Shown here piece by piece: positions 1 through 64,000 of a stretch of DNA of 64,000 bases. The translations under genes and the position numbers were made by a program. Source of the DNA: Chthoniobacterales bacterium (GTDB lineage: Bacteria > Verrucomicrobiota > Verrucomicrobiia > Chthoniobacterales > UBA6821); NCBI GenBank assembly GCA_036824855.1, contig DAISZK010000009.1:1296-65295 (forward strand), given 5' to 3'. Each line of letters starts with the position of its first letter. Position 1 is the first letter of the stretch. The notes beneath the pieces were generated by a model, which did not search any database, was not told where the DNA came from, and saw nothing but the letters and a program-made list of their open reading frames with translations.

Positions 1-1
1 T

Positions 2-94
<93 letters not shown>

Positions 95-111
95 AAACTA
101 AGATCACTCTC

Positions 112-161
112 GAGGGCAGGTAAAGCAGGTGCATTCCTGACTTTCCTGCCCTCTTTCTTTT
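112..161 (+). terminator. Intrinsic terminator-like hairpin between gap and pgk
   Basis: GAGGGCAGG..CAGG-tgcatt-CCTG..CCTGCCCTC stem followed by TTTCTTTT. Confidence 0.65.
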
Positions 162-190
162 CACCAACACACTCCAACTTCCCAATCACC

Positions 191-1438
191 ATGGCTAAAA
201 AAACAATCAAGGACCTCTCCCTCGCCGGTAAACGCGTCTTCATCCGCGTCGACTTCAATGTCCCTCAGGACAAGCAGACTGGCGAAATCACCAATACCCA
301 GCGCATCACCGCGGCATTGCCCACCATCCAGCATGCGCTGGATCAGGGAGCCTCGGTCGTTCTTGCAAGCCATCTCGGACGCCCCAATGGTGAGCGCGTC
401 GCCAAGTACACCCTCAAGCCTGTTGCCGAAAAACTCCAGGAGCTCCTTGGTCGTCCCGTGACTTTCCTGAACGATTGCGTCGGATCCGAGGTCGAGGCTG
501 CGTGCGCTGCGCTCAAACCAGGTGAAGTCATCCTGCTCGAGAACGTCCGCTTCCACATTGAGGAGGAGGGCAAGGCGAAGAATTCAGAGGGAAATAGCGT
601 AAAAGCTGATCCAGCCAAGGTCGCCGTCTTCCGCGCCAGCCTCAGCAAGCTTGCTGACGTCTATGTGAACGACGCCTTCGGGACCTCCCACCGCGCACAC
701 TCCAGCGTCACTGGGGTCGATCTTCCTGACAAGGTTGCCGGATTCCTGGTCGAGAAGGAACTGGGCGCATTCGCAGCCGTCCTTGAGAATCCTAAGCGCC
801 CCCTGCTTGCGATCCTCGGTGGCGCCAAGATCGCCGACAAGATCCCCCTCATCCGCAACCTCGTGGAGAAGGCTGACGACATCATCATCGGCGGCGGCAT
901 GGCCTACACCTTCCTGAAGGTACTCAATGGTATGCAGATTGGTAACAGCCTCTATGATCCGGCCGGTGCCGAGATCGTGGCGGAACTTGTTGCCAAGGCG
1001 AAGGAGAAGGGTGTAAGTATCCACCTCCCCGTTGACTTCATCACTGGAGATGCCTTCTCCCCAACAGCCAACACTGGCACGGCCACCGTCGAGAGCGGAA
1101 TCCCCGATGGCTGGGAGGGATTCGATTGCGGTCCAAAGACACGCGAGCTTTTTGCCAAGGTCATCGCCTCCGCAAAGACCATCGTCTGGAACGGCCCCTG
1201 CGGCGTCTTCGAGTTCGACATCTTCGCCGAGGGAACCAAGTCCATGGCTGAGGCCGTCGCTGCTGCCACAGCTGCAGGGGCCATCACCATCGTCGGTGGA
1301 GGTGACACGGCGACAGCCGCCAAGAAATTCGGCGTCATCGACAAGGTCACCCATGCCTCCACGGGGGGCGGCGCATCCCTGGAGCTCCTCGAAGGAAAGA
1401 CTCTTCCCGGAGTTGCCTCACTCGACGATAAGGCCTAA
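191..1438 (+). CDS. pgk: Phosphoglycerate kinase
   Basis: [54 protein letters not shown] motifs. Confidence 0.99.
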
Positions 1439-1452
1439 TCTCACGAATTACT

Positions 1453-2229
1453 ATGGCACTCCCACGCAAGAAATTCGTTGCAGGTAACTGGAAGATGAAC
1501 ATGACCTCCTCGGAGGTCGCTCCTTATCTGGAGGTTTTCCGTCAGGAGACTGAAAAGGTCAACAACGTCGATATCGCCATCATCCCCCCCTTCACGGCCC
1601 TCGCCAAGGCCTCAGAGATCTTGGGGGGTTCCCAGAAGATCCGGCTTGGCGCGCAGAACATGTCCCCGGAGGCCAAGGGGGCCTACACCGGCGAGATCTC
1701 GGCGGCGATGCTTCGCGATCTCTTCGTACGCTTCGTACTGGTAGGTCATAGCGAACGCCGCCGCCTCTTCGGCGAGACCGATGAGCTCGTGCACCGCAAG
1801 GTCGTGACCGCTCTTCATTCCGAGCTTCGACCCATCCTCTGTATTGGTGAGACACTTGAAGAGCGACAGGCTGGTCAGGAAAAAGCTATACTTGAAGCTC
1901 AGCTTCAAGGGGCGCTGAAAGGACTGACCACGGAACAGCTTGAAGAGGTCGTGATCGCTTACGAGCCCGTCTGGGCAATCGGCACGGGACTCACCGCCAC
2001 TCCTGCTCAGGCTCAGGAGGCTCATCTCTTCATCCGCGACTATCTGAAGACTACGGCCGGAACTGAAATTGCCGATAAGACCCGCATTCTCTACGGGGGA
2101 AGCGTGACTGCGGATAATGCCCGCGAACTCCTCACCCAGCCCGATATCGACGGCGCCCTGGTGGGGGGTGCTAGCCTAGATCCCCGCAGCTTTGCAGAGA
2201 TTGTGGTGGCGGCGGTTCCTGTGGAATAA
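1453..2229 (+). CDS. tpiA: Triosephosphate isomerase
   Basis: AGNWKMN, GHSERR, IAYEPVWAIGTG, LYGGSV, LVGGASL motifs. Confidence 0.99.
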   Translation: MALPRKKFVAGNWKMNMTSSEVAPYLEVFRQETEKVNNVDIAIIPPFTALAKASEILGGSQKIRLGAQNMSPEAKGAYTGEISAAMLRDLFVRFVLVGHSERRRLFGETDELVHRKVVTALHSELRPILCIGETLEERQAGQEKAILEAQLQGALKGLTTEQLEEVVIAYEPVWAIGTGLTATPAQAQEAHLFIRDYLKTTAGTEIADKTRILYGGSVTADNARELLTQPDIDGALVGGASLDPRSFAEIVVAAVPVE

Positions 2230-2270
2230 ATAGTTATTTTTTAGCGCAAAGCCTCAGGGTTGGGGGACTT

Positions 2271-2307
2271 AAAGCCGTTTGGTGATTTGATTCATCAAAC
2301 GGCTTTT
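2271..2307 (+). terminator. Intrinsic terminator after tpiA
   Basis: AAAGCCGTTTGGTGA-tttgat-TCATCAAACGGCTTTT stem-loop. Confidence 0.75.
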
Positions 2308-2340
2308 CCTTCATAATTCATCATTTTGCCTTCATCCTTT
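2303..2340. repeat. Degenerate heptamer tandem repeat, TTCATCC/TTTTGCC family
   Basis: TTCATAA TTCATCA TTTTGCC TTCATCC in 7-nt register. Confidence 0.75.
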
Positions 2341-2347
2341 CGGGATC

Positions 2348-3253
2348 ATGCTTCGTCGCCTCGCTTCACTCCCCGTGGTGTTGTTCTGCGTGGTGACGAT
2401 CACTTTTTTTTTGATCAGACTCTCCCCGGGCGGACCCTTTGATACTGAGCGGAAAATCCCGGAAGCCATCGAGAAGCAGCTTCTGGCAAAGTACAAGCTG
2501 GATGGTCCGCTTCTGGATCAATATGGCGGTTATCTCAAGGATCTGATCCATGGAGATCTCCGTCTCTCGACCAAGTACCGAAACCGCTCGGTCAACGAGA
2601 TCCTCACCCAGACACTCCCTGTTACCTTGACCCTCGGTGCCACGGCACTACTGATTGCCGTCACCATCGGCGTCTGGTTGGGTGCCTTTGCGGCGGCGCG
2701 ACCGGGAACATTTTCAGAAACGGGAGCCCTTGCAATGACGCTGCTGGCAATTTCCCTCCCCTCCTTTGTACTAGGACCTCTCCTCATCCTGATCTTTGCG
2801 ATCAAGCTGGCTTGGCTGCCCGTCGGTGGCTGGGGTACCCCGCTGCAGCTCATTCTGCCATCCGTGACGCTGGCGATTCCCTACGCAGCAGTGATCGCAC
2901 GTCTGCTCCATGACAGCCTGAGGGAGACACTAGCAGAGGATTTCGTTCGCACGGCTCGGGCAAAGGGCCTCTCCGAACGCTCGGTGGTCTACCGCCATGC
3001 TCTCCGCGTTGCGATCTTGCCGGTAATTTCCTATCTCGGCCCCCTAGCGGCCAACCTCCTCACAGGGTCCATTGTTGTGGAGACGATCTTTCACATTCCC
3101 GGAGCAGGGGGATTCTTTGTCAATTCGATCCTTAACCGTGACGGCTTCTTGCTCGGTGGAGTCGTCATCGTCTACTGCGTACTCTTGGTGATCTTCAACC
3201 TGCTGGTGGATCTTTCCTACCGCTTGCTTGACCGGAGGATCCGGGAATCATGA
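2348..3253 (+). CDS. oppB: Oligopeptide ABC transporter permease (OppB/DppB family)
   Basis: SPGGPF N-terminus, EDFVRTARAKGLS EAA loop, GSIVVETIF, multiple TM helices. Confidence 0.92.
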   Translation: MLRRLASLPVVLFCVVTITFFLIRLSPGGPFDTERKIPEAIEKQLLAKYKLDGPLLDQYGGYLKDLIHGDLRLSTKYRNRSVNEILTQTLPVTLTLGATALLIAVTIGVWLGAFAAARPGTFSETGALAMTLLAISLPSFVLGPLLILIFAIKLAWLPVGGWGTPLQLILPSVTLAIPYAAVIARLLHDSLRETLAEDFVRTARAKGLSERSVVYRHALRVAILPVISYLGPLAANLLTGSIVVETIFHIPGAGGFFVNSILNRDGFLLGGVVIVYCVLLVIFNLLVDLSYRLLDRRIRES

Positions 3254-4122
3254 TTTACCAACTCCCCAAGAGAGCCAGATTTCCGGCTATCATTCTCTCC
3301 GGAATGATCCTTACCGTCCTACTTGGCCCCTTTCTTTTTCCCCATGTCTACGACCTGCCTGGAGACCAGACCTATGCACCTCCCAGTCTCAGCCATCTTT
3401 GCGGAACCGATCTCAATGGTCGTGATCTGCTGCTGAGAATCCTTGAGGGCGGCCGCATTTCATTGCTTGTCGGGATTTGCGGCGCGGCGATCAGCCTCCT
3501 GATCGGCACCACCTACGGCCTCATCGCCGGATCTTCCGGCCGGGGAGTCGATAACTCGATGATGCGCTTCGTTGATATTCTCTACTCTGTCCCGCGCTTG
3601 ATCTTCATCCTGATCTTTATCAATGCCTTCAATGAGAGGCTTCAACTCATGGCGAGCAACCATGGCTGGGATTGGTTGGTGGGCTCTTCACGACTGGTGA
3701 TCCTGATTGTGAGTCTCGGGATCATTGAGTGGCTAACGATGGCCCGGATCGTGCGGGGACAGACCCTCACCTTAAGGGAGCGTTCCTATGTTGCGGCTGC
3801 TCGGGTCCTAGGTGAGGGGTATTGGACCATCCTCTGGCGCCACCTGCTTCCTAACCTTGCTGGAATCATCCTTGTTTACCTAACCCTGGCAGTTCCCTCC
3901 GTTATCATTGATGAGGCCTTCCTGAGCTTCCTGGGGCTCGGAGTTCAGGCTCCCCAGTCCAGCTGGGGCTCGCTGCTAGCTGAGGGGGCCTCCGCCATCA
4001 ATCCCCTCAAGGGAGCCTGGTGGCTCATCCTCTTCCCCTCGATCGCCCTGCTGACAACGCTTCTGGCTCTCTACAGCCTCGGCGACGCCCTACGCCGCAG
4101 TATTGGGGCAAAGGGGGGCTGA
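3250..4122 (+). CDS. oppC: Oligopeptide ABC transporter permease (OppC/DppC family)
   Basis: GTDLNGRDL, GGRISL, ARIVRGQ, EAFLSFLGLGV..P..SWG; ATGA overlap with oppB. Confidence 0.92.
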   Translation: MIYQLPKRARFPAIILSGMILTVLLGPFLFPHVYDLPGDQTYAPPSLSHLCGTDLNGRDLLLRILEGGRISLLVGICGAAISLLIGTTYGLIAGSSGRGVDNSMMRFVDILYSVPRLIFILIFINAFNERLQLMASNHGWDWLVGSSRLVILIVSLGIIEWLTMARIVRGQTLTLRERSYVAAARVLGEGYWTILWRHLLPNLAGIILVYLTLAVPSVIIDEAFLSFLGLGVQAPQSSWGSLLAEGASAINPLKGAWWLILFPSIALLTTLLALYSLGDALRRSIGAKGG

Positions 4123-4135
4123 GAAGGAGGTTGTT

Positions 4136-4163
4136 AGACTGAAGGCTGAAGACTGTTAGGAAA
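4136..4163. repeat. Heptamer repeat, AGGCTGA family (copy 1)
   Basis: AGACTGA AGGCTGA AGACTGT TAGG; near-identical to 37376-37403. Confidence 0.7.
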
Positions 4164-4189
4164 GAATCCAGACCATATTCTTTGAATTA

Positions 4190-4224
4190 TTTTTCATTTT
4201 TCCTTCTTCATTTTGCCTTTCCAC
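4190..4224. repeat. Heptamer repeat, TTCTTCA/TTTTGCC family
   Basis: TTTTTCA TTTTTCC TTCTTCA TTTTGCC. Confidence 0.75.
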
Positions 4225-4246
4225 CTGAAAAAGTCACGATAGAAAC

Positions 4247-5560
4247 ATGAGTGAAGCCGCCGCACGATCGATCGTTGAGCGCCTGCGTGCCAAGGGGTTC
4301 GAGGCTCTTTATGCGGGGGGGTGCGTGCGTGACAAACTCCTAGGCTTGGAGCCCCACGATTATGATGTGGCGACCAGTGCTCGCCCCGAACAAGTGGAAG
4401 CGCTCTTTCCGCGAACAGTGCCTGTCGGCGCTCAGTTCGGCGTGATTATCGTTCTGGAGGGGGGCTCGGAAATCCAGGTTGCCACCTTCCGCGGAGATGG
4501 TGCGTATCTTGATGGCCGCCATCCCGAGAACGTTCATTACACGGATGCCGAAGGGGATGCCCGTCGACGGGATTTCACCATCAACGGGCTTTTTTATGAC
4601 CCTATCAAGGATGAGATTCTTGATTTCGTTGGAGGCCGCGATGATCTGAAGAAGAGCGTGATCCAGGCCATTGGGAATCCCTCGGAACGCTTTGCCGAGG
4701 ATAAGCTTCGCCTGCTCCGGGCTGTCCGTTTCGCGACGACACTTGGATTCTCGATCGATTCAGAAACTTGGAGCGCCCTCTTGGAATGGGCTCCTGAACT
4801 CCATGCCGTCAGCGCCGAGAGAATCAGGGACGAATTCTGCAAGATTCTTCTTTCTCCGAATCGCCTGCGGGGATTCGATCTGCTTGATCAGAGCGGCCTT
4901 TTACGGATGATTCTGCCCGAGATGGAAACCCTCAAAGGGTGCGATCAACCGCCGGAGTTCCATCCGGAGGGTGATGTCTTCGTCCACACGCGCCTCATGC
5001 TCTCTCTGCTCCCAGAGAGGGTATCGCTACCCCTTGTTCTCTCGGTGCTTTTTCATGACTTGGGCAAACCTCCGACGCGAATGGTCGATGAGACCGGACG
5101 CATCCGGTTTAATGGTCACGAGGGAGTCAGTGCCGAGATGAGCCTGCGAATCCTGCAGCGTCTTCGCTTTTCGAATGAAGTGATCGATGCGGTCCTGCCT
5201 GCCGTGCGCCTTCACATGAGTTTCAAGGATGTCCCGAATATGCGTGTTGCTACTCTGAAGCGAATGATGGCACGCCCCACCTTCGACGATGAACTCGAAC
5301 TCCATCGTGTCGATTGCCTTGGCAGCCATGGCATGCTCGATAACCACGCACTACTGATCGCCAAGCGCGAAGAGTTCTCCCATCAACCACTCATCCCCCC
5401 TCCCCTGATCACGGGGAACGACCTCATTGCTCTTGGATGGAAACCGGGGCCCAAATTCGCGGAAATCCTCCAAGCCGTTCAGACTCGTCAATTGGAGGGA
5501 ATCTTAACCTCCAAACAGGAGGTTTTAGAATGGATTAGAATTAACAATCTTTCACTTTGA
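4247..5560 (+). CDS. cca: CCA tRNA nucleotidyltransferase with HD domain
   Basis: GGCVRD, DYDVAT, RRDFTING, EDKLRLLRAVRF, ERIRDE, then HPEGDVFVHT..LFHDLGK HD domain. Confidence 0.93.
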   Translation: MSEAAARSIVERLRAKGFEALYAGGCVRDKLLGLEPHDYDVATSARPEQVEALFPRTVPVGAQFGVIIVLEGGSEIQVATFRGDGAYLDGRHPENVHYTDAEGDARRRDFTINGLFYDPIKDEILDFVGGRDDLKKSVIQAIGNPSERFAEDKLRLLRAVRFATTLGFSIDSETWSALLEWAPELHAVSAERIRDEFCKILLSPNRLRGFDLLDQSGLLRMILPEMETLKGCDQPPEFHPEGDVFVHTRLMLSLLPERVSLPLVLSVLFHDLGKPPTRMVDETGRIRFNGHEGVSAEMSLRILQRLRFSNEVIDAVLPAVRLHMSFKDVPNMRVATLKRMMARPTFDDELELHRVDCLGSHGMLDNHALLIAKREEFSHQPLIPPPLITGNDLIALGWKPGPKFAEILQAVQTRQLEGILTSKQEVLEWIRINNLSL

Positions 5561-5604
5561 CAGCTCCTAAGTCAGAACTAGTTTTATGTTATCATTTTCC
5601 TTTC

Positions 5605-8247
5605 ATGAAAAAATCCTTAGTAGCAGTTATCTATTTGCTCATCACCGCAATCTCGGGAGCGGCCAACTCCTTGCTTACAAATTTACCTTTTGCTGAACCG
5701 ATCACCCCAACGGCAGGAGCGACGATGACATTGCCGCTTGGCCAATACTGCAAGGTTGACCCGCTCTCAAGCACCAACCTGGTCTGGGTCTCCACGGATA
5801 CTCGATATGGTGGTTTTCTTATTGAGTTGCTTCCCACGAATGCACCTAAAACAGTTGCCAATTTTCTATCTTACGTTCGCGACGGAGCTTATGAAAGCAC
5901 GATTATCCATCGTTCGACTTCCTTGACGAATGATGGTTTAGCTGTCCTTCAGGCAGGTGGTTTCACTGCCGATCCCACCCTTTCGGCCATCCCCACCTTT
6001 GCCCCAATCACCAACGAATACTCACTACCTAACGTAGCAGGGACTATTGCGATGGCAAAACTTGGAGGAAATCCTAATAGCGCAACCTCCCAATGGTTCG
6101 TGAATGTCTCGGATAACAGTTTGACTCTAGGCTCCAACAATAACGGGGGATTCACGGTCTTTGCCAAAGTTCGTAGCAATGGAATGAGCAATGTGATTAA
6201 TCCCATTGCATCCCTCCAGACCTATAATCTCAACAGCTATAATGCTGCATTCACCCAAACTCCCCTCATGGGAGTGGCAAGTAATCAAACCTCACTCAAC
6301 TTGAGCAATCTGGTAACATTCACCAGAATCGCGCCTATTCCCTACTTCGCTTTTAGTTCCGATTCCGACGCCTTCCCTGCGGATATCGTTACCACCCCTT
6401 CATCAACGAACCTGATAGTGACTTTCCGTCATTATCCCACCAACAATCCGATCGCCGGTGTCAATGTCACATTTTCCGTGACTGACACAAACGGACACAA
6501 CCCCTCGGGCCTCTACAACTCGTTCAGCGGATCCACCAATGACACGGGGATCATTATCTATCCTACTACTCTGGGAAATCAGACCATCACCTTTCCCCCT
6601 ATTCCCCAGCAGGCATTGTCAAATGACATCACCACCATCACAACCAACCATGTGGGAGGCGTATCAAACTTCACAACAAACACTCGCACCAGCTTCACCA
6701 TCCCCACTTTCCCCTCGTCATCTGCAAATGTGCCGGTCATTCTTAAGATAGTCTCCGGACCGATCTGTGTGACGGCGAATACGAATCAGAAAACCGGGAT
6801 TCTTAGCGGCACACAGTTCAACCTCACAGGTACAGGTACAATTAGCCTCGTGGCTACAACTTACTCCAGTACTAATCCTGTGAATCTAGGTTATGTCCTC
6901 AGCGATGGGACACCTCTTGTAAATTATTATTATGTACCAGCTCCACCTGTGACAAATAGCTTCGTGGTAAAGGAATTTGCTCAGAGTATCACAGCCTTTC
7001 CGTCCCTTCTGAAGCAGCCGACCTATGGAGATCTCCCTTTCCAGATTTTGCTCCCAACCAGCACCTCGGGACTTCCAGTCACGGCAAGCGTGCTTTCGGG
7101 TTCTGCGTCCATCACCTCTAGCAATGGTGTCGCAACCATTACAGTAACTGGAGCAGGCTCAGTCACCTTGGCAGCAAATCAGGCTGGCAATGAACGATAC
7201 GCCTCTGCTCCCCAGGTGACCACTAGCTTCACTGTGGCAAAGTCTCCCCAGAGTATTTCCTTTCCCCAGAGCACGACGAATCTCTCGGTGGGTCAGACAG
7301 TCTCTCTAACGGCCACATCATCATCGAGTCTACCTGTCTCTTACTCCTTAGTCGGTGGAACGGCTACTCTCACAGGAAATTCTTTGAAGATCTCAGGACC
7401 GGGAACAGTTGCTGTCGTGGCGTCACAAGTTGGGAACAGCAACTACCTTGCTGCAACTCCCATCACGAACAACTACACGACCCGTTCCAACCAAACCATC
7501 TCGGCCTTCGGAACCATCACCAATCGTCCTTACTCTACCAATTCACAGACTATTGCAGTTCCTTCCTCCACCTCGAAACTCCCCGTCACCCTATCTGTGA
7601 AGTCTGGTCCGGCAACAGTTTCTACTTCCAATTCCATTATTCTCAACGGAGCGGGAACCTTAACGCTTCAGGCTGACCAAGCAGGTAACAGCAACTACTT
7701 CCCTGCCACTCCAGTCACCACCTCATTCGTTGTGTCTAAGGCAGCCCAGACAATCTCCCCCTTCACTGGGATTCCCACGAAACTTTCCAACGGAATGTCT
7801 TTCAGACTGACCAATCCCTCAGCCAGTTCAGACCTTACCAATAGCACTCCGATTGTCTCTGGCGTAGGGCGACTCTCAAATGGGATTGTGACACTCACCA
7901 ATGCTGGAATCTTGACCATTACCGCCACCAATGCAGGCAACAGCAATTATCTAGCAACATCCCTTACGACCAACATTCCTGTGTCAAAGGGTGCGCAGAT
8001 TATTAACTTCAATTTCCCTCCAACGTTAACAATTGGTACCACCAATACCCTTTCAGCAACAGCCTCATCAGGATTGCCTATAACTTATACTTTGAACCCC
8101 TCAGTGACGAATGTGCTGCTTACTTCAAATTCAATTATTGTACGATCTTTCTCAACCAACAGTTTCAAGGTGATAGCATCACAACTTGGAAATACTGGTT
8201 GGACAAACGCCACACCACTTACCAACTCGTTTTCCATCTCTCGCTAG
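5605..8247 (+). CDS. Secreted cyclophilin-type peptidyl-prolyl isomerase fused to six ~85-aa Ig-like repeats (Ser/Thr/Asn-rich surface protein)
   Basis: Signal peptide MKKSLVAVIYLLITAISGA (start moved from 5557 to ATG 5605); APKTVANFLSY, IIHRS, QAGG, GTIAMAK, ATSQWFVN, FTVFAKV cyclophilin motifs; repeats of QTI(S/T)F...S(S/G)LPV...G.G.....A.Q.GN.NY. Confidence 0.82.
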   Translation: MKKSLVAVIYLLITAISGAANSLLTNLPFAEPITPTAGATMTLPLGQYCKVDPLSSTNLVWVSTDTRYGGFLIELLPTNAPKTVANFLSYVRDGAYESTIIHRSTSLTNDGLAVLQAGGFTADPTLSAIPTFAPITNEYSLPNVAGTIAMAKLGGNPNSATSQWFVNVSDNSLTLGSNNNGGFTVFAKVRSNGMSNVINPIASLQTYNLNSYNAAFTQTPLMGVASNQTSLNLSNLVTFTRIAPIPYFAFSSDSDAFPADIVTTPSSTNLIVTFRHYPTNNPIAGVNVTFSVTDTNGHNPSGLYNSFSGSTNDTGIIIYPTTLGNQTITFPPIPQQALSNDITTITTNHVGGVSNFTTNTRTSFTIPTFPSSSANVPVILKIVSGPICVTANTNQKTGILSGTQFNLTGTGTISLVATTYSSTNPVNLGYVLSDGTPLVNYYYVPAPPVTNSFVVKEFAQSITAFPSLLKQPTYGDLPFQILLPTSTSGLPVTASVLSGSASITSSNGVATITVTGAGSVTLAANQAGNERYASAPQVTTSFTVAKSPQSISFPQSTTNLSVGQTVSLTATSSSSLPVSYSLVGGTATLTGNSLKISGPGTVAVVASQVGNSNYLAATPITNNYTTRSNQTISAFGTITNRPYSTNSQTIAVPSSTSKLPVTLSVKSGPATVSTSNSIILNGAGTLTLQADQAGNSNYFPATPVTTSFVVSKAAQTISPFTGIPTKLSNGMSFRLTNPSASSDLTNSTPIVSGVGRLSNGIVTLTNAGILTITATNAGNSNYLATSLTTNIPVSKGAQIINFNFPPTLTIGTTNTLSATASSGLPITYTLNPSVTNVLLTSNSIIVRSFSTNSFKVIASQLGNTGWTNATPLTNSFSISR

Positions 8248-8256
8248 AGAAGTAGA

Positions 8257-8331
8257 TGGTGGACAGTGAGGGGATCGAACCCCCGACCAACTCGGTGTAA
8301 GCGAGCCGCTCTACCGCTGAGCTAACTGTCC
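8257..8331 (-). tRNA. tRNA-Val(TAC) with encoded CCA
   Basis: Reverse complement GGACAGT-TAGCTCAGCGGTAGAGC-GGCTCG-CTTACAC-CGAGT-TGGTC-GGGGGTTCGATCCCCTC-ACTGTCC-ACCA folds as a cloverleaf. Confidence 0.97.
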
Positions 8332-8357
8332 TTAATAACTATCGGTTTCAGGAAGAA

Positions 8358-11231
8358 CTAGGCTTCCTGAACCGGCAAGCAACTACAGAAAATATTCCGA
8401 TCGCCGTAGACATTATCAACACGCGATACCGATGGCCAGAACTTATGATTCTTCAGCCATGGAGCGGGCCATGCGGCCTGGCTTCGGGAATAAGGCCTGA
8501 TCCATTCGTCTGAGGTGACGGTGAGGGCAGTATGAGGAGCACGCTTGAGGGGATTGTCTGCCTTATCAAGGTCACCCTTCTCAATCGAGGTCAACTCGCC
8601 ATGGATGGCGATCATGGCATCGCAGAAACGGTCTAACTCATCCTTCGACTCACTCTCGGTCGGCTCAATCATCAGCGTTCCTGGGACGGGCCAGCTCATA
8701 GTCGGAGCGTGGAATCCGTAATCCATCAGGCGCTTCGCCACATCCTCGACCTCGATACCAGCACGGGTCTTCCACTCGCGGAGGTCCAGAATGCACTCGT
8801 GAGCCACGGTTCCCTGTTCTCCCTTATAGAGAACAGGAAAATAAGCGTCGAGACGCTTGGCCATGTAGTTGGCATTGAGAATGGCAAGAGCACTAGCGGC
8901 AGCCAGTCCATCGGGCCCCATCATGCGGAGATACATCCAGCTGATCACACAGATGCTTGCACTCCCCCATGGGGCTGCACTGACTTCGGTGACAGCTTGG
9001 GAGCCTCCGGTCGGTATCACGGAATGCCCTGGCAGGAACGGGGCGAGATGTTCGACCACACCGATCGGCCCCACACCGGGACCTCCACCACCATGAGGGA
9101 TGCAGAAGGTCTTATGAAGATTGAGATGACAGACATCGGCTCCGATAGCTCCTGGACTGCAAAGGCCGACCTGGGCATTCATGTTGGCTCCATCCATGTA
9201 GACCTGACCTCCGGCCTCATGGATCATCGCACAGATCTCCTTGATCCGGGACTCGAAGACTCCATGCGTCGAAGGATAGGTGACCATGAGAGCCGAGAGA
9301 CGGTCACGATGAAGGTCGATCTTGGCCTTCAGATCAGCCACATCAACATTTCCGTCCGCATCACAGGCAACACCAACGATCTCCATGCCGGCCATGGCGG
9401 CGCTGGCAGGATTTGTCCCATGGGCGGAAACAGGGATGAGGCAGACGGTTCGGTTCAGATCGCCACGGGAACGGTGGTAGGCGCGAATGACGAGCAAGCC
9501 GGCGTATTCCCCCTGCGATCCGGCGTTCGGCTGGAGCGATACAGAATGAAATCCCGTAATCTCCGCAAGCCATTCCTCAAGCTGGCGGAACATCGCAGTA
9601 TACCCCTGGGCCTGCTCCGTGGGAACGAAGGGGTGAAGACCTCCGATGGTCTCCCAGGTGACCGGAAGCATCTCGGAGGTTGCATTCAGCTTCATGGTGC
9701 ATGATCCAAGCGGGATCATGGATGTGGTGAGCGAGAGATCCTTGGACTCAAGACGGCGCATGTAACGGAGCATCTCGGTCTCGGTATGGTAGCTGTTAAA
9801 GACGGGATGGGTAAGATATGCAGAGCTGCGACGCAGATCATCCGGTGTCTGCCAGGTGAGCGGATCGTTCTGAGGAGCACTCGATCCTTTGCCAAAAAGC
9901 TCGAGAAGGCGATCGATCGGACCAGAGGTTTCATCCAGCGAGATGGTCACGGCGGATTCACCGAGGAAACGGAGATTGATACCCTCCTTCTCAGCACGAG
10001 AGCGCAGGGAAGCGGACTCGGCGGGAGTGAGATTCACACGGACGGTGTCAAAGAACGGGGCATTACCCAAAGACCATCCTGCCTTGGAAAGTGAAGCCGC
10101 AAGCTTCAGTGCATGAAGGTGAATTTTCTCGGCGATCTCCCTGAGTCCCTTCGGACCATGATAGACGGCATACATCGAGGCGATCACGGCTAGCAGAACC
10201 TGTGCGGTGCAGATGTTGCTGGTCGCCTTCTCGCGACGTATATGCTGCTCCCTAGTCTGAAGTGTCAGGCGGTAAGCGGGATGACCGTCTGCGTCACGAG
10301 AGATACCGACGAGGCGTCCGGGGAGACGACGTTTGAACTCATCACGGACAGCCAGATAGGCGGCATGCGGTCCGCCATACCCCATGGGGACACCAAAACG
10401 CTGGGTGGAACCCACCACGATATCGGCCCCGAATTCTCCAGGTGGCTTCAGCAATACAAGAGCAAGAGGGTCACTGGCTACAATGGCGAGTCCACCTGCA
10501 GAATGGATCTTCGCTAAAGCAGAAGAGGGATCATGAATCGACCCATCGGTCGAAGGATACTGGAGGATGCCGCCACACAGCCCGGACTCCGGAATCTGGT
10601 CGACACTGCCCACGATCAACTCGATGCCGAGGGGCTCGGTGCGTGTACGGAGCAACGAAATTGTTTGAGGATGGCATCCCTCGGAAACAAAGAATCGCGG
10701 AGCGCTCTCATTCCTACCCTGCCCCTTGAGATCATGACACATCGCCATCGCCTCGGCGGCGGCTGTGGCCTCATCGAGCATCGAGGCATTGGCAATCGTC
10801 ATGCCGGTCAGGTCACAGACCATCGTCTGGAAATTCACGAGAGCCTCCATACGTCCCTGTGAAATCTCGGCTTGATAAGGGGTGTAGGCCGTGTACCAGC
10901 CTGGATTCTCAAGAATATTCCTGCGGATCACCGTCGGAAGGTGGGTTCCGTGATAACCCATTCCAAGATGATTGGTGCGAAGCTCGTTCTTAGCGGCGAT
11001 CTCACGGAGTTCAGCCAAAGCCTCCTCCTCGGTGGCTGCTGCAGGAATATTTAGGAAGGAACGAAGACGGATCTCCTCGGGAACCGTTTTTGAAATGAGC
11101 TCCTCAAGAGAGGCGCATTCCAATGTCTCCAGCATCACCTCAACATCCCTATTATGGGAACCGAGATGGCGACGAGAGAAACGACCGCGAATGAAAACCG
11201 AGTCCAGAAGATCAGAACCGATCGTACTCAT
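8358..11231 (-). CDS. gcvP: Glycine dehydrogenase (decarboxylating), P protein
   Basis: [67 protein letters not shown]. Confidence 0.99.
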
Positions 11232-11608
11232 TGACCGATCTGGGCGCTGTAGGCTTCGGGTATCAGGAGAGCACTGATCTCAGCGGCATCGGATGATTTC
11301 ATCCGGTAGATCCAGCCTTGGCCGAAGGGATCGGTATTCAGCAGAGCCGGGTTACCCAAGAGCTCCTCATTCACCTCGGTCACCGTCCCGGAGAGAGGTG
11401 AATAGATATCGCTAGCAGCTTTTACTGATTCAACGACGGCAGCAGTCGCGCCAGCCTTCACCTCGGCACCGACCTTCGGTGGCTCTGCATAGACGATATC
11501 CGTCAACTCAGCCTGAGCGTGATCGGTGATGCCGACGGTCACAGTGTCACCCTCGACTCGGATCCATTCGTGGGTTTTGGCGTAGCGAAGATCAGCGGGA
11601 ACGTTCAT
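11228..11608 (-). CDS. gcvH: Glycine cleavage system H protein
   Basis: [20 protein letters not shown] lipoyl-lysine motif, SPLSG. Confidence 0.99.
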
Positions 11609-11630
11609 GGATTCAAAGAATACGGAGGGT

Positions 11631-12746
11631 TTAGAGGGTGGGTTTCTTGTAAAAAGGGAGTGTCGTTACCGTAGCGGGGTAACGACGTCCACGCACTTCA
11701 ATTTCCAGAGACGTGCCGGGAGCATGAAGTGCAGGAGGAAGGTAGGCCATGGCGATCCCCTCGCCGAGGCTGGGCGAGAGAGCACCGCTGCAGGTTTCAC
11801 CCACGGCAATTCCCTCGGCAAGAACAGGATAATGGGAACGGAGGGGAGGTCCGGAGGCGGAAAGCTTCAGCGGGGTGAGACGAGAGGAAAGACCGCCAGC
11901 GCGCTGCTGCTCCAGGGCCTTGCGGCCGGAAAACTCACCCTTCTCGGGATCATCAATACCCGTGAATTTATCAAGGCCCGCCTGAAGAGGTGTACGCTCA
12001 CGGGAGAGATCGGATCCGTTCAAAGGGTAACCCATCTCGAGCCTTAGTGTATCACGGGAACCGAGTCCGCACGGCTTGACCCCAGCGGAAAGAAGGCTCT
12101 CCCAGAGAGCGATGCCAGCTTTCACAGGCACAAAAAGCTCAAATCCATCCTCACCGGTATATCCGGTGCGGGCCACAAGGGATGGGATGGCCCCCTCAGA
12201 ATCGACAAGCGGGGCAATACCATTCCTCTTCGGGACATCGCATGAAGGAAAGAGTGACCTCAGAACCTTTTCCGAATCGGGCCCCTGGAGGGCAATCGCA
12301 GCATAGTCATTCCCCTGATCCTCAAGAACGATAGATCCATCGGCAGGAAGTTGAGAGCGCATCCATTCCAGATCGAGATCACGGCAGGCGCCGTTGATCA
12401 CCAGAAAGTAGGAGGTCTCTCCCGTGCGGTAGATGATCAGATCATCGATGACTCCTCCCTTCTCATCGAGCATGAGGGTGTACTGACCGCGGGTGACGGC
12501 GAGTTTGCCAACGCGGTTGGTCAGAAGACTCTCAAGCCAAGCCAAAGCGGCGGGACCTGAAACCGTGACCTCTCCCATGTGGGAAATATCGAACATACCG
12601 GAGGCGGATCGCACGGCTTTATGCTCATCCATGATTCCAGAATACTGGACAGGCATGAGCCATCCGCCGAACTCGACCATGCGGGCCCCGCAGGCGATAT
12701 GAGCGGCTTCGAGAGGAGAATGTTTTAGAAGCGTGGGATCACTCAT
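11631..12746 (-). CDS. gcvT: Glycine cleavage system aminomethyltransferase T
   Basis: FGGWLMPVQY, FDISHMGE, RTGYTGEDGFE, GLGSRDTLRLEMG. Confidence 0.98.
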   Translation of the reverse strand: MSDPTLLKHSPLEAAHIACGARMVEFGGWLMPVQYSGIMDEHKAVRSASGMFDISHMGEVTVSGPAALAWLESLLTNRVGKLAVTRGQYTLMLDEKGGVIDDLIIYRTGETSYFLVINGACRDLDLEWMRSQLPADGSIVLEDQGNDYAAIALQGPDSEKVLRSLFPSCDVPKRNGIAPLVDSEGAIPSLVARTGYTGEDGFELFVPVKAGIALWESLLSAGVKPCGLGSRDTLRLEMGYPLNGSDLSRERTPLQAGLDKFTGIDDPEKGEFSGRKALEQQRAGGLSSRLTPLKLSASGPPLRSHYPVLAEGIAVGETCSGALSPSLGEGIAMAYLPPALHAPGTSLEIEVRGRRYPATVTTLPFYKKPTL

Positions 12747-14719
12747 TACGCCTTATCTGTTGTTGTGGAAGAGGAACTCATCGAGCCGTTGGGGCGGCGA
12801 GCGTTGAAATCCAGATATGTGTAGGACTGGAACATCTTCTCGTATTCATCAGCAAGGCGCATCGCCTCGTTGGGTTTGAGACGATCCCCCTTCAGGGCGG
12901 CATCAGCTTGGGACTTAATCCTGCGGGCCAGCTCCTTGGTATCCCACTGAGTCAGAGTCAGCACCTGGTCGATGGTATTGCCCGGGAGCACCTCCTCGAT
13001 GTAGTACCCGGCATCCTCATCCTCATCGAGGAAGACATGCATCTCATTCACCCTACCGAAAAGGTTATGCAGATCACCCATGATGTCCTGATAGGCTCCG
13101 GAAAGGAAAATCCCGAGGTAATACGGCTCGCCGGGACGGACGGTGTGGACAGGAAGAGTCTCCTTCACATCTTGGAAATCGATGAACTTGGCCATCTTGC
13201 CGTCGGAATCACAGGTGATGTCGACCAGGGTGCCACTACGCTCAGGAACCTCATTGAGTCGGTGGATCGGCATGACCGGAAAGAGCTGACCCAATGCCCA
13301 ATGATCAAGCAGGGACTGGAACACGGAGAAGTTACAGAGTAGCTGATCGGCAAGAGCAACCTCGAGTTCCCTCACCTCTTCGGGAACCTGCTTCATCCCG
13401 GCGTGCAGTTTTACGATCGCAGCGGCAATCTGCCAGTAGAGGGTGTCAATCTTTGCCTTGGAGCGGAGGTCAAGGAGTCCTAGGTCGAACATCGACTGAG
13501 CCTGATCCCTGATCTGCTGGGCATCGTGAAGATTTTCCAAGCGACGCTTCTCATTGAGGCCAGCCATGATCTCAAGCATGTCGGAGACCAACTTGGGATC
13601 CTCCGGAGAGGCAGAAATCGTACCCGTATGACTCTGCTTCTCGATGGAACCGAAGGCTTCGATAATGAGTACGGAATGAGGAGCCACGATGAATCGTCCG
13701 CTCTCACTCACGATGACGGGATGCTCGACCTGCTCTGAGTCGCAGATCTCCATGATGTTGTAGACGATGTCTCGAGTGTACTCGTGGAGTGAGTAGTTTC
13801 TGGAGCTGTCGAAGCTGGTGCGCGATCCATCGTAGTCGACTCCGAGTCCACCACCCACGTCGAGATAGCCGAGGGCATGGCCCATCTTTTTGAGCTTCGC
13901 GTAGAAGCGGGCGGCCTCACGCGTAGCGCGACTTATCGTCTGAATGTCAGGGACCTGCGAACCGACATGGTAATGAAGAAGAACGAGAGCATCGGGCATC
14001 CCCTCGGCATGGAGCGTGTCACTCATCGAGACAAGATCTGCTGTCGAGAGGCCAAACTTGGCATTTTCTCCACCGCTGGTGGCCCATTTGCCAGCTCCCT
14101 TCGAGAGAAGGCGTACGCGGGCACCGATCATGGGCTTTACTCCCACCTGCTTCGCAACGGCAAGGATCTGATGAAACTCCTCCAACTTCTCCACGACGAG
14201 AATGACTTTCTTACCAAGCTTGATCCCGATGAGTGCAGCGCGGATGAACTCATCGTCCTTGTAGCCATTACCGACCACAAGACTCTCGGGATCAGAATGG
14301 ACGGCAAGAGCGGCTATTAACTCGGGCTTACTTCCAGCCTCGATGCCAAAATGATAAGGGAGGCCCGCATCCACGATCTCTTCAACGACTTCGCAGAGTT
14401 GATTAACCTTGATGGGAAAAACCCCGCGATACTTATTCTTGTATCCGCACTCCGTAATAGCTCTCGCAAATGACTCATTGAGCCGACGCACACGATCACG
14501 AAGCAGGTCATGACACCGGACCAGCAGAGGAAAACGGAGACCTCGATCCTTCGCCTCCTCGACCAGTTCCATTAGGTCGATTTCCTCCCCTTCCCTGCGG
14601 CGAGGAAGCATGATGGCGTGCCCAGCATCATTGATTCTGACGTATCCCTCGGACCATCCCTCCACGTTGTAGAGCGATGAATTCTGGGCAGTGATGGATC
14701 CGGCGGAGTCTTGGGACAT
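12746..14719 (-). CDS. speA: Biosynthetic arginine decarboxylase
   Basis: GVFPIKVNQ PLP lysine, EAGSKPE, SGGENAKFGL, HYHVGSQ, DVGGGLGVDYDG, DITCDSDG, GAYQDIMGDLHNLFG. Confidence 0.97.
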   Translation of the reverse strand: MSQDSAGSITAQNSSLYNVEGWSEGYVRINDAGHAIMLPRRREGEEIDLMELVEEAKDRGLRFPLLVRCHDLLRDRVRRLNESFARAITECGYKNKYRGVFPIKVNQLCEVVEEIVDAGLPYHFGIEAGSKPELIAALAVHSDPESLVVGNGYKDDEFIRAALIGIKLGKKVILVVEKLEEFHQILAVAKQVGVKPMIGARVRLLSKGAGKWATSGGENAKFGLSTADLVSMSDTLHAEGMPDALVLLHYHVGSQVPDIQTISRATREAARFYAKLKKMGHALGYLDVGGGLGVDYDGSRTSFDSSRNYSLHEYTRDIVYNIMEICDSEQVEHPVIVSESGRFIVAPHSVLIIEAFGSIEKQSHTGTISASPEDPKLVSDMLEIMAGLNEKRRLENLHDAQQIRDQAQSMFDLGLLDLRSKAKIDTLYWQIAAAIVKLHAGMKQVPEEVRELEVALADQLLCNFSVFQSLLDHWALGQLFPVMPIHRLNEVPERSGTLVDITCDSDGKMAKFIDFQDVKETLPVHTVRPGEPYYLGIFLSGAYQDIMGDLHNLFGRVNEMHVFLDEDEDAGYYIEEVLPGNTIDQVLTLTQWDTKELARRIKSQADAALKGDRLKPNEAMRLADEYEKMFQSYTYLDFNARRPNGSMSSSSTTTDKA

Positions 14720-14867
14720 TGAGGATAAATTGATGAGTAAAAATTAAAACAAACATGCCCTGTCTTGGCGACATGATGCTTTAGTTTTTTTGCATTGCCG
14801 TTTCCCATGACAGTAGATGTGAATGGGTGCTCGGAAGAATCCCTTCGACAACCAGAATCTTACCATC

Positions 14868-16175
14868 ATGAAACTCCTTCATATCGATGCATTTGCCGGG
14901 ATTAGTGGCGACATGTCCGTTTCGGCACTCAGAGATCTCGGAGTTCCGGAGGAGATTTTTAGCAATGCATTGAAGGCATTGCCAATCGATCTGCCACCCT
15001 GCTGCTTCGAGCGCAGCGAAAGAAATGGCATCGCAGGTTGGCGCTTTTTGGTAAGTGGACATGACGGCCACGAGGGAGCACCTGCTGATCATCACCATCA
15101 CGAGCACAGTCATGAGCATCATCATGTGGTGCACGACCACCACCATCACGGCGATGGAGATCACCATGAGCATGATCATAACCATGGCTCTGCTGGTCAT
15201 CACTTCCATGGACGTAATCACGCCGAGATCGTAGCTTTGATCAGTGGCAGTAACCTCGGAGAGAAGGTAAAAACACGCGCCCTTGCCGTTTTCCAGCGGA
15301 TCGCCATCGCAGAGGGAGGAGTGCACGGAGTCCCCCCAGAAAATGTCGGATTTCACGAGGTCGGGGCGGAGGACTCGATCGCCGATATCGTTTGTGCTTG
15401 TGCAGGAATTGATTACTTAAAGATCGATAAGATCACGTGCGGTCCGTTGATCGAGGGCACCGGGCATATCCACTGCGCTCATGGAACTTTCCCCCTACCA
15501 GCACCAGCCACCCTGGCGATTCTCAAGGGAATACCTTTTCGACAGGTCGATGAACCTTGGGAGCACATCACTCCAACAGGTGCAGCGATTCTGGCAGAGT
15601 TTGCCACGGCTTTTGTGCCAATGCCCGAGATGAAGGTGAACGCTATCGGATACGGACTCGGCTCGCGAAACACCCCGAATCGCCCCAATGTTCTCCGTCT
15701 GATTCTGGGCAAATCCACAGAATCCGATCATGCAACCTTGGAAGAGGTCGTCGAACTACGCTGCAATCTGGATGACCTCACACCCGAGCATGCCTCCAGT
15801 GCACTCGATGCATTGATCACAGCGGGAGCACTCGATGCGACGCTCACGCCGACAGTCATGAAAAAGGGTCGTTCCGGTTGGATCCTGGAGGTTCTTACCG
15901 TGGCGGAGAAAGCTGAGGATCTATCCGAACTGATGCTGCGCCAAACAAGCGCCTTCGGTATCCGTCGACACCACATGGAGCGATTGAAACTCGAGCGGCA
16001 TTTCGAAGAGGCCGAGACACGCTATGGAAATATCCGAGTCAAGGTGGGTACACTTGGCGGTGAGGTCATTCAGCGTTCACCCGAGTTCTCCTCCTGCGCG
16101 GAGGCTGCAGTTCACCATCAAGTGGCCGTCAGACTGGTCTATGAAGCCGCTCTGCGCACCCTAGCCGAAGATTAG
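14868..16175 (+). CDS. larC: Nickel pincer cofactor biosynthesis protein LarC (DUF111) with long His-rich insert
   Basis: DAFAGISGDM, FHEVGAEDSIADI, PAPAT, TPTGAA, NLDD..PE, MKKGR, PEF; start moved to MKLLHID at 14868. Confidence 0.9.
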   Translation: MKLLHIDAFAGISGDMSVSALRDLGVPEEIFSNALKALPIDLPPCCFERSERNGIAGWRFLVSGHDGHEGAPADHHHHEHSHEHHHVVHDHHHHGDGDHHEHDHNHGSAGHHFHGRNHAEIVALISGSNLGEKVKTRALAVFQRIAIAEGGVHGVPPENVGFHEVGAEDSIADIVCACAGIDYLKIDKITCGPLIEGTGHIHCAHGTFPLPAPATLAILKGIPFRQVDEPWEHITPTGAAILAEFATAFVPMPEMKVNAIGYGLGSRNTPNRPNVLRLILGKSTESDHATLEEVVELRCNLDDLTPEHASSALDALITAGALDATLTPTVMKKGRSGWILEVLTVAEKAEDLSELMLRQTSAFGIRRHHMERLKLERHFEEAETRYGNIRVKVGTLGGEVIQRSPEFSSCAEAAVHHQVAVRLVYEAALRTLAED

Positions 16176-16189
16176 AAGAATCGTTACTC

Positions 16190-17011
16190 CTATTCCTCGT
16201 CTTCGGTCGTTCCGCCATTCCCCCGGACAGGTTTAGCTGCGCAGACCCCACGCTTCTTGGCAGAGGCGATGAAATCGAGAAAGTACTGTGCCTCGGGACC
16301 CCATGTTTCCTTTCTCGATTCCTCAAGAGCCTGAGAAATATTCCGGCCACTGTGATAGATCAGGCGGAATGCCCGCTTGATCTCAAGACGCGTCTCGGAA
16401 CTCATCCCGGCGCGCTTGAGGCCGACAGCGTTGATACCGGCTACCATGCTGGTCCCATAAGCAGAGACAAAAGGAGGGATATCCTTCGGGAAGCGCTCCC
16501 CTCCCCTGACCATGCAGAGTTTGCCAACACGCAGGAACTGGTGGAAAACCGAGCCACCCCCGAGAACCGCTCCATCCTGAACCTCGACATACCCAGCAAG
16601 GAGGCAATTATTGGCAATGATCACCTTGTTGCCGACCGAGCTGTTGTGACCGAGATGGACCCCCACCATCAGGAAGTTTTTGTCTCCGACGCGGGTGACT
16701 GACCCCTCCTTGGTGCCGCGGTGGATGGTGACGTATTCGCGGATGACATTGTCATCACCGATGACCACCTCACTCTTCGTGCCGGGCTTAAAATCGTAAT
16801 CCTGAGGATCAGCTCCAACAATGGCCCCATATCCCACGGTATTTCTGGCACCCATGCGCACATGGCCTGTGATCACAGCATGAGCCTGAATCTGACATGC
16901 CTCGCCGATGACAGCTCCGGCCTCAATGATCACCCCTGGACCAACCTCCACATCGGAGGAAACTTCGGCGGCAGGGTCAACGAAAGCGGAGGGGTGAATC
17001 TTAGACATCAA
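16190..17011 (-). CDS. lpxA: Acyl-ACP--UDP-N-acetylglucosamine O-acyltransferase
   Basis: IHPSAFVD, hexapeptide repeats, DPQD, IREYVTIHRGT, HLGHNS, HQF, GINAVGLKR. Confidence 0.93.
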   Translation of the reverse strand: MMSKIHPSAFVDPAAEVSSDVEVGPGVIIEAGAVIGEACQIQAHAVITGHVRMGARNTVGYGAIVGADPQDYDFKPGTKSEVVIGDDNVIREYVTIHRGTKEGSVTRVGDKNFLMVGVHLGHNSSVGNKVIIANNCLLAGYVEVQDGAVLGGGSVFHQFLRVGKLCMVRGGERFPKDIPPFVSAYGTSMVAGINAVGLKRAGMSSETRLEIKRAFRLIYHSGRNISQALEESRKETWGPEAQYFLDFIASAKKRGVCAAKPVRGNGGTTEDEE

Positions 17012-17053
17012 AAATAAATTATGAGGGATAAAGGATAAATTATGAAGAATGAA
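17012..17053. repeat. Heptamer repeat (reverse orientation of TTCATCC family) directly upstream of lpxA
   Basis: AAATAAA TTATGAG GGATAAA GGATAAA TTATGAA GAATGAA. Confidence 0.75.
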
Positions 17054-17139
17054 AAGATCCTGAACTTCTCTTCCTCCTCCCCAAGGGCAGTTCCCTACGG
17101 CAAACCATGCTCTTCCGCGCGGGATTGGTTCCCGATCCC

Positions 17140-17835
17140 CTAAATCAGTCCCGCCTCACGGAAACTAAAATATGGTGATTGATCCCTCCTCACCGCCCCA
17201 ATGATGACATGATCAACCAGCGGAATCTGTAATAGCGTGCCGGCTTCCGTCAGTCGGCGTGTAAGACGTCTGTCCGCCTCACTTGGCTGAGGATCTCCCG
17301 AGGGATGATTATGAACAATAGCAATGGCATACGCTCCCTTGGCGATGGCTGGACGAAAGATCTCACGCGGATGGGCGATACTCTCGTTCAGGCTACCTCG
17401 AGAGACTTCACGATGCTCCAGAAGGCCGTGACGGGTATCGAGCAGAAGCACTCGCAGGGATTCGTAAGGAAGTATTTCCATCTCACGAGCTAGCAGTCGG
17501 TGAATTACCCCGGCTCGGTCGATTCTGGGGCGCTCCACCTCGGGGAGTGCCATTCGACGACCCATCTCAAAAGCAGCCTTGAGTTCCGCAGCCTTGGCTG
17601 GCCCCATGCCGGGAAGCAAGGAAAGCTCCTCTACTGAGCATCCCGCTAATCGTCGCAGACTCCCCCACTCAACCAACAAGGATTTGGCCAGAGACATGAC
17701 ATCCAACCCGACTTTGCCAGTTCGAAGAAACAGAGCCAGCAACTCGGCATCAGTAAGCACGGAGGCCCCATGACTGAAAAGTCGTTCACGTGGCCTCTCG
17801 GTCCGGGGAAGGTCCCCAAAGCATGAAGAGATCAT
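17140..17835 (-). CDS. radC: RadC family protein (UPF0758, JAB domain), full-length form
   Basis: ERPRERL..GA..L.DAELLA, HhH GMGPAKA, HPREIF, HNHPSGDPQPSEAD, DHVII. Confidence 0.95.
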   Translation of the reverse strand: MISSCFGDLPRTERPRERLFSHGASVLTDAELLALFLRTGKVGLDVMSLAKSLLVEWGSLRRLAGCSVEELSLLPGMGPAKAAELKAAFEMGRRMALPEVERPRIDRAGVIHRLLAREMEILPYESLRVLLLDTRHGLLEHREVSRGSLNESIAHPREIFRPAIAKGAYAIAIVHNHPSGDPQPSEADRRLTRRLTEAGTLLQIPLVDHVIIGAVRRDQSPYFSFREAGLI

Positions 17836-17923
17836 TGTGAAAACTAGGCTAAGTTTTTCAAGTCACAAGGGACAATGTCATTGAATCAATCAACTAACCT
17901 TAATTGACTTTTCTAATTCTTCC

Positions 17924-18127
17924 TCACTCTTGCGCTGAAAAACCAAGATCCTCGGAGGATTCCTTGCCGAGGGGTTCGCGAGGAACGGAAACTTGGGTAG
18001 TTACACTCATCGGCTCATCTCCAACGAGGGATTCCGAAGCCTCTGTGATTGGGTTTGATTCTTCGGTACCTTCAGCGCGATAGCACCTGCTGTAGGATCT
18101 GAATCCTGAACTTCTTTTCCAAGGCAT
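17924..18127 (-). CDS. Small acidic hypothetical ORF, possibly frameshifted
   Basis: 67-aa ORF from track with Glu/Ser-rich C-terminal half; no recognisable motif. Confidence 0.3.
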   Translation of the reverse strand: MPWKRSSGFRSYSRCYRAEGTEESNPITEASESLVGDEPMSVTTQVSVPREPLGKESSEDLGFSAQE

Positions 18128-18355
18128 GATGATTTCTCACGATCATGGTGTATCAGTTCTAGGGGTCACGGGTATCTCCCGTGCAGTTTCAAATTTACTA
18201 CCAATCCAGAGCAAAAAAAAGAAAATCCGCTTGTCCCAATCCAAAATGTAACGGTGGGAACAAAACAAGGAGGCTAGCATGACTTACGGTCTCTCTCCCC
18301 GCTTTAGAACCCTTGGCGGGGGTAATAGGCTGCGATGAGGCAGAGAACCTCAGAG

Positions 18356-18958
18356 TTATTTCATCAGGGCAAAACCAATGAATCCGAGCAGGAAAGCTAA
18401 ACCGGTGAAGAGAAATGCATAGCGCTGTCTGAGGATCTTCAGATCACGGATGTAGGCGAGCTGCATGATCTCGGCTGCAAGATCCAGCAGCATCCGATCG
18501 CAGGTCTTGGGAATCTCGCCGACAAACTTTTCAACACTCATCGTGGAGCGGACCTCCTTACGCCTGAACAAGGCATCGATGAAATTCAGACGAAACAATC
18601 CTGCGGCGTAGAAGGTATTAAAATGCCCGGTTCCTGTCGCATGGTAGTGCGTCCCTCCGATACCGCTCAAGGTGAGCACGGAAAGAAGGATTCCAAGCCC
18701 ATAAGAGATAATGGCCAGGGTAAAGAAGACGGAAGCATAAGAGATACCGCTGGAATGTGCCTCAATATAGCGCTCGGCCACATCTTTGAGCGGAAAAGCC
18801 AAGGCAGCCAGAAGGATACCGATCTTGGCATCGACAGCCCGAATCGTTCCCTGAATATCCTTGATCGACTCAAGACCCCATGCCAAAGCAGCTCCTTCAT
18901 CGGTCTGACGATCGACCGAGACGACCAACCGCTCGAGAGAAGACTCACTTGTTGTCAT
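18356..18958 (-). CDS. Pycsar effector family (PycTM/DUF5706-like) membrane protein
   Basis: IQGTIRAVDAKIGILL (DxK motif then TM1), second TM, ..TFY.., helix EIMQLAYIRDLK with conserved Lys, terminal TM; layout matches my recollection of the PycTM family. Confidence 0.72.
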   Translation of the reverse strand: MTTSESSLERLVVSVDRQTDEGAALAWGLESIKDIQGTIRAVDAKIGILLAALAFPLKDVAERYIEAHSSGISYASVFFTLAIISYGLGILLSVLTLSGIGGTHYHATGTGHFNTFYAAGLFRLNFIDALFRRKEVRSTMSVEKFVGEIPKTCDRMLLDLAAEIMQLAYIRDLKILRQRYAFLFTGLAFLLGFIGFALMK

Positions 18959-18986
18959 CTCTGGATCGCTTTGGCTCTTCTGAGAC

Positions 18987-19361
18987 TCAGGAATTTGCAG
19001 CCTCTTTCTGAAGCTTATTCATGTGACGAAGACGATCCGCAAGAACCTTCATGACATGAGTGGCGAAGAACGGGTTTTGGCCGATCATGAAGTTGAATCG
19101 GCGCTCATCGACCTTGGCGAGCTTCGCGGAGTCCTTGGCAACCACGGTGGCGGTTCTTGGAGACTGGTCGATGAGGGCCAATTCACCCAGAATCGCACCA
19201 CGTTCAGAGTGCTCGACGGCTTTGCCACCAACAATGACATCCACGGATCCCTCGAGCAGGACATACATGCAATCTCCAGCCTCCCCCTCACTGAAGAGGA
19301 TCTCTCCGGGGGCTAGATTCGTGGTATCCGTGTCGTGGGAGAAGAGGTTTGCTGGATTCAT
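18987..19361 (-). CDS. Stand-alone cyclic nucleotide-binding domain protein
   Basis: GEILFSEGEAGDCMYVLLEG, phosphate-binding cassette GELALIDQSPRTATV, C-helix; no HTH. Confidence 0.93.
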   Translation of the reverse strand: MNPANLFSHDTDTTNLAPGEILFSEGEAGDCMYVLLEGSVDVIVGGKAVEHSERGAILGELALIDQSPRTATVVAKDSAKLAKVDERRFNFMIGQNPFFATHVMKVLADRLRHMNKLQKEAANS

Positions 19362-19500
19362 GTAGGGAGAAAATGACGAAGGGTTTCACATGACAAGCCA
19401 ATAATGATGGATCATCATGCCGTGTATCGGAAATGGAACCTTCATCCGTAAAATTTCGTTCCTGACAGGAATAAGCCACATCATATTCTGACACATTGTC

Positions 19501-21009
19501 ATGAAAAAATTGTCCCATCAGCTGGCGGCCCTTCTCTTGGCCTTTTTCGTAGGTATGATCGCGTTCGGCATCTACTCGAACTATTGCCTGATTCGCACCT
19601 CATCCAAGATTTCCGCAGCCGAAGCGAAGGCACGGGTCAATGGCGACATCTACAACAGGATCGTGCTTACCAAGGACCTTCTGGCCGATGTCCTTCCACC
19701 GCCAGCCTACTTGATCGAAAGCTACCTCATGGCCCTTCGCCTGATCGACTCGTCAGACAAGTCAGAAAAGGAAATGCTCATCGGACAGATCGGCCGCCTG
19801 CACAAGGAATTCAACGAATCCTTTGAGCACTGGAACAAAGACCTCCCCAAGGGGCAACTCAGGGATTCCTTTCTCAACTCTGCGGAGGCCGGAAGGAGCT
19901 TTTTTGAGATCTTGGAAAAACAGCTGATACCCGCAGTGACCTCGGGGAACAATGCCCTCGCCAAGGAAATCGCCCAAAAAGGTCTTCTCGAAAAATACAA
20001 CACCCAGCGGGCGGAGATCGACAAGGTGGTGGCCCATGCCAATGAGGAGAGCGATGCCACCAAAATGGAATTGAACAAAACCCTTACCGAAAGTCATCAG
20101 GAGACCTCCAGGCAGATCACCTCATCCATCTGGGAAAGCATCGTCGCCATCGCGATCGTGATGATCGGATGCGGTCTGGCCGGTTTCTGGATTGCGGCAA
20201 GGATTACCCGATCCATCCGTCATACGGCGCTGACAATGGAGGATATCTCAGCACCTCTTGCCCAAGCTTCACGGGATGTCTCCACATCGAGCCTCTTGCT
20301 GGCCGAGGGTGCCAATGAGCAGGCATCCGCACTGGAGGAAACGTCGGCCTCCCTGGAGGAGATGTCCAGCATGGCAAAGAACAACGAGGACCAGACCCAG
20401 AAATGCCAGCATTGGATGAGCGACGCCAGCGAAGTCGTTGCCAAGGTGGACAAACTTCTCCGTGAGACGGGCCATGCGATCACCGAAATCAACCGCTCAA
20501 GCGAGGCCACAAGCAAAATCATTAAGACAATCGATGAAATCGCCTTCCAAACCAATATTCTAGCCCTCAATGCAGCCGTCGAGGCGGCACGCGCCGGAGA
20601 GGCCGGTCTGGGCTTCGCTGTCGTCGCTGACGAGGTGAGAAATCTCGCCATGCGAAGCGCCCAAGCGGCGAAAGAGACAGGCGAATTGATATCGACCGCC
20701 GAAAAAGCTGCCCTTCATGGAAACGAACTCATCGTCCTGACTCAGGAAGGATTTACATCCAACGTGGAGTTTTCCGAAAAAATCAGACACGCGGTCGATG
20801 AGATCGTCTCGGCCGGCAGGGAGCAGGCACGGGGCATCACCCAAATCAGCTCGGCGATGAACCAGATAGAGCGTGTAACTCAGAGCACCGCCGATCATGC
20901 AAAAAGATCTGCGAATGCTTCGGAACAACTCGCCGAGCAGGCGAACCGCATGGAATCTTCTGTCGAGGAACTACTCGAGTTAGTCGGGGGAAAAAGGCAA
21001 AAGCTTTAA
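19501..21009 (+). CDS. Methyl-accepting chemotaxis protein (TM-periplasmic helical sensor-TM-signalling domain)
   Basis: Two TM segments; [40 protein letters not shown] hairpin tip; [15 protein letters not shown] methylation helix. Confidence 0.93.
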
Positions 21010-21080
21010 GAGCAGCCCAGCACGATGCAATCTTTTCCCTTCAAAGTTGGTAATCCCTCAAATCTGAAACAGAAAACACG

Positions 21081-22211
21081 ATGAACACCCCTGAAAGCAA
21101 AACTTTCCCTAGACAGGATGTCGGGGAAAAATCATCCGCCCGCACAAAGGGGGTCGCCGATGGTCTCCGGCAGATAGGTGATTTAGCCGAATCAGTGGCA
21201 GGCCAATTTCGGAAGGCGGTCAATGAAATTGAACGCATCAACCTTCAGACCAAAATCCTCTCTCTAAACGCTCAGATCGAGGCTGCCCGTGCTGGTACCG
21301 TAGGCAATGCCTTTGGAGTGGTTGCAATGGAAATGGTCAATCTTTCAGGTCAGACCGCCGAGGTGACAAATACGCTGGCCACAGAGACACAATGGAATAT
21401 CTCATCGCTGAACAAGGTGATCGATGACTTGGGCCGGGATATCCGTGGTACGCGCCTTTCCGATTTGGCGATGATGAATATTGATGTCATCGATCGGAAT
21501 CTCTACGAGCGTTCCTGCGATGTCCGCTGGTGGGCGACTGACAGTAGCGCGGTCGATGCTCTCTCAAGCGATTCAGTGATCGCCCGCGAACATGCCTGCA
21601 AGCGACTGGGCGTGATTCTGGATTCTTACACGGTATATTTTGATATCGTCTTATGTGACCTTTCGGGCCGGGTGGTCGCGAACGGTCGCAAAGAAAAATA
21701 CCATAGTATTGGCAGCGATCAGACGCACACCGAATGGTTCCAATCCGCCATCAAGACAACCGAAGGAACAGAATTTGGGTTCCAGAATGTCCACCGATCC
21801 CCCACCCTTGCAGATGGCCAGCACATCCTGGCTTATTCATGCGGTGTGCGCGAAAAGGGCGATGCTCGCGGTAAATTAATCGGTGTCATTGGCATCCTCT
21901 TTAACTGGGAAGCACTCGGACAATCAATTGTCTGTAATACCATGATTAGTGAGACGGAGAAAGCCAGCACCCGAATCTGTATCGTGGACGAAAAGGGCCT
22001 GATTCTGGCCGATAGCGATAACCAAATCATCAGGGAGACCCTGAGTCTACCGGGCCAGCATGAGCTGTTTGCAGGCAAAAAAGGCCATGTGGTTGAAAAA
22101 TACAAAAATCAAGCCGTACTCATTGCCCATGCCTTTTCACCAGGCTTTGAAACCTATGCTACTGGTTGGCATTCTCTGATTATCCAAAAACTTGAACTAG
22201 AGCAAAAGTAG
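21081..22211 (+). CDS. Cytoplasmic MCP-like protein, N-terminal signalling hairpin plus C-terminal Cache-like domain
   Basis: INLQTKILSLNAQIEAARAG..G..FGVVA at N-terminus; DRNLYERSCDVRWWATD; Y.DIVLCDLSGRVVA; no TM helix. Confidence 0.82.
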   Translation: MNTPESKTFPRQDVGEKSSARTKGVADGLRQIGDLAESVAGQFRKAVNEIERINLQTKILSLNAQIEAARAGTVGNAFGVVAMEMVNLSGQTAEVTNTLATETQWNISSLNKVIDDLGRDIRGTRLSDLAMMNIDVIDRNLYERSCDVRWWATDSSAVDALSSDSVIAREHACKRLGVILDSYTVYFDIVLCDLSGRVVANGRKEKYHSIGSDQTHTEWFQSAIKTTEGTEFGFQNVHRSPTLADGQHILAYSCGVREKGDARGKLIGVIGILFNWEALGQSIVCNTMISETEKASTRICIVDEKGLILADSDNQIIRETLSLPGQHELFAGKKGHVVEKYKNQAVLIAHAFSPGFETYATGWHSLIIQKLELEQK

Positions 22212-22327
22212 TGTTTTTAAATTGCAACAGGTGAACATTCATTACGGCTGCAGTGTATGTCGAATTTGTAACCCAAGGAGGTGAAATAAGACTCTCCGAG
22301 GTTATCCTCCACACTTAGGCTAAACAA

Positions 22328-23830
22328 ATGCATTTCTTACTCGCAGACTTCGCATCCGTGGGTCTTGGAACCTGGGCGCTTCTAGGAATAGCTCTTCTCC
22401 TTGCCCTAGCCTTTGAGTTCGTCAACGGATTCCATGACACCGCCAATGCGGTTGCGACCGTCATCTACACCCACACGCTTCCTGCGGTGCCGGCGGTCAT
22501 CTGGTCAGGGTTCTTCAACTTCCTCGGTGTGCTCACCTCCACAGGAGCGGTTGCTTTCAGTATCGTGAATCTCCTTCCTGTGGAGTTGGTAATTCATGTG
22601 GGCTCGGCCGCCGGATTCGCAATGGTCTTTTCCCTACTGCTCTCGGCCATCATCTGGAATGTCGGCACATGGTACTTCGGCCTGCCCGCATCCTCATCCC
22701 ATACCCTTATTGGATCGATCATCGGTGTCGGTGTCGCCAACGCCCTCATGAGTGATTCCCACTACTGGGGTGATGGCGTCAACTGGTCGAAGGCCAAGGA
22801 AGTCGGCATGGCCCTGATCATCTCACCGGTCATCGGATTCTGCATGGCTGCGCTCCTGCTGATCGTGATGAAGATCCTCATCAAGAATCCGAAGCTCTAT
22901 GAGGCCCCCGATGCCCATCATCCCCCACCAGGATGGATCCGAGCCCTGCTGATGTTCACCTGCACCGGTGTGAGCTTTGCTCATGGATCCAATGACGGAC
23001 AAAAGGGTATGGGTCTTATTATGCTGATCCTAGTCGGACTTCTCCCAACAACCTTTGCACTCAAGAGCGAGAGCACCGAAAATGAACTCATTGCACTCAA
23101 GAGTCAGTTGAAAGCTTGTGTCTCCTATTGCAGCAATCAGGAAAAGGGGGCGGATCCTGACTATGTGAAAGATGATCCGGCAAATGTCATCACCACCTTC
23201 CTGCGCGGCCATCACTCAACATCCCCGGAACTCTTCCGCTCCGTGGAAACGATCGCCTCCAGAAGCCTTCAACAGCTGGGCGGCATTAAATCACTCAGCC
23301 AGGTTCCGGAACAGGATCGCGGTTCTCTCAGGGCGGATCTCTATTTAATCTCCTCAGTATCCTCCAAGCTGGCAAGGAACCATCAACTCGGCTCCCCTGC
23401 TGCTGAAAAAGAGGCTAGAAAAATCTCCTCAACCATCAGCAGTGTCACCAACTTCATCCCTGTCTGGGTGAAGGTGGCCGTGGCACTGGCGCTGGGGTGT
23501 GGCACGATGATCGGATGGAAGCGCATTGTGGTCACTGTGGGTGAAAAGATCGGCAAGACTCACATGACCTATGGTCAGGGGGCGGCAGCAGAACTCGTCG
23601 CCATGTTCACGATCAGTCTTGCGGACATGCTGGGGCTTCCCGTCAGTACAACGCATGTCCTCTCCTCGGGAGTGGCCGGAACCATGGCAGCAAACGGATC
23701 CGGACTTCAGATGGCGACCGTGAGGAATATTCTCATGGCTTGGGTCCTGACGCTTCCCGTCTGCGTCTTCCTAGGGGCAGCTCTCTTTGCGCTCGGTCTG
23801 AATCTGATTGCAAGGCTAGGCTTCCAGTAA
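22328..23830 (+). CDS. pitA: Inorganic phosphate transporter, PiT family
   Basis: NGFHDTANAVAT, PASSSHTLIG, FAHGSNDGQKGMG, PVSTTHVLSS. Confidence 0.96.
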   Translation: MHFLLADFASVGLGTWALLGIALLLALAFEFVNGFHDTANAVATVIYTHTLPAVPAVIWSGFFNFLGVLTSTGAVAFSIVNLLPVELVIHVGSAAGFAMVFSLLLSAIIWNVGTWYFGLPASSSHTLIGSIIGVGVANALMSDSHYWGDGVNWSKAKEVGMALIISPVIGFCMAALLLIVMKILIKNPKLYEAPDAHHPPPGWIRALLMFTCTGVSFAHGSNDGQKGMGLIMLILVGLLPTTFALKSESTENELIALKSQLKACVSYCSNQEKGADPDYVKDDPANVITTFLRGHHSTSPELFRSVETIASRSLQQLGGIKSLSQVPEQDRGSLRADLYLISSVSSKLARNHQLGSPAAEKEARKISSTISSVTNFIPVWVKVAVALALGCGTMIGWKRIVVTVGEKIGKTHMTYGQGAAAELVAMFTISLADMLGLPVSTTHVLSSGVAGTMAANGSGLQMATVRNILMAWVLTLPVCVFLGAALFALGLNLIARLGFQ

Positions 23831-23886
23831 GGAGGATCACCCCACGTCTGATTATAAAAGCTGCTTGATCGCGGCATTGATATTAC

Positions 23887-24420
23887 GTGATGTCCCTTGG
23901 TTCAGAATCCCCTCTCAAAATCCTCCTTGATCGTGCCGCCATCCAGAGGCGGGTAGAAGAATTGGGCGTTCAGATCTCCAAGGAACTTTCCGGAAGCGAT
24001 CTCTGTGTCATGCCGGTCATGGATGGGGGCATGATCTTCGCGGCTGATCTTGTACGAGAGATCCATCTTCCCCTCGCGATCACTCCAATCAAGGCCTCCA
24101 GTTACGGTGATGCCACCGCAAGCTCCGGCGCCGTTTCACTCCCGTTTGGAATCCCTGAAAGAATCGAGGGGAAAGATCTTCTCTTTGTGGATGACATCCT
24201 CGACACGGGGCTGACTCTGAATGTCTTGAGGGAAAAGTTAACCGAATTTGGAGCCAAAACCATCCGCACCTGCGTTCTCCTCCGGAAGGAATCATCCCGG
24301 CATCTCACGGCAGACTACTTGGGATTTGAAATCCCGGATAAATACGTCGTCGGGTACGGACTCGATCATGCGGGCCTCTACCGAAATCTTCCGGATATCG
24401 GAGTGATGGCTGAAGAATAG
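23887..24420 (+). CDS. hpt: Hypoxanthine phosphoribosyltransferase
   Basis: SSYG, LFVDDILDTGLTL PRPP motif, YVVGYGLDHAGLYRNLP. Confidence 0.93.
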   Translation: MMSLGSESPLKILLDRAAIQRRVEELGVQISKELSGSDLCVMPVMDGGMIFAADLVREIHLPLAITPIKASSYGDATASSGAVSLPFGIPERIEGKDLLFVDDILDTGLTLNVLREKLTEFGAKTIRTCVLLRKESSRHLTADYLGFEIPDKYVVGYGLDHAGLYRNLPDIGVMAEE

Positions 24421-24448
24421 GTCAGCCAACTCACGTTCTCTGAGGTCA

Positions 24449-25597
24449 TCACTTCCCGTTCACTCCGATCACTTTCCCACCATACCCAGTGAGTTCAAGA
24501 TAACCCTCCGCGGTCACGGGATCATTACCGGACCTCCCCTCTCCCCGAACGGCACCTTCCCAGTAGGCGAAGGGAGCCAGGACGAGTTCCTGATCCTTGA
24601 GTTTGGGAGTCAGTGAAAGAGTTAGTTTCCTTGAGGGAATACTGACTTCCATTCCAGCCGGATAGAGCCCTCCGGTGTGAGGACTCTTCCAGGTGCCTTG
24701 AGGTGTTATCTCCAGATCATGCAGATCGGTCACCACACCTTGAGGATCGCGGAGGGTGCCGGAGAGGAAGACTGTCTTCCCCTCGGAATTCCTAATTCGG
24801 AAGAGCATGAGATCATCCCCGTTGCTTAAGTGAAGTCCCGACCAATCCCAGCCTGCCTCACCCGCCTCGAGAGAGTTAGTAGCCCATTCGTGGTCAAACC
24901 AGACGAGTCCACTCACCTTGTAAACCTTGCCATCAATTGTCACTGAACCCGAGGCTCGAACCCTGGTGAGGGAGTAGTAGTGGGAAGCATGACCAGGAAT
25001 TGATGACTTGGGGCTGATTCCATCATGCCCATGGATGAGTGGGGGACGATCAGAAACCAACACTAGATCAATGGACCTCTCGACTCCGGCCTTAGTCACT
25101 CCGTCGGACTTGAGATGGAAGGAGCCATCGGGAAGCTGTTCCATGAGCCAGCCTTCCATCCAGGCCATGCGGCGACCGGATCCCCCATTTCCAGAAGGCG
25201 ATCCGAATCCAGCCTCACCGAAGGCACCCCGCGAAGAGCATTGATAATAGCGAAAAGTCTTCCCCGAGACATCCGTGAAGGCGAAATGAGCGAAAGGAAG
25301 GTCCATCACCCGGAATCGGGAGGAACCGGCAGGCTTCTCCCCGGGACGGATTTCTTGTCGAAAGAAGGTCAGCTGAAAGCCGTATTCGTGCCCTTGCTCA
25401 TCGGAGAGATTACCCGTGGCATACCACCACTCAGTCTTAAAGGAGCGGTGCGGCCCATGATCCCTTGGGAACTCGTAGCTCCAACCGGGTTGAGCACTCT
25501 TCCACCCCTCACTGATCGCACTCTCCTCGGCGCGAATCAGATGCGGAGCGAGGAGGAGTGGGACTAGTAGACAAAGGGCTCTGAGGGAGCAGGACAT
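24449..25597 (-). CDS. Lipocalin-like / CrtC (AttH-type hydroxyneurosporene synthase-like) family secreted protein
   Basis: FPRDHGPH, KTEWWYATG, FQLTFFR, SHYYS, WFDHEW, GWDW, DQEL..YWEGAV, GYLELTGY. Confidence 0.85.
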   Translation of the reverse strand: MSCSLRALCLLVPLLLAPHLIRAEESAISEGWKSAQPGWSYEFPRDHGPHRSFKTEWWYATGNLSDEQGHEYGFQLTFFRQEIRPGEKPAGSSRFRVMDLPFAHFAFTDVSGKTFRYYQCSSRGAFGEAGFGSPSGNGGSGRRMAWMEGWLMEQLPDGSFHLKSDGVTKAGVERSIDLVLVSDRPPLIHGHDGISPKSSIPGHASHYYSLTRVRASGSVTIDGKVYKVSGLVWFDHEWATNSLEAGEAGWDWSGLHLSNGDDLMLFRIRNSEGKTVFLSGTLRDPQGVVTDLHDLEITPQGTWKSPHTGGLYPAGMEVSIPSRKLTLSLTPKLKDQELVLAPFAYWEGAVRGEGRSGNDPVTAEGYLELTGYGGKVIGVNGK

Positions 25598-26547
25598 TCC
25601 TCGACTTTGGTTGCCTCAAGCACTGCCGTACGTCTACCACCCTCCATGGGGAAGGTCGGCTTGCCTGTGATTTTGAGCCATCCCATTTCGGAAACCTTGA
25701 TCGGCTTCGGGTACTGAACGGTGACACCTACTGGCTTGGCATCGGCGGCACAGCAAGTGATGAACATTCGGATGGCCTGGAAGCGGTCTCCCTTCGGATT
25801 ACCCGTGGTCATCGGAACGTACTGACCGACGATTTCCACATCTTTGCCCTCAAACTCCCCACGATACGAAGGCATCTGCACGGCATAGAGCATATCGATG
25901 ACTTGAAGTGGCATCGGACCTCCGGAATAGGAGGTTTGATCAGATGGAGTTGCGTTGGTGACCTGATCTGTCGAAGGGTTATTCAAAGAGGTATTTGAAG
26001 GAGTAGCGAGGGCCAGACTCTTGCTAGCGGAAGAGGAAGCGGGAGATGCCGAAGCTCCAGCCTTTGCCGAGGGGAGATTATTGATGTTATCGACGACGCC
26101 CCGGTTCTGAACCGTGGTGATTGAGTAAGCTGTGGCCTTCCCCGAAACGATGATTGCCAAAGGGAGAAGCAGCAGGATGGTCTTGAAAATCATCGCTCCC
26201 ACTCCACCCCCAGTGCCGTGATGATGATGCTCGTGGGATTCAGTCTCGCCATGACCATGGCCGTGAAGACCATGCTGCTCCCCAAGGGGGTGATGATCAC
26301 AGCCGCACTCGTGATGCTTATGCTTATACGTATGTCTTGAGAGAGGAAAAACTGAGCTGAACCCGAAAATCGAAAGCAACAGGAAGACCACACCGGAAGC
26401 CGTGGTGTAAGGCTGAAGCGAGGGGTGGAGATAGATGGAAAGCTGTCCTGAGAAGGAGAGCCAGAGAACGAATCCACCCCAGAGCAGGAGTAGGAGGGAA
26501 TCCCGGAGTCCCTTGATGGAGAATGAGGCTGTGTCGGAGTGATTCAT
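25564..26547 (-). CDS. TIGR03943/DUF1980 family putative permease subunit with His-rich loop
   Basis: N-terminal TMs, YLHP, His tract, RMFITCCAADAKPVG, GWLKITG; start moved to MNHSDT. Confidence 0.85.
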   Translation of the reverse strand: MNHSDTASFSIKGLRDSLLLLLWGGFVLWLSFSGQLSIYLHPSLQPYTTASGVVFLLLSIFGFSSVFPLSRHTYKHKHHECGCDHHPLGEQHGLHGHGHGETESHEHHHHGTGGGVGAMIFKTILLLLPLAIIVSGKATAYSITTVQNRGVVDNINNLPSAKAGASASPASSSASKSLALATPSNTSLNNPSTDQVTNATPSDQTSYSGGPMPLQVIDMLYAVQMPSYRGEFEGKDVEIVGQYVPMTTGNPKGDRFQAIRMFITCCAADAKPVGVTVQYPKPIKVSEMGWLKITGKPTFPMEGGRRTAVLEATKVEECPAPSEPFVY

Positions 26548-26554
26548 GAGGTGA

Positions 26555-27487
26555 TCACCAAGCAAGATTCAGGGTGGAGAGTCTCCAACAGAGAAGACCA
26601 ATTACCACGAAGAGACCAAGCGCGAGCACGATGATAAAGCGCTTGGAGAAGGCCGCTCCGTAGAGAAAGAGGAGTTTGAAATCGAGCATCGGGCCGAACA
26701 CCAAAAAGGCGAGTTTGGCAGCCATCGGGAACGTGGTGAGCGTCGCCGCAATGAAGGCGTCCGTTGTGCTGCAAACCGAGAGGACAGAGGCGAGTCCCAT
26801 CAGGGAGACAATGGCCAGCGGAGGGTTCGCCGCCAGAGGAAGAATGATTTCCTGATTCACCGCCGTGCTGAAGAGAGAGGCGGCAGCAGCACCAATGACG
26901 AAAAAGACCGCCACATCGAGGAAATCCTTCGTTGCAACCAAGGAGGCATTCTGCAGTCGATCAAGCATCCCTCCCGATCCGCCATGATGATGATCATGGT
27001 CGTGGTCGGGACTCAGGAGACCTGGTCGGAGAATCGATGCAGGTGAGCAGTAACTGACGACCCAACCAGCCAAGATGGCAACCGAGAGTCCAAGTCCAAA
27101 CCTGAGAATGGTCATCTCCCAAGCCCCCTGCCCTCGGAATGCCGCAAGTGTGCTCAGGATCACCAATGGATTGACGATTGGGGCGGCAAGCATGTAGGTG
27201 ACGCCGCACGAAACAGGCAGACCCTTCTTAAGAAGACGCCTCACGACCGGAACAATGCCACACTCACAGACAGGGAAGATCACTCCGAGCAGTCCACTGA
27301 CCACGATGGCAACTCGTGGATTCTTCGGAAGCAAGCGTGTCATCAGCGACTGCGGCAAGAATTCCTCCAGCAAACCGGAAAGGATCGCCCCCCCGAGCAG
27401 GAAGGGCAAACCCTCGAGCAGTATGCTCAGGAAAGCATACTGAAAGTCGGGAAAGCTGAACGTGAACCAGGCAATGGCAAGCATCAC
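26555..27487 (-). CDS. Predicted permease (ArsP_1/DUF318 family)
   Basis: LEGLPFLL, FPVCECGIVP, APIVNP, SVCSTTDAFIA, LVFGPMLD. Confidence 0.9.
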   Translation of the reverse strand: MMLAIAWFTFSFPDFQYAFLSILLEGLPFLLGGAILSGLLEEFLPQSLMTRLLPKNPRVAIVVSGLLGVIFPVCECGIVPVVRRLLKKGLPVSCGVTYMLAAPIVNPLVILSTLAAFRGQGAWEMTILRFGLGLSVAILAGWVVSYCSPASILRPGLLSPDHDHDHHHGGSGGMLDRLQNASLVATKDFLDVAVFFVIGAAAASLFSTAVNQEIILPLAANPPLAIVSLMGLASVLSVCSTTDAFIAATLTTFPMAAKLAFLVFGPMLDFKLLFLYGAAFSKRFIIVLALGLFVVIGLLCWRLSTLNLAW

Positions 27488-27561
27488 GGTACCAAGATAG
27501 CAACAAGCCGGAGGAAGTCACCCCTCCGGCTTGCAACTGATGAAGATTTCCGAAGGAAGCC

Positions 27562-29535
27562 TTAGAGAGACTTGGCCACGGCCACCAGGTTCTCGACACT
27601 CATGCCGAGTTCCTTGAGGACGGTGCCTCCGGGAGCGCTCAGACCGAAGCGATCAATGGCCACGGTCTTGCCATCGATACCGACATAACGGAACCAAGGA
27701 TCAGAGATACCAGCCTCGATGGAGACACGCTTGCGGCACTTCGCAGGAAGAATCTCCTCACGATAAGCGGCATCCTGACGCTCGAAGCGCTCCATGCAAG
27801 GCATCGAGACGACACGCACTCCAGCGCCAAGAGTCTTGGCGGCATCGAGAGCGACATTCAACTCACTGCCAGAGGCAAGAATGATGAGCTCAAGAGGCGC
27901 CGTCTCCTTGTGGGCGATGTAGGCACCCTTGAAAACACCCTGACGACGCACATCGACGGGGATCTGGTTAAGGTTCGGTAGATTCTGACGGCAGAGCGCG
28001 AGAAGTGTCGGCCCATCCGTGTGCTCCATGGCGGCAGCGAATGCCCCGGCGGTTTCCTCCGGATCGGCGGGACGAATGACATCCAGACCGGGGATCGCGC
28101 GGAGAGCTGCAACGGTCTCAACAGGCTCGTGGGTAGGTCCGTCCTCTCCAACCGCGACGGAGTCGTGGGTAAAGATGTAGGTCGTCGGCAGCTTGGAGAG
28201 CGCAGCCACACGGATGGAGGGACGTCCGTAGTCGCTGAAGACCAGGAAGGTAGCACCGGCGATGCGGAAGATACCGTCATAGGCATAGCCGTTCATGATC
28301 GCGCACATGGCATGCTCACGGATACCGAAATGGATATTCCGACCCTCACGGTTCTGATCGGTAAAGTCTCCTCCCCCTTCGATGTAGTTCAGAGTGGATC
28401 CGAAGAGATCGGCACTTCCACTGACAAGAAGAGGCATTGCCTTGGAGATGGGTTGAAGGACGATGCTGCCGGCCTTACGGGTTGCCAGGGTCTCATCGGG
28501 CTTGAAGGCAGGAATCAGGGAAAGAAGATCGGGGACCTTCTGCTCGATACCGGCATCGAGAAGGGCGGCAAGTTCCGCATTGGCTGAGCGCCAAGCAGAG
28601 TATTCCTTCTGCCAAGCGGCGTGCGCCTCAGCGCGCTTCGCCTTGACGGAGGCGAAGTAAGCGGTGACCTCGGGCGAAATGAAGAACTTCTCGTCGGGGA
28701 GGCCGAGTCCCTTGCGGGCTTCGTCTGAAAACTTCACACCGGCTTCGCCGTGGGCTTTGTTCGTTCCCTCAACCTGAGGAATACCCTTTCCGATGATCGT
28801 CTTGCAGATGATCATATGGGGCTTGCCCTTGGTCGACTTGGCCTTGTTGAAGGCGGCAAGAATCTCATCGAGATTGTGACCATCGATCATCTGGACATGC
28901 CAGCCATAGGCGGTGTAACGCGCGCCAACATCTTCGCTCTGGCTGACGTTCAGCATGGCGTCGAGGGTGACGTTATTGGAATCAAAGAAAACGATCAGGT
29001 TGTCGAGACCAAGGTGACCTGCAAGCGAGGAGGCCTCGGCAGAGACACCCTCCTGAAGGCAACCATCGCCGCAAAGAACAACGACATGGTTGTTGAAGAT
29101 CGTGTGCTGCGGAGTATTGAAGCGGGCTGCGGCCATCTTCTGGGACATTGCGATACCGACACCATTGGCCACACCCTGGCCGAGAGGGCCGGTAGTCGCC
29201 TCGACACCGGGAGTCTCATGAAACTCAGGATGACCCGGGGTGATGCTGTGGAGTTGACGGAATTTCTTAACCTGATCGAGTGAGAGGTCGAATCCGGACA
29301 GGTTCAACCATGCATAGAGGAACATGCTGCCGTGACCGGCGGAGAGAATGAAACGGTCGCGGTTGATCCAGCGAGGAGCAGCGGGGTCGATCTGGAGAGC
29401 CTCACCAAAGAGAACGGCTCCGATATCAGCCGAACCAAGGGGAAGACCAAGATGTCCCGACTTGCAGGCGGTGACAGCATCGATGGCGAGTCCGCGGGCA
29501 TCGCGGGCAGCTAGTTGGAGGATTGCGTTATTCAT
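27562..29535 (-). CDS. tkt: Transketolase
   Basis: [59 protein letters not shown]; start moved to MNNAIL. Confidence 0.98.
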
Positions 29536-29632
29536 AAATAGAAGTGATAGCACAGACATCGGAAGAGCCTTTTGCAAGCTTCCATCCGAGACATTTTCGC
29601 CAAATTCTCGCCCAGAGAGAATTCCTGAACGA

Positions 29633-30679
29633 TTACGCTGGCTGCTGCTGGGTAAGGCAATGGAAAGCCCCCAGCCCCCAAATCAATTCCCTGCAATCAA
29701 TCGGCCGGATCATCCGTGTTGGGAAAAGCTCCGCAAGGATCTCCACGGCCTCCACATCGGAATCCCCCCCGAATGCGGGCATCAGAACGGATTCGTTGGC
29801 AATGTAGAAATTCGCATGACTGGCCGGCAAACGAATCCCCTCACGGTCGATTCGGGGCGGCATCGGCATTTCAATCACCTTGAGCGGCGTCCCGTCGTGG
29901 AGTTTCATTCCATGCAGTCGCTCCAGGTTTTCCTGCAGAGGGAGGTGGTTGGGATCGGCCTGATTCGGCTCCACCACGGTCACCACGGTGTCACGGGAAA
30001 CAAAACGTGTGATATCATCAACATGGCCATCGGTGTCATCACCTTCGATTCCGTCTCCGAGCCAGAGAATCTGTTCCACCCCGAGGTAATCACGCAGTCC
30101 TTGCTCGATCTGTTCCTTGGAGAGGGAGGGATTGCGATTAGGATTCAGCAGACACGATTCGGTGGTCAGTAAGGTTCCGTCGCCATTCGGATCAATCGAC
30201 CCACCCTCAAGAATGAAAGCGGGATGAAAAAGAGGTAAGCCGAAATACTGTGCAATCCTGGTCGGAACGACATCATCGGCCTCATAGGGAGGATACTTAC
30301 CTCCCCATGCATTGTAGCCAAAATCATTAATGGCAATGGTCGGAGACTGGTCCCTCTTGACAAAGATCGGACCATGATCCCGGCACCATGGCTCGTTTGT
30401 CGGGTTAGCATGGAACTCAATGCGCTCCATCGGAGCCTTGGAGGCCAAGAGGCTCCTTACCTCCCTCTCCTGATCAGGGTTGGAGATATTGATTCTTAGG
30501 ATTTCAGATTCCGCAAGTGCGACGGCCATCTTGACGAGCGTCGGCACAACCCGGTCATAACTCTCAGGAAAGCTCTGCCCATCCGCATGCGGCCAGGAGA
30601 TCCAAGTGGCCTCATGTCTCTCCCACTCCGCGGGCATGGAGTAGCCCAGAGAACGTGGCGTTGCGGAAGAGTCCGTCAC
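29633..30679 (-). CDS. aguA: Agmatine deiminase (peptidyl-arginine deiminase family)
   Basis: [47 protein letters not shown]; probable GTG start at 30679. Confidence 0.92.
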
Positions 30680-30728
30680 ACGAACCGGGATTGAAGAGGA
30701 GCGAGTAGAGCCTCCGGCGGAGAGACAA

Positions 30729-31052
30729 TCAGGCAGCCTGAAGCTTCTCGAGAAGAGCAGCCTTGGAGGCAAGTCCCGTCATGCGCTCGGCAAGAACACC
30801 ATTACGGAAAATCATCAGTGTCGGGATGGCCGTGATGCCATGATTTCCGGCAACGCCAGCAGCCTCATCCACGTTTACCTTGGCCACCGTTACCTTGCCG
30901 GCAAGCTCCTTACCGAGTTCCTCAATGACCGGCGCAATCATGCGGCAGGGGCCACACCAAGGAGCCCAGAAATCGACAAGTAAAACGGGAGATGAAGCAA
31001 CCGCCTGGTCGAAGGTTGCATCAGTGAGATCGAGAACGTGTTCGGAAGCCAT
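30729..31052 (-). CDS. trxA: Thioredoxin
   Basis: VDFWAPWCGPCR, cis-Pro IPTL. Confidence 0.97.
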   Translation of the reverse strand: MASEHVLDLTDATFDQAVASSPVLLVDFWAPWCGPCRMIAPVIEELGKELAGKVTVAKVNVDEAAGVAGNHGITAIPTLMIFRNGVLAERMTGLASKAALLEKLQAA

Positions 31053-31084
31053 AATCAGTCAGTGTTGGTGGATTGAAGAAATAC

Positions 31085-31855
31085 TTAAGCGAGAAAAGTC
31101 CAGAGCTGGATGCCGAAAGCAATGAGAGCAAGCGCAGCAGCAGCAATAAGGAATGGGAGTGGCAACTCGGACGAGGAGGAGGACTCTTCCTCTTCATTCG
31201 TCTCAACATCCGAAGTCTCAGCGAGATTTTCCGAGAGCTCAGGCGCTTTGGCTGCTGGTTTAGCAGCTGAGGCTGCAGCAGGTGTAGCAGTAGCAACAGC
31301 AGGGGCCGACGTTGCTGCAGGAGGGGCTGTGTCACCGACCTTGCGGGCGGCAGCAGCAGGCGCAGGCTGCAGCTTGATCGTTGCTTGAGGCATTGGCTTG
31401 GCTGCTGCGGCACTCGGAGCCACGGGCTCAGGCTTAAGAGCCGCAGGAGAAGGCACAACAGCAGCTACGGGAGCTGCAGTTGGAGGAACTGCTGAAGCAG
31501 GCTTAGGTACTACAGGAGAACTGGGTACTCCCGATGCTAGTGGAGGAGCCGAAGGCGCTCCACCGAGTGGTTTCAACGGAGCAAGGGGAGTCAAAGGCTT
31601 AGGAGGCCCCCCCGCGGGGGAAGCAACAGGTGCAGAAGATGGGATGGAAGGGACTGAAGGGCTGGCAGGTGCAGAGCCGGTAGGGACAGGAGGTTTCAGC
31701 GGTGCGGGAGGCACCGATCCCGTTGCCGGCAGTGGCGCTCCAGTTGTGGGAACGGGCTTAGGTGGTAGCTTCAACGGAGGAAGCTTCACTGGAGAGGGTG
31801 AACCGGCAGGCAAGTCAGAAGCCGGAGGGGTGTTCGGGGATGGGGTGTCGCTCAC
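31085..31855 (-). CDS. Pro/Ala-rich low-complexity protein with a single C-terminal TM helix
   Basis: PKLPP/PLKP/PAAA repeats, acidic-Ser linker EEEESSSSS, terminal hydrophobic LPFLIAAAALALIAFGIQLWTFLA. Confidence 0.7.
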   Translation of the reverse strand: MSDTPSPNTPPASDLPAGSPSPVKLPPLKLPPKPVPTTGAPLPATGSVPPAPLKPPVPTGSAPASPSVPSIPSSAPVASPAGGPPKPLTPLAPLKPLGGAPSAPPLASGVPSSPVVPKPASAVPPTAAPVAAVVPSPAALKPEPVAPSAAAAKPMPQATIKLQPAPAAAARKVGDTAPPAATSAPAVATATPAAASAAKPAAKAPELSENLAETSDVETNEEEESSSSSELPLPFLIAAAALALIAFGIQLWTFLA

Positions 31856-31977
31856 GGTAGTAGTAAATTGAGTCAGAAGATTTATGTGTCGAATCTGCTC
31901 CTGTCAATCATGCACCAAGGAGACAGAGCATAACCCGAGCAGAAGGCGTTCAACTCACGAAAGAAAAACGCTCCCGG

Positions 31978-34197
31978 CTAGCCCCCTTGGGCTGTTTTGG
32001 CGGTGCGAAGATTTTGGATATCCGAAGTCAAATCCTGAATGATGTTGATGGCCTCGTGGCGTATGGGATCGGGTGCTTGGGCGGTATCGGTCTCATCCTC
32101 CTCGGCATCCGGGTCCTTGGTCACCTTATCCCCCGCTGGCTTCTTCTTGATAGTAACCTTGGGGAGAGCGGGCTTGTCGACCGTGTCAAGCGACACCTCG
32201 TAAGCCACGGGTTCGATAACAGGGTGGAGCTTACGCTCTTTTTTGCGTTCCGCCTTGCGGGCTTTTTCCTGCGCAAGCTCTTCCTTGCGAATCTTCTCAT
32301 TAAGTGAAAGCTGATTCAGGTCGAGCTTCTCACGGAATCGCTTCATATCCTCGGAGATGTACCGGAACTCGGGGTCCTTGGAGACTCGATCCGCTGAACG
32401 CTCTTTAAGAGTCGTGATGAAGGGAGAAGTGAAGGCGAACTTGTTCACGGGTTGTGGATCCACTTCGTCGTATGCAAGCGGATTGGGAAGGGAACTCTCA
32501 CCGATCTCAGGAGTGTCCGTGGGCGAAGGAAGGACGATATCGGAAAGCACTCCCCGATGCTGCGTGGACCCACCCGAGACGCGGTAGAACTTCTGGATCG
32601 TGAGTTTGAGCGATCCGGCCTTGGAACCCTCGTCATGAAAAAGCGGCATAAACTTGCCAACATCCAGAAGCGTCTGAACGGTTCCCTTGCCGAAACTGCG
32701 CTGGTCTCCAACGATGACCGCCCTTCCATAATCCTGGAGGGCCGCGGCAAAGATCTCACTGGCAGAAGCGCTTAGCCGATTGGCTAGGACAATGACAGGC
32801 CCCGTGTAAAAGGGTTGCCCCTCCTCATCCTTCGCCACGGTGACTTTGCCGTTCGCATCTTTCGCCTGCACGACTGGACCGCTGCCGACAAAAAGACCCG
32901 TGAGATTGATCGCCTCCTCGAGGGATCCACCACCATCCCGCCTCAGATCGATCACCAGGCCCTCGATTCCCTCCTTCTTCATGCGCTCAATAATGCGACG
33001 AACATCCTTGGTCGTGCTCTTGGCATCCCCCTCTCCATGCTTGTCCATCTCGGCATAGAACGAGGGAACGGTGAGCCATCCAACCTTGACCTGCTTTCCC
33101 TCAGGATTGATGGAATCAATCACCTCACCCTTGGCCTCCGACTCCTTGAGTTTCACCTCCTCACGGGTGATCTCGATGACTTTACGCTTGGAAGGATCGG
33201 TGGCATTCGCAGGGATCACTTGCAGGCGTACCTGACTTCCTTTGGATCCGCGGATCTTCTCCACGACCTTGTCGAGTTTCATGTCGACCACATCTTCAAA
33301 GGGCTGAGCACCCTGGGCGACGGCCGCAATCTTATCATTTGCTTTCAGACGCCCATCTTTGTCAGCAGGCCCCCCGGGCACGACCTCCACAATTTTTGCA
33401 TAACCATCATCAGTTCGCAGCACAGCACCGATTCCCACCAAGGAGAGTCTCATCTGGATGTTGAAATTCTCCATGTCCGAGGGGCTCATGTATTCGGAAT
33501 GAGGATCGTAACTCTGAGAAAGCGCCACCAGGAAGGTCTTGATCACATCCTCGTCACTCTGTTCGTTGATGCTCTTAAGGAATTGATCATATCTCTTGGT
33601 AACAACCTTGGCCGGAGGATTCAGGGGATGTTCGATGAGATTCTCACCAAGCAGTTCGGCCTCGATCCTGTCCGCCCAGAGCTTGTCCGCCTGCTGAAGG
33701 TCGGCGGGCCATGGTGCCTTCTTACGATCAATCTCGACGTTGTTCGTGCTAGCAAAATCATGAGGGGCCGCAGCCAACTCTCGGTTTTTGGCTACTCGGT
33801 CATTAACCCTTTGGCGAAACCGGGTGAAAATCTCACGGGGGGCCGTCAGGTCCCCATGAAGGATATCTGAGGCAAGGGTCGGGGAAAAACGCTGGGTAAA
33901 CTCATCAATATCCCCCTTTGTGAAGTAAAGATGGGTGTAATCGAGCATATTGAAATAGTTCCTCAAAACGCGCTCTGACATTGTCTCAGGTGGCTCGGAC
34001 TCAAGTCTCGGGGGATTTTTTTCCGAGAGTGAGAGCGGATGAAGATAATGCCCCTGTTCAAGCATCCGCGCTACGGTTACTGCGACTGGCGCCATGTCTG
34101 TGGAGGCGGTCTCATTGGTCGGTGACGCTTCACCCCGTGAAAATAAAAACAGGAGGATCAGCAGCACTGATGATAACTTCTTCGTGAGAAAACTCAT
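31978..34197 (-). CDS. prc: Carboxy-terminal processing (tail-specific) protease, S41 family
   Basis: YDPHSEY, GIGAVL, PDZ GGPA, DLRRDGGGSL, SASASEIFA catalytic Ser, FGKGTVQ catalytic Lys; start moved to MSFLTKK. Confidence 0.93.
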   Translation of the reverse strand: MSFLTKKLSSVLLILLFLFSRGEASPTNETASTDMAPVAVTVARMLEQGHYLHPLSLSEKNPPRLESEPPETMSERVLRNYFNMLDYTHLYFTKGDIDEFTQRFSPTLASDILHGDLTAPREIFTRFRQRVNDRVAKNRELAAAPHDFASTNNVEIDRKKAPWPADLQQADKLWADRIEAELLGENLIEHPLNPPAKVVTKRYDQFLKSINEQSDEDVIKTFLVALSQSYDPHSEYMSPSDMENFNIQMRLSLVGIGAVLRTDDGYAKIVEVVPGGPADKDGRLKANDKIAAVAQGAQPFEDVVDMKLDKVVEKIRGSKGSQVRLQVIPANATDPSKRKVIEITREEVKLKESEAKGEVIDSINPEGKQVKVGWLTVPSFYAEMDKHGEGDAKSTTKDVRRIIERMKKEGIEGLVIDLRRDGGGSLEEAINLTGLFVGSGPVVQAKDANGKVTVAKDEEGQPFYTGPVIVLANRLSASASEIFAAALQDYGRAVIVGDQRSFGKGTVQTLLDVGKFMPLFHDEGSKAGSLKLTIQKFYRVSGGSTQHRGVLSDIVLPSPTDTPEIGESSLPNPLAYDEVDPQPVNKFAFTSPFITTLKERSADRVSKDPEFRYISEDMKRFREKLDLNQLSLNEKIRKEELAQEKARKAERKKERKLHPVIEPVAYEVSLDTVDKPALPKVTIKKKPAGDKVTKDPDAEEDETDTAQAPDPIRHEAINIIQDLTSDIQNLRTAKTAQGG

Positions 34198-34244
34198 TAA
34201 ACAGAACCGTTGCAGAGAGTGAGAGGAAAAGCAAACATCATGAA

Positions 34245-34877
34245 ATGGATAGAGATCAGACACACCAAGGATTGAAAATGTTCACTGGAGGAGCGCTGGA
34301 GACCAATTCTTATCTCCTCGCTTGCCCCGAAGGTAACATCCTGATCGATGCTCCTGAAGGTGCGGCCGAGGCATTCAGGGACATTCCGATCGCCATGCTG
34401 TTGCTGACCCACGGTCACTATGACCATGTCTGGGATGCCGCCGCCGTGGCCCGTCACCATAAGTGCCCTGTGGCCATGCATCCGATCACTGAGACAATGC
34501 TCGCGGACAGGAATCTCCTGAAGCGATTTGGAATCGACCTTGAAGTGGAGCCTGTGAAAGCCGATCTAAAACTCCTCGAGGGTCCTTCTCAAAAGCTGCT
34601 CGGGCACTCCTTCGACATTTTCGAGGTGCCCGGTCATTGCCCGGGAAGCCTCTGCATTCACGATACTGGATCGAATCTGCTCTTCGGCGGAGATGTGCTC
34701 TTTGCCGGCGGGGTCGGACGTTGGGATCTGCCGGGAGGTGACCGCGAACTCCTCCTCACGGGTATTTCCAAAAAACTGCTCCCCCTCCCCGGCCATACCA
34801 TCGTCCTTCCGGGGCATGGTCCTTCGACAACGATCGCCGAAGAAAAAACAAATAACCCTTACCTGCAGGGGAACTGA
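34245..34877 (+). CDS. MBL-fold metallo-hydrolase (glyoxalase II-like)
   Basis: LTHGHYDH, PGHCPG, GDVLF, PGHG motifs. Confidence 0.92.
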   Translation: MDRDQTHQGLKMFTGGALETNSYLLACPEGNILIDAPEGAAEAFRDIPIAMLLLTHGHYDHVWDAAAVARHHKCPVAMHPITETMLADRNLLKRFGIDLEVEPVKADLKLLEGPSQKLLGHSFDIFEVPGHCPGSLCIHDTGSNLLFGGDVLFAGGVGRWDLPGGDRELLLTGISKKLLPLPGHTIVLPGHGPSTTIAEEKTNNPYLQGN

Positions 34878-34962
34878 TAAGGATGGTGTCGTGCTTGCGG
34901 GAATTGCTTACTGACTCGATCTCAGCTCGACAGAGGGATTCCCATTGCAGTAGTGAAATGGG

Positions 34963-36240
34963 ATGCCCTCCTTTGCGTACGTAGCCCTTGATGCCCAAGG
35001 TCAACAAGTCACTGATTACATCGATGCCGCCAACCAATCTGAGGCGGTCAACACCCTGAGAGGACAAGGGCTCTTTCCGACAAGCGTCAAAGAGCAGGCC
35101 AGGACCACCAAGGCCAAAGCAGGAAAGGGTGCAAAAGCCGCCAAGAGCTCCTCTGCCAAGGGCAAGAGTATTACGATACCTTTCCTCGAAAAGAAGACGA
35201 TCAAGAGTGCGACGCTCATGGTGTTCACCAGACAGCTCGCCACACTCATCGATGCAGGTCTTCCCCTGTTGCGGGGCCTGACAGTTCTTGGAAAACAGGA
35301 GCCTGATCCCGTCCTCAAAAAAACCATCACCCAGCTTGCCGAGGCCGTTCAAGGCGGAGGAACTTTCAGTGACGGCCTCAACGCCCATCCCAAGATCTTC
35401 AATAAACTTTATGTGAACATGGTGAAGGCGGGTGAGCTCGGCGGTGTGCTCGAGGTTGTTCTGAACCGACTTGCAGAATTCCAGGAGAAGGCCCAGAAGG
35501 TGAAGGGCAAGGTGAAATCAGCAATGATGTATCCGGCCATCGTCATGGTGATCGCCGTGATCATCATGGGTTTCCTTTTGGTATTCATTGTTCCGAAATT
35601 CGAGCAGATTTTCGCCGACATGCTCGGCGGCAAGCCACTTCCCCTGCTGACACAGATTGTCATTAGCTCGAGCAGATTCGTTCAGCATCAATTCATCCTG
35701 ATCGGGGTGGCCGTCGGCGCCCTCGTCTTTGGTTTGAAATTCATGGCCGCATCGCCCAAAGGAGCGATCGCCTTGGATCACTTCATGCTCAAGGCCCCGC
35801 TGTTCGGTGACTTGACTCGCAAAAACGGTATTTCCCGGTTCACAAGAACCCTAGGAACACTCGTAACCAGCGGCGTTCCGATCCTTCAGGCTCTGAATAT
35901 CACGAAGGAAACTGCCGGCAACGCGATTATTTCCAACGCAATTTCCAAGATCCATGACGCAGTAAAGGAGGGCGAATCCATCGTTCGTCCGATGGAAGCC
36001 AGCGGCGTCTTCCCTGCAATGGTCATCAGTATGGTGGACGTTGGTGAGGAAACAGGTCAGCTCCCCGAGATGCTTCTCAAGGTAGCCGACCTTTACGATG
36101 ATGAGGTCGACAGTGCCGTAGCCGGACTCACCTCACTGATGGAACCGATCATGATCGTCTTCCTCGCTGTTGTCGTGGGATCGATCGTCATCGCACTCTT
36201 CCTGCCGCTCATTAGCATCATTAGCGGCATGCAGCAATAA
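34963..36240 (+). CDS. pilC: Type II secretion / type IV pilus platform protein (GspF/PilC)
   Basis: FTRQLATLIDAGLP, YVNMVKAGELGG, MMYP, GEETGQL duplicated T2SSF domains. Confidence 0.93.
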   Translation: MPSFAYVALDAQGQQVTDYIDAANQSEAVNTLRGQGLFPTSVKEQARTTKAKAGKGAKAAKSSSAKGKSITIPFLEKKTIKSATLMVFTRQLATLIDAGLPLLRGLTVLGKQEPDPVLKKTITQLAEAVQGGGTFSDGLNAHPKIFNKLYVNMVKAGELGGVLEVVLNRLAEFQEKAQKVKGKVKSAMMYPAIVMVIAVIIMGFLLVFIVPKFEQIFADMLGGKPLPLLTQIVISSSRFVQHQFILIGVAVGALVFGLKFMAASPKGAIALDHFMLKAPLFGDLTRKNGISRFTRTLGTLVTSGVPILQALNITKETAGNAIISNAISKIHDAVKEGESIVRPMEASGVFPAMVISMVDVGEETGQLPEMLLKVADLYDDEVDSAVAGLTSLMEPIMIVFLAVVVGSIVIALFLPLISIISGMQQ

Positions 36241-36248
36241 GACCCATC

Positions 36249-36710
36249 ATGACATTCCTTAAAAAACATCGCCCTGAATCAGCATTTACCCTTGTTGAAT
36301 TACTGATCGTGATCGCGATCATCGCGATCCTTGCCTCGCTTGTCTTGGCAGCAGCCGGAGGCGTTCAGAAGAAAGGTGCGCGCTCGCGCACCGAGGGCGA
36401 AATTGCTGCTATTGTAGCCGCCATGGAGAGTTTCAAGGCTGATAACGGTGACTATCCAACCAACAGTCTCTCAAACTCATCAGCATGTCTTGTGACCAGC
36501 CTCATGCCAACTAATGGAGGCAAGGTCTACTACGAGTTCAAGACCAAGTGGCTTGATGCCAGTAACAACTATCTGGACCCCTTCGGTAATTCCTACAATT
36601 ACATCTACACGAATGGAGCCCCGAACAATGGCTCGAACAACTACGATCTCTGGTCAACCGCGGGTAATACCAGTGACACCAATCCCACTCATTGGATCAA
36701 GAATTGGTAA
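36249..36710 (+). CDS. Prepilin / GspG-like pseudopilin
   Basis: A|FTLVELLIVIAIIAIL class III signal; DNGDYP; LDPFGNSYNY, YDLWS T2SSG-like C-terminus. Confidence 0.88.
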   Translation: MTFLKKHRPESAFTLVELLIVIAIIAILASLVLAAAGGVQKKGARSRTEGEIAAIVAAMESFKADNGDYPTNSLSNSSACLVTSLMPTNGGKVYYEFKTKWLDASNNYLDPFGNSYNYIYTNGAPNNGSNNYDLWSTAGNTSDTNPTHWIKNW

Positions 36711-36745
36711 AAATCCCCTAAAGAGCAGGCATCAAACCTCTCAGA

Positions 36746-37363
36746 TCACCCGATCGTTCTGAGGTTCCCCCAACCCTCAATCACGATTTGGGACCAGCTT
36801 TCGAGCTGATCATTACGCTCGGATAGTTCCTCACGGCTTAGGAATCCAAGCTCGGCAATCGCCTCCTCATTGGCCGTGACGGCAGGTTCGGCAAGATGGC
36901 ACTGATGGACGATTCCTAAGTGAACGGCTCCCACAGGGTTTGAATCATCATTGAGTAGAGCCAGGGGGCGTTCAATGAAGGGGCTGCCGATGGAGATCTC
37001 CTCTTGGAGTTCACGCATGAGAGCCCTCTGATAGGCAGCCGTGTCGAAGGCATCACCCAGACCATCACCGTCATTGATATGACCACCGATGCCCACGGAA
37101 CCTTTTTTGAGCAGGCGGGTTTCACCGGAACCGCTTCCGCGACGGTAATGAAGGATCTTCTCTCCGGCAGTCACGACAACGTAGGGGATCAACTGCTTGA
37201 GCGACGGATCTTCCTCAGCCTCAACCCGGGGAACGAAGAAATGATTGCCCGGTTGCAGAAAGACCGGGAGGTAGCGGCTGATCTCAGGATTGAGGCCGTG
37301 AAAGGAACCGATTGCATCAAAAAGGGAACGGCGGATAACGAGGACTTGTTCGGTGGAAGACAT
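36746..37363 (-). CDS. NUDIX-like phosphoesterase (COG4112 type)
   Basis: EEDPSLKQLIPY, SVGIGGHIN, RELQEE, DDSNPVGAVHLG; start moved to MSSTEQ. Confidence 0.82.
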   Translation of the reverse strand: MSSTEQVLVIRRSLFDAIGSFHGLNPEISRYLPVFLQPGNHFFVPRVEAEEDPSLKQLIPYVVVTAGEKILHYRRGSGSGETRLLKKGSVGIGGHINDGDGLGDAFDTAAYQRALMRELQEEISIGSPFIERPLALLNDDSNPVGAVHLGIVHQCHLAEPAVTANEEAIAELGFLSREELSERNDQLESWSQIVIEGWGNLRTIG

Positions 37364-37375
37364 AATGAAGTTGAT

Positions 37376-37403
37376 AGACTGAAGGCTGAAGAAGGTTAGG
37401 CAA
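37376..37403. repeat. Heptamer repeat, AGGCTGA family (copy 2)
   Basis: GTTGATAGACTGAAGGCTGAAGA versus GTTGTTAGACTGAAGGCTGAAGA near 4131: one mismatch in 23. Confidence 0.7.
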
Positions 37404-37413
37404 GCGCCAAAAA

Positions 37414-38067
37414 TCACTCTCCCAGATAATGGCTCAATTTTTCCCTGAGCGTGTTCCGAGCGCGAAAAAGCAGGCTTTTCACAGCCGGAAGACTCAGGGA
37501 AAGCACGATAGCAATCTCTTCATAAGGCATCTCTTCGTAGCGTCGTAGAATCACCGCAAGCCGTTCCTTCTCCGGTAGAGAGGCTAAGGCTGTCTCGATG
37601 GCCCGATGCAGTTCCTTCCCAAGAAGCTGTTGATCAGGCCCGGGTGTTTCATCGGGATGGTCAGGGCGATCATCATCCGGTTCGCGGGACTGGGGAAGCA
37701 ACCGCGCACGCCCCCTTCTGCGGGATTCGTTAAAAACCAAGCGCTTGGCAATCGTCAGGAGCCATGTGGTAAACTTGGCCTCCGGACGCCAGCGGGGAGC
37801 TGATCTCCAGACATTGAGAAAGACCTGCTGGGCTAGATCTTCGGCCTCAGAGAATCCGATCATACGGGTAACTGTGGCGATGACGAGACTCTGATGCCGC
37901 TCCACAAGCTGACGGAAGGCCAAGGTATCTCCTGACGCGATACGCTTCATCAACTCCTCGTCAGTCTCCTGGGACTCATGAGGCTCATGGGCCACATCTA
38001 ACTTTTGGGACTCTGGGGGAATCTCCATCACTTCAGTGAGAGTGTCATTCACTCCCATTCTAATCAA
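37414..38067 (-). CDS. ECF sigma-70 factor
   Basis: DEELM...GD..AF..LV.RH, AEDLAQQVFL, F.TWL..IA, region 4 YEEIA..L....VKSLLFRAR. Confidence 0.93.
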   Translation of the reverse strand: MIRMGVNDTLTEVMEIPPESQKLDVAHEPHESQETDEELMKRIASGDTLAFRQLVERHQSLVIATVTRMIGFSEAEDLAQQVFLNVWRSAPRWRPEAKFTTWLLTIAKRLVFNESRRRGRARLLPQSREPDDDRPDHPDETPGPDQQLLGKELHRAIETALASLPEKERLAVILRRYEEMPYEEIAIVLSLSLPAVKSLLFRARNTLREKLSHYLGE

Positions 38068-38074
38068 CCTTCGC

Positions 38075-38695
38075 CTAGCACCTCTTCACCGCAATCCTGC
38101 CAATCGGATCTCCCTTAGCCCTGAAAATCGTCTCAAATTCCGTAACGGGCCTCTGAAGTTCATCTTCCCAAGATGTTTCCAGCCAACCCCCATGAAGGAG
38201 AAGCTGCTCTTTCATGGAGGCAAAGTATCCGAGATGATCGGTCTGAAGGCGGAGAACACCATCGGGCTTTAATTTGGTTACGGCTACCTCCAGAAACGAA
38301 ACATTCACGAGCCTTCGAAACCAATGTCGTCGCTTGGGCCAAGGATCGGGAAAAGAGACATGGAGCGTATCGAGAAAGCCGTCAGGAATCAGCTCATCAA
38401 GGGACTCTTTCCCCCACCCCCTCCAGAGGGCAGCATTGGGGATTCCGAGGCGCTCGATCTTCTTGTTTCCACGCTTCACCCGATCGGAAATCCCTTCGAT
38501 CCCCGCAAAAAAAACCGTCGGGTTAAGGATTGCGCTCTCGCTCAGAAATTTGCCTTTGGAAGCACCAAAATCACATTCGACCTTGGAAAAAGGTCGGGAC
38601 TTCAGAATTAGCTCCTCTCTCGCCGCCTTAAGATCCTGATTGGGCGTCATCCGACCGGGAGTCGGAACCACTTCGAGATCTACCTTCCTGACCAC
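38075..38695 (-). CDS. trmB: tRNA (guanine-N7)-methyltransferase
   Basis: DFGASKG SAM motif, FPDPWPKRRH..RRLV, QTDH..Y, TEFE. Confidence 0.88.
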   Translation of the reverse strand: MVRKVDLEVVPTPGRMTPNQDLKAAREELILKSRPFSKVECDFGASKGKFLSESAILNPTVFFAGIEGISDRVKRGNKKIERLGIPNAALWRGWGKESLDELIPDGFLDTLHVSFPDPWPKRRHWFRRLVNVSFLEVAVTKLKPDGVLRLQTDHLGYFASMKEQLLLHGGWLETSWEDELQRPVTEFETIFRAKGDPIGRIAVKRC

Positions 38696-38699
38696 AAAA

Positions 38700-39980
38700 T
38701 CAAGCGGCGTCTTTTTCCTGCCGGCGTCGGATCAGAGCTGATTTTCGACCTTCGACAACAGCACGGTTGAGAGTTACCCCGGCAAGATCCTCGCGATCAG
38801 GAGCATCATACATGACATCCAACATGATCTTCTCAAGAAGCGAGCGGAGGGCGCGGGCTCCCGTTCCTTTCTTAAGAGCCAATTCGGCAAGGGCCACGAG
38901 TGCATCCTTGGTAACATTGAGGGAAATGTCATCCATGGCTAGCAGCTTCGTGAACTGCTTGATCAGGGCATTGCGTGGCTCGGTAAGGATGCGAACAAGT
39001 TCCTCTTCATTGAGCTGTTGAAGAGTTGTCAGAACCGGAAGGCGACCAATGAACTCCGGGATCATGCCAAAGGAAAGGAGATCTTCGGGTTCGACAGACT
39101 CCAGAATCTTCAGCTCATCCATGATCCCTTCGTGATCTTGAGATTTTGCATGGAAACCGAGGGTCTTGCCAGCAGTGCGCCTCTGGATGATTTTATCGAG
39201 TCCCACAAAGGCCCCGCCACAAATGAAGAGGATATTCTGAGTGTTGAGTTGGATGTATTCTTGATGCGGGTGCTTGCGTCCCCCCTGCGGAGGCACATTG
39301 CACGTAGTGGCTTCCAGAATCTTCAGCAGAGCCTGCTGGACACCCTCTCCGGAGACATCGCGCGTGATGGAGACGTTATCTGTCTTGCGGCCTATCTTGT
39401 CGATCTCATCGATGTAAACAATGCCGATCTCGGCTTTCTTGACATCGTAATCGGCATTCTGAAGAAGGCGCAGGACGATATTCTCCACATCCTCACCCAC
39501 ATAGCCGGCCTCGGTTAGAGTCGTGGCGTCGGCGATGCAGAATGGGACATCCAGAATGCGTGCGAGCGTGCGGGCAAGAAGGGTTTTCCCGGAGCCGGTT
39601 GGACCGATCAGAAGGACATTGCTTTTCTCGATCTCCACATCGGCAAGCCCCTCGGAGAGGAGACCGGGAGAGAATCCTTCACGCTCCAGAGCAATGCGCT
39701 TGTAGTGATTGTGAACGGCGACCGAAAGGGTCCTCTTAGCCAGATCTTGACCAATGACATGAGCATCCAGTTCACGACGAATCTCGGAGGGTTTCGGAAC
39801 CCTGAGTTGATGCATTCCGTGTTCACTTCCAACCTCGACGCTCTCCTTGTCGAGGATCCCCTTGCAGACCGTGATGCAGCTATCGCAGATGTAGACACCG
39901 GGTCCGGCAATGAGTTTGCGGACCTCGGCGTGACTCTTTCCGCAGAAGGAGCACATCGTGAGATTGCTGGTTCGAGCCAT
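38700..39980 (-). CDS. clpX: ATP-dependent Clp protease ATP-binding subunit
   Basis: CSFCGK zinc finger, [34 protein letters not shown]. Confidence 0.99.
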
Positions 39981-40011
39981 GATCTCAGGAGATTGGAACT
40001 AGGAAAGTGGA

Positions 40012-40662
40012 TTACTCGACAGAATCCTTGGCCTTCTCGGGAGGATTCTTGAGTTCCTTACGATACTTCACCACCTCATCAACGATGCCATAATCCTTAG
40101 CCTCTTCGGCGGTCATGTAGTAGTCGCGATCAGCGTCCTTACGAACCTGCTCCTCTGTCTTGCCGGTATTCTCAGCGATGATGCGGGCCAAGCGGCGGTT
40201 CAACTTGTACATGAACTCGACACTGCGCTCGACATCACTGGCAGTACCCTGGGCACCGCCAGAGACCTGGTGGATCATGATGTCCGAATTAGGGAGAGCA
40301 AACCTCTTCCCCTTGGTTCCAGAGCAGAGAAGAAAGGCCCCCATACTCGCGGCCATTCCCATGCAGTAGGTATTCACATCACACGTGACGAATTGCATCG
40401 TGTCATAGATCGCGAGTCCAGCAGTGACGGATCCACCCGGGGAGTTGATGTAAATGTGAATATCTTTTTTTGCATCCTCCATCTGAAGGAAGAGCAACTG
40501 AGCGATGACCAGATTGGAGACATAGTCATCAATTCCGGTTCCAATGAAGATGATCCTGTCTTTGAGAAGGCGGGAGTAGATGTCGTAGCTCCGCTCGCCA
40601 CGGCCCGTCTGCTCAACCACCATCGGGACGAGCATCGAGGATTGAGGTTGGAAATTGGACAT
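40012..40662 (-). CDS. clpP: ATP-dependent Clp protease proteolytic subunit
   Basis: [42 protein letters not shown]; start at ATG 40662 just after tig stop. Confidence 0.98.
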
Positions 40663-40663
40663 T

Positions 40664-42061
40664 TTAGTGGTCATGCCCGCAACCGGGGCCATGGACATGG
40701 GGTTCTTCATCATGAGAGTGGGTGGTTTCTGGATTAGAGGCGATTGGCTTGGGATCTTCTCCGTTCACCCTAGCATGGGAAACGACCACATCAAGGGCCT
40801 TGCCCAAAGCGATCTCCTCTTCGATCCCAGCGATGGCATGATGCTTTTGAAGTTCCTTCAAGAGCTTCTGAGGAGTCATCTGATAACGCTCGGCCATGTT
40901 GGTGATGCGCCAGGCGAGTTCCTCACGAGAAACCCGGATATTCTCCTTGGTGACAATTTCTCCAAGAATGAAGTTTAGCTTCACCTTGTCGCCTGCACTC
41001 TGGCGGGCAGCCCCGAGAAGTTCTTCCTGATGAGAACGAAGCTCCTCCTCACTCACACCGCGGGACTGGTTTTCCTGAATGATCTCCTTGAGAATCGCGG
41101 TGCTCTCCTGCTGAACCATCGTGGAAGGAGCATCGATGGAAACCATGGCCAGCAGTTGCTTCACGGCTTCGCCGCGAACAGCACTGGCGAAGTTCTGGGT
41201 CGCATTGATCGTCAGGCGCTCACGCACCTGCTCGCGGATCTGTTCCAGCGTGCTACCCGGGCTCAGCTTTGCAGCGAAAGCATCGTCGAGGGGAGGCAAC
41301 TCGCGCTCCTTGATCTCGTGGAGTGTCACTTTATAAGTAACCTTATAACCACGCAGCTTCTCCTCACCGAATTCCGTCGGGAAGCTGACAGTGCAATCGC
41401 GCGTCTCACCGGTCTTCATACCTACCATGGCGGGGGCAAGGCCCGGGATCGGACGATCCTCCTCGAGCTTAATCCAGAAATTCTTACGTCCGAGATAAGT
41501 CGGCTGGAGATCGGGGTACGTTTCGGCCAGTGTCTTCCCCTCGATGGAGCCCTCGTAATCAAGAACCGCAAAATCACCCATGGCCAGATCGCGTCCCTCA
41601 GCGGTCTTGAACTCGGCAAGATCCCCGCGCAATCCATCCAGGAACTGCGCAACCTGAGTCTCGTCGACGACAGGCTTTTCAAGCGTGATATCCAGCCCCT
41701 TGTACTCGGGGAGATTCACTGGAGGACGGATCACAACCGTTGCGGTGAAGCGGAGGGAACGGTCCCCCTCCAACTTGATATCGCGAACATTCGGGCTCTG
41801 GACAGGTGAGAGCTTCTGCTCATTGAGCGCCTCGCGCACAGCGGAGTCGAGGAGCTTGCGGGTCACTTCCTGCTCGATGTCAGGTCCGTACTTCTTCTCG
41901 ACGATGGCGAGGGGGGCCTTGCCCTTGCGGAAGCCGGGAAGGTTTACCAGACGGCGGTATTCATTGCCGACTTCCTTCCACTCCGACTGGAAGCGCTCGG
42001 GCGGAAGTTCAATGTGCAGGTCGACGATGCAGGTCTCTTTCTGTTCTGTGGTGACTTTCAT
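40664..42061 (-). CDS. tig: Trigger factor with His/Cys-rich C-terminal tail
   Basis: [10 protein letters not shown] ribosome-binding signature, FKBP domain, tig-clpP-clpX synteny; start moved to MKVTTE. Confidence 0.95.
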
Positions 42062-42219
42062 GATGAGCCGAGTAGCAAAGCAGGGAGTCCCGCACCGGAC
42101 AATCTCCAAAGGTGATTTTTTGGGTAGCTGAAAGATTCGTGTAGAACTCAGGAAGTCAGGAAAAGAAAATGACTTCCATGCCAAAGCCCAAATTCCCTCG
42201 CGAGCATCTCTTCCTTGGC

Positions 42220-42255
42220 CTATCAGTCTAAAAGCCTTCAGCCTAACAGCCTTTT
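42220..42255. repeat. Heptamer repeat, AGGCTGA family (copy 3, reverse)
   Basis: Reverse complement AGGCTGT TAGGCTG AAGGCTT TTAGACTG ATAG. Confidence 0.6.
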
Positions 42256-42264
42256 GATACCCTC

Positions 42265-44172
42265 ATGCGCTCCATCCGTCTCTTTCTTTACGGGATTCCG
42301 GCCGCACTGATCCTATTGCTGATCGCGGCATTTGTGAATGCATCGTTCCTCTCCGTGGCAAAGAAGAACGAGATGTCGATCGGTACCATCGGGGAGCCCT
42401 CGACCTTGAACCCGATCCAGCAGGCTGACTCTGCATCGGTTCAAGTAGCGGGATTCATGTTCAATGGCCTCCTGAAGTACAATCAGGATCTCGAGGTGGT
42501 GGGTGATCTCGCCGCATCCTGGGGACTCTCTCAAGAGACGACCTTTCACTTTGCCAATGCATCGGACGCCAACCATGCAAAGTCTGTTCTTGAATCGCTC
42601 CTTCCTAATTATCCTTCGTGGCCTATCACTGGAATAAAGACCGTAACCAACGATCTGGTCATCATTCTCAGCGAACCCGGACTCGTTGATTCTCAAGAAA
42701 TATCTACTCACATTTATTACAGCGGATGCAATCCCCTTCCCTTCCCTCCACTTGAGAAAGGAGACAAAGAGCGCCCTTTCAAAGCCGAGCCGATCATCCG
42801 ATTTACCCTGCGCAAGGATGTCAGGTGGCATGATGGCGCTCCTTTCACCTCGGCAGATGTCGCTTTCACCTACCATGCGATCATGGACGAGCGGGTTGCC
42901 TCCCCCAGCAGTTCCGACTTCGAACTCGTCTCCAGTCTGGAAACCCCCGATCCCTATTCCGTCGTCGTCCGCTACAAGAAACCCTTCTCCCCGGCACTTC
43001 TGAGCTGGATGCAGAGCATGCTTCCGGCGCATCTGCTTGAGAATGTGGAACCTACCAAATGGGCTGAAATCTACAACCGCCATCCCATCGGAACAGGTCC
43101 CTTCAAATTCGGAAATTGGAAAACCAACGAGTACATCCGTCTCATCAAGAACCCCGATTACTTCAGGGGATCCCCGTGGCTCGACTCCGTCGTCTTCCGC
43201 GTTCTTCCCGATCCACTCACCTTGCAACTCGCCTTCCAGACAAAGCAGGTCGACTTCTGGGCCGTCGAACCGTGGGCCGTGCAAGGCGTGGAGAATGACA
43301 AACGCTTCGACCTCTTCAGTTCGGCTGGCAACATGTACAACTACATCGGGTGGAATCTCGAAAGACCGATGTTTCAGGATCTACGCGTTCGGAAAGCTCT
43401 CGCCGAGGCGGTGAATATCCCCCAGATGATCAAGTATATCCTCTACGGACGGGGCGTGCAGTCGACCGGCATCTTCACCCCGAAAATGTGGTTCTTTGAC
43501 CCGAAGGTCCAACCTCTTCCCTATGACCCCAAGGCCGCGGCGGCGCTCCTTGACGAAGCCGGTTGGAAGGTGGGCACGGACGGTATCCGCGTGAAGGATG
43601 GTAAACGCCTCTCCTTCACCCTCCTGGCCAACAACGGCAACGATGTCCGGCGCGATATAGCAACGCTTGTTCAGGATGACCTTAGGAAAATCGGCGTCGA
43701 GGTGAAGGTCGAGATCTACGAGTGGTCGGTCCTGCTCAAACGCTTTGTGAACAAGGGAGAGTTTGATGCCATCGTCCTCGGCTGGGGACTTGGCAATGAC
43801 TACGATCAGTATGCGATCTGGCATTCCAGCAAGACCCATCCAGAGGAGCTGAACTTCGTCCACTACAAGAACCCGGAAGTCGACCACCTCCTGACCGACC
43901 TACGTCAAGAGTACAGCCGTTCTGAGATTCTAAGACTTACTGCCAAACTCCAGCAGACGATCTATGCCGATCAACCCTACATCTTCCTCTTTGTGCCGGA
44001 AGGAACCTCCGTCATGTGGAAGAACAGCTATCGCATCCGACGTCCGGGATCCAAGCCCGGGGAATGGATCGACTCGCCGGTCACCATGACCAAGGCGGGT
44101 TGGAACTACGACATGGAGTGGTTCTACCGACCCGAGTATCCGCCAAAGGTGGAAAGTCATAAGGCAGAATGA
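42265..44172 (+). CDS. oppA: Peptide ABC transporter substrate-binding protein (family 5), N-terminal TM anchor
   Basis: EPSTLNP, GDLAASW, LRKDVRWHDGAPFTSADV, PIGTGPF, VRKALA, AAALLDEAGW. Confidence 0.9.
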   Translation: MRSIRLFLYGIPAALILLLIAAFVNASFLSVAKKNEMSIGTIGEPSTLNPIQQADSASVQVAGFMFNGLLKYNQDLEVVGDLAASWGLSQETTFHFANASDANHAKSVLESLLPNYPSWPITGIKTVTNDLVIILSEPGLVDSQEISTHIYYSGCNPLPFPPLEKGDKERPFKAEPIIRFTLRKDVRWHDGAPFTSADVAFTYHAIMDERVASPSSSDFELVSSLETPDPYSVVVRYKKPFSPALLSWMQSMLPAHLLENVEPTKWAEIYNRHPIGTGPFKFGNWKTNEYIRLIKNPDYFRGSPWLDSVVFRVLPDPLTLQLAFQTKQVDFWAVEPWAVQGVENDKRFDLFSSAGNMYNYIGWNLERPMFQDLRVRKALAEAVNIPQMIKYILYGRGVQSTGIFTPKMWFFDPKVQPLPYDPKAAAALLDEAGWKVGTDGIRVKDGKRLSFTLLANNGNDVRRDIATLVQDDLRKIGVEVKVEIYEWSVLLKRFVNKGEFDAIVLGWGLGNDYDQYAIWHSSKTHPEELNFVHYKNPEVDHLLTDLRQEYSRSEILRLTAKLQQTIYADQPYIFLFVPEGTSVMWKNSYRIRRPGSKPGEWIDSPVTMTKAGWNYDMEWFYRPEYPPKVESHKAE

Positions 44173-44287
44173 AAAATTCAAAAGATAAACTGCACCTAAT
44201 CGGAACACCCCATCCAATTCACCTGATTCCATAATTCCCTGCCTTTCTTCATTTTTCCTTCTTCATTTTTCATTTTTCCTTTCTGCC
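44161..44287. repeat. Oppositely oriented heptamer arrays between oppA and oppB
   Basis: Left AAGGCAG AATGAAA AATTCAA AAGATAA; right TTCTTCA TTTTTCC TTCTTCA TTTTTCA TTTTTCC TTTCTGCC. Confidence 0.7.
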
Positions 44288-44288
44288 A

Positions 44289-45251
44289 GTGATCTCCTTC
44301 ATCATCCGCCGTCTCTTACTCAGCATGGTGTTGCTCTTTATCATCAGCATCATCTCCTTCTTCATCGTCACCCTGACTCCTGGAAGTCCTTATCCGTGGG
44401 GAGAGCTGAACCCGAAGATCTCAGCGGAAGTGAAGGCCAACTTCCGTAAGAAGTTCCACCTCGATCGCCCCCTGCATGAGCAGTATGCATTCATCATGCG
44501 GGATCTCTTCTCCGGCAACTTGCGCAGCATCAAGGATGACCGCCCCGTCATGTCACGAATCCTGGAGCGACTGCCTGCGACTGTGGCCTTGAACCTCACC
44601 TCGATTGTGATCTCACTCTCCTTCGGAACACTGCTGGGCGTCTTTGCGGCACGATACAGCGGTCATTGGCAGGATGCCGCAGGATCCTTCATCGCCTTTC
44701 TCTTCATTGCTTTACCCGGGTTCTGGATCACCTATGTGGTGGTGATAACCCTGGTAAAAGGGTTCGGCGTCCCGATCCTCGGCACACATAGTTACGGCAT
44801 TGATTTTCCCAATGCCCTTGCCTCTGGACTGGACACACTCTGGCACCTTCTCCTTCCAGCCACAATCCTGGCACTCGGAGGGATCGCCTCGCAATCACGC
44901 TACTTGAGGGCCACGATGATCGAATCGCTACGCGAGGATTATATCCGCACAGTCCGCTCCAAGGGCCTGTCCGAGGATGTCATCCTCTACAAACACGCCC
45001 TTCGTAATTCGATCCGCCCCATCATAGCCGGGATCGGAATGGTTCTGCCGGCGTTGATTGGTGGTGCCGTCGTCATCGAGACCATCTTTGCCTACCCCGG
45101 CATGGGAAGACTCGGTTACGAAGCCGTGCTGGAACGCGACTACCCCATGCTGGTCGCCCTGAACTTCGTTGTTGCAGCGTTGGTACTCCTTGGAAACCTC
45201 ATCTCGGATCTTCTCTCCGCGGCGGTCGACCCAAGAGTCCGTCTGGAATAA
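44289..45251 (+). CDS. Peptide ABC transporter permease (OppB/DppB family)
   Basis: GTG start; ERLPAT, EDYIRTVRSKGL, GAVVIETIFAYPGMG, RDYP. Confidence 0.92.
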   Translation: MISFIIRRLLLSMVLLFIISIISFFIVTLTPGSPYPWGELNPKISAEVKANFRKKFHLDRPLHEQYAFIMRDLFSGNLRSIKDDRPVMSRILERLPATVALNLTSIVISLSFGTLLGVFAARYSGHWQDAAGSFIAFLFIALPGFWITYVVVITLVKGFGVPILGTHSYGIDFPNALASGLDTLWHLLLPATILALGGIASQSRYLRATMIESLREDYIRTVRSKGLSEDVILYKHALRNSIRPIIAGIGMVLPALIGGAVVIETIFAYPGMGRLGYEAVLERDYPMLVALNFVVAALVLLGNLISDLLSAAVDPRVRLE

Positions 45252-45255
45252 AATC

Positions 45256-46131
45256 ATGCAAGGCACACAACCTCTCACCGAAACCCCGACATCACGGGTA
45301 CTCCGGCGTTTTTGGGCGAATCCGGTAGCGATTCCCTCTTTGACGATCATTCTCTTTTTAACCCTCATAGCGGGGGGAATCGTCCTTCTATCCGCAACCG
45401 GACATGACTGGCCCTGCAATCCTAACCAGACGAACCTCGAGCTAAAACTCCTCCCGCCTTCGCCACAGCATTGGATGGGAACCGACAATTTGGGTCGCGA
45501 TGTCCTCTCTCGGATGCTCCACGGAGCTTCGATCTCCCTCACCGTTGGTTTGGTCGCCGTGGCGGTTTCTCTCGGGATCGGCATAACCGTGGGGGCCATT
45601 GCAGGTTACTTTGGAGGCATCACCGATCAGATCCTGATGCGTGCGGTTGATGCCCTCCTCTGCTTCCCGACCTTCTTCCTCATCCTTACCGTGGTGGCGC
45701 TCCTCGGCCCCAGCCTGCTCAATATTGTCATCGTGATCGGCCTCGTGAGTTGGACCGGAACAGCCCGCCTTGTCCGCACTGAATTCCTGACGCTGAGGGA
45801 AACGGAATATGTGAAGAGCGCCCGAGTCCTGGGTCAGAAAGCGTGGCATATCATCACCCGTCACATCCTACCTAACGCCGCCGCTCCGATCCTTGTCACC
45901 GCAGTCCTGGGAATACCCGATGCGATCCTCCAGGAGGCAGGACTCAGCTTCCTAGGCTTCGGTGTCCAACCCCCTCAAGCGACCTGGGGGAATATCATCG
46001 CAGATGGAAAAACGTACCTCCTCGATGCTTGGTGGCTGAACCTCTTTCCGGGGCTCGCCATCCTGATTGCCTCACTGTCATTCTACCTAGCAGGTGACGC
46101 CCTTCGTGAGTCCGCCGAATCCAGAAGCTGA
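45256..46131 (+). CDS. Peptide ABC transporter permease (OppC/DppC family)
   Basis: HWMGTDNLGRDVLSR, ARLVR, EAGLSFLGFG..PP..TWG; start moved to 45256. Confidence 0.92.
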   Translation: MQGTQPLTETPTSRVLRRFWANPVAIPSLTIILFLTLIAGGIVLLSATGHDWPCNPNQTNLELKLLPPSPQHWMGTDNLGRDVLSRMLHGASISLTVGLVAVAVSLGIGITVGAIAGYFGGITDQILMRAVDALLCFPTFFLILTVVALLGPSLLNIVIVIGLVSWTGTARLVRTEFLTLRETEYVKSARVLGQKAWHIITRHILPNAAAPILVTAVLGIPDAILQEAGLSFLGFGVQPPQATWGNIIADGKTYLLDAWWLNLFPGLAILIASLSFYLAGDALRESAESRS

Positions 46132-46136
46132 ACCCC

Positions 46137-46958
46137 ATGTTAACGATCAAAGACCTCCAAATTGGATTTGCCACTCAAAATGGCATCACACCTGCTCTCA
46201 AAGGCGTCTCAATCCAAATCGGTCGTGGTGAAACCCTCGCGATCGTTGGTGAGAGCGGAAGCGGAAAAAGCGTCACGGCCCTAGCAATCACAAGACTGCT
46301 CCCCTCTCCCCCCGCCATCTATCAATCTGGAAGCATCACATTCGAAGGGCAGGATTTGCTCTCCGCATCCGATGCAGAACTCCGCAAAGTGCGTGGGGGT
46401 AAGATCGCCTACATCTTCCAAGAGCCCTCCACCTCGCTGAATCCCGTCTATTCGATCCGGAGTCAGATGGCCGAGATGATCCAACTCCATCGTCCGGACG
46501 TGACGGATATCAATGCCGAGATCATCAGATGGCTCGACGCGGTGGGTATCGTTGATCCTGCAACGCGACTCAACGACTATCCGCATCAACTGAGCGGTGG
46601 TATGCTGCAGCGTGTGATGATTGCCATGGCACTTTCTGCACGGCCCGATCTCTTGATCGCTGACGAGCCAACCACAGCACTGGATGTCACAATCCAGAAG
46701 CAGATCCTCGATAAACTCCGGGAACTCCAACGGGATCTTGGCATGGCCGTCATGCTCATCACCCACAATTTCGCCATCATCCGAGGGCTGGCCAGTCACG
46801 TGGCGGTCATGTACCGGGGTGAGATCGTCGAATACGGTGTAACCGAGCAGGTCCTCAAAGATCCCAAGCATCCCTACACCAAGGCCTTGATTGCCTGCAT
46901 CCCGCGGCTCGGCGACCACCGGAGGAGGCTTCCTACAATCGAGCCTTCCCAGCCTTAG
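46137..46958 (+). CDS. oppD: Peptide ABC transporter ATP-binding protein
   Basis: [36 protein letters not shown]. Confidence 0.95.
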
Positions 46959-47004
46959 GATTAATACAGCAATATTACATTCAAGCTATTTTTATGGCTT
47001 ATTA

Positions 47005-47017
47005 CTGTTATTAACAG
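47005..47017. promoter_or_regulatory. Palindrome CTGTTA-T-TAACAG abutting the antitoxin start; probable autoregulatory operator
   Basis: Perfect 6-bp inverted repeat in an AT-rich tract, immediately 5' of ATG 47018. Confidence 0.5.
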
Positions 47018-47172
47018 ATGAAAGCCCCCATTGAACTTCCTCCCCAAATTTTAGCAAGGGCCAAGATCATCGCCACCCGCAAGTAATCAACGCCGCATTG
47101 AATCGAATACGGCAGGGATTTCACATGGGCAACAAATCATTCAGCAGGGAAGAGGCGCATGCATGCCGCTAG
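47018..47172 (+). pseudogene. Frameshifted and internally deleted VapB-like (RHH) antitoxin
   Basis: MKAPIELPPQILARAKIIATRK* then a different frame ALNRIRQGFHMGNKSFSREEAHACR*; FSREEAH ending is typical of antitoxins upstream of PIN toxins. Confidence 0.65.
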
Positions 47173-47254
47173 ATTCCTCGACACGAATATCCTCCTCGAC
47201 GCCTACGATCTCGACGCTCCACTCGGCGTTGCGAGCGCAGGGCAACAGAGCTAG
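47159..47254 (+). pseudogene. Truncated VapC/PIN-domain toxin
   Basis: MHAARFLDTNILLDAYDLDAP...* carries the PIN N-terminal FLDTN motif but stops after 31 aa. Confidence 0.72.
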
Positions 47255-47315
47255 AGCTCAAAAGGACAAGCCTCCCAGCTTTTCAAATCGGGTGAAACCC
47301 GATTAGAATGATCGT

Positions 47316-48065
47316 ATGTACAAATTAGTATTGATACGCCACGGCGAAAGCACTTGGAACCAAGAAAACCGTTTCACCGGTTGGACCGATGTTGATCTCA
47401 ATGCCAAGGGCCTTGGCGAGGCCAAGGCCGCCGGTCAGCTTCTCAAGAAAGAGGGTTATTCCTTCGATCGCTCGTTTGTCTCCGTTCTGAAGCGCGCCCT
47501 GCGCACCAACTGGATGATCCTGGATGAACTTGATGAACTCTGGATTCCCATCGAGCGCTCCTGGCGCCTGAACGAGCGTCACTACGGCTCCCTGCAGGGA
47601 CTGAACAAGGCCGAAACCGCCACAAAGTTCGGAGACGATCAGGTTCTCATCTGGCGCCGCAGTTACGATGTTCCCCCTCCAGCCCTTGAGAAGAGCGACG
47701 AACGCTTCCCTGGTCATGATCCCCGCTACAAGGATGTGCCCGAAGCCGAACTTCCTCAAACCGAGTGCCTGAAGGACACCGTGGATCGCGTTCTCCCCTA
47801 CTGGCACAGCGAGATCGCCCCTGCGGTGAAGCGCGGAGAGAAGGTTCTGGTGACCGCTCACGGGAATACCCTTCGCGCGCTTGTGAAGTACTTCGACAAC
47901 CTGAGTGAGGATGAGGTCTTAGCCCTGAACATTCCCACCGGCATCCCCCTCGTCTATGAGTTGGATGACAACCTGAAACCGATCCGCCACTACTATCTAG
48001 GCGACCAAGAAGCTATTGCCGCCGCTGCGGCAGCCGTAGCCTCACAGGGCAAGGCTCAGAAGTAA
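47316..48065 (+). CDS. gpmA: 2,3-bisphosphoglycerate-dependent phosphoglycerate mutase
   Basis: [45 protein letters not shown]. Confidence 0.98.
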
Positions 48066-48071
48066 CAGCTC

Positions 48072-49949
48072 ATGTCTCTCGTCCACGGTCGTGACCATCA
48101 GGTCGCTTGGATCGCTGATCTCTCCGGAGATGCACCGCTCTCCACACTCAAAAGCCGCAGTGAAGTCCCCGCCGGTGACACGTGGGATCTGACACCCATT
48201 TTTGCAGATGATGCGGACTGGGAATCCGAATTCTCCGATCTCGCATCCCGTTACGAAAGGATCCATGCCTTCAAGGGTACTTTGGGTAAAAGTGCCTCGG
48301 ATCTTGCCTCCGCACTGAACTTCGAAAGCTCACTGGACCGCTCCACCGAACGACTTGCCCAATATGCAGGCCTTCGCCTCTCCGAGGATAGCTCGAATGC
48401 CCAGGCACTGGACCGCGATGGGCGCCTCTCCTCGCTCTGTGCAAAGATCAGCGAGGCCTGCTCCTGGGTGGCCCCGGAGATCCAGGAGATCCCTGATACG
48501 ACCTTTGAAGAATTTCTATCAGAACCGCTCCTAGCGGATTGGAAGACCTCCCTGCTACGACTTCGCCGTCTTAAACCGCATATTCTTAGCAACAAGGAGG
48601 AACGCCTGATCTCCCTCTCGATGCCGACGATCGGAGGGCATCACGAGACCTTCTCCCAACTCACGAATGTCGACATGACCTTCGGCACGGTGCGCAACGA
48701 TCGTGGGCAGGAAGTCGAACTGACCCAGAGCAGCTTCTCCTCCCTGTTGCAGCGTCCGGACCGTTCCGTCCGCAAGGAGGCGTTTGATAAGTTCTATAAA
48801 GAGTTCACAGCCCATCGTTACACGCTCGCCAGTTCACTTGCGAACTCGATCAAGGCGGATGTTTTCCTTGCCAAAGCACGTCATTATCCCTCGGCCCGCG
48901 AAGCCTCGCTCTTCCCAGACAATGTTCCTGTGGCCGTCTACGACAGCTTGATCGAGGCAGTCCGTTCACGACTACCCGTGCTTCACAAGTACTATGCGCT
49001 ACGCCAACAGGTCTTTAATCTACCCGACCTGCATGTCTATGACACCTACGCCCCTTTGGTGTCGGCGGTTCAGAGCGATGTCCCTTTTGACGAAGCGATC
49101 GGAATGGTTCTCCAATCACTCCATCCGCTGGGAGCCGAATATACCGAGACTCTTGGTCGGGGACTTCGGGAAGAGCGCTGGTGTGACCGCTACGAGAACA
49201 AGGGGAAGCGCAGCGGAGCCTTCTCCTACGGAACCTATCAGGCCCCCCCCTACATCCTGATGAACTACAAGCAGGATGTCTTCTCCGACATCTACACGCT
49301 GGCTCATGAGGCAGGCCACTCGATGCATACCTGGTACTCAAGAAAGGCTCAGAGCTTCCAGAATTACCATTACCCCATTTTCCTTGCCGAGGTGGCCTCG
49401 ACTTTCAACGAGATTCTCCTTACTGAGCATCTGCTCTCCCAGACCAAGGATCCTTCCATGCGCGCCTACCTGATCAACCGTCAAATCGACGATCTGCGTG
49501 GCACGCTCTTCAGACAGACGATGTTCGCGGAATTTGAAAAAATCTCCCATGCCGCCGAGGAATCCGGAGCTGCCCTCACTCTCGAGAGCTTCCGCAAGAT
49601 GTATCGTGAACTATTGGACACCTATTTCGGAAGTGGTGTTGTGATCGATGAGGAACTCGAACTGGAGTGCCTGCGCATCCCACACTTCTACAGCGCCTTC
49701 TATGTCTACAAGTACGCCACCGGAATCTCGGCCGCCATCACTCTGGCGGATCAGGTTCTCAAAACCGGCGACACCGAGCGCTATTTCGGATTCCTAAAGA
49801 GCGGGGGTAGCAAGTTCCCGATTGAGACGCTAGCCGAGGCGGGCGTCAATATGGGTTCACCGGAACCGGTGCATGCCGCCCTGGCGCTCTTCGAGCGCAG
49901 GGTCATGGAACTTGAGGAACTCCTCACTGTTTCCAGCGGGACCAACTGA
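48072..49949 (+). CDS. pepF: Oligoendopeptidase F (M3B)
   Basis: TWDL, KGKRSGAFS, TLAHEAGHSMH zinc motif, AEVAST, IPHFY..FYVYKYATG. Confidence 0.96.
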   Translation: MSLVHGRDHQVAWIADLSGDAPLSTLKSRSEVPAGDTWDLTPIFADDADWESEFSDLASRYERIHAFKGTLGKSASDLASALNFESSLDRSTERLAQYAGLRLSEDSSNAQALDRDGRLSSLCAKISEACSWVAPEIQEIPDTTFEEFLSEPLLADWKTSLLRLRRLKPHILSNKEERLISLSMPTIGGHHETFSQLTNVDMTFGTVRNDRGQEVELTQSSFSSLLQRPDRSVRKEAFDKFYKEFTAHRYTLASSLANSIKADVFLAKARHYPSAREASLFPDNVPVAVYDSLIEAVRSRLPVLHKYYALRQQVFNLPDLHVYDTYAPLVSAVQSDVPFDEAIGMVLQSLHPLGAEYTETLGRGLREERWCDRYENKGKRSGAFSYGTYQAPPYILMNYKQDVFSDIYTLAHEAGHSMHTWYSRKAQSFQNYHYPIFLAEVASTFNEILLTEHLLSQTKDPSMRAYLINRQIDDLRGTLFRQTMFAEFEKISHAAEESGAALTLESFRKMYRELLDTYFGSGVVIDEELELECLRIPHFYSAFYVYKYATGISAAITLADQVLKTGDTERYFGFLKSGGSKFPIETLAEAGVNMGSPEPVHAALALFERRVMELEELLTVSSGTN

Positions 49950-51121
49950 TGAACGCGGGATTCATCGACAGGCTTGTCGAGCGGATCCGATTTGTGGAAC
50001 CGGCCGATATCGGCCACTACCTTCAGATCCTCTCCAAAGAGAAAGGATTTCTGGAGACCATTTTTAACGCCATCTTGGAAGGTGTTGTCGTTACCGATCC
50101 ACAGGATCACATCATCTACATGAACAAGGCGGCCTGCTCGTTCTTCGGGATGAATGGCGCTGAACACATGGGACGGAGTCTGGCTCAGGCTATTCCCGGC
50201 CTGGAACTCAAGTCGGTAGCACGTCCCGGTGATGTCATGAGTCGGGACCTGGAGGTCTTTTACCCCGAGCACCGCTTTCTCAACTTCTATGTCAGTCCTC
50301 TGATGAGTGACGAAAAGGAAATCGCTCAGCGCGAACTGGTGGGCAGAGCCATTATCCTGCGCGACATCACCGAGGAACGGCGTGAGACTCAGGAAACGAT
50401 CGAGAGCGAGCGTCTCTCCGCCGTGACGCTCCTTGCAGCGGGCGTGGCACACGAGATCGGAAATCCTCTTAATTCGCTCGATATCCAGCTTCAACTTCTG
50501 GAGCGTCGCCTCAGAAAGCCCTCTCTCTCCAAGGTTGATCAGAAAGAATTGGCTGACTCCGTCGCGGTGGCCCGCGGCGAGGTGAAACGTCTTGACCAAA
50601 TCATCACCCAGTTTCTGAAAGCCGTCCGACCTGCCCCTCTCGAGTGTAAGCCGACCGACTTCAATGCACTGATTCTGGAAACAGTAGAGTTTCTCCGCAA
50701 CGAAGTGGAGGACCGTGGCATCACGGTGGACCTCTTTCCCGCAAAGCATCTTCCAAAGGTCTCGCTAGATCGGGATCAGTTCCGGCAGGCTCTTTACAAC
50801 GTCATCAGGAACAGCTTCCAAGCCATGGGGAGCACCGGACATCTGCGTATCGGCACAGCCTGTGATGACTCCCATGTATGGGTAAGCATTGGAGACACAG
50901 GTGGAGGAATCGATCCCTCCAAAGTAGGCACCATCTTCCAACCCTACTACACCACCAAGGAAAACGGCTCCGGCCTGGGACTCAATATCGTCCAGCGCAT
51001 CGTGCGGGCCCATGGGGGTGAGATCATGATCCAGAGTGCACAGGGGCAGGGAATGCTCTTCACAATCCGCCTCCCTCGGGATGACCGCCGCGTCCGCTTC
51101 CTCCCTCCGATTTCCTCCTGA
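49949..51121 (+). CDS. PAS-domain sensor histidine kinase
   Basis: PAS region, AGVAHEIGNPL H-box, N-box, DTGGGI, FQPYYTTK, GSGLGL. Confidence 0.93.
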   Translation: MNAGFIDRLVERIRFVEPADIGHYLQILSKEKGFLETIFNAILEGVVVTDPQDHIIYMNKAACSFFGMNGAEHMGRSLAQAIPGLELKSVARPGDVMSRDLEVFYPEHRFLNFYVSPLMSDEKEIAQRELVGRAIILRDITEERRETQETIESERLSAVTLLAAGVAHEIGNPLNSLDIQLQLLERRLRKPSLSKVDQKELADSVAVARGEVKRLDQIITQFLKAVRPAPLECKPTDFNALILETVEFLRNEVEDRGITVDLFPAKHLPKVSLDRDQFRQALYNVIRNSFQAMGSTGHLRIGTACDDSHVWVSIGDTGGGIDPSKVGTIFQPYYTTKENGSGLGLNIVQRIVRAHGGEIMIQSAQGQGMLFTIRLPRDDRRVRFLPPISS

Positions 51122-51160
51122 CATCTCCAGGTGCCCGGTACATCCCCTCCGATCATAACC

Positions 51161-53254
51161 ATGAACCGCATCCTTACAGCCCTGATCATTCCCTTGGCTT
51201 TGGGCTTGCTGCCTGCACTCCAAGCCGCCCAGGAAACCGTTGTCCCGCCGGCGCCATACGGTCCCGTTCCTGAAGCCCGGCAACTCAACTGGCAAAGCCT
51301 CCATGTCTATGCCTTCATCCATTTCTCCGTGAACACATTTACGGGAAACCAATGGGGAGGCGGTGACGAGGCCCCCTCGGTGTTCAACCCGACCGGATTC
51401 GACGCATACCAAATCGTGCGCACGGTTCGCGAGGCGGGCATGGCCGGACTTATCCTCACCTGCAAGCACCATGACGGCTTCTGCCTCTGGCCCAGCGCCT
51501 ACACCGAGCATTCGGTGAAGAACAGTCCGTGGCGCGGCGGTAAGGGCGACGTGGTCAAGGAACTCTCCGAGGCCTGCCGACACCAAGGCATCCTCTTCGG
51601 CGCCTATCTCTCGCCTTGGGATCGTAACCACGCGGAATACGGGTATCCAAAGTATCTCGAATACTACCGAAACCAGATCCGTGAACTACTCACGAATTAC
51701 GGCCCCGTGTTCGAAATGTGGTTTGACGGGGCCAACGGGGGCTCCGGTTATTACGGAGGAAAAATAGGGCGCAGGAACATCGATGCATCGACCTATTACG
51801 ACTGGCCCCGGACGTTCTCCCTGATCCGGGAACTGCAGCCCACAACGATCATCTGGACTCCCGACACCCAGGGAGATGTCCAGTGGGGCGGCAGCGAGAG
51901 CGGCACGGTCAAGGATCCCTGCTGGGCCACCGACGGAACGGGCCTTCACGACGGGAAGAAATGGATACCCAAGGAGGCGGACGTCTCGATGCGGCGCGAT
52001 TGGTTCTATAACCCGAACCCTGCCCAGATAGCCTCGATCAAGACTCCCACCCAGCTCATGGACATTTATTTCAACAGCGTCGGACGGGGAGCCAACCTCA
52101 TCCTGAATCTCACTCCCGACCGTCGGGGAGTCATCCCGGAACCCGACGTGGAAGCCCTCAAGGCCTGGCACGCCGTGATGCAGAAAACCTTCGGAACTGA
52201 CCTGGCCCGCGATGCCGTCATCACCGCATCCAATGTCCGCGGTAATGCCGCGGGATTCGGGCCGGAAAACATGATCGAGGGCCGGAAAAAATCCCCTGAT
52301 TCCTATTGGTCTACAGACGATGCGGAGAAGTCCCCCTCCTTCATCGTCGATCTGGGAAAACCCGTTCTTTTCAACGTGATCGAACTCCGTGAATACCTCC
52401 CGCTGGGTCAGCGGGTGGGCCGGGTCTCCTTCGACAGATGGGATGGTAACGCCTGGGTGGAGATGACGCATATTCCTTCCGTCGGCAGCCAGCGACTCGT
52501 CAGGCTTCCCGACATCACCGCCTCCAAGGTTCGTGTCCGTATTCTTGAATCCGCCGCCTGCCCGGCCGTTTCACGCTTCGGGCTTTACCGCATGCCGGCA
52601 CTGCCGAGCGATCCCCAGATCAGTCGCGATCGATCCGGCATGGTCTCCATCACCCCGAAATCCGCGACGGGAAAGTTACATTACACGCTTGATGAGCAGG
52701 ATCCGAACGCCTCATCACCCGTCTACACCGCCCCCTTTGCCTTGCCCAACGGAGGGATGGTCAAGGTAAGGGACATCCTGGAGGGTGGAAGGCAAAGCCC
52801 TGTCGTCGCCAAGACATTCGGATTGTCCAAGGGCAAATGGAAAGTCGTTTCGGGATCGTACACACAGGACGCGGAGAAGGTAATTGATGATGATCCGAAG
52901 ACCGACTGGTACACCGTGGAAAAGAAAGGTGATGTCCGGACGGTCCATCACGCACCCCAATCCCTGGAGGTGGACATGGGTGAGCCATCGACGGTGTCCG
53001 GTTTCACCTATCTTCCCAACCCGAGACGAACCGGCGCCGCCGTCGATCAGTACCGGTTCTTCCTAAGCATGGACGGGAAGGACTGGGGAAAGCCCGTGGC
53101 CGAGGGGAAATTCGCGAATATCAAGGCATCACCGATCGAGCAGGCAGTGACATTTCCCAAAAAGCGGGCGCGCTATTTCCGCTTTGAGGCCCTTCACACT
53201 GTTCAACCGGATGAAGGTGTTTCGGTTAACGAATTGGGATTGATCGGCGATTGA
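51161..53254 (+). CDS. Alpha-L-fucosidase (GH29) with F5/8-type (CBM32-like) and FN3-like domains
   Basis: Signal peptide; FIHFSVNTF, KHHDGFCLWPS, YLSPWD, WFDG nucleophile, SVGRGA.L.LN, two discoidin-like modules. Confidence 0.92.
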   Translation: MNRILTALIIPLALGLLPALQAAQETVVPPAPYGPVPEARQLNWQSLHVYAFIHFSVNTFTGNQWGGGDEAPSVFNPTGFDAYQIVRTVREAGMAGLILTCKHHDGFCLWPSAYTEHSVKNSPWRGGKGDVVKELSEACRHQGILFGAYLSPWDRNHAEYGYPKYLEYYRNQIRELLTNYGPVFEMWFDGANGGSGYYGGKIGRRNIDASTYYDWPRTFSLIRELQPTTIIWTPDTQGDVQWGGSESGTVKDPCWATDGTGLHDGKKWIPKEADVSMRRDWFYNPNPAQIASIKTPTQLMDIYFNSVGRGANLILNLTPDRRGVIPEPDVEALKAWHAVMQKTFGTDLARDAVITASNVRGNAAGFGPENMIEGRKKSPDSYWSTDDAEKSPSFIVDLGKPVLFNVIELREYLPLGQRVGRVSFDRWDGNAWVEMTHIPSVGSQRLVRLPDITASKVRVRILESAACPAVSRFGLYRMPALPSDPQISRDRSGMVSITPKSATGKLHYTLDEQDPNASSPVYTAPFALPNGGMVKVRDILEGGRQSPVVAKTFGLSKGKWKVVSGSYTQDAEKVIDDDPKTDWYTVEKKGDVRTVHHAPQSLEVDMGEPSTVSGFTYLPNPRRTGAAVDQYRFFLSMDGKDWGKPVAEGKFANIKASPIEQAVTFPKKRARYFRFEALHTVQPDEGVSVNELGLIGD

Positions 53255-53340
53255 TCCCATGCAAACTCACCGTATTTCCGCAGAGAGGGGACATTCCCCC
53301 TTCCAATCACCTTCCGAAAAACCTCCCATACCCAGTCACC

Positions 53341-53826
53341 ATGAATAACCCCAAAAGCGGCGAAAAGGCCCCCTCCTTCACCACCACCGCGGTCGGTGGG
53401 AAATACGGCACCGGCACATCCCTCAAACTTACCGACCTGAAGGGATCGCCAGTCGTGCTCTACTTTTACCCAAAGGACGACACGCCGGGCTGCACGACTC
53501 AGGCCTGCGGGATCAGGGATGCCTGGTCGGAGATCATGGCGACGGGGGCCCATCTTTTCGGCGTCAGCATCGATTCGGCCAAGTCCCATGAGAAATTCAT
53601 CACCAAGTTCGACCTCCCCTTCCCCCTGTTAAGCGACACCGATAAATCAATCGTGGAGGCTTATGGCGTCTGGGTGGAGAAATCAATGTACGGAAAGAAG
53701 TACATGGGAACAGAGCGCACCACCTACATCATCGACCCAACGGGTAAGATCGCCTCCATCTTCCCCAAGGTAAAACCAGCCGAGCACACGGGCCTCGTCT
53801 TGAAAGCTCTGCAGGAACTGAACTAA
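53341..53826 (+). CDS. bcp: Peroxiredoxin Q / bacterioferritin comigratory protein
   Basis: LYFYPKDDTPGCTTQAC, EKSMYGKKYMG.ER.T; start moved to 53341. Confidence 0.95.
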   Translation: MNNPKSGEKAPSFTTTAVGGKYGTGTSLKLTDLKGSPVVLYFYPKDDTPGCTTQACGIRDAWSEIMATGAHLFGVSIDSAKSHEKFITKFDLPFPLLSDTDKSIVEAYGVWVEKSMYGKKYMGTERTTYIIDPTGKIASIFPKVKPAEHTGLVLKALQELN

Positions 53827-53847
53827 GAAGGCTGTTGCGGAGTTCGG

Positions 53848-54408
53848 CTATTTTCCCAAGAGATCATTCTTGAGATCGGTCGCTACGGGGTTAGACCCGA
53901 ACCAGAGGCTCAGGAAAGACTTCTGAAAATCACGCCCAGGAATGGTTCCTTTCTTCGTGCCCTGATCGAAGATCACGGTGTTCGTTCCTAATAACTGAAC
54001 CTTCTCAACGCCGAGGTTCTGAAGCGGGCCGAACATGGCAATAAACGCATCCCTATCCCGTGCATAGCCGGGATAGGTGTAGCTGGCACTCTCGGCAAAC
54101 TGTGATTCCCAGGCCTTAGTGACATCCGACTGGTTCACTGCCCTGAGGAAGGTGAAGTCGAACTCCATTGGTCCCGGAGAAGACATGATCCCTGAGTCCG
54201 TCCGTATCGCTGTCGGTGTGTAGAGGGAGGCGACATAGATTTTGATGGGAATCATCAGGAGGCTGAATGTCCGCAAACCCGCGCCGTTCAGCTGAAGAGT
54301 CTCTCCCCCTACCTGAGATGTCGGAGGCAGAGTCACACCCTGAATCTCAAGAGCGCGAGCTGAGTGCGCACTCATCAGGAGCAAAAGCAGGATCCATACC
54401 CTCTTCAT
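53848..54408 (-). CDS. Chalcone isomerase-like exported protein
   Basis: Signal peptide; LQLNGAGLR, IYVASLY, F...FLSLWFG..P....LK..LLG. Confidence 0.82.
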   Translation of the reverse strand: MKRVWILLLLLMSAHSARALEIQGVTLPPTSQVGGETLQLNGAGLRTFSLLMIPIKIYVASLYTPTAIRTDSGIMSSPGPMEFDFTFLRAVNQSDVTKAWESQFAESASYTYPGYARDRDAFIAMFGPLQNLGVEKVQLLGTNTVIFDQGTKKGTIPGRDFQKSFLSLWFGSNPVATDLKNDLLGK

Positions 54409-54410
54409 TA

Positions 54411-54869
54411 CTAAGCGCCGTAGCTCTTGGTGAACTTCTTCTTACCCTCGTCTTCAGCAACTGGAGTTGTTTCTGTCTTAGGAACTTCGGGCTGAGCAGG
54501 TAATTCGGGAGTCACCGAGTCATGGGTGTGATCACCATGATCACAGTTCTCGTCGTGAACATGACCGGAGGGAGCACCACCGCTGTGCGCTACCTGAGCC
54601 ACCTGCACGAAGGCCAACTGGAGCTCCGAGAGGACACTGGTCAGGATCTTCTCCTCATCCTTATTGAGATTACCACGGGTCTTCTCCTTGATGATCTCGA
54701 GGTGGTCGATGAACATCCGTGCGGCGTCGAGATTCACCTCGGCTTTTCCGGTTGAGGGATGTGCCATCTGACCGAGGCATAGGGCTGCTTGCTGGGCATT
54801 CATCATGACAAGTTCGATGAAGCGCTGGGTGAGATCAGCGGAATTGGTGGATTGTTGGATTTCAGCCAT
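54411..54869 (-). CDS. DUF1844 domain protein with His-rich insert
   Basis: LG...HP.TGK..VNLD.AR..ID.L..I.EKTRGNL...E...L...L.ELQL.FV. Confidence 0.85.
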   Translation of the reverse strand: MAEIQQSTNSADLTQRFIELVMMNAQQAALCLGQMAHPSTGKAEVNLDAARMFIDHLEIIKEKTRGNLNKDEEKILTSVLSELQLAFVQVAQVAHSGGAPSGHVHDENCDHGDHTHDSVTPELPAQPEVPKTETTPVAEDEGKKKFTKSYGA

Positions 54870-54932
54870 GGGATGTTGAGGTTAAGGGGATTGGGGTAAT
54901 GGGGATTGAGGATCTCGATAAAGGGGATCGCT

Positions 54933-57659
54933 TTAGGGAGCTTTAGAAGGATCGTGCAAGGGAGCTGTGGACTTTACTGCAGGAGGGCCGACAACAACTT
55001 CGACGCTCTTGGCATCACGGAAGTATTTATTCGCTACCCGCTTAGTATCCTCAAGGGTGACTTTTTCGATCTCGGCCTTGCGTACCTTGTCGTGATCGTA
55101 GCCGAGCCCGAGGAGTTCGTTGGTGGCACACATACCGGCCAGCGCGGCACTCGATTGATTCCGGATTGCCTCGGCACCCAGGAGCTTCGCCTTTGCCCTG
55201 TCGAGTTCCACCTGAGTAAGGCCTTCAGCAGCAAGTTTATCGATCTCGTCATTAAACTCATGCTTGGCCAGATCGACCTTCTTCGGATCCGTGCCGAGGT
55301 AAAAGACGAAGGCTCCGGGGGCTAGACCCGTGGAATTGGAAGCGCCGACAAAGTAGGCAAGGCCGAGTTTTTCGCGGATCCTGACAAAGAAGCGTGAACC
55401 GAGATCACTGGAGGCTTCTTCGATCAGTTCCAGCGCCGGCTTATCTGCTGCATCGATCGTCGTGCCAAGGAAGCCCTTCATGATCACTGCCTGCTGTTTC
55501 TGCCGCTCCGCGGATGTCTCAATCGACTTGGCTACAGGCGAGGAGACTGGAGGATGAGTCAGTGCAAGTTCACCTGATGGAAGGGATCCGAAGTCATCTT
55601 TTGCAAGGGCCAGCGCTTCGTCGGGATTCACAGCACCGAAAATGGAGAGGACACCATTCTTTCCAACCACAAGCTTGTCACGATAGGCCTGCAACTCCGC
55701 AGGGGTTAGCTTGGCAACGCTCTCTGGGGAACCTGTGGCACGAAGGGCATACGGGTGATTGCCATAGAGACGAGGCTTGAGCAAATTACGCGCAGTCGAG
55801 GTGATCTGGTCGTCTTCGGCTTTGATGGCGGCGAGCTGGGAATCCTTCTCCAACGCGACCTCTTCTGCCGGGAAGGTGGCATTGAGCAGGACATCCGAAA
55901 GAATCTTCATCCCCAGCGGGAGATCGTCCTTCATGACTTCAACGGCTACGGAGAAGCTATTGTTTCCGGAGGTGGCTCCGATCGAGCCTCCGACATGCTC
56001 GACAGTCTCCGCGATTTGCTGAGCTGTGCGGGTTTTTGTTCCCTTGACGATGGTGCTGGCCGTGAGTTGGGAGACGCCGTTGTTCACCGGTGTCTCAGCC
56101 AGGAGACCGCCACGGAAGGCCGCAATGATGGAGACAAGCGGCAGGCGGTTATCCTGGTGGATGAGGACGCGGAGTCCATTGGAGAGTGTCTCCTTGTGAA
56201 TTCCTGACTCGGCAGGTTTGACGGCAGCTGTCTCGGCCGATTTTTCTTGGTTGATCGGATCGAGTGAAGTCACCGTCAGCCCCTCGGGCTTGAGATAGAG
56301 GGCCGCCACGCGACGAACATCTTCAGGAGAGACCTTCTCGATCGACTCGAGGTAGCGCTTGCCGAACTCGGCATTGCCCGTCATGAGCCAGCCATTACCG
56401 TAATCAGATGCGCGTCCGCGCATGGTGGTCAGTCCATGGTAATGATCGGAGAGCAGGCCTTTTTTCGCCTTGGCGAGTTGCTCAGGAGTAACGCCATCAC
56501 GCGCGACTTTTTCAACCTGGGAAAGGATTTCCTTCTCCGCAACATCCCGCTTGTCGGGATCGGCAATCGCCCCCACATAGATGAGTCCTTCCTTGGGCGT
56601 GAGGGTGTAGAGCCCGGCTCCGATCTGATGCACCAGGCCTTTCTTCTCACGCACATCGGCATTGAGAATGGAGCTGGTACCCGCCCCAAGAATAGCCGAG
56701 AGAACCTCGACGGCAGGAGCATCCGGGCTCGTGGCTCCGGGAGCGCGCCAAGCGATATTCATACGGCTAAGGTCAGTCGGAAAGGTGTCCCGAGCCTGCT
56801 GCTTGCCAAGTTGAGGCGGCTCTTCGGCAATCGTCACGGGTTCGAGCGGCATGCGGGGATATTTCTCAAAGTAGTTTCTCAACTGGTCACGGATCTCGGC
56901 AGCATTCACGTCGCCGACGACAACGAAGCACAGGTTGTTTGGGACATAGCGGCGCTTGTAGTAATCCAAGACATCCTGACGGGTAAGCTTATTGTAGATA
57001 TCGAGGTGTCCGATGACTGGTTCCTTGAATGGGCTGACATGGTAAGCCGTTCGAAAAAGAAGGAGTGAAGCGGTACGATCGGGATTGTCATATCCCATGG
57101 CGAACTCGCGCCGGATAACCTCCTGCTCCTTGTTGTATTCCGCCTCAGGGAGAGTGGCATTCATCATCGCATCGGCCAGGATATCGACTGCCTTGGAAGC
57201 ACCTTTGGCGGGAACATCGATCCAGTAGACGGTACGATCGTAGGAGGTGTAGGCATTGATATACCCACCCTGATCCTGGACCTGACTGGCGATCACTCCG
57301 GGCGCCCGGGAGGAGGTTCCCTTGAAGAGCATGTGTTCAAGAATGTGAGAGAGGCCTGCCCCGAGGAGCTTCCCTTCATGAATGGATCCGGTATTGCACC
57401 AGGCCTGTACACTGGCAACGGGAGCCCCTTTGTTCTCCTCGACGATAAGTGTCAGACCATTCGGGAAAGTGAAGACCTGCGGCTTTGCGGAAAGGGACGG
57501 ATCCACCTTGGCGATCTCGTTGATAATCGCCGAGACTTCACCTCCCCCGGCATTCGTTCCCTCGGAACCCTTGGAAGCCCCCTGATGGTTCGACTGATCA
57601 GGAGATGCATTGAGGATGGGTAGAGAGATGAGCGTCATGAGTAGCAGGAGTGGTTTCAT
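54933..57659 (-). CDS. M16 family zinc peptidase (pitrilysin-like, fused active and inactive halves)
   Basis: Signal peptide; SHILEHMLFKGT inverted zinc motif, NAYTSYDRT; second half lacks HxxEH. Confidence 0.93.
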   Translation of the reverse strand: MKPLLLLMTLISLPILNASPDQSNHQGASKGSEGTNAGGGEVSAIINEIAKVDPSLSAKPQVFTFPNGLTLIVEENKGAPVASVQAWCNTGSIHEGKLLGAGLSHILEHMLFKGTSSRAPGVIASQVQDQGGYINAYTSYDRTVYWIDVPAKGASKAVDILADAMMNATLPEAEYNKEQEVIRREFAMGYDNPDRTASLLLFRTAYHVSPFKEPVIGHLDIYNKLTRQDVLDYYKRRYVPNNLCFVVVGDVNAAEIRDQLRNYFEKYPRMPLEPVTIAEEPPQLGKQQARDTFPTDLSRMNIAWRAPGATSPDAPAVEVLSAILGAGTSSILNADVREKKGLVHQIGAGLYTLTPKEGLIYVGAIADPDKRDVAEKEILSQVEKVARDGVTPEQLAKAKKGLLSDHYHGLTTMRGRASDYGNGWLMTGNAEFGKRYLESIEKVSPEDVRRVAALYLKPEGLTVTSLDPINQEKSAETAAVKPAESGIHKETLSNGLRVLIHQDNRLPLVSIIAAFRGGLLAETPVNNGVSQLTASTIVKGTKTRTAQQIAETVEHVGGSIGATSGNNSFSVAVEVMKDDLPLGMKILSDVLLNATFPAEEVALEKDSQLAAIKAEDDQITSTARNLLKPRLYGNHPYALRATGSPESVAKLTPAELQAYRDKLVVGKNGVLSIFGAVNPDEALALAKDDFGSLPSGELALTHPPVSSPVAKSIETSAERQKQQAVIMKGFLGTTIDAADKPALELIEEASSDLGSRFFVRIREKLGLAYFVGASNSTGLAPGAFVFYLGTDPKKVDLAKHEFNDEIDKLAAEGLTQVELDRAKAKLLGAEAIRNQSSAALAGMCATNELLGLGYDHDKVRKAEIEKVTLEDTKRVANKYFRDAKSVEVVVGPPAVKSTAPLHDPSKAP

Positions 57660-58114
57660 TTGGTAAAAAGCACCTGCTGATCACCCAATAAGGAATCAGC
57701 AGGGATCAATGGATTCGGGGATGGTAGAGGCGGAGGAAGAAAAGGGGCGATAAAGGCATCGTGAAAATCGAATCCGCGCTCGAAATCATCGATCCTGTCA
57801 TTTTCTGTGCGGCCAAAGGCTCCGGCTTCGATGAGGTTAAAAACCATCTCTCCAATATCTCGGCAAGAAGTAATCCCCCAATAGTTAAGAACAGTGGGGG
57901 CCATCGGTCCAAATTCCTTAAGTGCCATACGCTTGAATCCATCAAGCAGTTCCTCTGCAGAGACATGCGTAGAGACTGGTTGCTGCTTTGACTTCGAGCG
58001 CTTCTTGAGTGTGGCCTCCAGTGATTCCCTCAAGAATTGGTATCCCTCGGGGCGGTAACTCTCTTTTTTTGCAACAGCAAGGGCGACTGCTTCATTAAAT
58101 CCTGAAACTTTCAT
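57656..58114 (-). CDS. Verrucomicrobia/Planctomycetes-restricted conserved protein (Minf_1886-like)
   Basis: Y..E.Y.FLRE.L..T, HVSA.ELLDG, A..EFGPMA..VL..WGI..C.DIGE.VFNLI. Confidence 0.82.
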   Translation of the reverse strand: MKVSGFNEAVALAVAKKESYRPEGYQFLRESLEATLKKRSKSKQQPVSTHVSAEELLDGFKRMALKEFGPMAPTVLNYWGITSCRDIGEMVFNLIEAGAFGRTENDRIDDFERGFDFHDAFIAPFLPPPLPSPNPLIPADSLLGDQQVLFTK

Positions 58115-58132
58115 GTAATAGAGACGATGGGA

Positions 58133-58273
58133 TCAGTGGGTGGAACCTGAGTATGTCGCAGTCCGTTCAGGAAGCATGGCATTCAAACGCAGATGCCTGA
58201 TGCCTGCTCCCATAAGCAACGCAACAAGAATGAAGATCATCACTGCCTGCTCTTGCCGTGTGAGATTCAACAT
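58133..58273 (-). CDS. Small single-TM membrane protein (46 aa)
   Basis: MLNLTRQEQAVMIFILVALLMGAGIRHLR...; internal ATG of track ORF 58133..58381. Confidence 0.6.
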   Translation of the reverse strand: MLNLTRQEQAVMIFILVALLMGAGIRHLRLNAMLPERTATYSGSTH

Positions 58274-58352
58274 ACCAACACGATAATCTGGACGAGCGAA
58301 GGTGCAAGTGTCACGAGTGGATATCCTGTCTTTTACCCCTGTACCTCGCTCC

Positions 58353-59636
58353 TCACCATCCACGGCTTTGAACGGCATCAAGATAACGACCTACTGGGCC
58401 CTTGCGGAGCGTTGTGTCAGGAGATTTTAACAATGCGTCGAAGAGACCGCTTGGCACGGGGATCTTCGCCGCCTCGTACCAGTCCAAGTAGTCATTGATC
58501 TCCTGGGAACGTTTTAAGATAGAAGCTCGAAGCAATGTAAGTGAGGAGAGACTTTCTGTAAGCTTCTTGCCAGAGAGATGCTTAGTTGGTTTGAGAAGAT
58601 TCATTGTCGAGTCAATGAGAGGAATCACCAAGGGGTTCGCCTGAAATCGCAAGGCGCCGAGTCTTGAGTTGATCCCTTGGAAGGTAAAGTCCGCCCCCCT
58701 CTCCTTGCGAAGCTTTTCAAAGGAGACTGCATCCATGGGGATTGATTGTGCAACTGTATTGTATTGACGCAGGCTCTCACTGGCGTTCAGCACTCCAGTC
58801 ACATTTTTTTCTTCATGGGAAGAGGACGCCATCAGCAATAACCACTCTCTCTCGATTCGCTGCATCGGCCACCCTGATGGCCATCGTGACAGCGAAGCAA
58901 TGGAATCATGGTTCTTTTTCGAATCATTGGCCTCATCTCCTCGGATCCATTTTCTAAAGACGGCACTACCATCCCCCTTCAATCCCGCCTGAACAAGGGA
59001 AGCTGCCCTCCGATCGTAATTCTCCTCCAAGAGGTGGTTTTCATCATCAGGAGGCCGTTCCACCAAAAACGCTTCAATTCCTGGAGGAGCACCACCTTGA
59101 AGGTAGGAAACTTGGATATTTTTTTGAGTACTTGCATCATTACAAAGAGTGGCCAATCCATACGAGAGCCATGGAGGGATCTCCGGAATAGAGGATCCAA
59201 CAATAGGAGCTTTGCCCGCATAACGCTCCCGGAGAAGGATGGCACTTGAGAGAAGTCTAGCGGACTGGTCTCCGAACTGCGGCCCCTGTTCTTGGTGAAG
59301 ATCGATCTGAATCCTGGGCATTCCCCCTTCCAAAGAATCAACTCTGAGACTTGGCTGTTCTTGAACGGAGGGCTGTCGTCGATGGAGCACGACAAGCACC
59401 GGAGGGAAGTTCTGCGCATCAAAGCCGGTGATCTCGTAAAAACGTTTTTCTATGGCGCTCAACCAGCGCACCTCACGGCGAGTCGATTCCTGATCCTCGC
59501 ATTGGAGATGAAAGAGCCCCTGTGATGTGGTGACTCCTATTGGAGATGCTACAATGGTTTGCTGTATAAACAGTAAGGAGCCTATCCAAAGCACGAAGGC
59601 TAGTCGGATCCGGAAACAAATGTTGCCTCCGATCAT
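58353..59636 (-). CDS. Exported hypothetical protein
   Basis: 427-aa ORF with hydrophobic N-terminus, co-oriented with neighbours. Confidence 0.7.
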   Translation of the reverse strand: MIGGNICFRIRLAFVLWIGSLLFIQQTIVASPIGVTTSQGLFHLQCEDQESTRREVRWLSAIEKRFYEITGFDAQNFPPVLVVLHRRQPSVQEQPSLRVDSLEGGMPRIQIDLHQEQGPQFGDQSARLLSSAILLRERYAGKAPIVGSSIPEIPPWLSYGLATLCNDASTQKNIQVSYLQGGAPPGIEAFLVERPPDDENHLLEENYDRRAASLVQAGLKGDGSAVFRKWIRGDEANDSKKNHDSIASLSRWPSGWPMQRIEREWLLLMASSSHEEKNVTGVLNASESLRQYNTVAQSIPMDAVSFEKLRKERGADFTFQGINSRLGALRFQANPLVIPLIDSTMNLLKPTKHLSGKKLTESLSSLTLLRASILKRSQEINDYLDWYEAAKIPVPSGLFDALLKSPDTTLRKGPVGRYLDAVQSRGW

Positions 59637-59657
59637 TCGATTCCTCGTAGTACTTTT

Positions 59658-60407
59658 TTAGGGTTTGCTGCTGAGATCAATGAAACCGGGACGAATACGA
59701 ACGGTCTCTGCTTCTTTCATCATCTGCAACTCCTGGGTAAATGGCGCCGCACAAGAGCGCATAAAGGGAGTGATCAGCTTAAGAAAGGGCCCTCGAATGG
59801 GAAGCATGCCGATACTCGCAGATTCCGGAATGAGACTCCATTGAAGGGAGGCTCCTGAGAGGCGGAATGTTTCTGAAAAATGCAGTGGATAGTTCAGAAA
59901 TGTGAGTGTCACCGCACTGCGGAAACTACCATTTGCAAGGGTCACCGATGTGTCTACCCACTCGGGCAGGGGTATGAAATCAAAAGGAGCGGTCCATTGG
60001 ATCTTTCCTGCCTGAGCAAGCGCCTGATTGATAGTTGGTTGTGATATCATCACTTGAATCCCGCGAGACCCGATGATTTGATGGCGTAGAATTGACGGGG
60101 CATTCGAAATGGTCTGTGTATCGGGAAGAGGCACTTTCGGATCCATCACGGCAAGAACAGCAGCGACAGTGAGTGCAACCGAGAGGAGATAACGGACAAA
60201 TCCCCAGAGGCGCGAAAGGAGAGTGAGTTTTTGCTCAGGCTCTTCTTCTACGCGCTGAACACGACGAGCAGCGACAGCAACTGATGTTGGAAGAGGATCA
60301 TCCCCATCATTCTGTGGGGATTTCGGAAGAATGCTCCCACAGTGAGAGCAGTAGACTTGATTTGGGGAATTATCCTGACCGCAGGAAGTACACCGGATGG
60401 TCGTCAT
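59658..60407 (-). CDS. Zinc-ribbon plus TM hypothetical protein
   Basis: CTSCG..N.....YCSHCGS zinc ribbon, TM helix near aa 70-90. Confidence 0.72.
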   Translation of the reverse strand: MTTIRCTSCGQDNSPNQVYCSHCGSILPKSPQNDGDDPLPTSVAVAARRVQRVEEEPEQKLTLLSRLWGFVRYLLSVALTVAAVLAVMDPKVPLPDTQTISNAPSILRHQIIGSRGIQVMISQPTINQALAQAGKIQWTAPFDFIPLPEWVDTSVTLANGSFRSAVTLTFLNYPLHFSETFRLSGASLQWSLIPESASIGMLPIRGPFLKLITPFMRSCAAPFTQELQMMKEAETVRIRPGFIDLSSKP

Positions 60408-60805
60408 GATTTTTTAGGGGGGGATTTCTTGCTCTTAGCGAACTCGGGTAGGGAGGTTTTTTTTGAGTCGGCCGTGGCCTCCTTCGATGGAGATGTGGGG
60501 CCTGTGGAAGCTGAGGATGAGGCTGGTGATGAAGGGGGTGAAGTTGCAGATGGTGTTGATTCACTTTTTGAGGCGCTTTCCGCCGCGCTCTTGTATCCCT
60601 CGCTGCGATAATCAGTGATATAAAATCCTGATCCTTTGAAAATCAGCCCGGCACCAGCACCGATCAATCTAATGACCTTGCCTTTACCCCAGGTCTTCAT
60701 CTGGCACTTATCCTTGGGACAGGTTTTATAGGCTTCATCCTTCATCGACTGGAAGGCATCGAATCTCTTCTTGCACTTGGTGCACTCGTATTCGTAGGTA
60801 GGCAT
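60404..60805 (-). CDS. FmdB-family zinc-ribbon regulatory protein
   Basis: MPTYEYECTKC...CP...FKGSGFYITDY, Ser-rich tail. Confidence 0.9.
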   Translation of the reverse strand: MPTYEYECTKCKKRFDAFQSMKDEAYKTCPKDKCQMKTWGKGKVIRLIGAGAGLIFKGSGFYITDYRSEGYKSAAESASKSESTPSATSPPSSPASSSASTGPTSPSKEATADSKKTSLPEFAKSKKSPPKKS

Positions 60806-60833
60806 GAGGTGAGGTCTGTAAGGGTTTCGGTAC

Positions 60834-61859
60834 CTAGAGTAACTCTGCGATCTGCACGGCGTTCAATGCCGCACCTTTAAGCAACTGATCGCCACACACC
60901 CAGAACGTCAGGGCATTGGGTAGGGCGCAATCCAGACGGAGTCTTCCCACTCGGCAGTTGTCTTCCCCGCTGCATTCAATCGGCATGGGATAGACCGCTC
61001 GGGAAGGATCGTCATACAAAATAATTCCCGTCGCCTTTCTTAGCGCCTCTCGAGCCTGCTCAAGGGAAATGGGATTCTCGAATTCAGCGGTCACCGCCAC
61101 GGAGTGAGCACGGTAAACAGGAACCCTGACACAGGTAACCGAAGCCGTGAAGTGTGGGAGATGTAGGATCCTTCTTCCCTCGTTCTGCATCTTCATCTCT
61201 TCGCGCGTGTACCCATCCTCCAAGAAAGAGTCGACATGAGGGAGGACATTGAAGGCGATCTGATGAGGATAGACATCCTTGGTCACGGGTCTCCCCTCCG
61301 AAATCTCATCGACCTGCTGACGGAGTTCCTCAATCGCCCGGGCTCCCGTACCTGAAACAGCCTGATAGCTTGACGCAATGATTCTCTTGAGTCCGAATGC
61401 TTGGTGTAACGGATGCACCGCCATAAGAGTGATCGCGGTGGTGCAGTTCGGGTTAGCCAGAATCCCAGAATGAGAGCCTGCATCAGCGGCATTGATCTCG
61501 GGAACAACCAAGGGAACTCCGGTATCCATTCGGAAGGCCGAGGAGTTATCCACAACGATGGCACCGGCTTTCACGGCATGGGGTGCGAATTCCTTAGAGA
61601 TTCCTCCACCAGCGCTAAAGAGAGCGATATCAATGCCCTTGAAGCTATTTTCGGTGAGCGGTTCCACGACGATCTGTTCTCCGCGGAATTCCAAACTTTT
61701 TCCGGCAGAACGAGGTGAGGCGAAAAGTCGCAGAGAAGCGACTAAGAAATTCCTTCTCTCCAAAACCTTCATCATCTCGATGCCTACGGCTCCTGTCGCA
61801 CCGACGATGGCAAGATGTTTGGGAGTGGAGATATTGTTACTGTGGTCTGTCTTGCTCAT
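60834..61859 (-). CDS. asd: Aspartate-semialdehyde dehydrogenase
   Basis: VGATGAVG, DNSSAFRM, ANPNCTT, YQAVSGTG, CVRVPV..HS, DQLLKGAALNAVQIAE. Confidence 0.98.
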   Translation of the reverse strand: MSKTDHSNNISTPKHLAIVGATGAVGIEMMKVLERRNFLVASLRLFASPRSAGKSLEFRGEQIVVEPLTENSFKGIDIALFSAGGGISKEFAPHAVKAGAIVVDNSSAFRMDTGVPLVVPEINAADAGSHSGILANPNCTTAITLMAVHPLHQAFGLKRIIASSYQAVSGTGARAIEELRQQVDEISEGRPVTKDVYPHQIAFNVLPHVDSFLEDGYTREEMKMQNEGRRILHLPHFTASVTCVRVPVYRAHSVAVTAEFENPISLEQAREALRKATGIILYDDPSRAVYPMPIECSGEDNCRVGRLRLDCALPNALTFWVCGDQLLKGAALNAVQIAELL

Positions 61860-61920
61860 AATGTGAGGTAAAAATTGCCTTTAGAGCGCTCGCTCTGCAA
61901 GCATCCAGAAAAGGGAACTT

Positions 61921-62403
61921 ATGATATCATCCTCAATCAAGGAGAGCGATCCTCCCCAATCAATTTTAATCGATATCAAGCGCCAGACTCTTGAACTGCA
62001 TCATGATGGTCATGTGATCGCGACTTATCCTGTCTCAAGTTCACAGTTCGGACTGGGATGTGAGGAGGGAAGTTTTCGAACACCAACGGGGCGTTTCAGA
62101 ATCTGTGAAAAGTTCGGTGAGGGTGCGCCACCCTGGATGATCTTCAAAGGGCGCATCCCGACCGGAGAAACTGCTCTCCCTGGGGGTGGGCATGATCATG
62201 TTCTGACCCGTATCCTCTGGTTAGAAGGACTGGACGAGGCAAACAGAAACACCAAGGACCGCTACATCTACATTCACGGCACGAATCAAGAGGCCTTGAT
62301 CGGAAGCCCTGCCAGCCATGGCTGCATTCGTCTGAAGAACCTGGAGATGATCGATCTTCATGACCGAGTAAAAATCGGCACGGAAGTGCTTATCACCCCC
62401 TGA
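61921..62403 (+). CDS. L,D-transpeptidase (YkuD family)
   Basis: TPTG, TRILWL, IYIHGT......G.PASHGCIRL. Confidence 0.92.
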   Translation: MISSSIKESDPPQSILIDIKRQTLELHHDGHVIATYPVSSSQFGLGCEEGSFRTPTGRFRICEKFGEGAPPWMIFKGRIPTGETALPGGGHDHVLTRILWLEGLDEANRNTKDRYIYIHGTNQEALIGSPASHGCIRLKNLEMIDLHDRVKIGTEVLITP

Positions 62404-62517
62404 TTAGTGACCCGGCATAAAGAAGAAAAAATTCCGTGGGAATTTGCTTTGTGGGAGAGGCTTGAGACCTTAAAATGTTCCTTTAGCAACCAGCTTAGAA
62501 AGGAGGCGAAATTTATC

Positions 62518-62631
62518 ATGACCATCACCAAGATCGCAGCAGTCGTCGCTCTCGCGGCAGCTACTCTCACCCTCGGCGCTTGCGCCCAGAAGCAGGCACC
62601 TGCTCCCGCCACCGTCGGCAAGAGCAAGTAA
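62518..62631 (+). CDS. Small lipoprotein (37-aa precursor)
   Basis: SD AAGGAGG at 62500-62506; MTITKIAAVVALAAATLTLGA|C lipobox; followed by a terminator. Confidence 0.8.
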   Translation: MTITKIAAVVALAAATLTLGACAQKQAPAPATVGKSK

Positions 62632-62680
62632 CTTGTAGAAGGGGGAGGTTATCCGGATTCCGGATGATTCAATCTCATTT

Positions 62681-62714
62681 AAAAGCCGGGCCGTTCATTC
62701 GGCCCGGCTTTTTT
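62681..62714 (+). terminator. Intrinsic (possibly bidirectional) terminator
   Basis: AAAAGCCGGGCCG-ttcatt-CGGCCCGGCTTTTTT. Confidence 0.9.
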
Positions 62715-62764
62715 AGTGCCTGTTTGGCATTCACCTCAAAGATACATTGAACAAATGACCGTAG

Positions 62765-62786
62765 TGACCCGCATGGATTCAAACCA
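62765..62786 (-). repeat. Degenerate copy of tRNA-Gln 3' end (att-like scar)
   Basis: TGACCCGCATGGATTCAAACCA versus TGCCCCGCATGGATTCGAACCA (62865-62886): 20/22 identical, 100 bp apart. Confidence 0.7.
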
Positions 62787-62863
62787 AGAAAACAAATAGG
62801 AGATCGGTTTTTTCCTGCACTCTGCCCTACACTAAGAGCTAGACCCGCTTAGAAAAAGTAGAG

Positions 62864-62934
62864 CTGCCCCGCATGGATTCGAACCATGAATAATGCCTCC
62901 AAAGGGCACTGTGTTACCGTTACACCACAGGGCA
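62864..62934 (-). tRNA. tRNA-Gln(TTG), CCA not encoded
   Basis: Reverse complement TGCCCTG-TGGTGTAACGGTAACAC-AGTGCC-CTTTGGA-GGCAT-TATT-CATGGTTCGAATCCATG-CGGGGCA-G cloverleaf. Confidence 0.95.
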
Positions 62935-62976
62935 AGATATACTCTTAAAAATCAACGACTTACGGGGAGGTTCCCC

Positions 62977-63081
62977 ATGAGTTCCCTAAATCCGGAGGAT
63001 TTGGCACGTCGATCTGAAGGGCAGTGTGCAGGAAGTACACTTCTCTGGCAAGTCGAAGGAAATGAAGGGGGTGTAAAATGA
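62977..63081 (+). CDS. Small hypothetical protein (34 aa)
   Basis: GGGAGG upstream; MSSLNPEDLARRS...; ATGA overlap with next ORF. Confidence 0.4.
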   Translation: MSSLNPEDLARRSEGQCAGSTLLWQVEGNEGGVK

Positions 63082-63188
63082 TTGCCCTCTGTTTGTCGGT
63101 TATCGCTTTGATCCTGTGGGTCGGGCGTGAGGAAGCTGCGGAGATCATTGCGTGGCTGATGGAGCGATTCCAAGGAGGTGGCCGATGA
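63078..63188 (+). CDS. Small protein with hydrophobic N-terminus (36 aa)
   Basis: Manual translation MIALCLSVIALILWVGREEAAEIIAWLMERFQGGR*; ATGA overlaps at both ends. Confidence 0.5.
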   Translation: MIALCLSVIALILWVGREEAAEIIAWLMERFQGGGR

Positions 63189-63343
63189 GCACTGATCCTT
63201 GCCTCGATGCGGCTCTTGCTTCGATCCGGCCTTCGTTTTTCCGCCGGATCTGGAATTGGTATAAGCGACTGACTGGTTACACGGCTCCTAGTTCTTCGGG
63301 GCCTCGTTTCCGCTCGACGACTCTCCCAGGGAGGCAGCCATGA
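63185..63343 (+). CDS. Small hypothetical protein (52 aa)
   Basis: AAGGAGG upstream; MSTDPCLDAALASIRPSFFRRIWNWYKR...; ATGA overlaps. Confidence 0.55.
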   Translation: MSTDPCLDAALASIRPSFFRRIWNWYKRLTGYTAPSSSGPRFRSTTLPGRQP

Positions 63344-63558
63344 GTTCCGTCGCTGTTCGCTCGTGCTCGATCTGTGGGGCACAAGAGAGGCATTTCCTGA
63401 AGGCGGACGATGCGTCGCGTGTCTGCTTCGATTGCTGGGATTCTCATCTGACTCCCAAGCCTTTCGACCGTTCGCGGTTCGTGGATCTCAAGAGTCACCC
63501 GATTCTCTTCCCGATATCTCCAAGAAGTTTTACCACGCACTCGAGGAGGATGTCATGA
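63340..63558 (+). CDS. Small CxxC..CxxC zinc-finger-like protein
   Basis: GGGAGG upstream; CSICG...CFDCW. Confidence 0.6.
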   Translation: MSSVAVRSCSICGAQERHFLKADDASRVCFDCWDSHLTPKPFDRSRFVDLKSHPILFPISPRSFTTHSRRMS

Positions 63559-63725
63559 GCGAGCCATCCTTTCAGGAAAAGCTTTTGAAGATGATGCGCG
63601 AGACCCGAAAATCGTATCAGGAGTGCTGCCGTATTCTTGGCCAGCGTGGGGGTAATGCTTCGGCTGCGCGGCGTAAGAGTATCGCATGGGAGAGTCGCAA
63701 GCTGGAGGCGCAAAAAATCCGATGA
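63555..63725 (+). CDS. Small basic protein with GQRGG (KGG-like) motif
   Basis: GAGGAGG upstream; MSEPSFQEKLL...ILGQRGGNASAARRK; internal ATG of track ORF 63363..63725. Confidence 0.6.
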   Translation: MSEPSFQEKLLKMMRETRKSYQECCRILGQRGGNASAARRKSIAWESRKLEAQKIR

Positions 63726-64000
63726 GCGATCATTTCCACCAGGAACAACGGATCACGGAGACTCTGAGAGTTGCCTGGAGCCGTGAGCAGGCTGCCGGCC
63801 GCGATCCTGTCTACACCCGCACTCCCATGGATGAGATGGTCGCCCGCGAAGAGGGGGAAGCTTTGGAGGAGCATCTGATACGACTGGAGGCATTCCGTCG
63901 CCTCATGAGTATTTTCTTCGCGGATGGACCGCATCCTTCGGATGTGATGCGCCGAGTCTATGCCTTCGCCAAGGCCCTGCGTCCCGAACTCATCCTCAAT
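63722..64000 (+). CDS. Hypothetical protein, partial (runs off window)
   Basis: Open frame of 93 codons MSDHFHQEQRITETLRVAWS...FFADGPHPSDVMRRVYAFAKALRPELILN; ATGA overlap with previous ORF. Confidence 0.65.
   Translation, partial: MSDHFHQEQRITETLRVAWSREQAAGRDPVYTRTPMDEMVAREEGEALEEHLIRLEAFRRLMSIFFADGPHPSDVMRRVYAFAKALRPELILN

Follow-up and report, generated by a model that had tools for sequence, protein, structure and literature searches.

The gene pair and its neighbourhood

The window, as we call the whole 64-kb stretch of DNA analysed here, carries two adjacent minus-strand genes, at 18987..19361 and 18356..18958, whose ORF coordinates match the initial annotation exactly, as does its description of co-oriented genes 28 nt apart for proteins of 124 and 200 amino acids. 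The first gene (18987..19361) encodes a stand-alone cyclic mononucleotide (cNMP)-binding protein, recognised from its ORF and the Pfam cNMP_binding model and carrying no output domain. The second (18356..18958) encodes a membrane protein of the PycTM family, of the pJV1-SpdB3 type with three transmembrane segments (3TM), recognised by the PADLOC PycTM model, tblastn and hydropathy. The 28-nt spacer that separates them on the minus strand (18959..18986) is operon-like in length. We refer to the two as the CNBD gene and the PycTM-like gene.

A divergent intergenic region of 139 nt (19362..19500) lies between the CNBD gene and a gene for a methyl-accepting chemotaxis protein (MCP; 19501..21009, plus strand, 502 aa; Pfam MCPsignal, E 9e-39) that is transcribed away from the pair. 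From its position, this region is presumably the site of promoters for both the CNBD and the MCP gene; sigma-70-like matches within it are weak only, and promoter and terminator scans gave background-level matches. In relatives described below, the orthologue of this MCP lies beside the Che-adenylate-cyclase clusters. The window MCP is 85% identical to the copy upstream of the CNBD, PycTM-like and CheA genes in L010/L041, and this shared synteny suggests that it is connected with the pair. The next plus-strand gene (21081..22211) encodes a 376-aa partial MCP with a dCache_1 domain (Pfam MCPsignal at residues 16-100, dCache_1 at 151-357). It is confined to contigs of the window type, having been called in L034 and L035 and being absent from L014 and L041, and its place in the system is uncertain. 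The other genes around the pair are housekeeping neighbours (HPRT, PHO4, RadC, LpxA-like, LarC, SpeA and GcvTHP), and genes of defence or mobile type are lacking from its surroundings in the window. Neither an Rfam scan of 17000..20000 nor a tRNA scan revealed an RNA element or a hallmark of integration close to the pair.

A PycTM-family membrane protein

The 200-aa protein matches the PADLOC PycTM model PDLC02364 with an E-value of 7.2e-11, its residues 30-193 aligning to model positions 11-147 of 160; this is comparable to the score of a plasmid PycTM that adjoins a PycC cyclase (E 1.8e-11). Searched by tblastn, the window protein also reaches, at E 7e-8, a plasmid PycTM with a PycC cyclase beside it. 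Hydropathy analysis shows three hydrophobic segments, at about residues 39-57 (weak), 77-95 and 181-199, and the AlphaFold2 (AF2) model is all-helical with a pLDDT of 86.3. An alignment that combines the window protein, 15 distant family representatives and the plasmid PycTM shows D34, I39, D43, R171, K174 and R177 to be invariant in the wider family, the window protein included, and conservation of at least 90% at Q36, R40, K45, E163 and I170. The family motifs D-x-Q-x-T-I-R-x-x-D-x-K near the N-terminus and I-R-x-x-K-x-x-R near the C-terminus are both present here. The "DAK" motif (D43-A-K45) and the C-terminal I170-R-D-L-K174 helix, on which the initial annotation had based its call of a 3-TM PycTM-type effector, are likewise found, and PADLOC, hydropathy and the alignment all uphold that call. 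The length of 200 aa is typical as well, the best 150 representatives listed being mostly 180-230 aa (range 136-267). Judged by HMM, BLAST and invariant motifs, the window protein is a true member of the PycTM family.

The initial annotation had proposed the Pfam family PF18967 as the check on this assignment, and the outcome depends on the version of the model. PF18967.5 matches neither the window protein nor any of 17 homologues, a result that is uninformative because the same model also misses the canonical plasmid PycTM next to PycC; for that reason, non-membership, as the missing match might have implied, was abandoned. Under PF18967.6, precomputed annotation does include matches to the window protein and to homologues of it. 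Searching the sequences of solved structures with the family profile yielded nothing meaningful, and Foldseek, run on the AF2 model, retrieved no significant fold match from the PDB (best E 0.19). The PucTM cryo-EM structure (bioRxiv 10.64898/2026.08.12.744502) was unmatched in the copy of the PDB searched by Foldseek.

A small cNMP-binding protein

Residues 15-95 of the 124-aa protein match Pfam cNMP_binding (PF00027) with an E-value of 1.3e-17 and 63.9 bits, against a cut-off of 27.5, and a Pfam scan found no other domain, in keeping with the initial description of a pure cNMP-binding domain with an intact cassette. The protein consists of a beta-barrel, a phosphate-binding cassette and a C-helix. 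Its cassette is intact (FGELALIDQSPRTATV), with G59, E60, A62, L63, R69 and A71 invariant among orthologues. Among solved structures, the CNB domains of PKG and PKA are its nearest relatives. A partial match to the NCBIfam CRP model falls far below the cut-off. An attempt to read a preference for cAMP or cGMP from the residue that follows the cassette Arg was dropped: the ligand is not readable from sequence because this residue varies among orthologues (T, A, G, V or S).

The small CNBD family is very widespread in Verrucomicrobia, with 699 clusters at E<=1e-10, mostly without PycTM; it retains about 70% identity across Verrucomicrobia and turns up in unrelated contexts that lack PycTM. In L145, an MscS-CNBD gene lies near an orthologue.

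Cyclase search in the window

A purpose-built class III cyclase HMM, which scored non-seed control cyclases between 1e-58 and 1e-78 and PycC-type cyclases between 1e-5 and 1e-8, had no hit among the six-frame ORFs of 50 aa or more in the 64-kb window (best E 2.1). The same HMM detects PycC-sized cyclases beside PycTM in 6 of 16 loci of the wider family. The earlier statement that no cyclase lies nearby in the window is thus borne out for class III. In precomputed Pfam annotation of 10 kb on each side of the PycTM-like gene (about 8358..28958), no cyclase is listed; for classes I, II and IV, coverage is this interval. By tblastn and, for cyclases, the class III HMM, genes for CheA kinase, CheW, CheR, CheB and a cyclase are all absent from the window, which has only the two MCP genes.

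A Che-adenylate-cyclase cluster at the same locus in close relatives

The closest relatives of the pair are found in freshwater Spartobacteria, where the pair lies directly upstream of a Che-like cluster in the order CNBD, PycTM-like, CheA, CheW, MCP, CheR, CheB, CheX, REC, REC-cyclase, MBL. This order occurs in four distinct relatives (L014/L062, L007, L040 and L010/L041) at 75-90% identity, and the cluster of L062 additionally contains ABC-CNBD and REC-PP2C genes. L014/L062 is a Spartobacteria MAG. The locus is the same as that in the window, because upstream synteny (PHO4, the MCP and about 7 kb more) matches. The REC-cyclase of the relatives carries a Lys in KTIGDCYM and an Asp in TYDLWG, which we take to be the adenine-type specificity residues of class III cyclases.

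The arrangement in the window, a pair with no adjacent cluster, occurs in 17 contigs, in all of which both ORFs are intact. All close outgroups have the Che-cyclase block after the pair; the window and L038 do not. Comparison by blastn and tblastx with L014, L041 and others revealed no scar of the cluster downstream of the pair, and about 400 nt after the stop codon of the PycTM-like gene are common to the window and L038 only.

In these relatives, the REC-adenylate cyclase at the end of the Che-like cluster is the likely source of the cyclic nucleotide. The suggestion of the initial annotation that the nucleotide is made elsewhere would then be right in spirit, with the difference that sister genomes place a REC-adenylate cyclase downstream of the very same pair. 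Because the window itself has no gene for a Che kinase, CheW, CheR, CheB or a cyclase, we infer functional coupling of the pair to a Che-cyclase pathway from relatives only. Two findings count against such coupling. Related REC-cyclases occur at 78 genome loci, nearly all within or beside Che genes, and a PycTM-like gene is present at just one of these (the L014/L062 contig); the PycTM-like gene is, because of this, a lineage-specific accessory and no core part of the REC-cyclase pathway. In addition, three relatives at 51-62% identity have no cyclase, CNBD or Che genes nearby.

Purifying selection on the pair

Between the window and L038, which also lacks an adjacent Che-cyclase cluster and from which the window has diverged by a dS of about 0.4-0.6, dN/dS is 0.065 for the CNBD gene, 0.074 for the PycTM-like gene and 0.068 for the PHO4 phosphate transporter. 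Both genes of the pair are under purifying selection as strong as that on neighbouring PHO4, and neither evolves fast. The MCP at 19501..21009 has a dN/dS of 0.09, and the chromosomal position of the pair is syntenic across species.

These values bear on the possibility that the pair is a functionless remnant left when a neighbouring cyclase cluster was lost, a form of which, an orphan effector remaining after cyclase loss, had been entertained in the initial annotation. The absence from the window and L038 of a block that all close outgroups keep would fit such a history, but decay is contradicted by the purifying selection: dN/dS has stayed at about 0.07 since a split from a lineage itself without the block, both ORFs remain intact in 17 contigs, and all family-invariant PycTM residues as well as the CNBD cassette have been kept. 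We regard a remnant as very improbable. Because the pair and its flanking MCP genes are under strong purifying selection, a cyclase would instead be expected elsewhere in the genome of the window lineage.

Other arrangements of the two genes

Every Spartobacteria contig encoding a protein at least 70% identical to the window membrane protein also has the CNBD and PycTM-like pair, co-directional and with a spacing of 4-28 nt in every member of this clade (14 nt in L014, 4 nt in L010/L041). In the soil contig L045, a gene for a cyclase-STAND-TPR protein is followed by a PycTM-like gene, whose start overlaps the cyclase stop, and then, 6 nt downstream, by a gene for a 121-aa CNBD protein. The gene order there is opposite to that in the window, and the adjacency is of independent origin. 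The pairing of CNBD and PycTM, whose recurrence without PycC the initial annotation had proposed as a check, does recur, throughout the clade and in L045, where the adjacent cyclase is STAND-fused.

Elsewhere the two genes occur apart. In L011-13 and L043, a PycTM-like gene heads the Che-cyclase cluster in the same position without a CNBD gene; in L005/6, L042 and L044, it stands at the end of the cluster where the cyclase lies, convergent on an ABC-CNBD gene. L060 is apparently of the L005/6 type, its contig ending within the PycTM-like gene so that the ABC-CNBD side is unseen. In L064, a CNBD orthologue (66% identity) stands at the end of a Che-cyclase cluster without PycTM. The position at the head of the cluster may go back to one ancestral event and have been passed on by descent, so that independent associations with Che or cyclase genes would be few: head, tail and the L045 triad. 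In Eremiobacterota, the same PycTM subfamily occurs without a cyclase directly after clpB (at least 13 contigs) or after rpoA (3 contigs), and in contigs of the Eremiobacterota type beside or near STAND-fused cyclases (L045, L143, L004, L015, L017 and others). A PycTM-like gene without CNBD is found in L011-13, L001-3, L140, L142 and most Eremiobacterota loci, and none of the 16 wider-family loci has a CNBD gene.

Two proteins so often found apart might be neighbours merely by descent, the CNBD protein being a general cAMP binder of Verrucomicrobia that works with other partners and the PycTM-like protein acting alone, perhaps without a ligand. The 699 CNBD clusters in unrelated contexts and the many PycTM loci that lack a CNBD gene are what functional independence would predict. 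It would not predict the tight co-directional spacing throughout the clade, the separate origin of the adjacency in reverse order in L045, or the separate association of each gene type with the same cyclase cluster, and we consider it quite unlikely. The same distribution tells against a narrower proposal of the initial annotation, that the separate CNBD protein is a receptor gating the membrane effector. Most CNBD proteins of this family have no PycTM beside them, a sister lineage has the PycTM-like gene without CNBD, and canonical PycTM functions in two-gene systems that have no separate CNBD, while the window protein keeps every family-invariant residue; gating by the CNBD protein is unproven.

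The initial annotation had placed the pair with Pycsar-type anti-phage systems. Put in terms of the present data, the pair would be an abortive-infection module whose cyclase acts in trans, from a remote host gene or a STAND-fused one, with the PycTM-like protein killing infected cells once nucleotide levels go up and the CNBD protein serving as safety buffer or co-sensor. Family membership of the membrane protein speaks for this, as does the record of the family: its characterised members are anti-phage effectors, and every PycTM or PucTM protein studied by experiment is an abortive-infection effector, which counts against a signalling role. The same subfamily, moreover, lies beside or near STAND-fused cyclases in Eremiobacterota-type contigs, and according to a 2026 preprint cyclases of that class belong to an "immune clade". 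The setting of the window pair points the other way, however, with housekeeping neighbours and no cyclase, defence or mobile genes around it, a chromosomal position stable across species, dN/dS values (0.065-0.074) that equal that of the phosphate transporter (0.068), related copies fixed after clpB or rpoA, and closest relatives in which the link is with a sensory Che-adenylate-cyclase cluster instead of PycC. Abortive infection thus appears unlikely for this pair.

A candidate signalling arm

The reading that we prefer, and which could equally well prove right or wrong, is that the pair forms the cNMP receptor and membrane-effector arm of a chemosensory-cyclase pathway, serving physiological signalling and not a mobile defence system. 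The ancestor of the freshwater Spartobacteria lineage would have had the pair at the head of a Che-like chemosensory cluster of the non-motility type, in which MCP receptors would control CheA and CheA would phosphorylate the receiver-adenylate cyclase. The messenger is predicted to be cAMP, and the MBL-fold hydrolase of the cluster probably degrades it. Three proteins would read the messenger: the CNBD-fused ABC exporter, the small soluble CNBD protein and the PycTM-family membrane protein. Canonical PycTM must sense its nucleotide unaided in two-gene Pycsar; by analogy, direct sensing is most likely for the PycTM-like protein too, and sensing may alter membrane permeability or ion flux through formation of an oligomeric channel. 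The small CNBD protein beside it may be a co-receptor, or may set a threshold as a buffer. In the window lineage, the Che-cyclase block would have ceased to adjoin the pair, with the pair and flanking MCP genes retained.

A broader proposal, which we offer tentatively as possible rather than probable, is that a PycTM-family pore-forming protein was taken over as a cAMP-gated physiological effector under chemosensory control, or else represents the ancestral state of the immune effector, with the stand-alone CNBD protein as regulatory subunit or nucleotide buffer and with the Spartobacteria and Eremiobacterota subfamily as a cyclase-less core gene (e.g. operonic with clpB). If true, this slowly evolving, chromosomally fixed, cyclase-less subfamily would mean that the PycTM fold also serves everyday signalling, or that immune effectors were recruited from signalling. 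The pair would offer a simple two-protein system in which to study cyclic-mononucleotide gating of a PycTM-type membrane protein, and it points to an uncharacterised, widespread freshwater pathway from Che proteins to cAMP with receptors of its own and a likely phosphodiesterase. Literature on PycTM, spdB3, DUF5706 and Pycsar in combination with chemosensory systems yielded no earlier account of this arrangement.

Comparison with known systems

Pycsar consists of a PycC cyclase and a PycTM effector (Tal et al. 2021, as summarised in PMC11224242), and Pucsar, its cGMP branch, includes EcPucTM, reported as a hexameric channel-like assembly (bioRxiv 10.64898/2026.08.12.744502). The window membrane protein is a member of their 3TM effector family, and the logic proposed for the pair, a cyclic mononucleotide acting on a small membrane protein, is also the same; by this analogy, a hexameric channel of the EcPucTM type is a plausible model for it. 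Unlike those systems, the window pair has no adjacent PycC or PucC cyclase, sits in a housekeeping and chemosensory context rather than a defence island, includes a separate small CNBD gene and has a PycTM-like gene that evolves slowly, and the cyclase of its relatives is a receiver-domain adenylate-cyclase type with Lys and Asp as specificity residues, not a pyrimidine cyclase.

Chemosensory pathways with alternative functions are familiar from Pseudomonas, where Wsp acts through a REC-GGDEF protein and c-di-GMP and Pil-Chp through cAMP made by CyaB. The relatives resemble these in wiring CheA, CheW, CheR, CheB and MCP to a response regulator that makes a nucleotide messenger (for general background on such pathways, see PMC3447774). 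They differ in that the output is a REC-class III cyclase fusion and that the cluster has its own receptors (ABC-CNBD, small CNBD and PycTM-like) and MBL hydrolase. The features of this comparison (CheA, CheW, CheR, CheB and the receiver-cyclase) are absent from the window and present in sister genomes at the same locus.

The bacterial cyclic-nucleotide-gated channels SthK and MloK1 and the MscS-CNBD fusions likewise combine a cNMP-binding module with a membrane permeation protein, and the window CNBD is related in sequence to theirs; there, however, the CNBD forms one protein with a known channel fold, whereas in the window it is a separate protein and its partner has the PycTM fold. With CRP/FNR regulators, the window CNBD protein shares the nucleotide-binding beta-barrel and phosphate-binding cassette, but a Pfam scan shows no helix-turn-helix DNA-binding domain in it, the protein ending after the C-helix and consisting of the CNBD only. 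Some sources name orthologues of the small CNBD protein as CRP/FNR-type cAMP receptor proteins.

Sequence Family of the Gene Pair

Two minus-strand ORFs separated by a 28-nt spacer, with coordinates exactly as first annotated, make up the pair: a 124-aa protein at 18987..19361 and a 200-aa protein at 18356..18958. For the 124-aa protein, the sole Pfam match is cNMP_binding (E 1.3e-17), with no DNA-binding or other output domain in the Pfam scan. Its phosphate-binding cassette, FGELALIDQSPRTATV, is complete, and G59, E60, A62, L63, R69, and A71 are invariant among orthologs, confirming the initial description of a pure cNMP-binding domain (CNBD) with an intact cassette. The nearest solved structures come from PKG and PKA, namely their cyclic-nucleotide-binding domains.

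Hydropathy gives the 200-aa protein three hydrophobic helices (about 39-57, 77-95, and 181-199), and its AlphaFold2 model (mean pLDDT 86.3) is helical throughout; neither a profile sequence search nor a fold search with that model found a similar solved structure. PADLOC model PDLC02364, for the Pycsar membrane effector PycTM, covers most of its length (E 7.2e-11). A tblastn search of plasmids matched a hypothetical protein from an Enterobacter plasmid (E 7e-8), whose gene shares a 4-nt overlap with that of a 257-aa "adenylate/guanylate cyclase", and PADLOC recognizes this couple as PycTM (1.8e-11) and the cyclase PycC (2.5e-11); the window protein thus scores equal to a PycTM from a canonical two-gene setting. 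When the two are aligned with 15 distant representatives, D34, I39, D43, R171, K174, and R177 are invariant and Q36, R40, K45, P56, F116, Y117, E163, and I170 nearly so, and the DAK motif and C-terminal I...K helix noticed initially fall within these positions. By PADLOC score, plasmid match, and invariant residues, the protein belongs to the PycTM family, as had been proposed. An exhaustive profile search finds 701 family representatives at E<=0.001, of which the best 150 are, with few exceptions, single-domain proteins about 180-230 aa long.

Comparison to Pfam family PF18967, suggested in the initial annotation, depends on model version. PF18967.5 (107 positions) matches neither the window protein, nor its homologs, nor the canonical plasmid PycTM beside PycC; because of this last miss, its null result is uninformative, and PycTM-family negatives based on it are untrustworthy. 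In precomputed annotation, PF18967.6 matches both the window protein and its homologs.

Association with a Chemotaxis-Cyclase Cluster in Relatives

The PycTM-like subfamily is a small one, comprising 77 clusters at 90% identity, and its hosts are freshwater Spartobacteria (Verrucomicrobiota) along with Eremiobacterota/Vulcanimicrobiota. The closest genome match is a Spartobacteria MAG (L014/L062), in which the upstream 7 kb plus the phosphate transporter gene PHO4 share synteny with window 22328..31056, their amino-acid identities being about 85-95%. In this MAG and three other lineages (L007, L040, and L010/L041, at 75-90% identity), the pair directly precedes a cluster encoding, in order, CheA, CheW, MCP, CheR, CheB, CheX, a single-domain receiver, a receiver-class III cyclase, and an MBL-fold hydrolase; the L062 cluster additionally encodes an ABC exporter that carries a CNBD at its C-terminus, as well as a receiver-PP2C phosphatase. 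At 67% identity (L011-13/L043), the PycTM-like gene heads the cluster and the CNBD gene is missing. At 53-60% (L005/6, L042, and L044), it lies at the opposite end and converges on the ABC-CNBD gene, an arrangement that L060 probably shares, its contig ending inside the PycTM-like gene with the ABC-CNBD side unseen. L064 has a CNBD ortholog (66%) at the cluster end and no PycTM-like gene. Both genes therefore associate with the cluster, jointly and separately, in more than one arrangement.

Related receiver-cyclases occur widely among freshwater Verrucomicrobiota, Planctomycetota, and Burkholderiales; of 78 genome loci, nearly all place the gene inside or beside Che genes. A PycTM-like gene accompanies just one of the 78, the L014/L062 contig, and so appears to be a lineage-specific accessory to this pathway. 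Identity among the receiver-cyclases (L062-L139) is 73-81% when Verrucomicrobiota MAGs are compared with those of Planctomycetota, and 53-59% in Limnohabitans, Polaromonas, and other Burkholderiales; such unusually high cross-phylum conservation points either to horizontal transfer of the entire cluster between freshwater bacteria or to contigs that were mis-binned.

State of the Locus in the Window Lineage

The window and contig L038, whose PycTM-like protein is 92% identical, have no Che-cyclase block downstream of the pair. In its place are about 400 nt common to both, followed in the window by radC and holding a conserved ORF (67 aa, MPWKRSSGFRSYSRCYR..., at 17924..18127 on the minus strand, in the 520-nt gap between the PycTM-like gene and radC; 65 aa in L038; about 90% DNA identity over 313 nt) that has no Pfam or Rfam match and marks where these contigs diverge from Che-cluster-bearing relatives. 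Since all close outgroups have the block, its absence is a derived state.

An HMM built from six diverse class III cyclases, which scores non-seed cyclases at 1e-58 to 1e-78 and PycC-sized cyclases adjoining PycTM genes at 1e-5 to 1e-8, finds no class III cyclase in six-frame ORFs of the 64-kb window (best E 2.1), and tblastn with the cyclases of related loci found no match there. The lack of a nearby cyclase reported initially thus holds, for class III, across the window. A dead remnant, the orphan effector once offered as an alternative, is very improbable, being contradicted by purifying selection: in the comparison of window and L038, the CNBD and PycTM-like genes have dN/dS values of 0.065 and 0.074, respectively, against 0.068 in PHO4 (dS 0.4-0.6). 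As the window arrangement occurs in 17 contigs, the pair is, judged by its sequence conservation, functional though no cyclase adjoins it.

Wider Distribution of the Two Families

Loci of the wider PycTM family include an adjacent 250-290-aa cyclase, the canonical Pycsar layout, in 6 of 16, with CNBD genes and Che genes each in none of the 16. That the window pair is a Pycsar-like defense module acting in trans is fairly unlikely. The small CNBD, with 699 clusters at E<=1e-10, far outnumbers the PycTM-like protein and is about 70% identical across Verrucomicrobia; elsewhere it occurs in one cNMP-rich neighborhood (CHASE2-cyclase, MscS-CNBD) and two unrelated contexts. The pairing sought in the initial annotation, one lacking PycC, does recur in the four lineages with the Che-cyclase cluster, and its sole independent recurrence, soil contig L045, has a cyclase-STAND-TPR gene, whose stop the PycTM-like start overlaps, and then, 6 nt beyond the PycTM-like gene, a 121-aa CNBD. 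The reading of two functionally independent neighbors seems quite unlikely.

In Eremiobacterota, the subfamily lies near STAND-cyclases in several loci. In Eremiobacterota/Vulcanimicrobiota, a PycTM-family gene also holds a conserved place 3-20 nt after clpB in at least 13 contigs, in the order clpB, PycTM-like, chagasin, bipA (clpB-type contigs L016, L018, L021-L025, L027, L032, L047, L048, L053, L054, and L057), and another paralog lies between rpoA and trpD in three (L026, L055, and L056); no cyclase is near either type. By gene order, these positions place a family known only from defense systems within the core genome. In the literature examined, PycTM appears only within Pycsar, Pucsar, and mixed defense operons, and our literature search found nothing linking the family to chemosensory clusters, a separate CNBD, or fixed housekeeping positions.

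Predicted Messenger and Role

Specificity for ATP in class III cyclases is set by a Lys preceding TIGD and an Asp within YD(I/L)WG, where guanylate cyclases carry Glu and Cys instead. The receiver-cyclase contains EKIKTIGDCYMM and KFTYDLWGDTVNVASRMES, and its Lys and Asp predict cAMP as the pathway messenger rather than cCMP or cUMP. An HxHxDH motif (HTHWDH) is present in the MBL protein, which resembles RNase Z, PhnP, and the NCBIfam "cyclic nucleotide-degrading phosphodiesterase" weakly, at sub-threshold scores; a phosphodiesterase role is only a suggestion. The genes after the receiver-cyclase (L062 11612..16028; L064 11628..14757), for the MBL-fold hydrolase, an MsbA-like ABC exporter with C-terminal CNBD, and a receiver-PP2C (SpoIIE) phosphatase, look together with the cyclase like a self-contained module predicted to make, degrade, and read cAMP.

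The best-supported interpretation is that the pair serves physiological signaling, putatively supplying the receptor and the membrane effector for a cAMP pathway under chemoreceptor control. Canonical PycTM works with a cyclase as sole partner, and all family-invariant residues are kept, so the PycTM-like protein is probably its own nucleotide sensor. A role as co-receptor or threshold-setting buffer may fall to the small CNBD; the gating of the effector initially proposed for it is unsupported. A related PucTM is reported to form a hexameric channel-like cylinder (preprint, bioRxiv 10.64898/2026.08.12.744502), an analogy that suggests nucleotide-gated permeability as the output. A non-immune, cAMP-gated role, if true, would clearly raise the interest of the locus, which is moderate as it stands.

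Neighboring Genes

Within 10 kb to either side of the gene for the membrane protein, precomputed annotation lists housekeeping genes only: transketolase, ArsP, HPRT, PHO4, two MCP-type genes, RadC, an LpxA-like acyltransferase, LarC, SpeA, and GcvT/H/P. The MCP gene at 19501..21009 (plus strand), divergent from the pair, is orthologous (85%) to the cluster-flanking MCP of L010/L041. At 21081..22211 (plus strand), a 376-aa protein has the first half only of an MCP signaling domain (16-100) followed by dCache_1 (151-357), the reverse of the usual receptor order, with no evident transmembrane segment; its gene is missing at the same position in L014 and L041 and present in window-type contigs (L034 and L035). 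The LarC-type nickel-insertion protein (14823..16175, plus strand) has a long His-rich tract, HHHHEHSHEHHHVVHDHHHHGDGDHHEHDHNH, which produces a spurious overlapping ORF on the opposite strand at 14781..15356.
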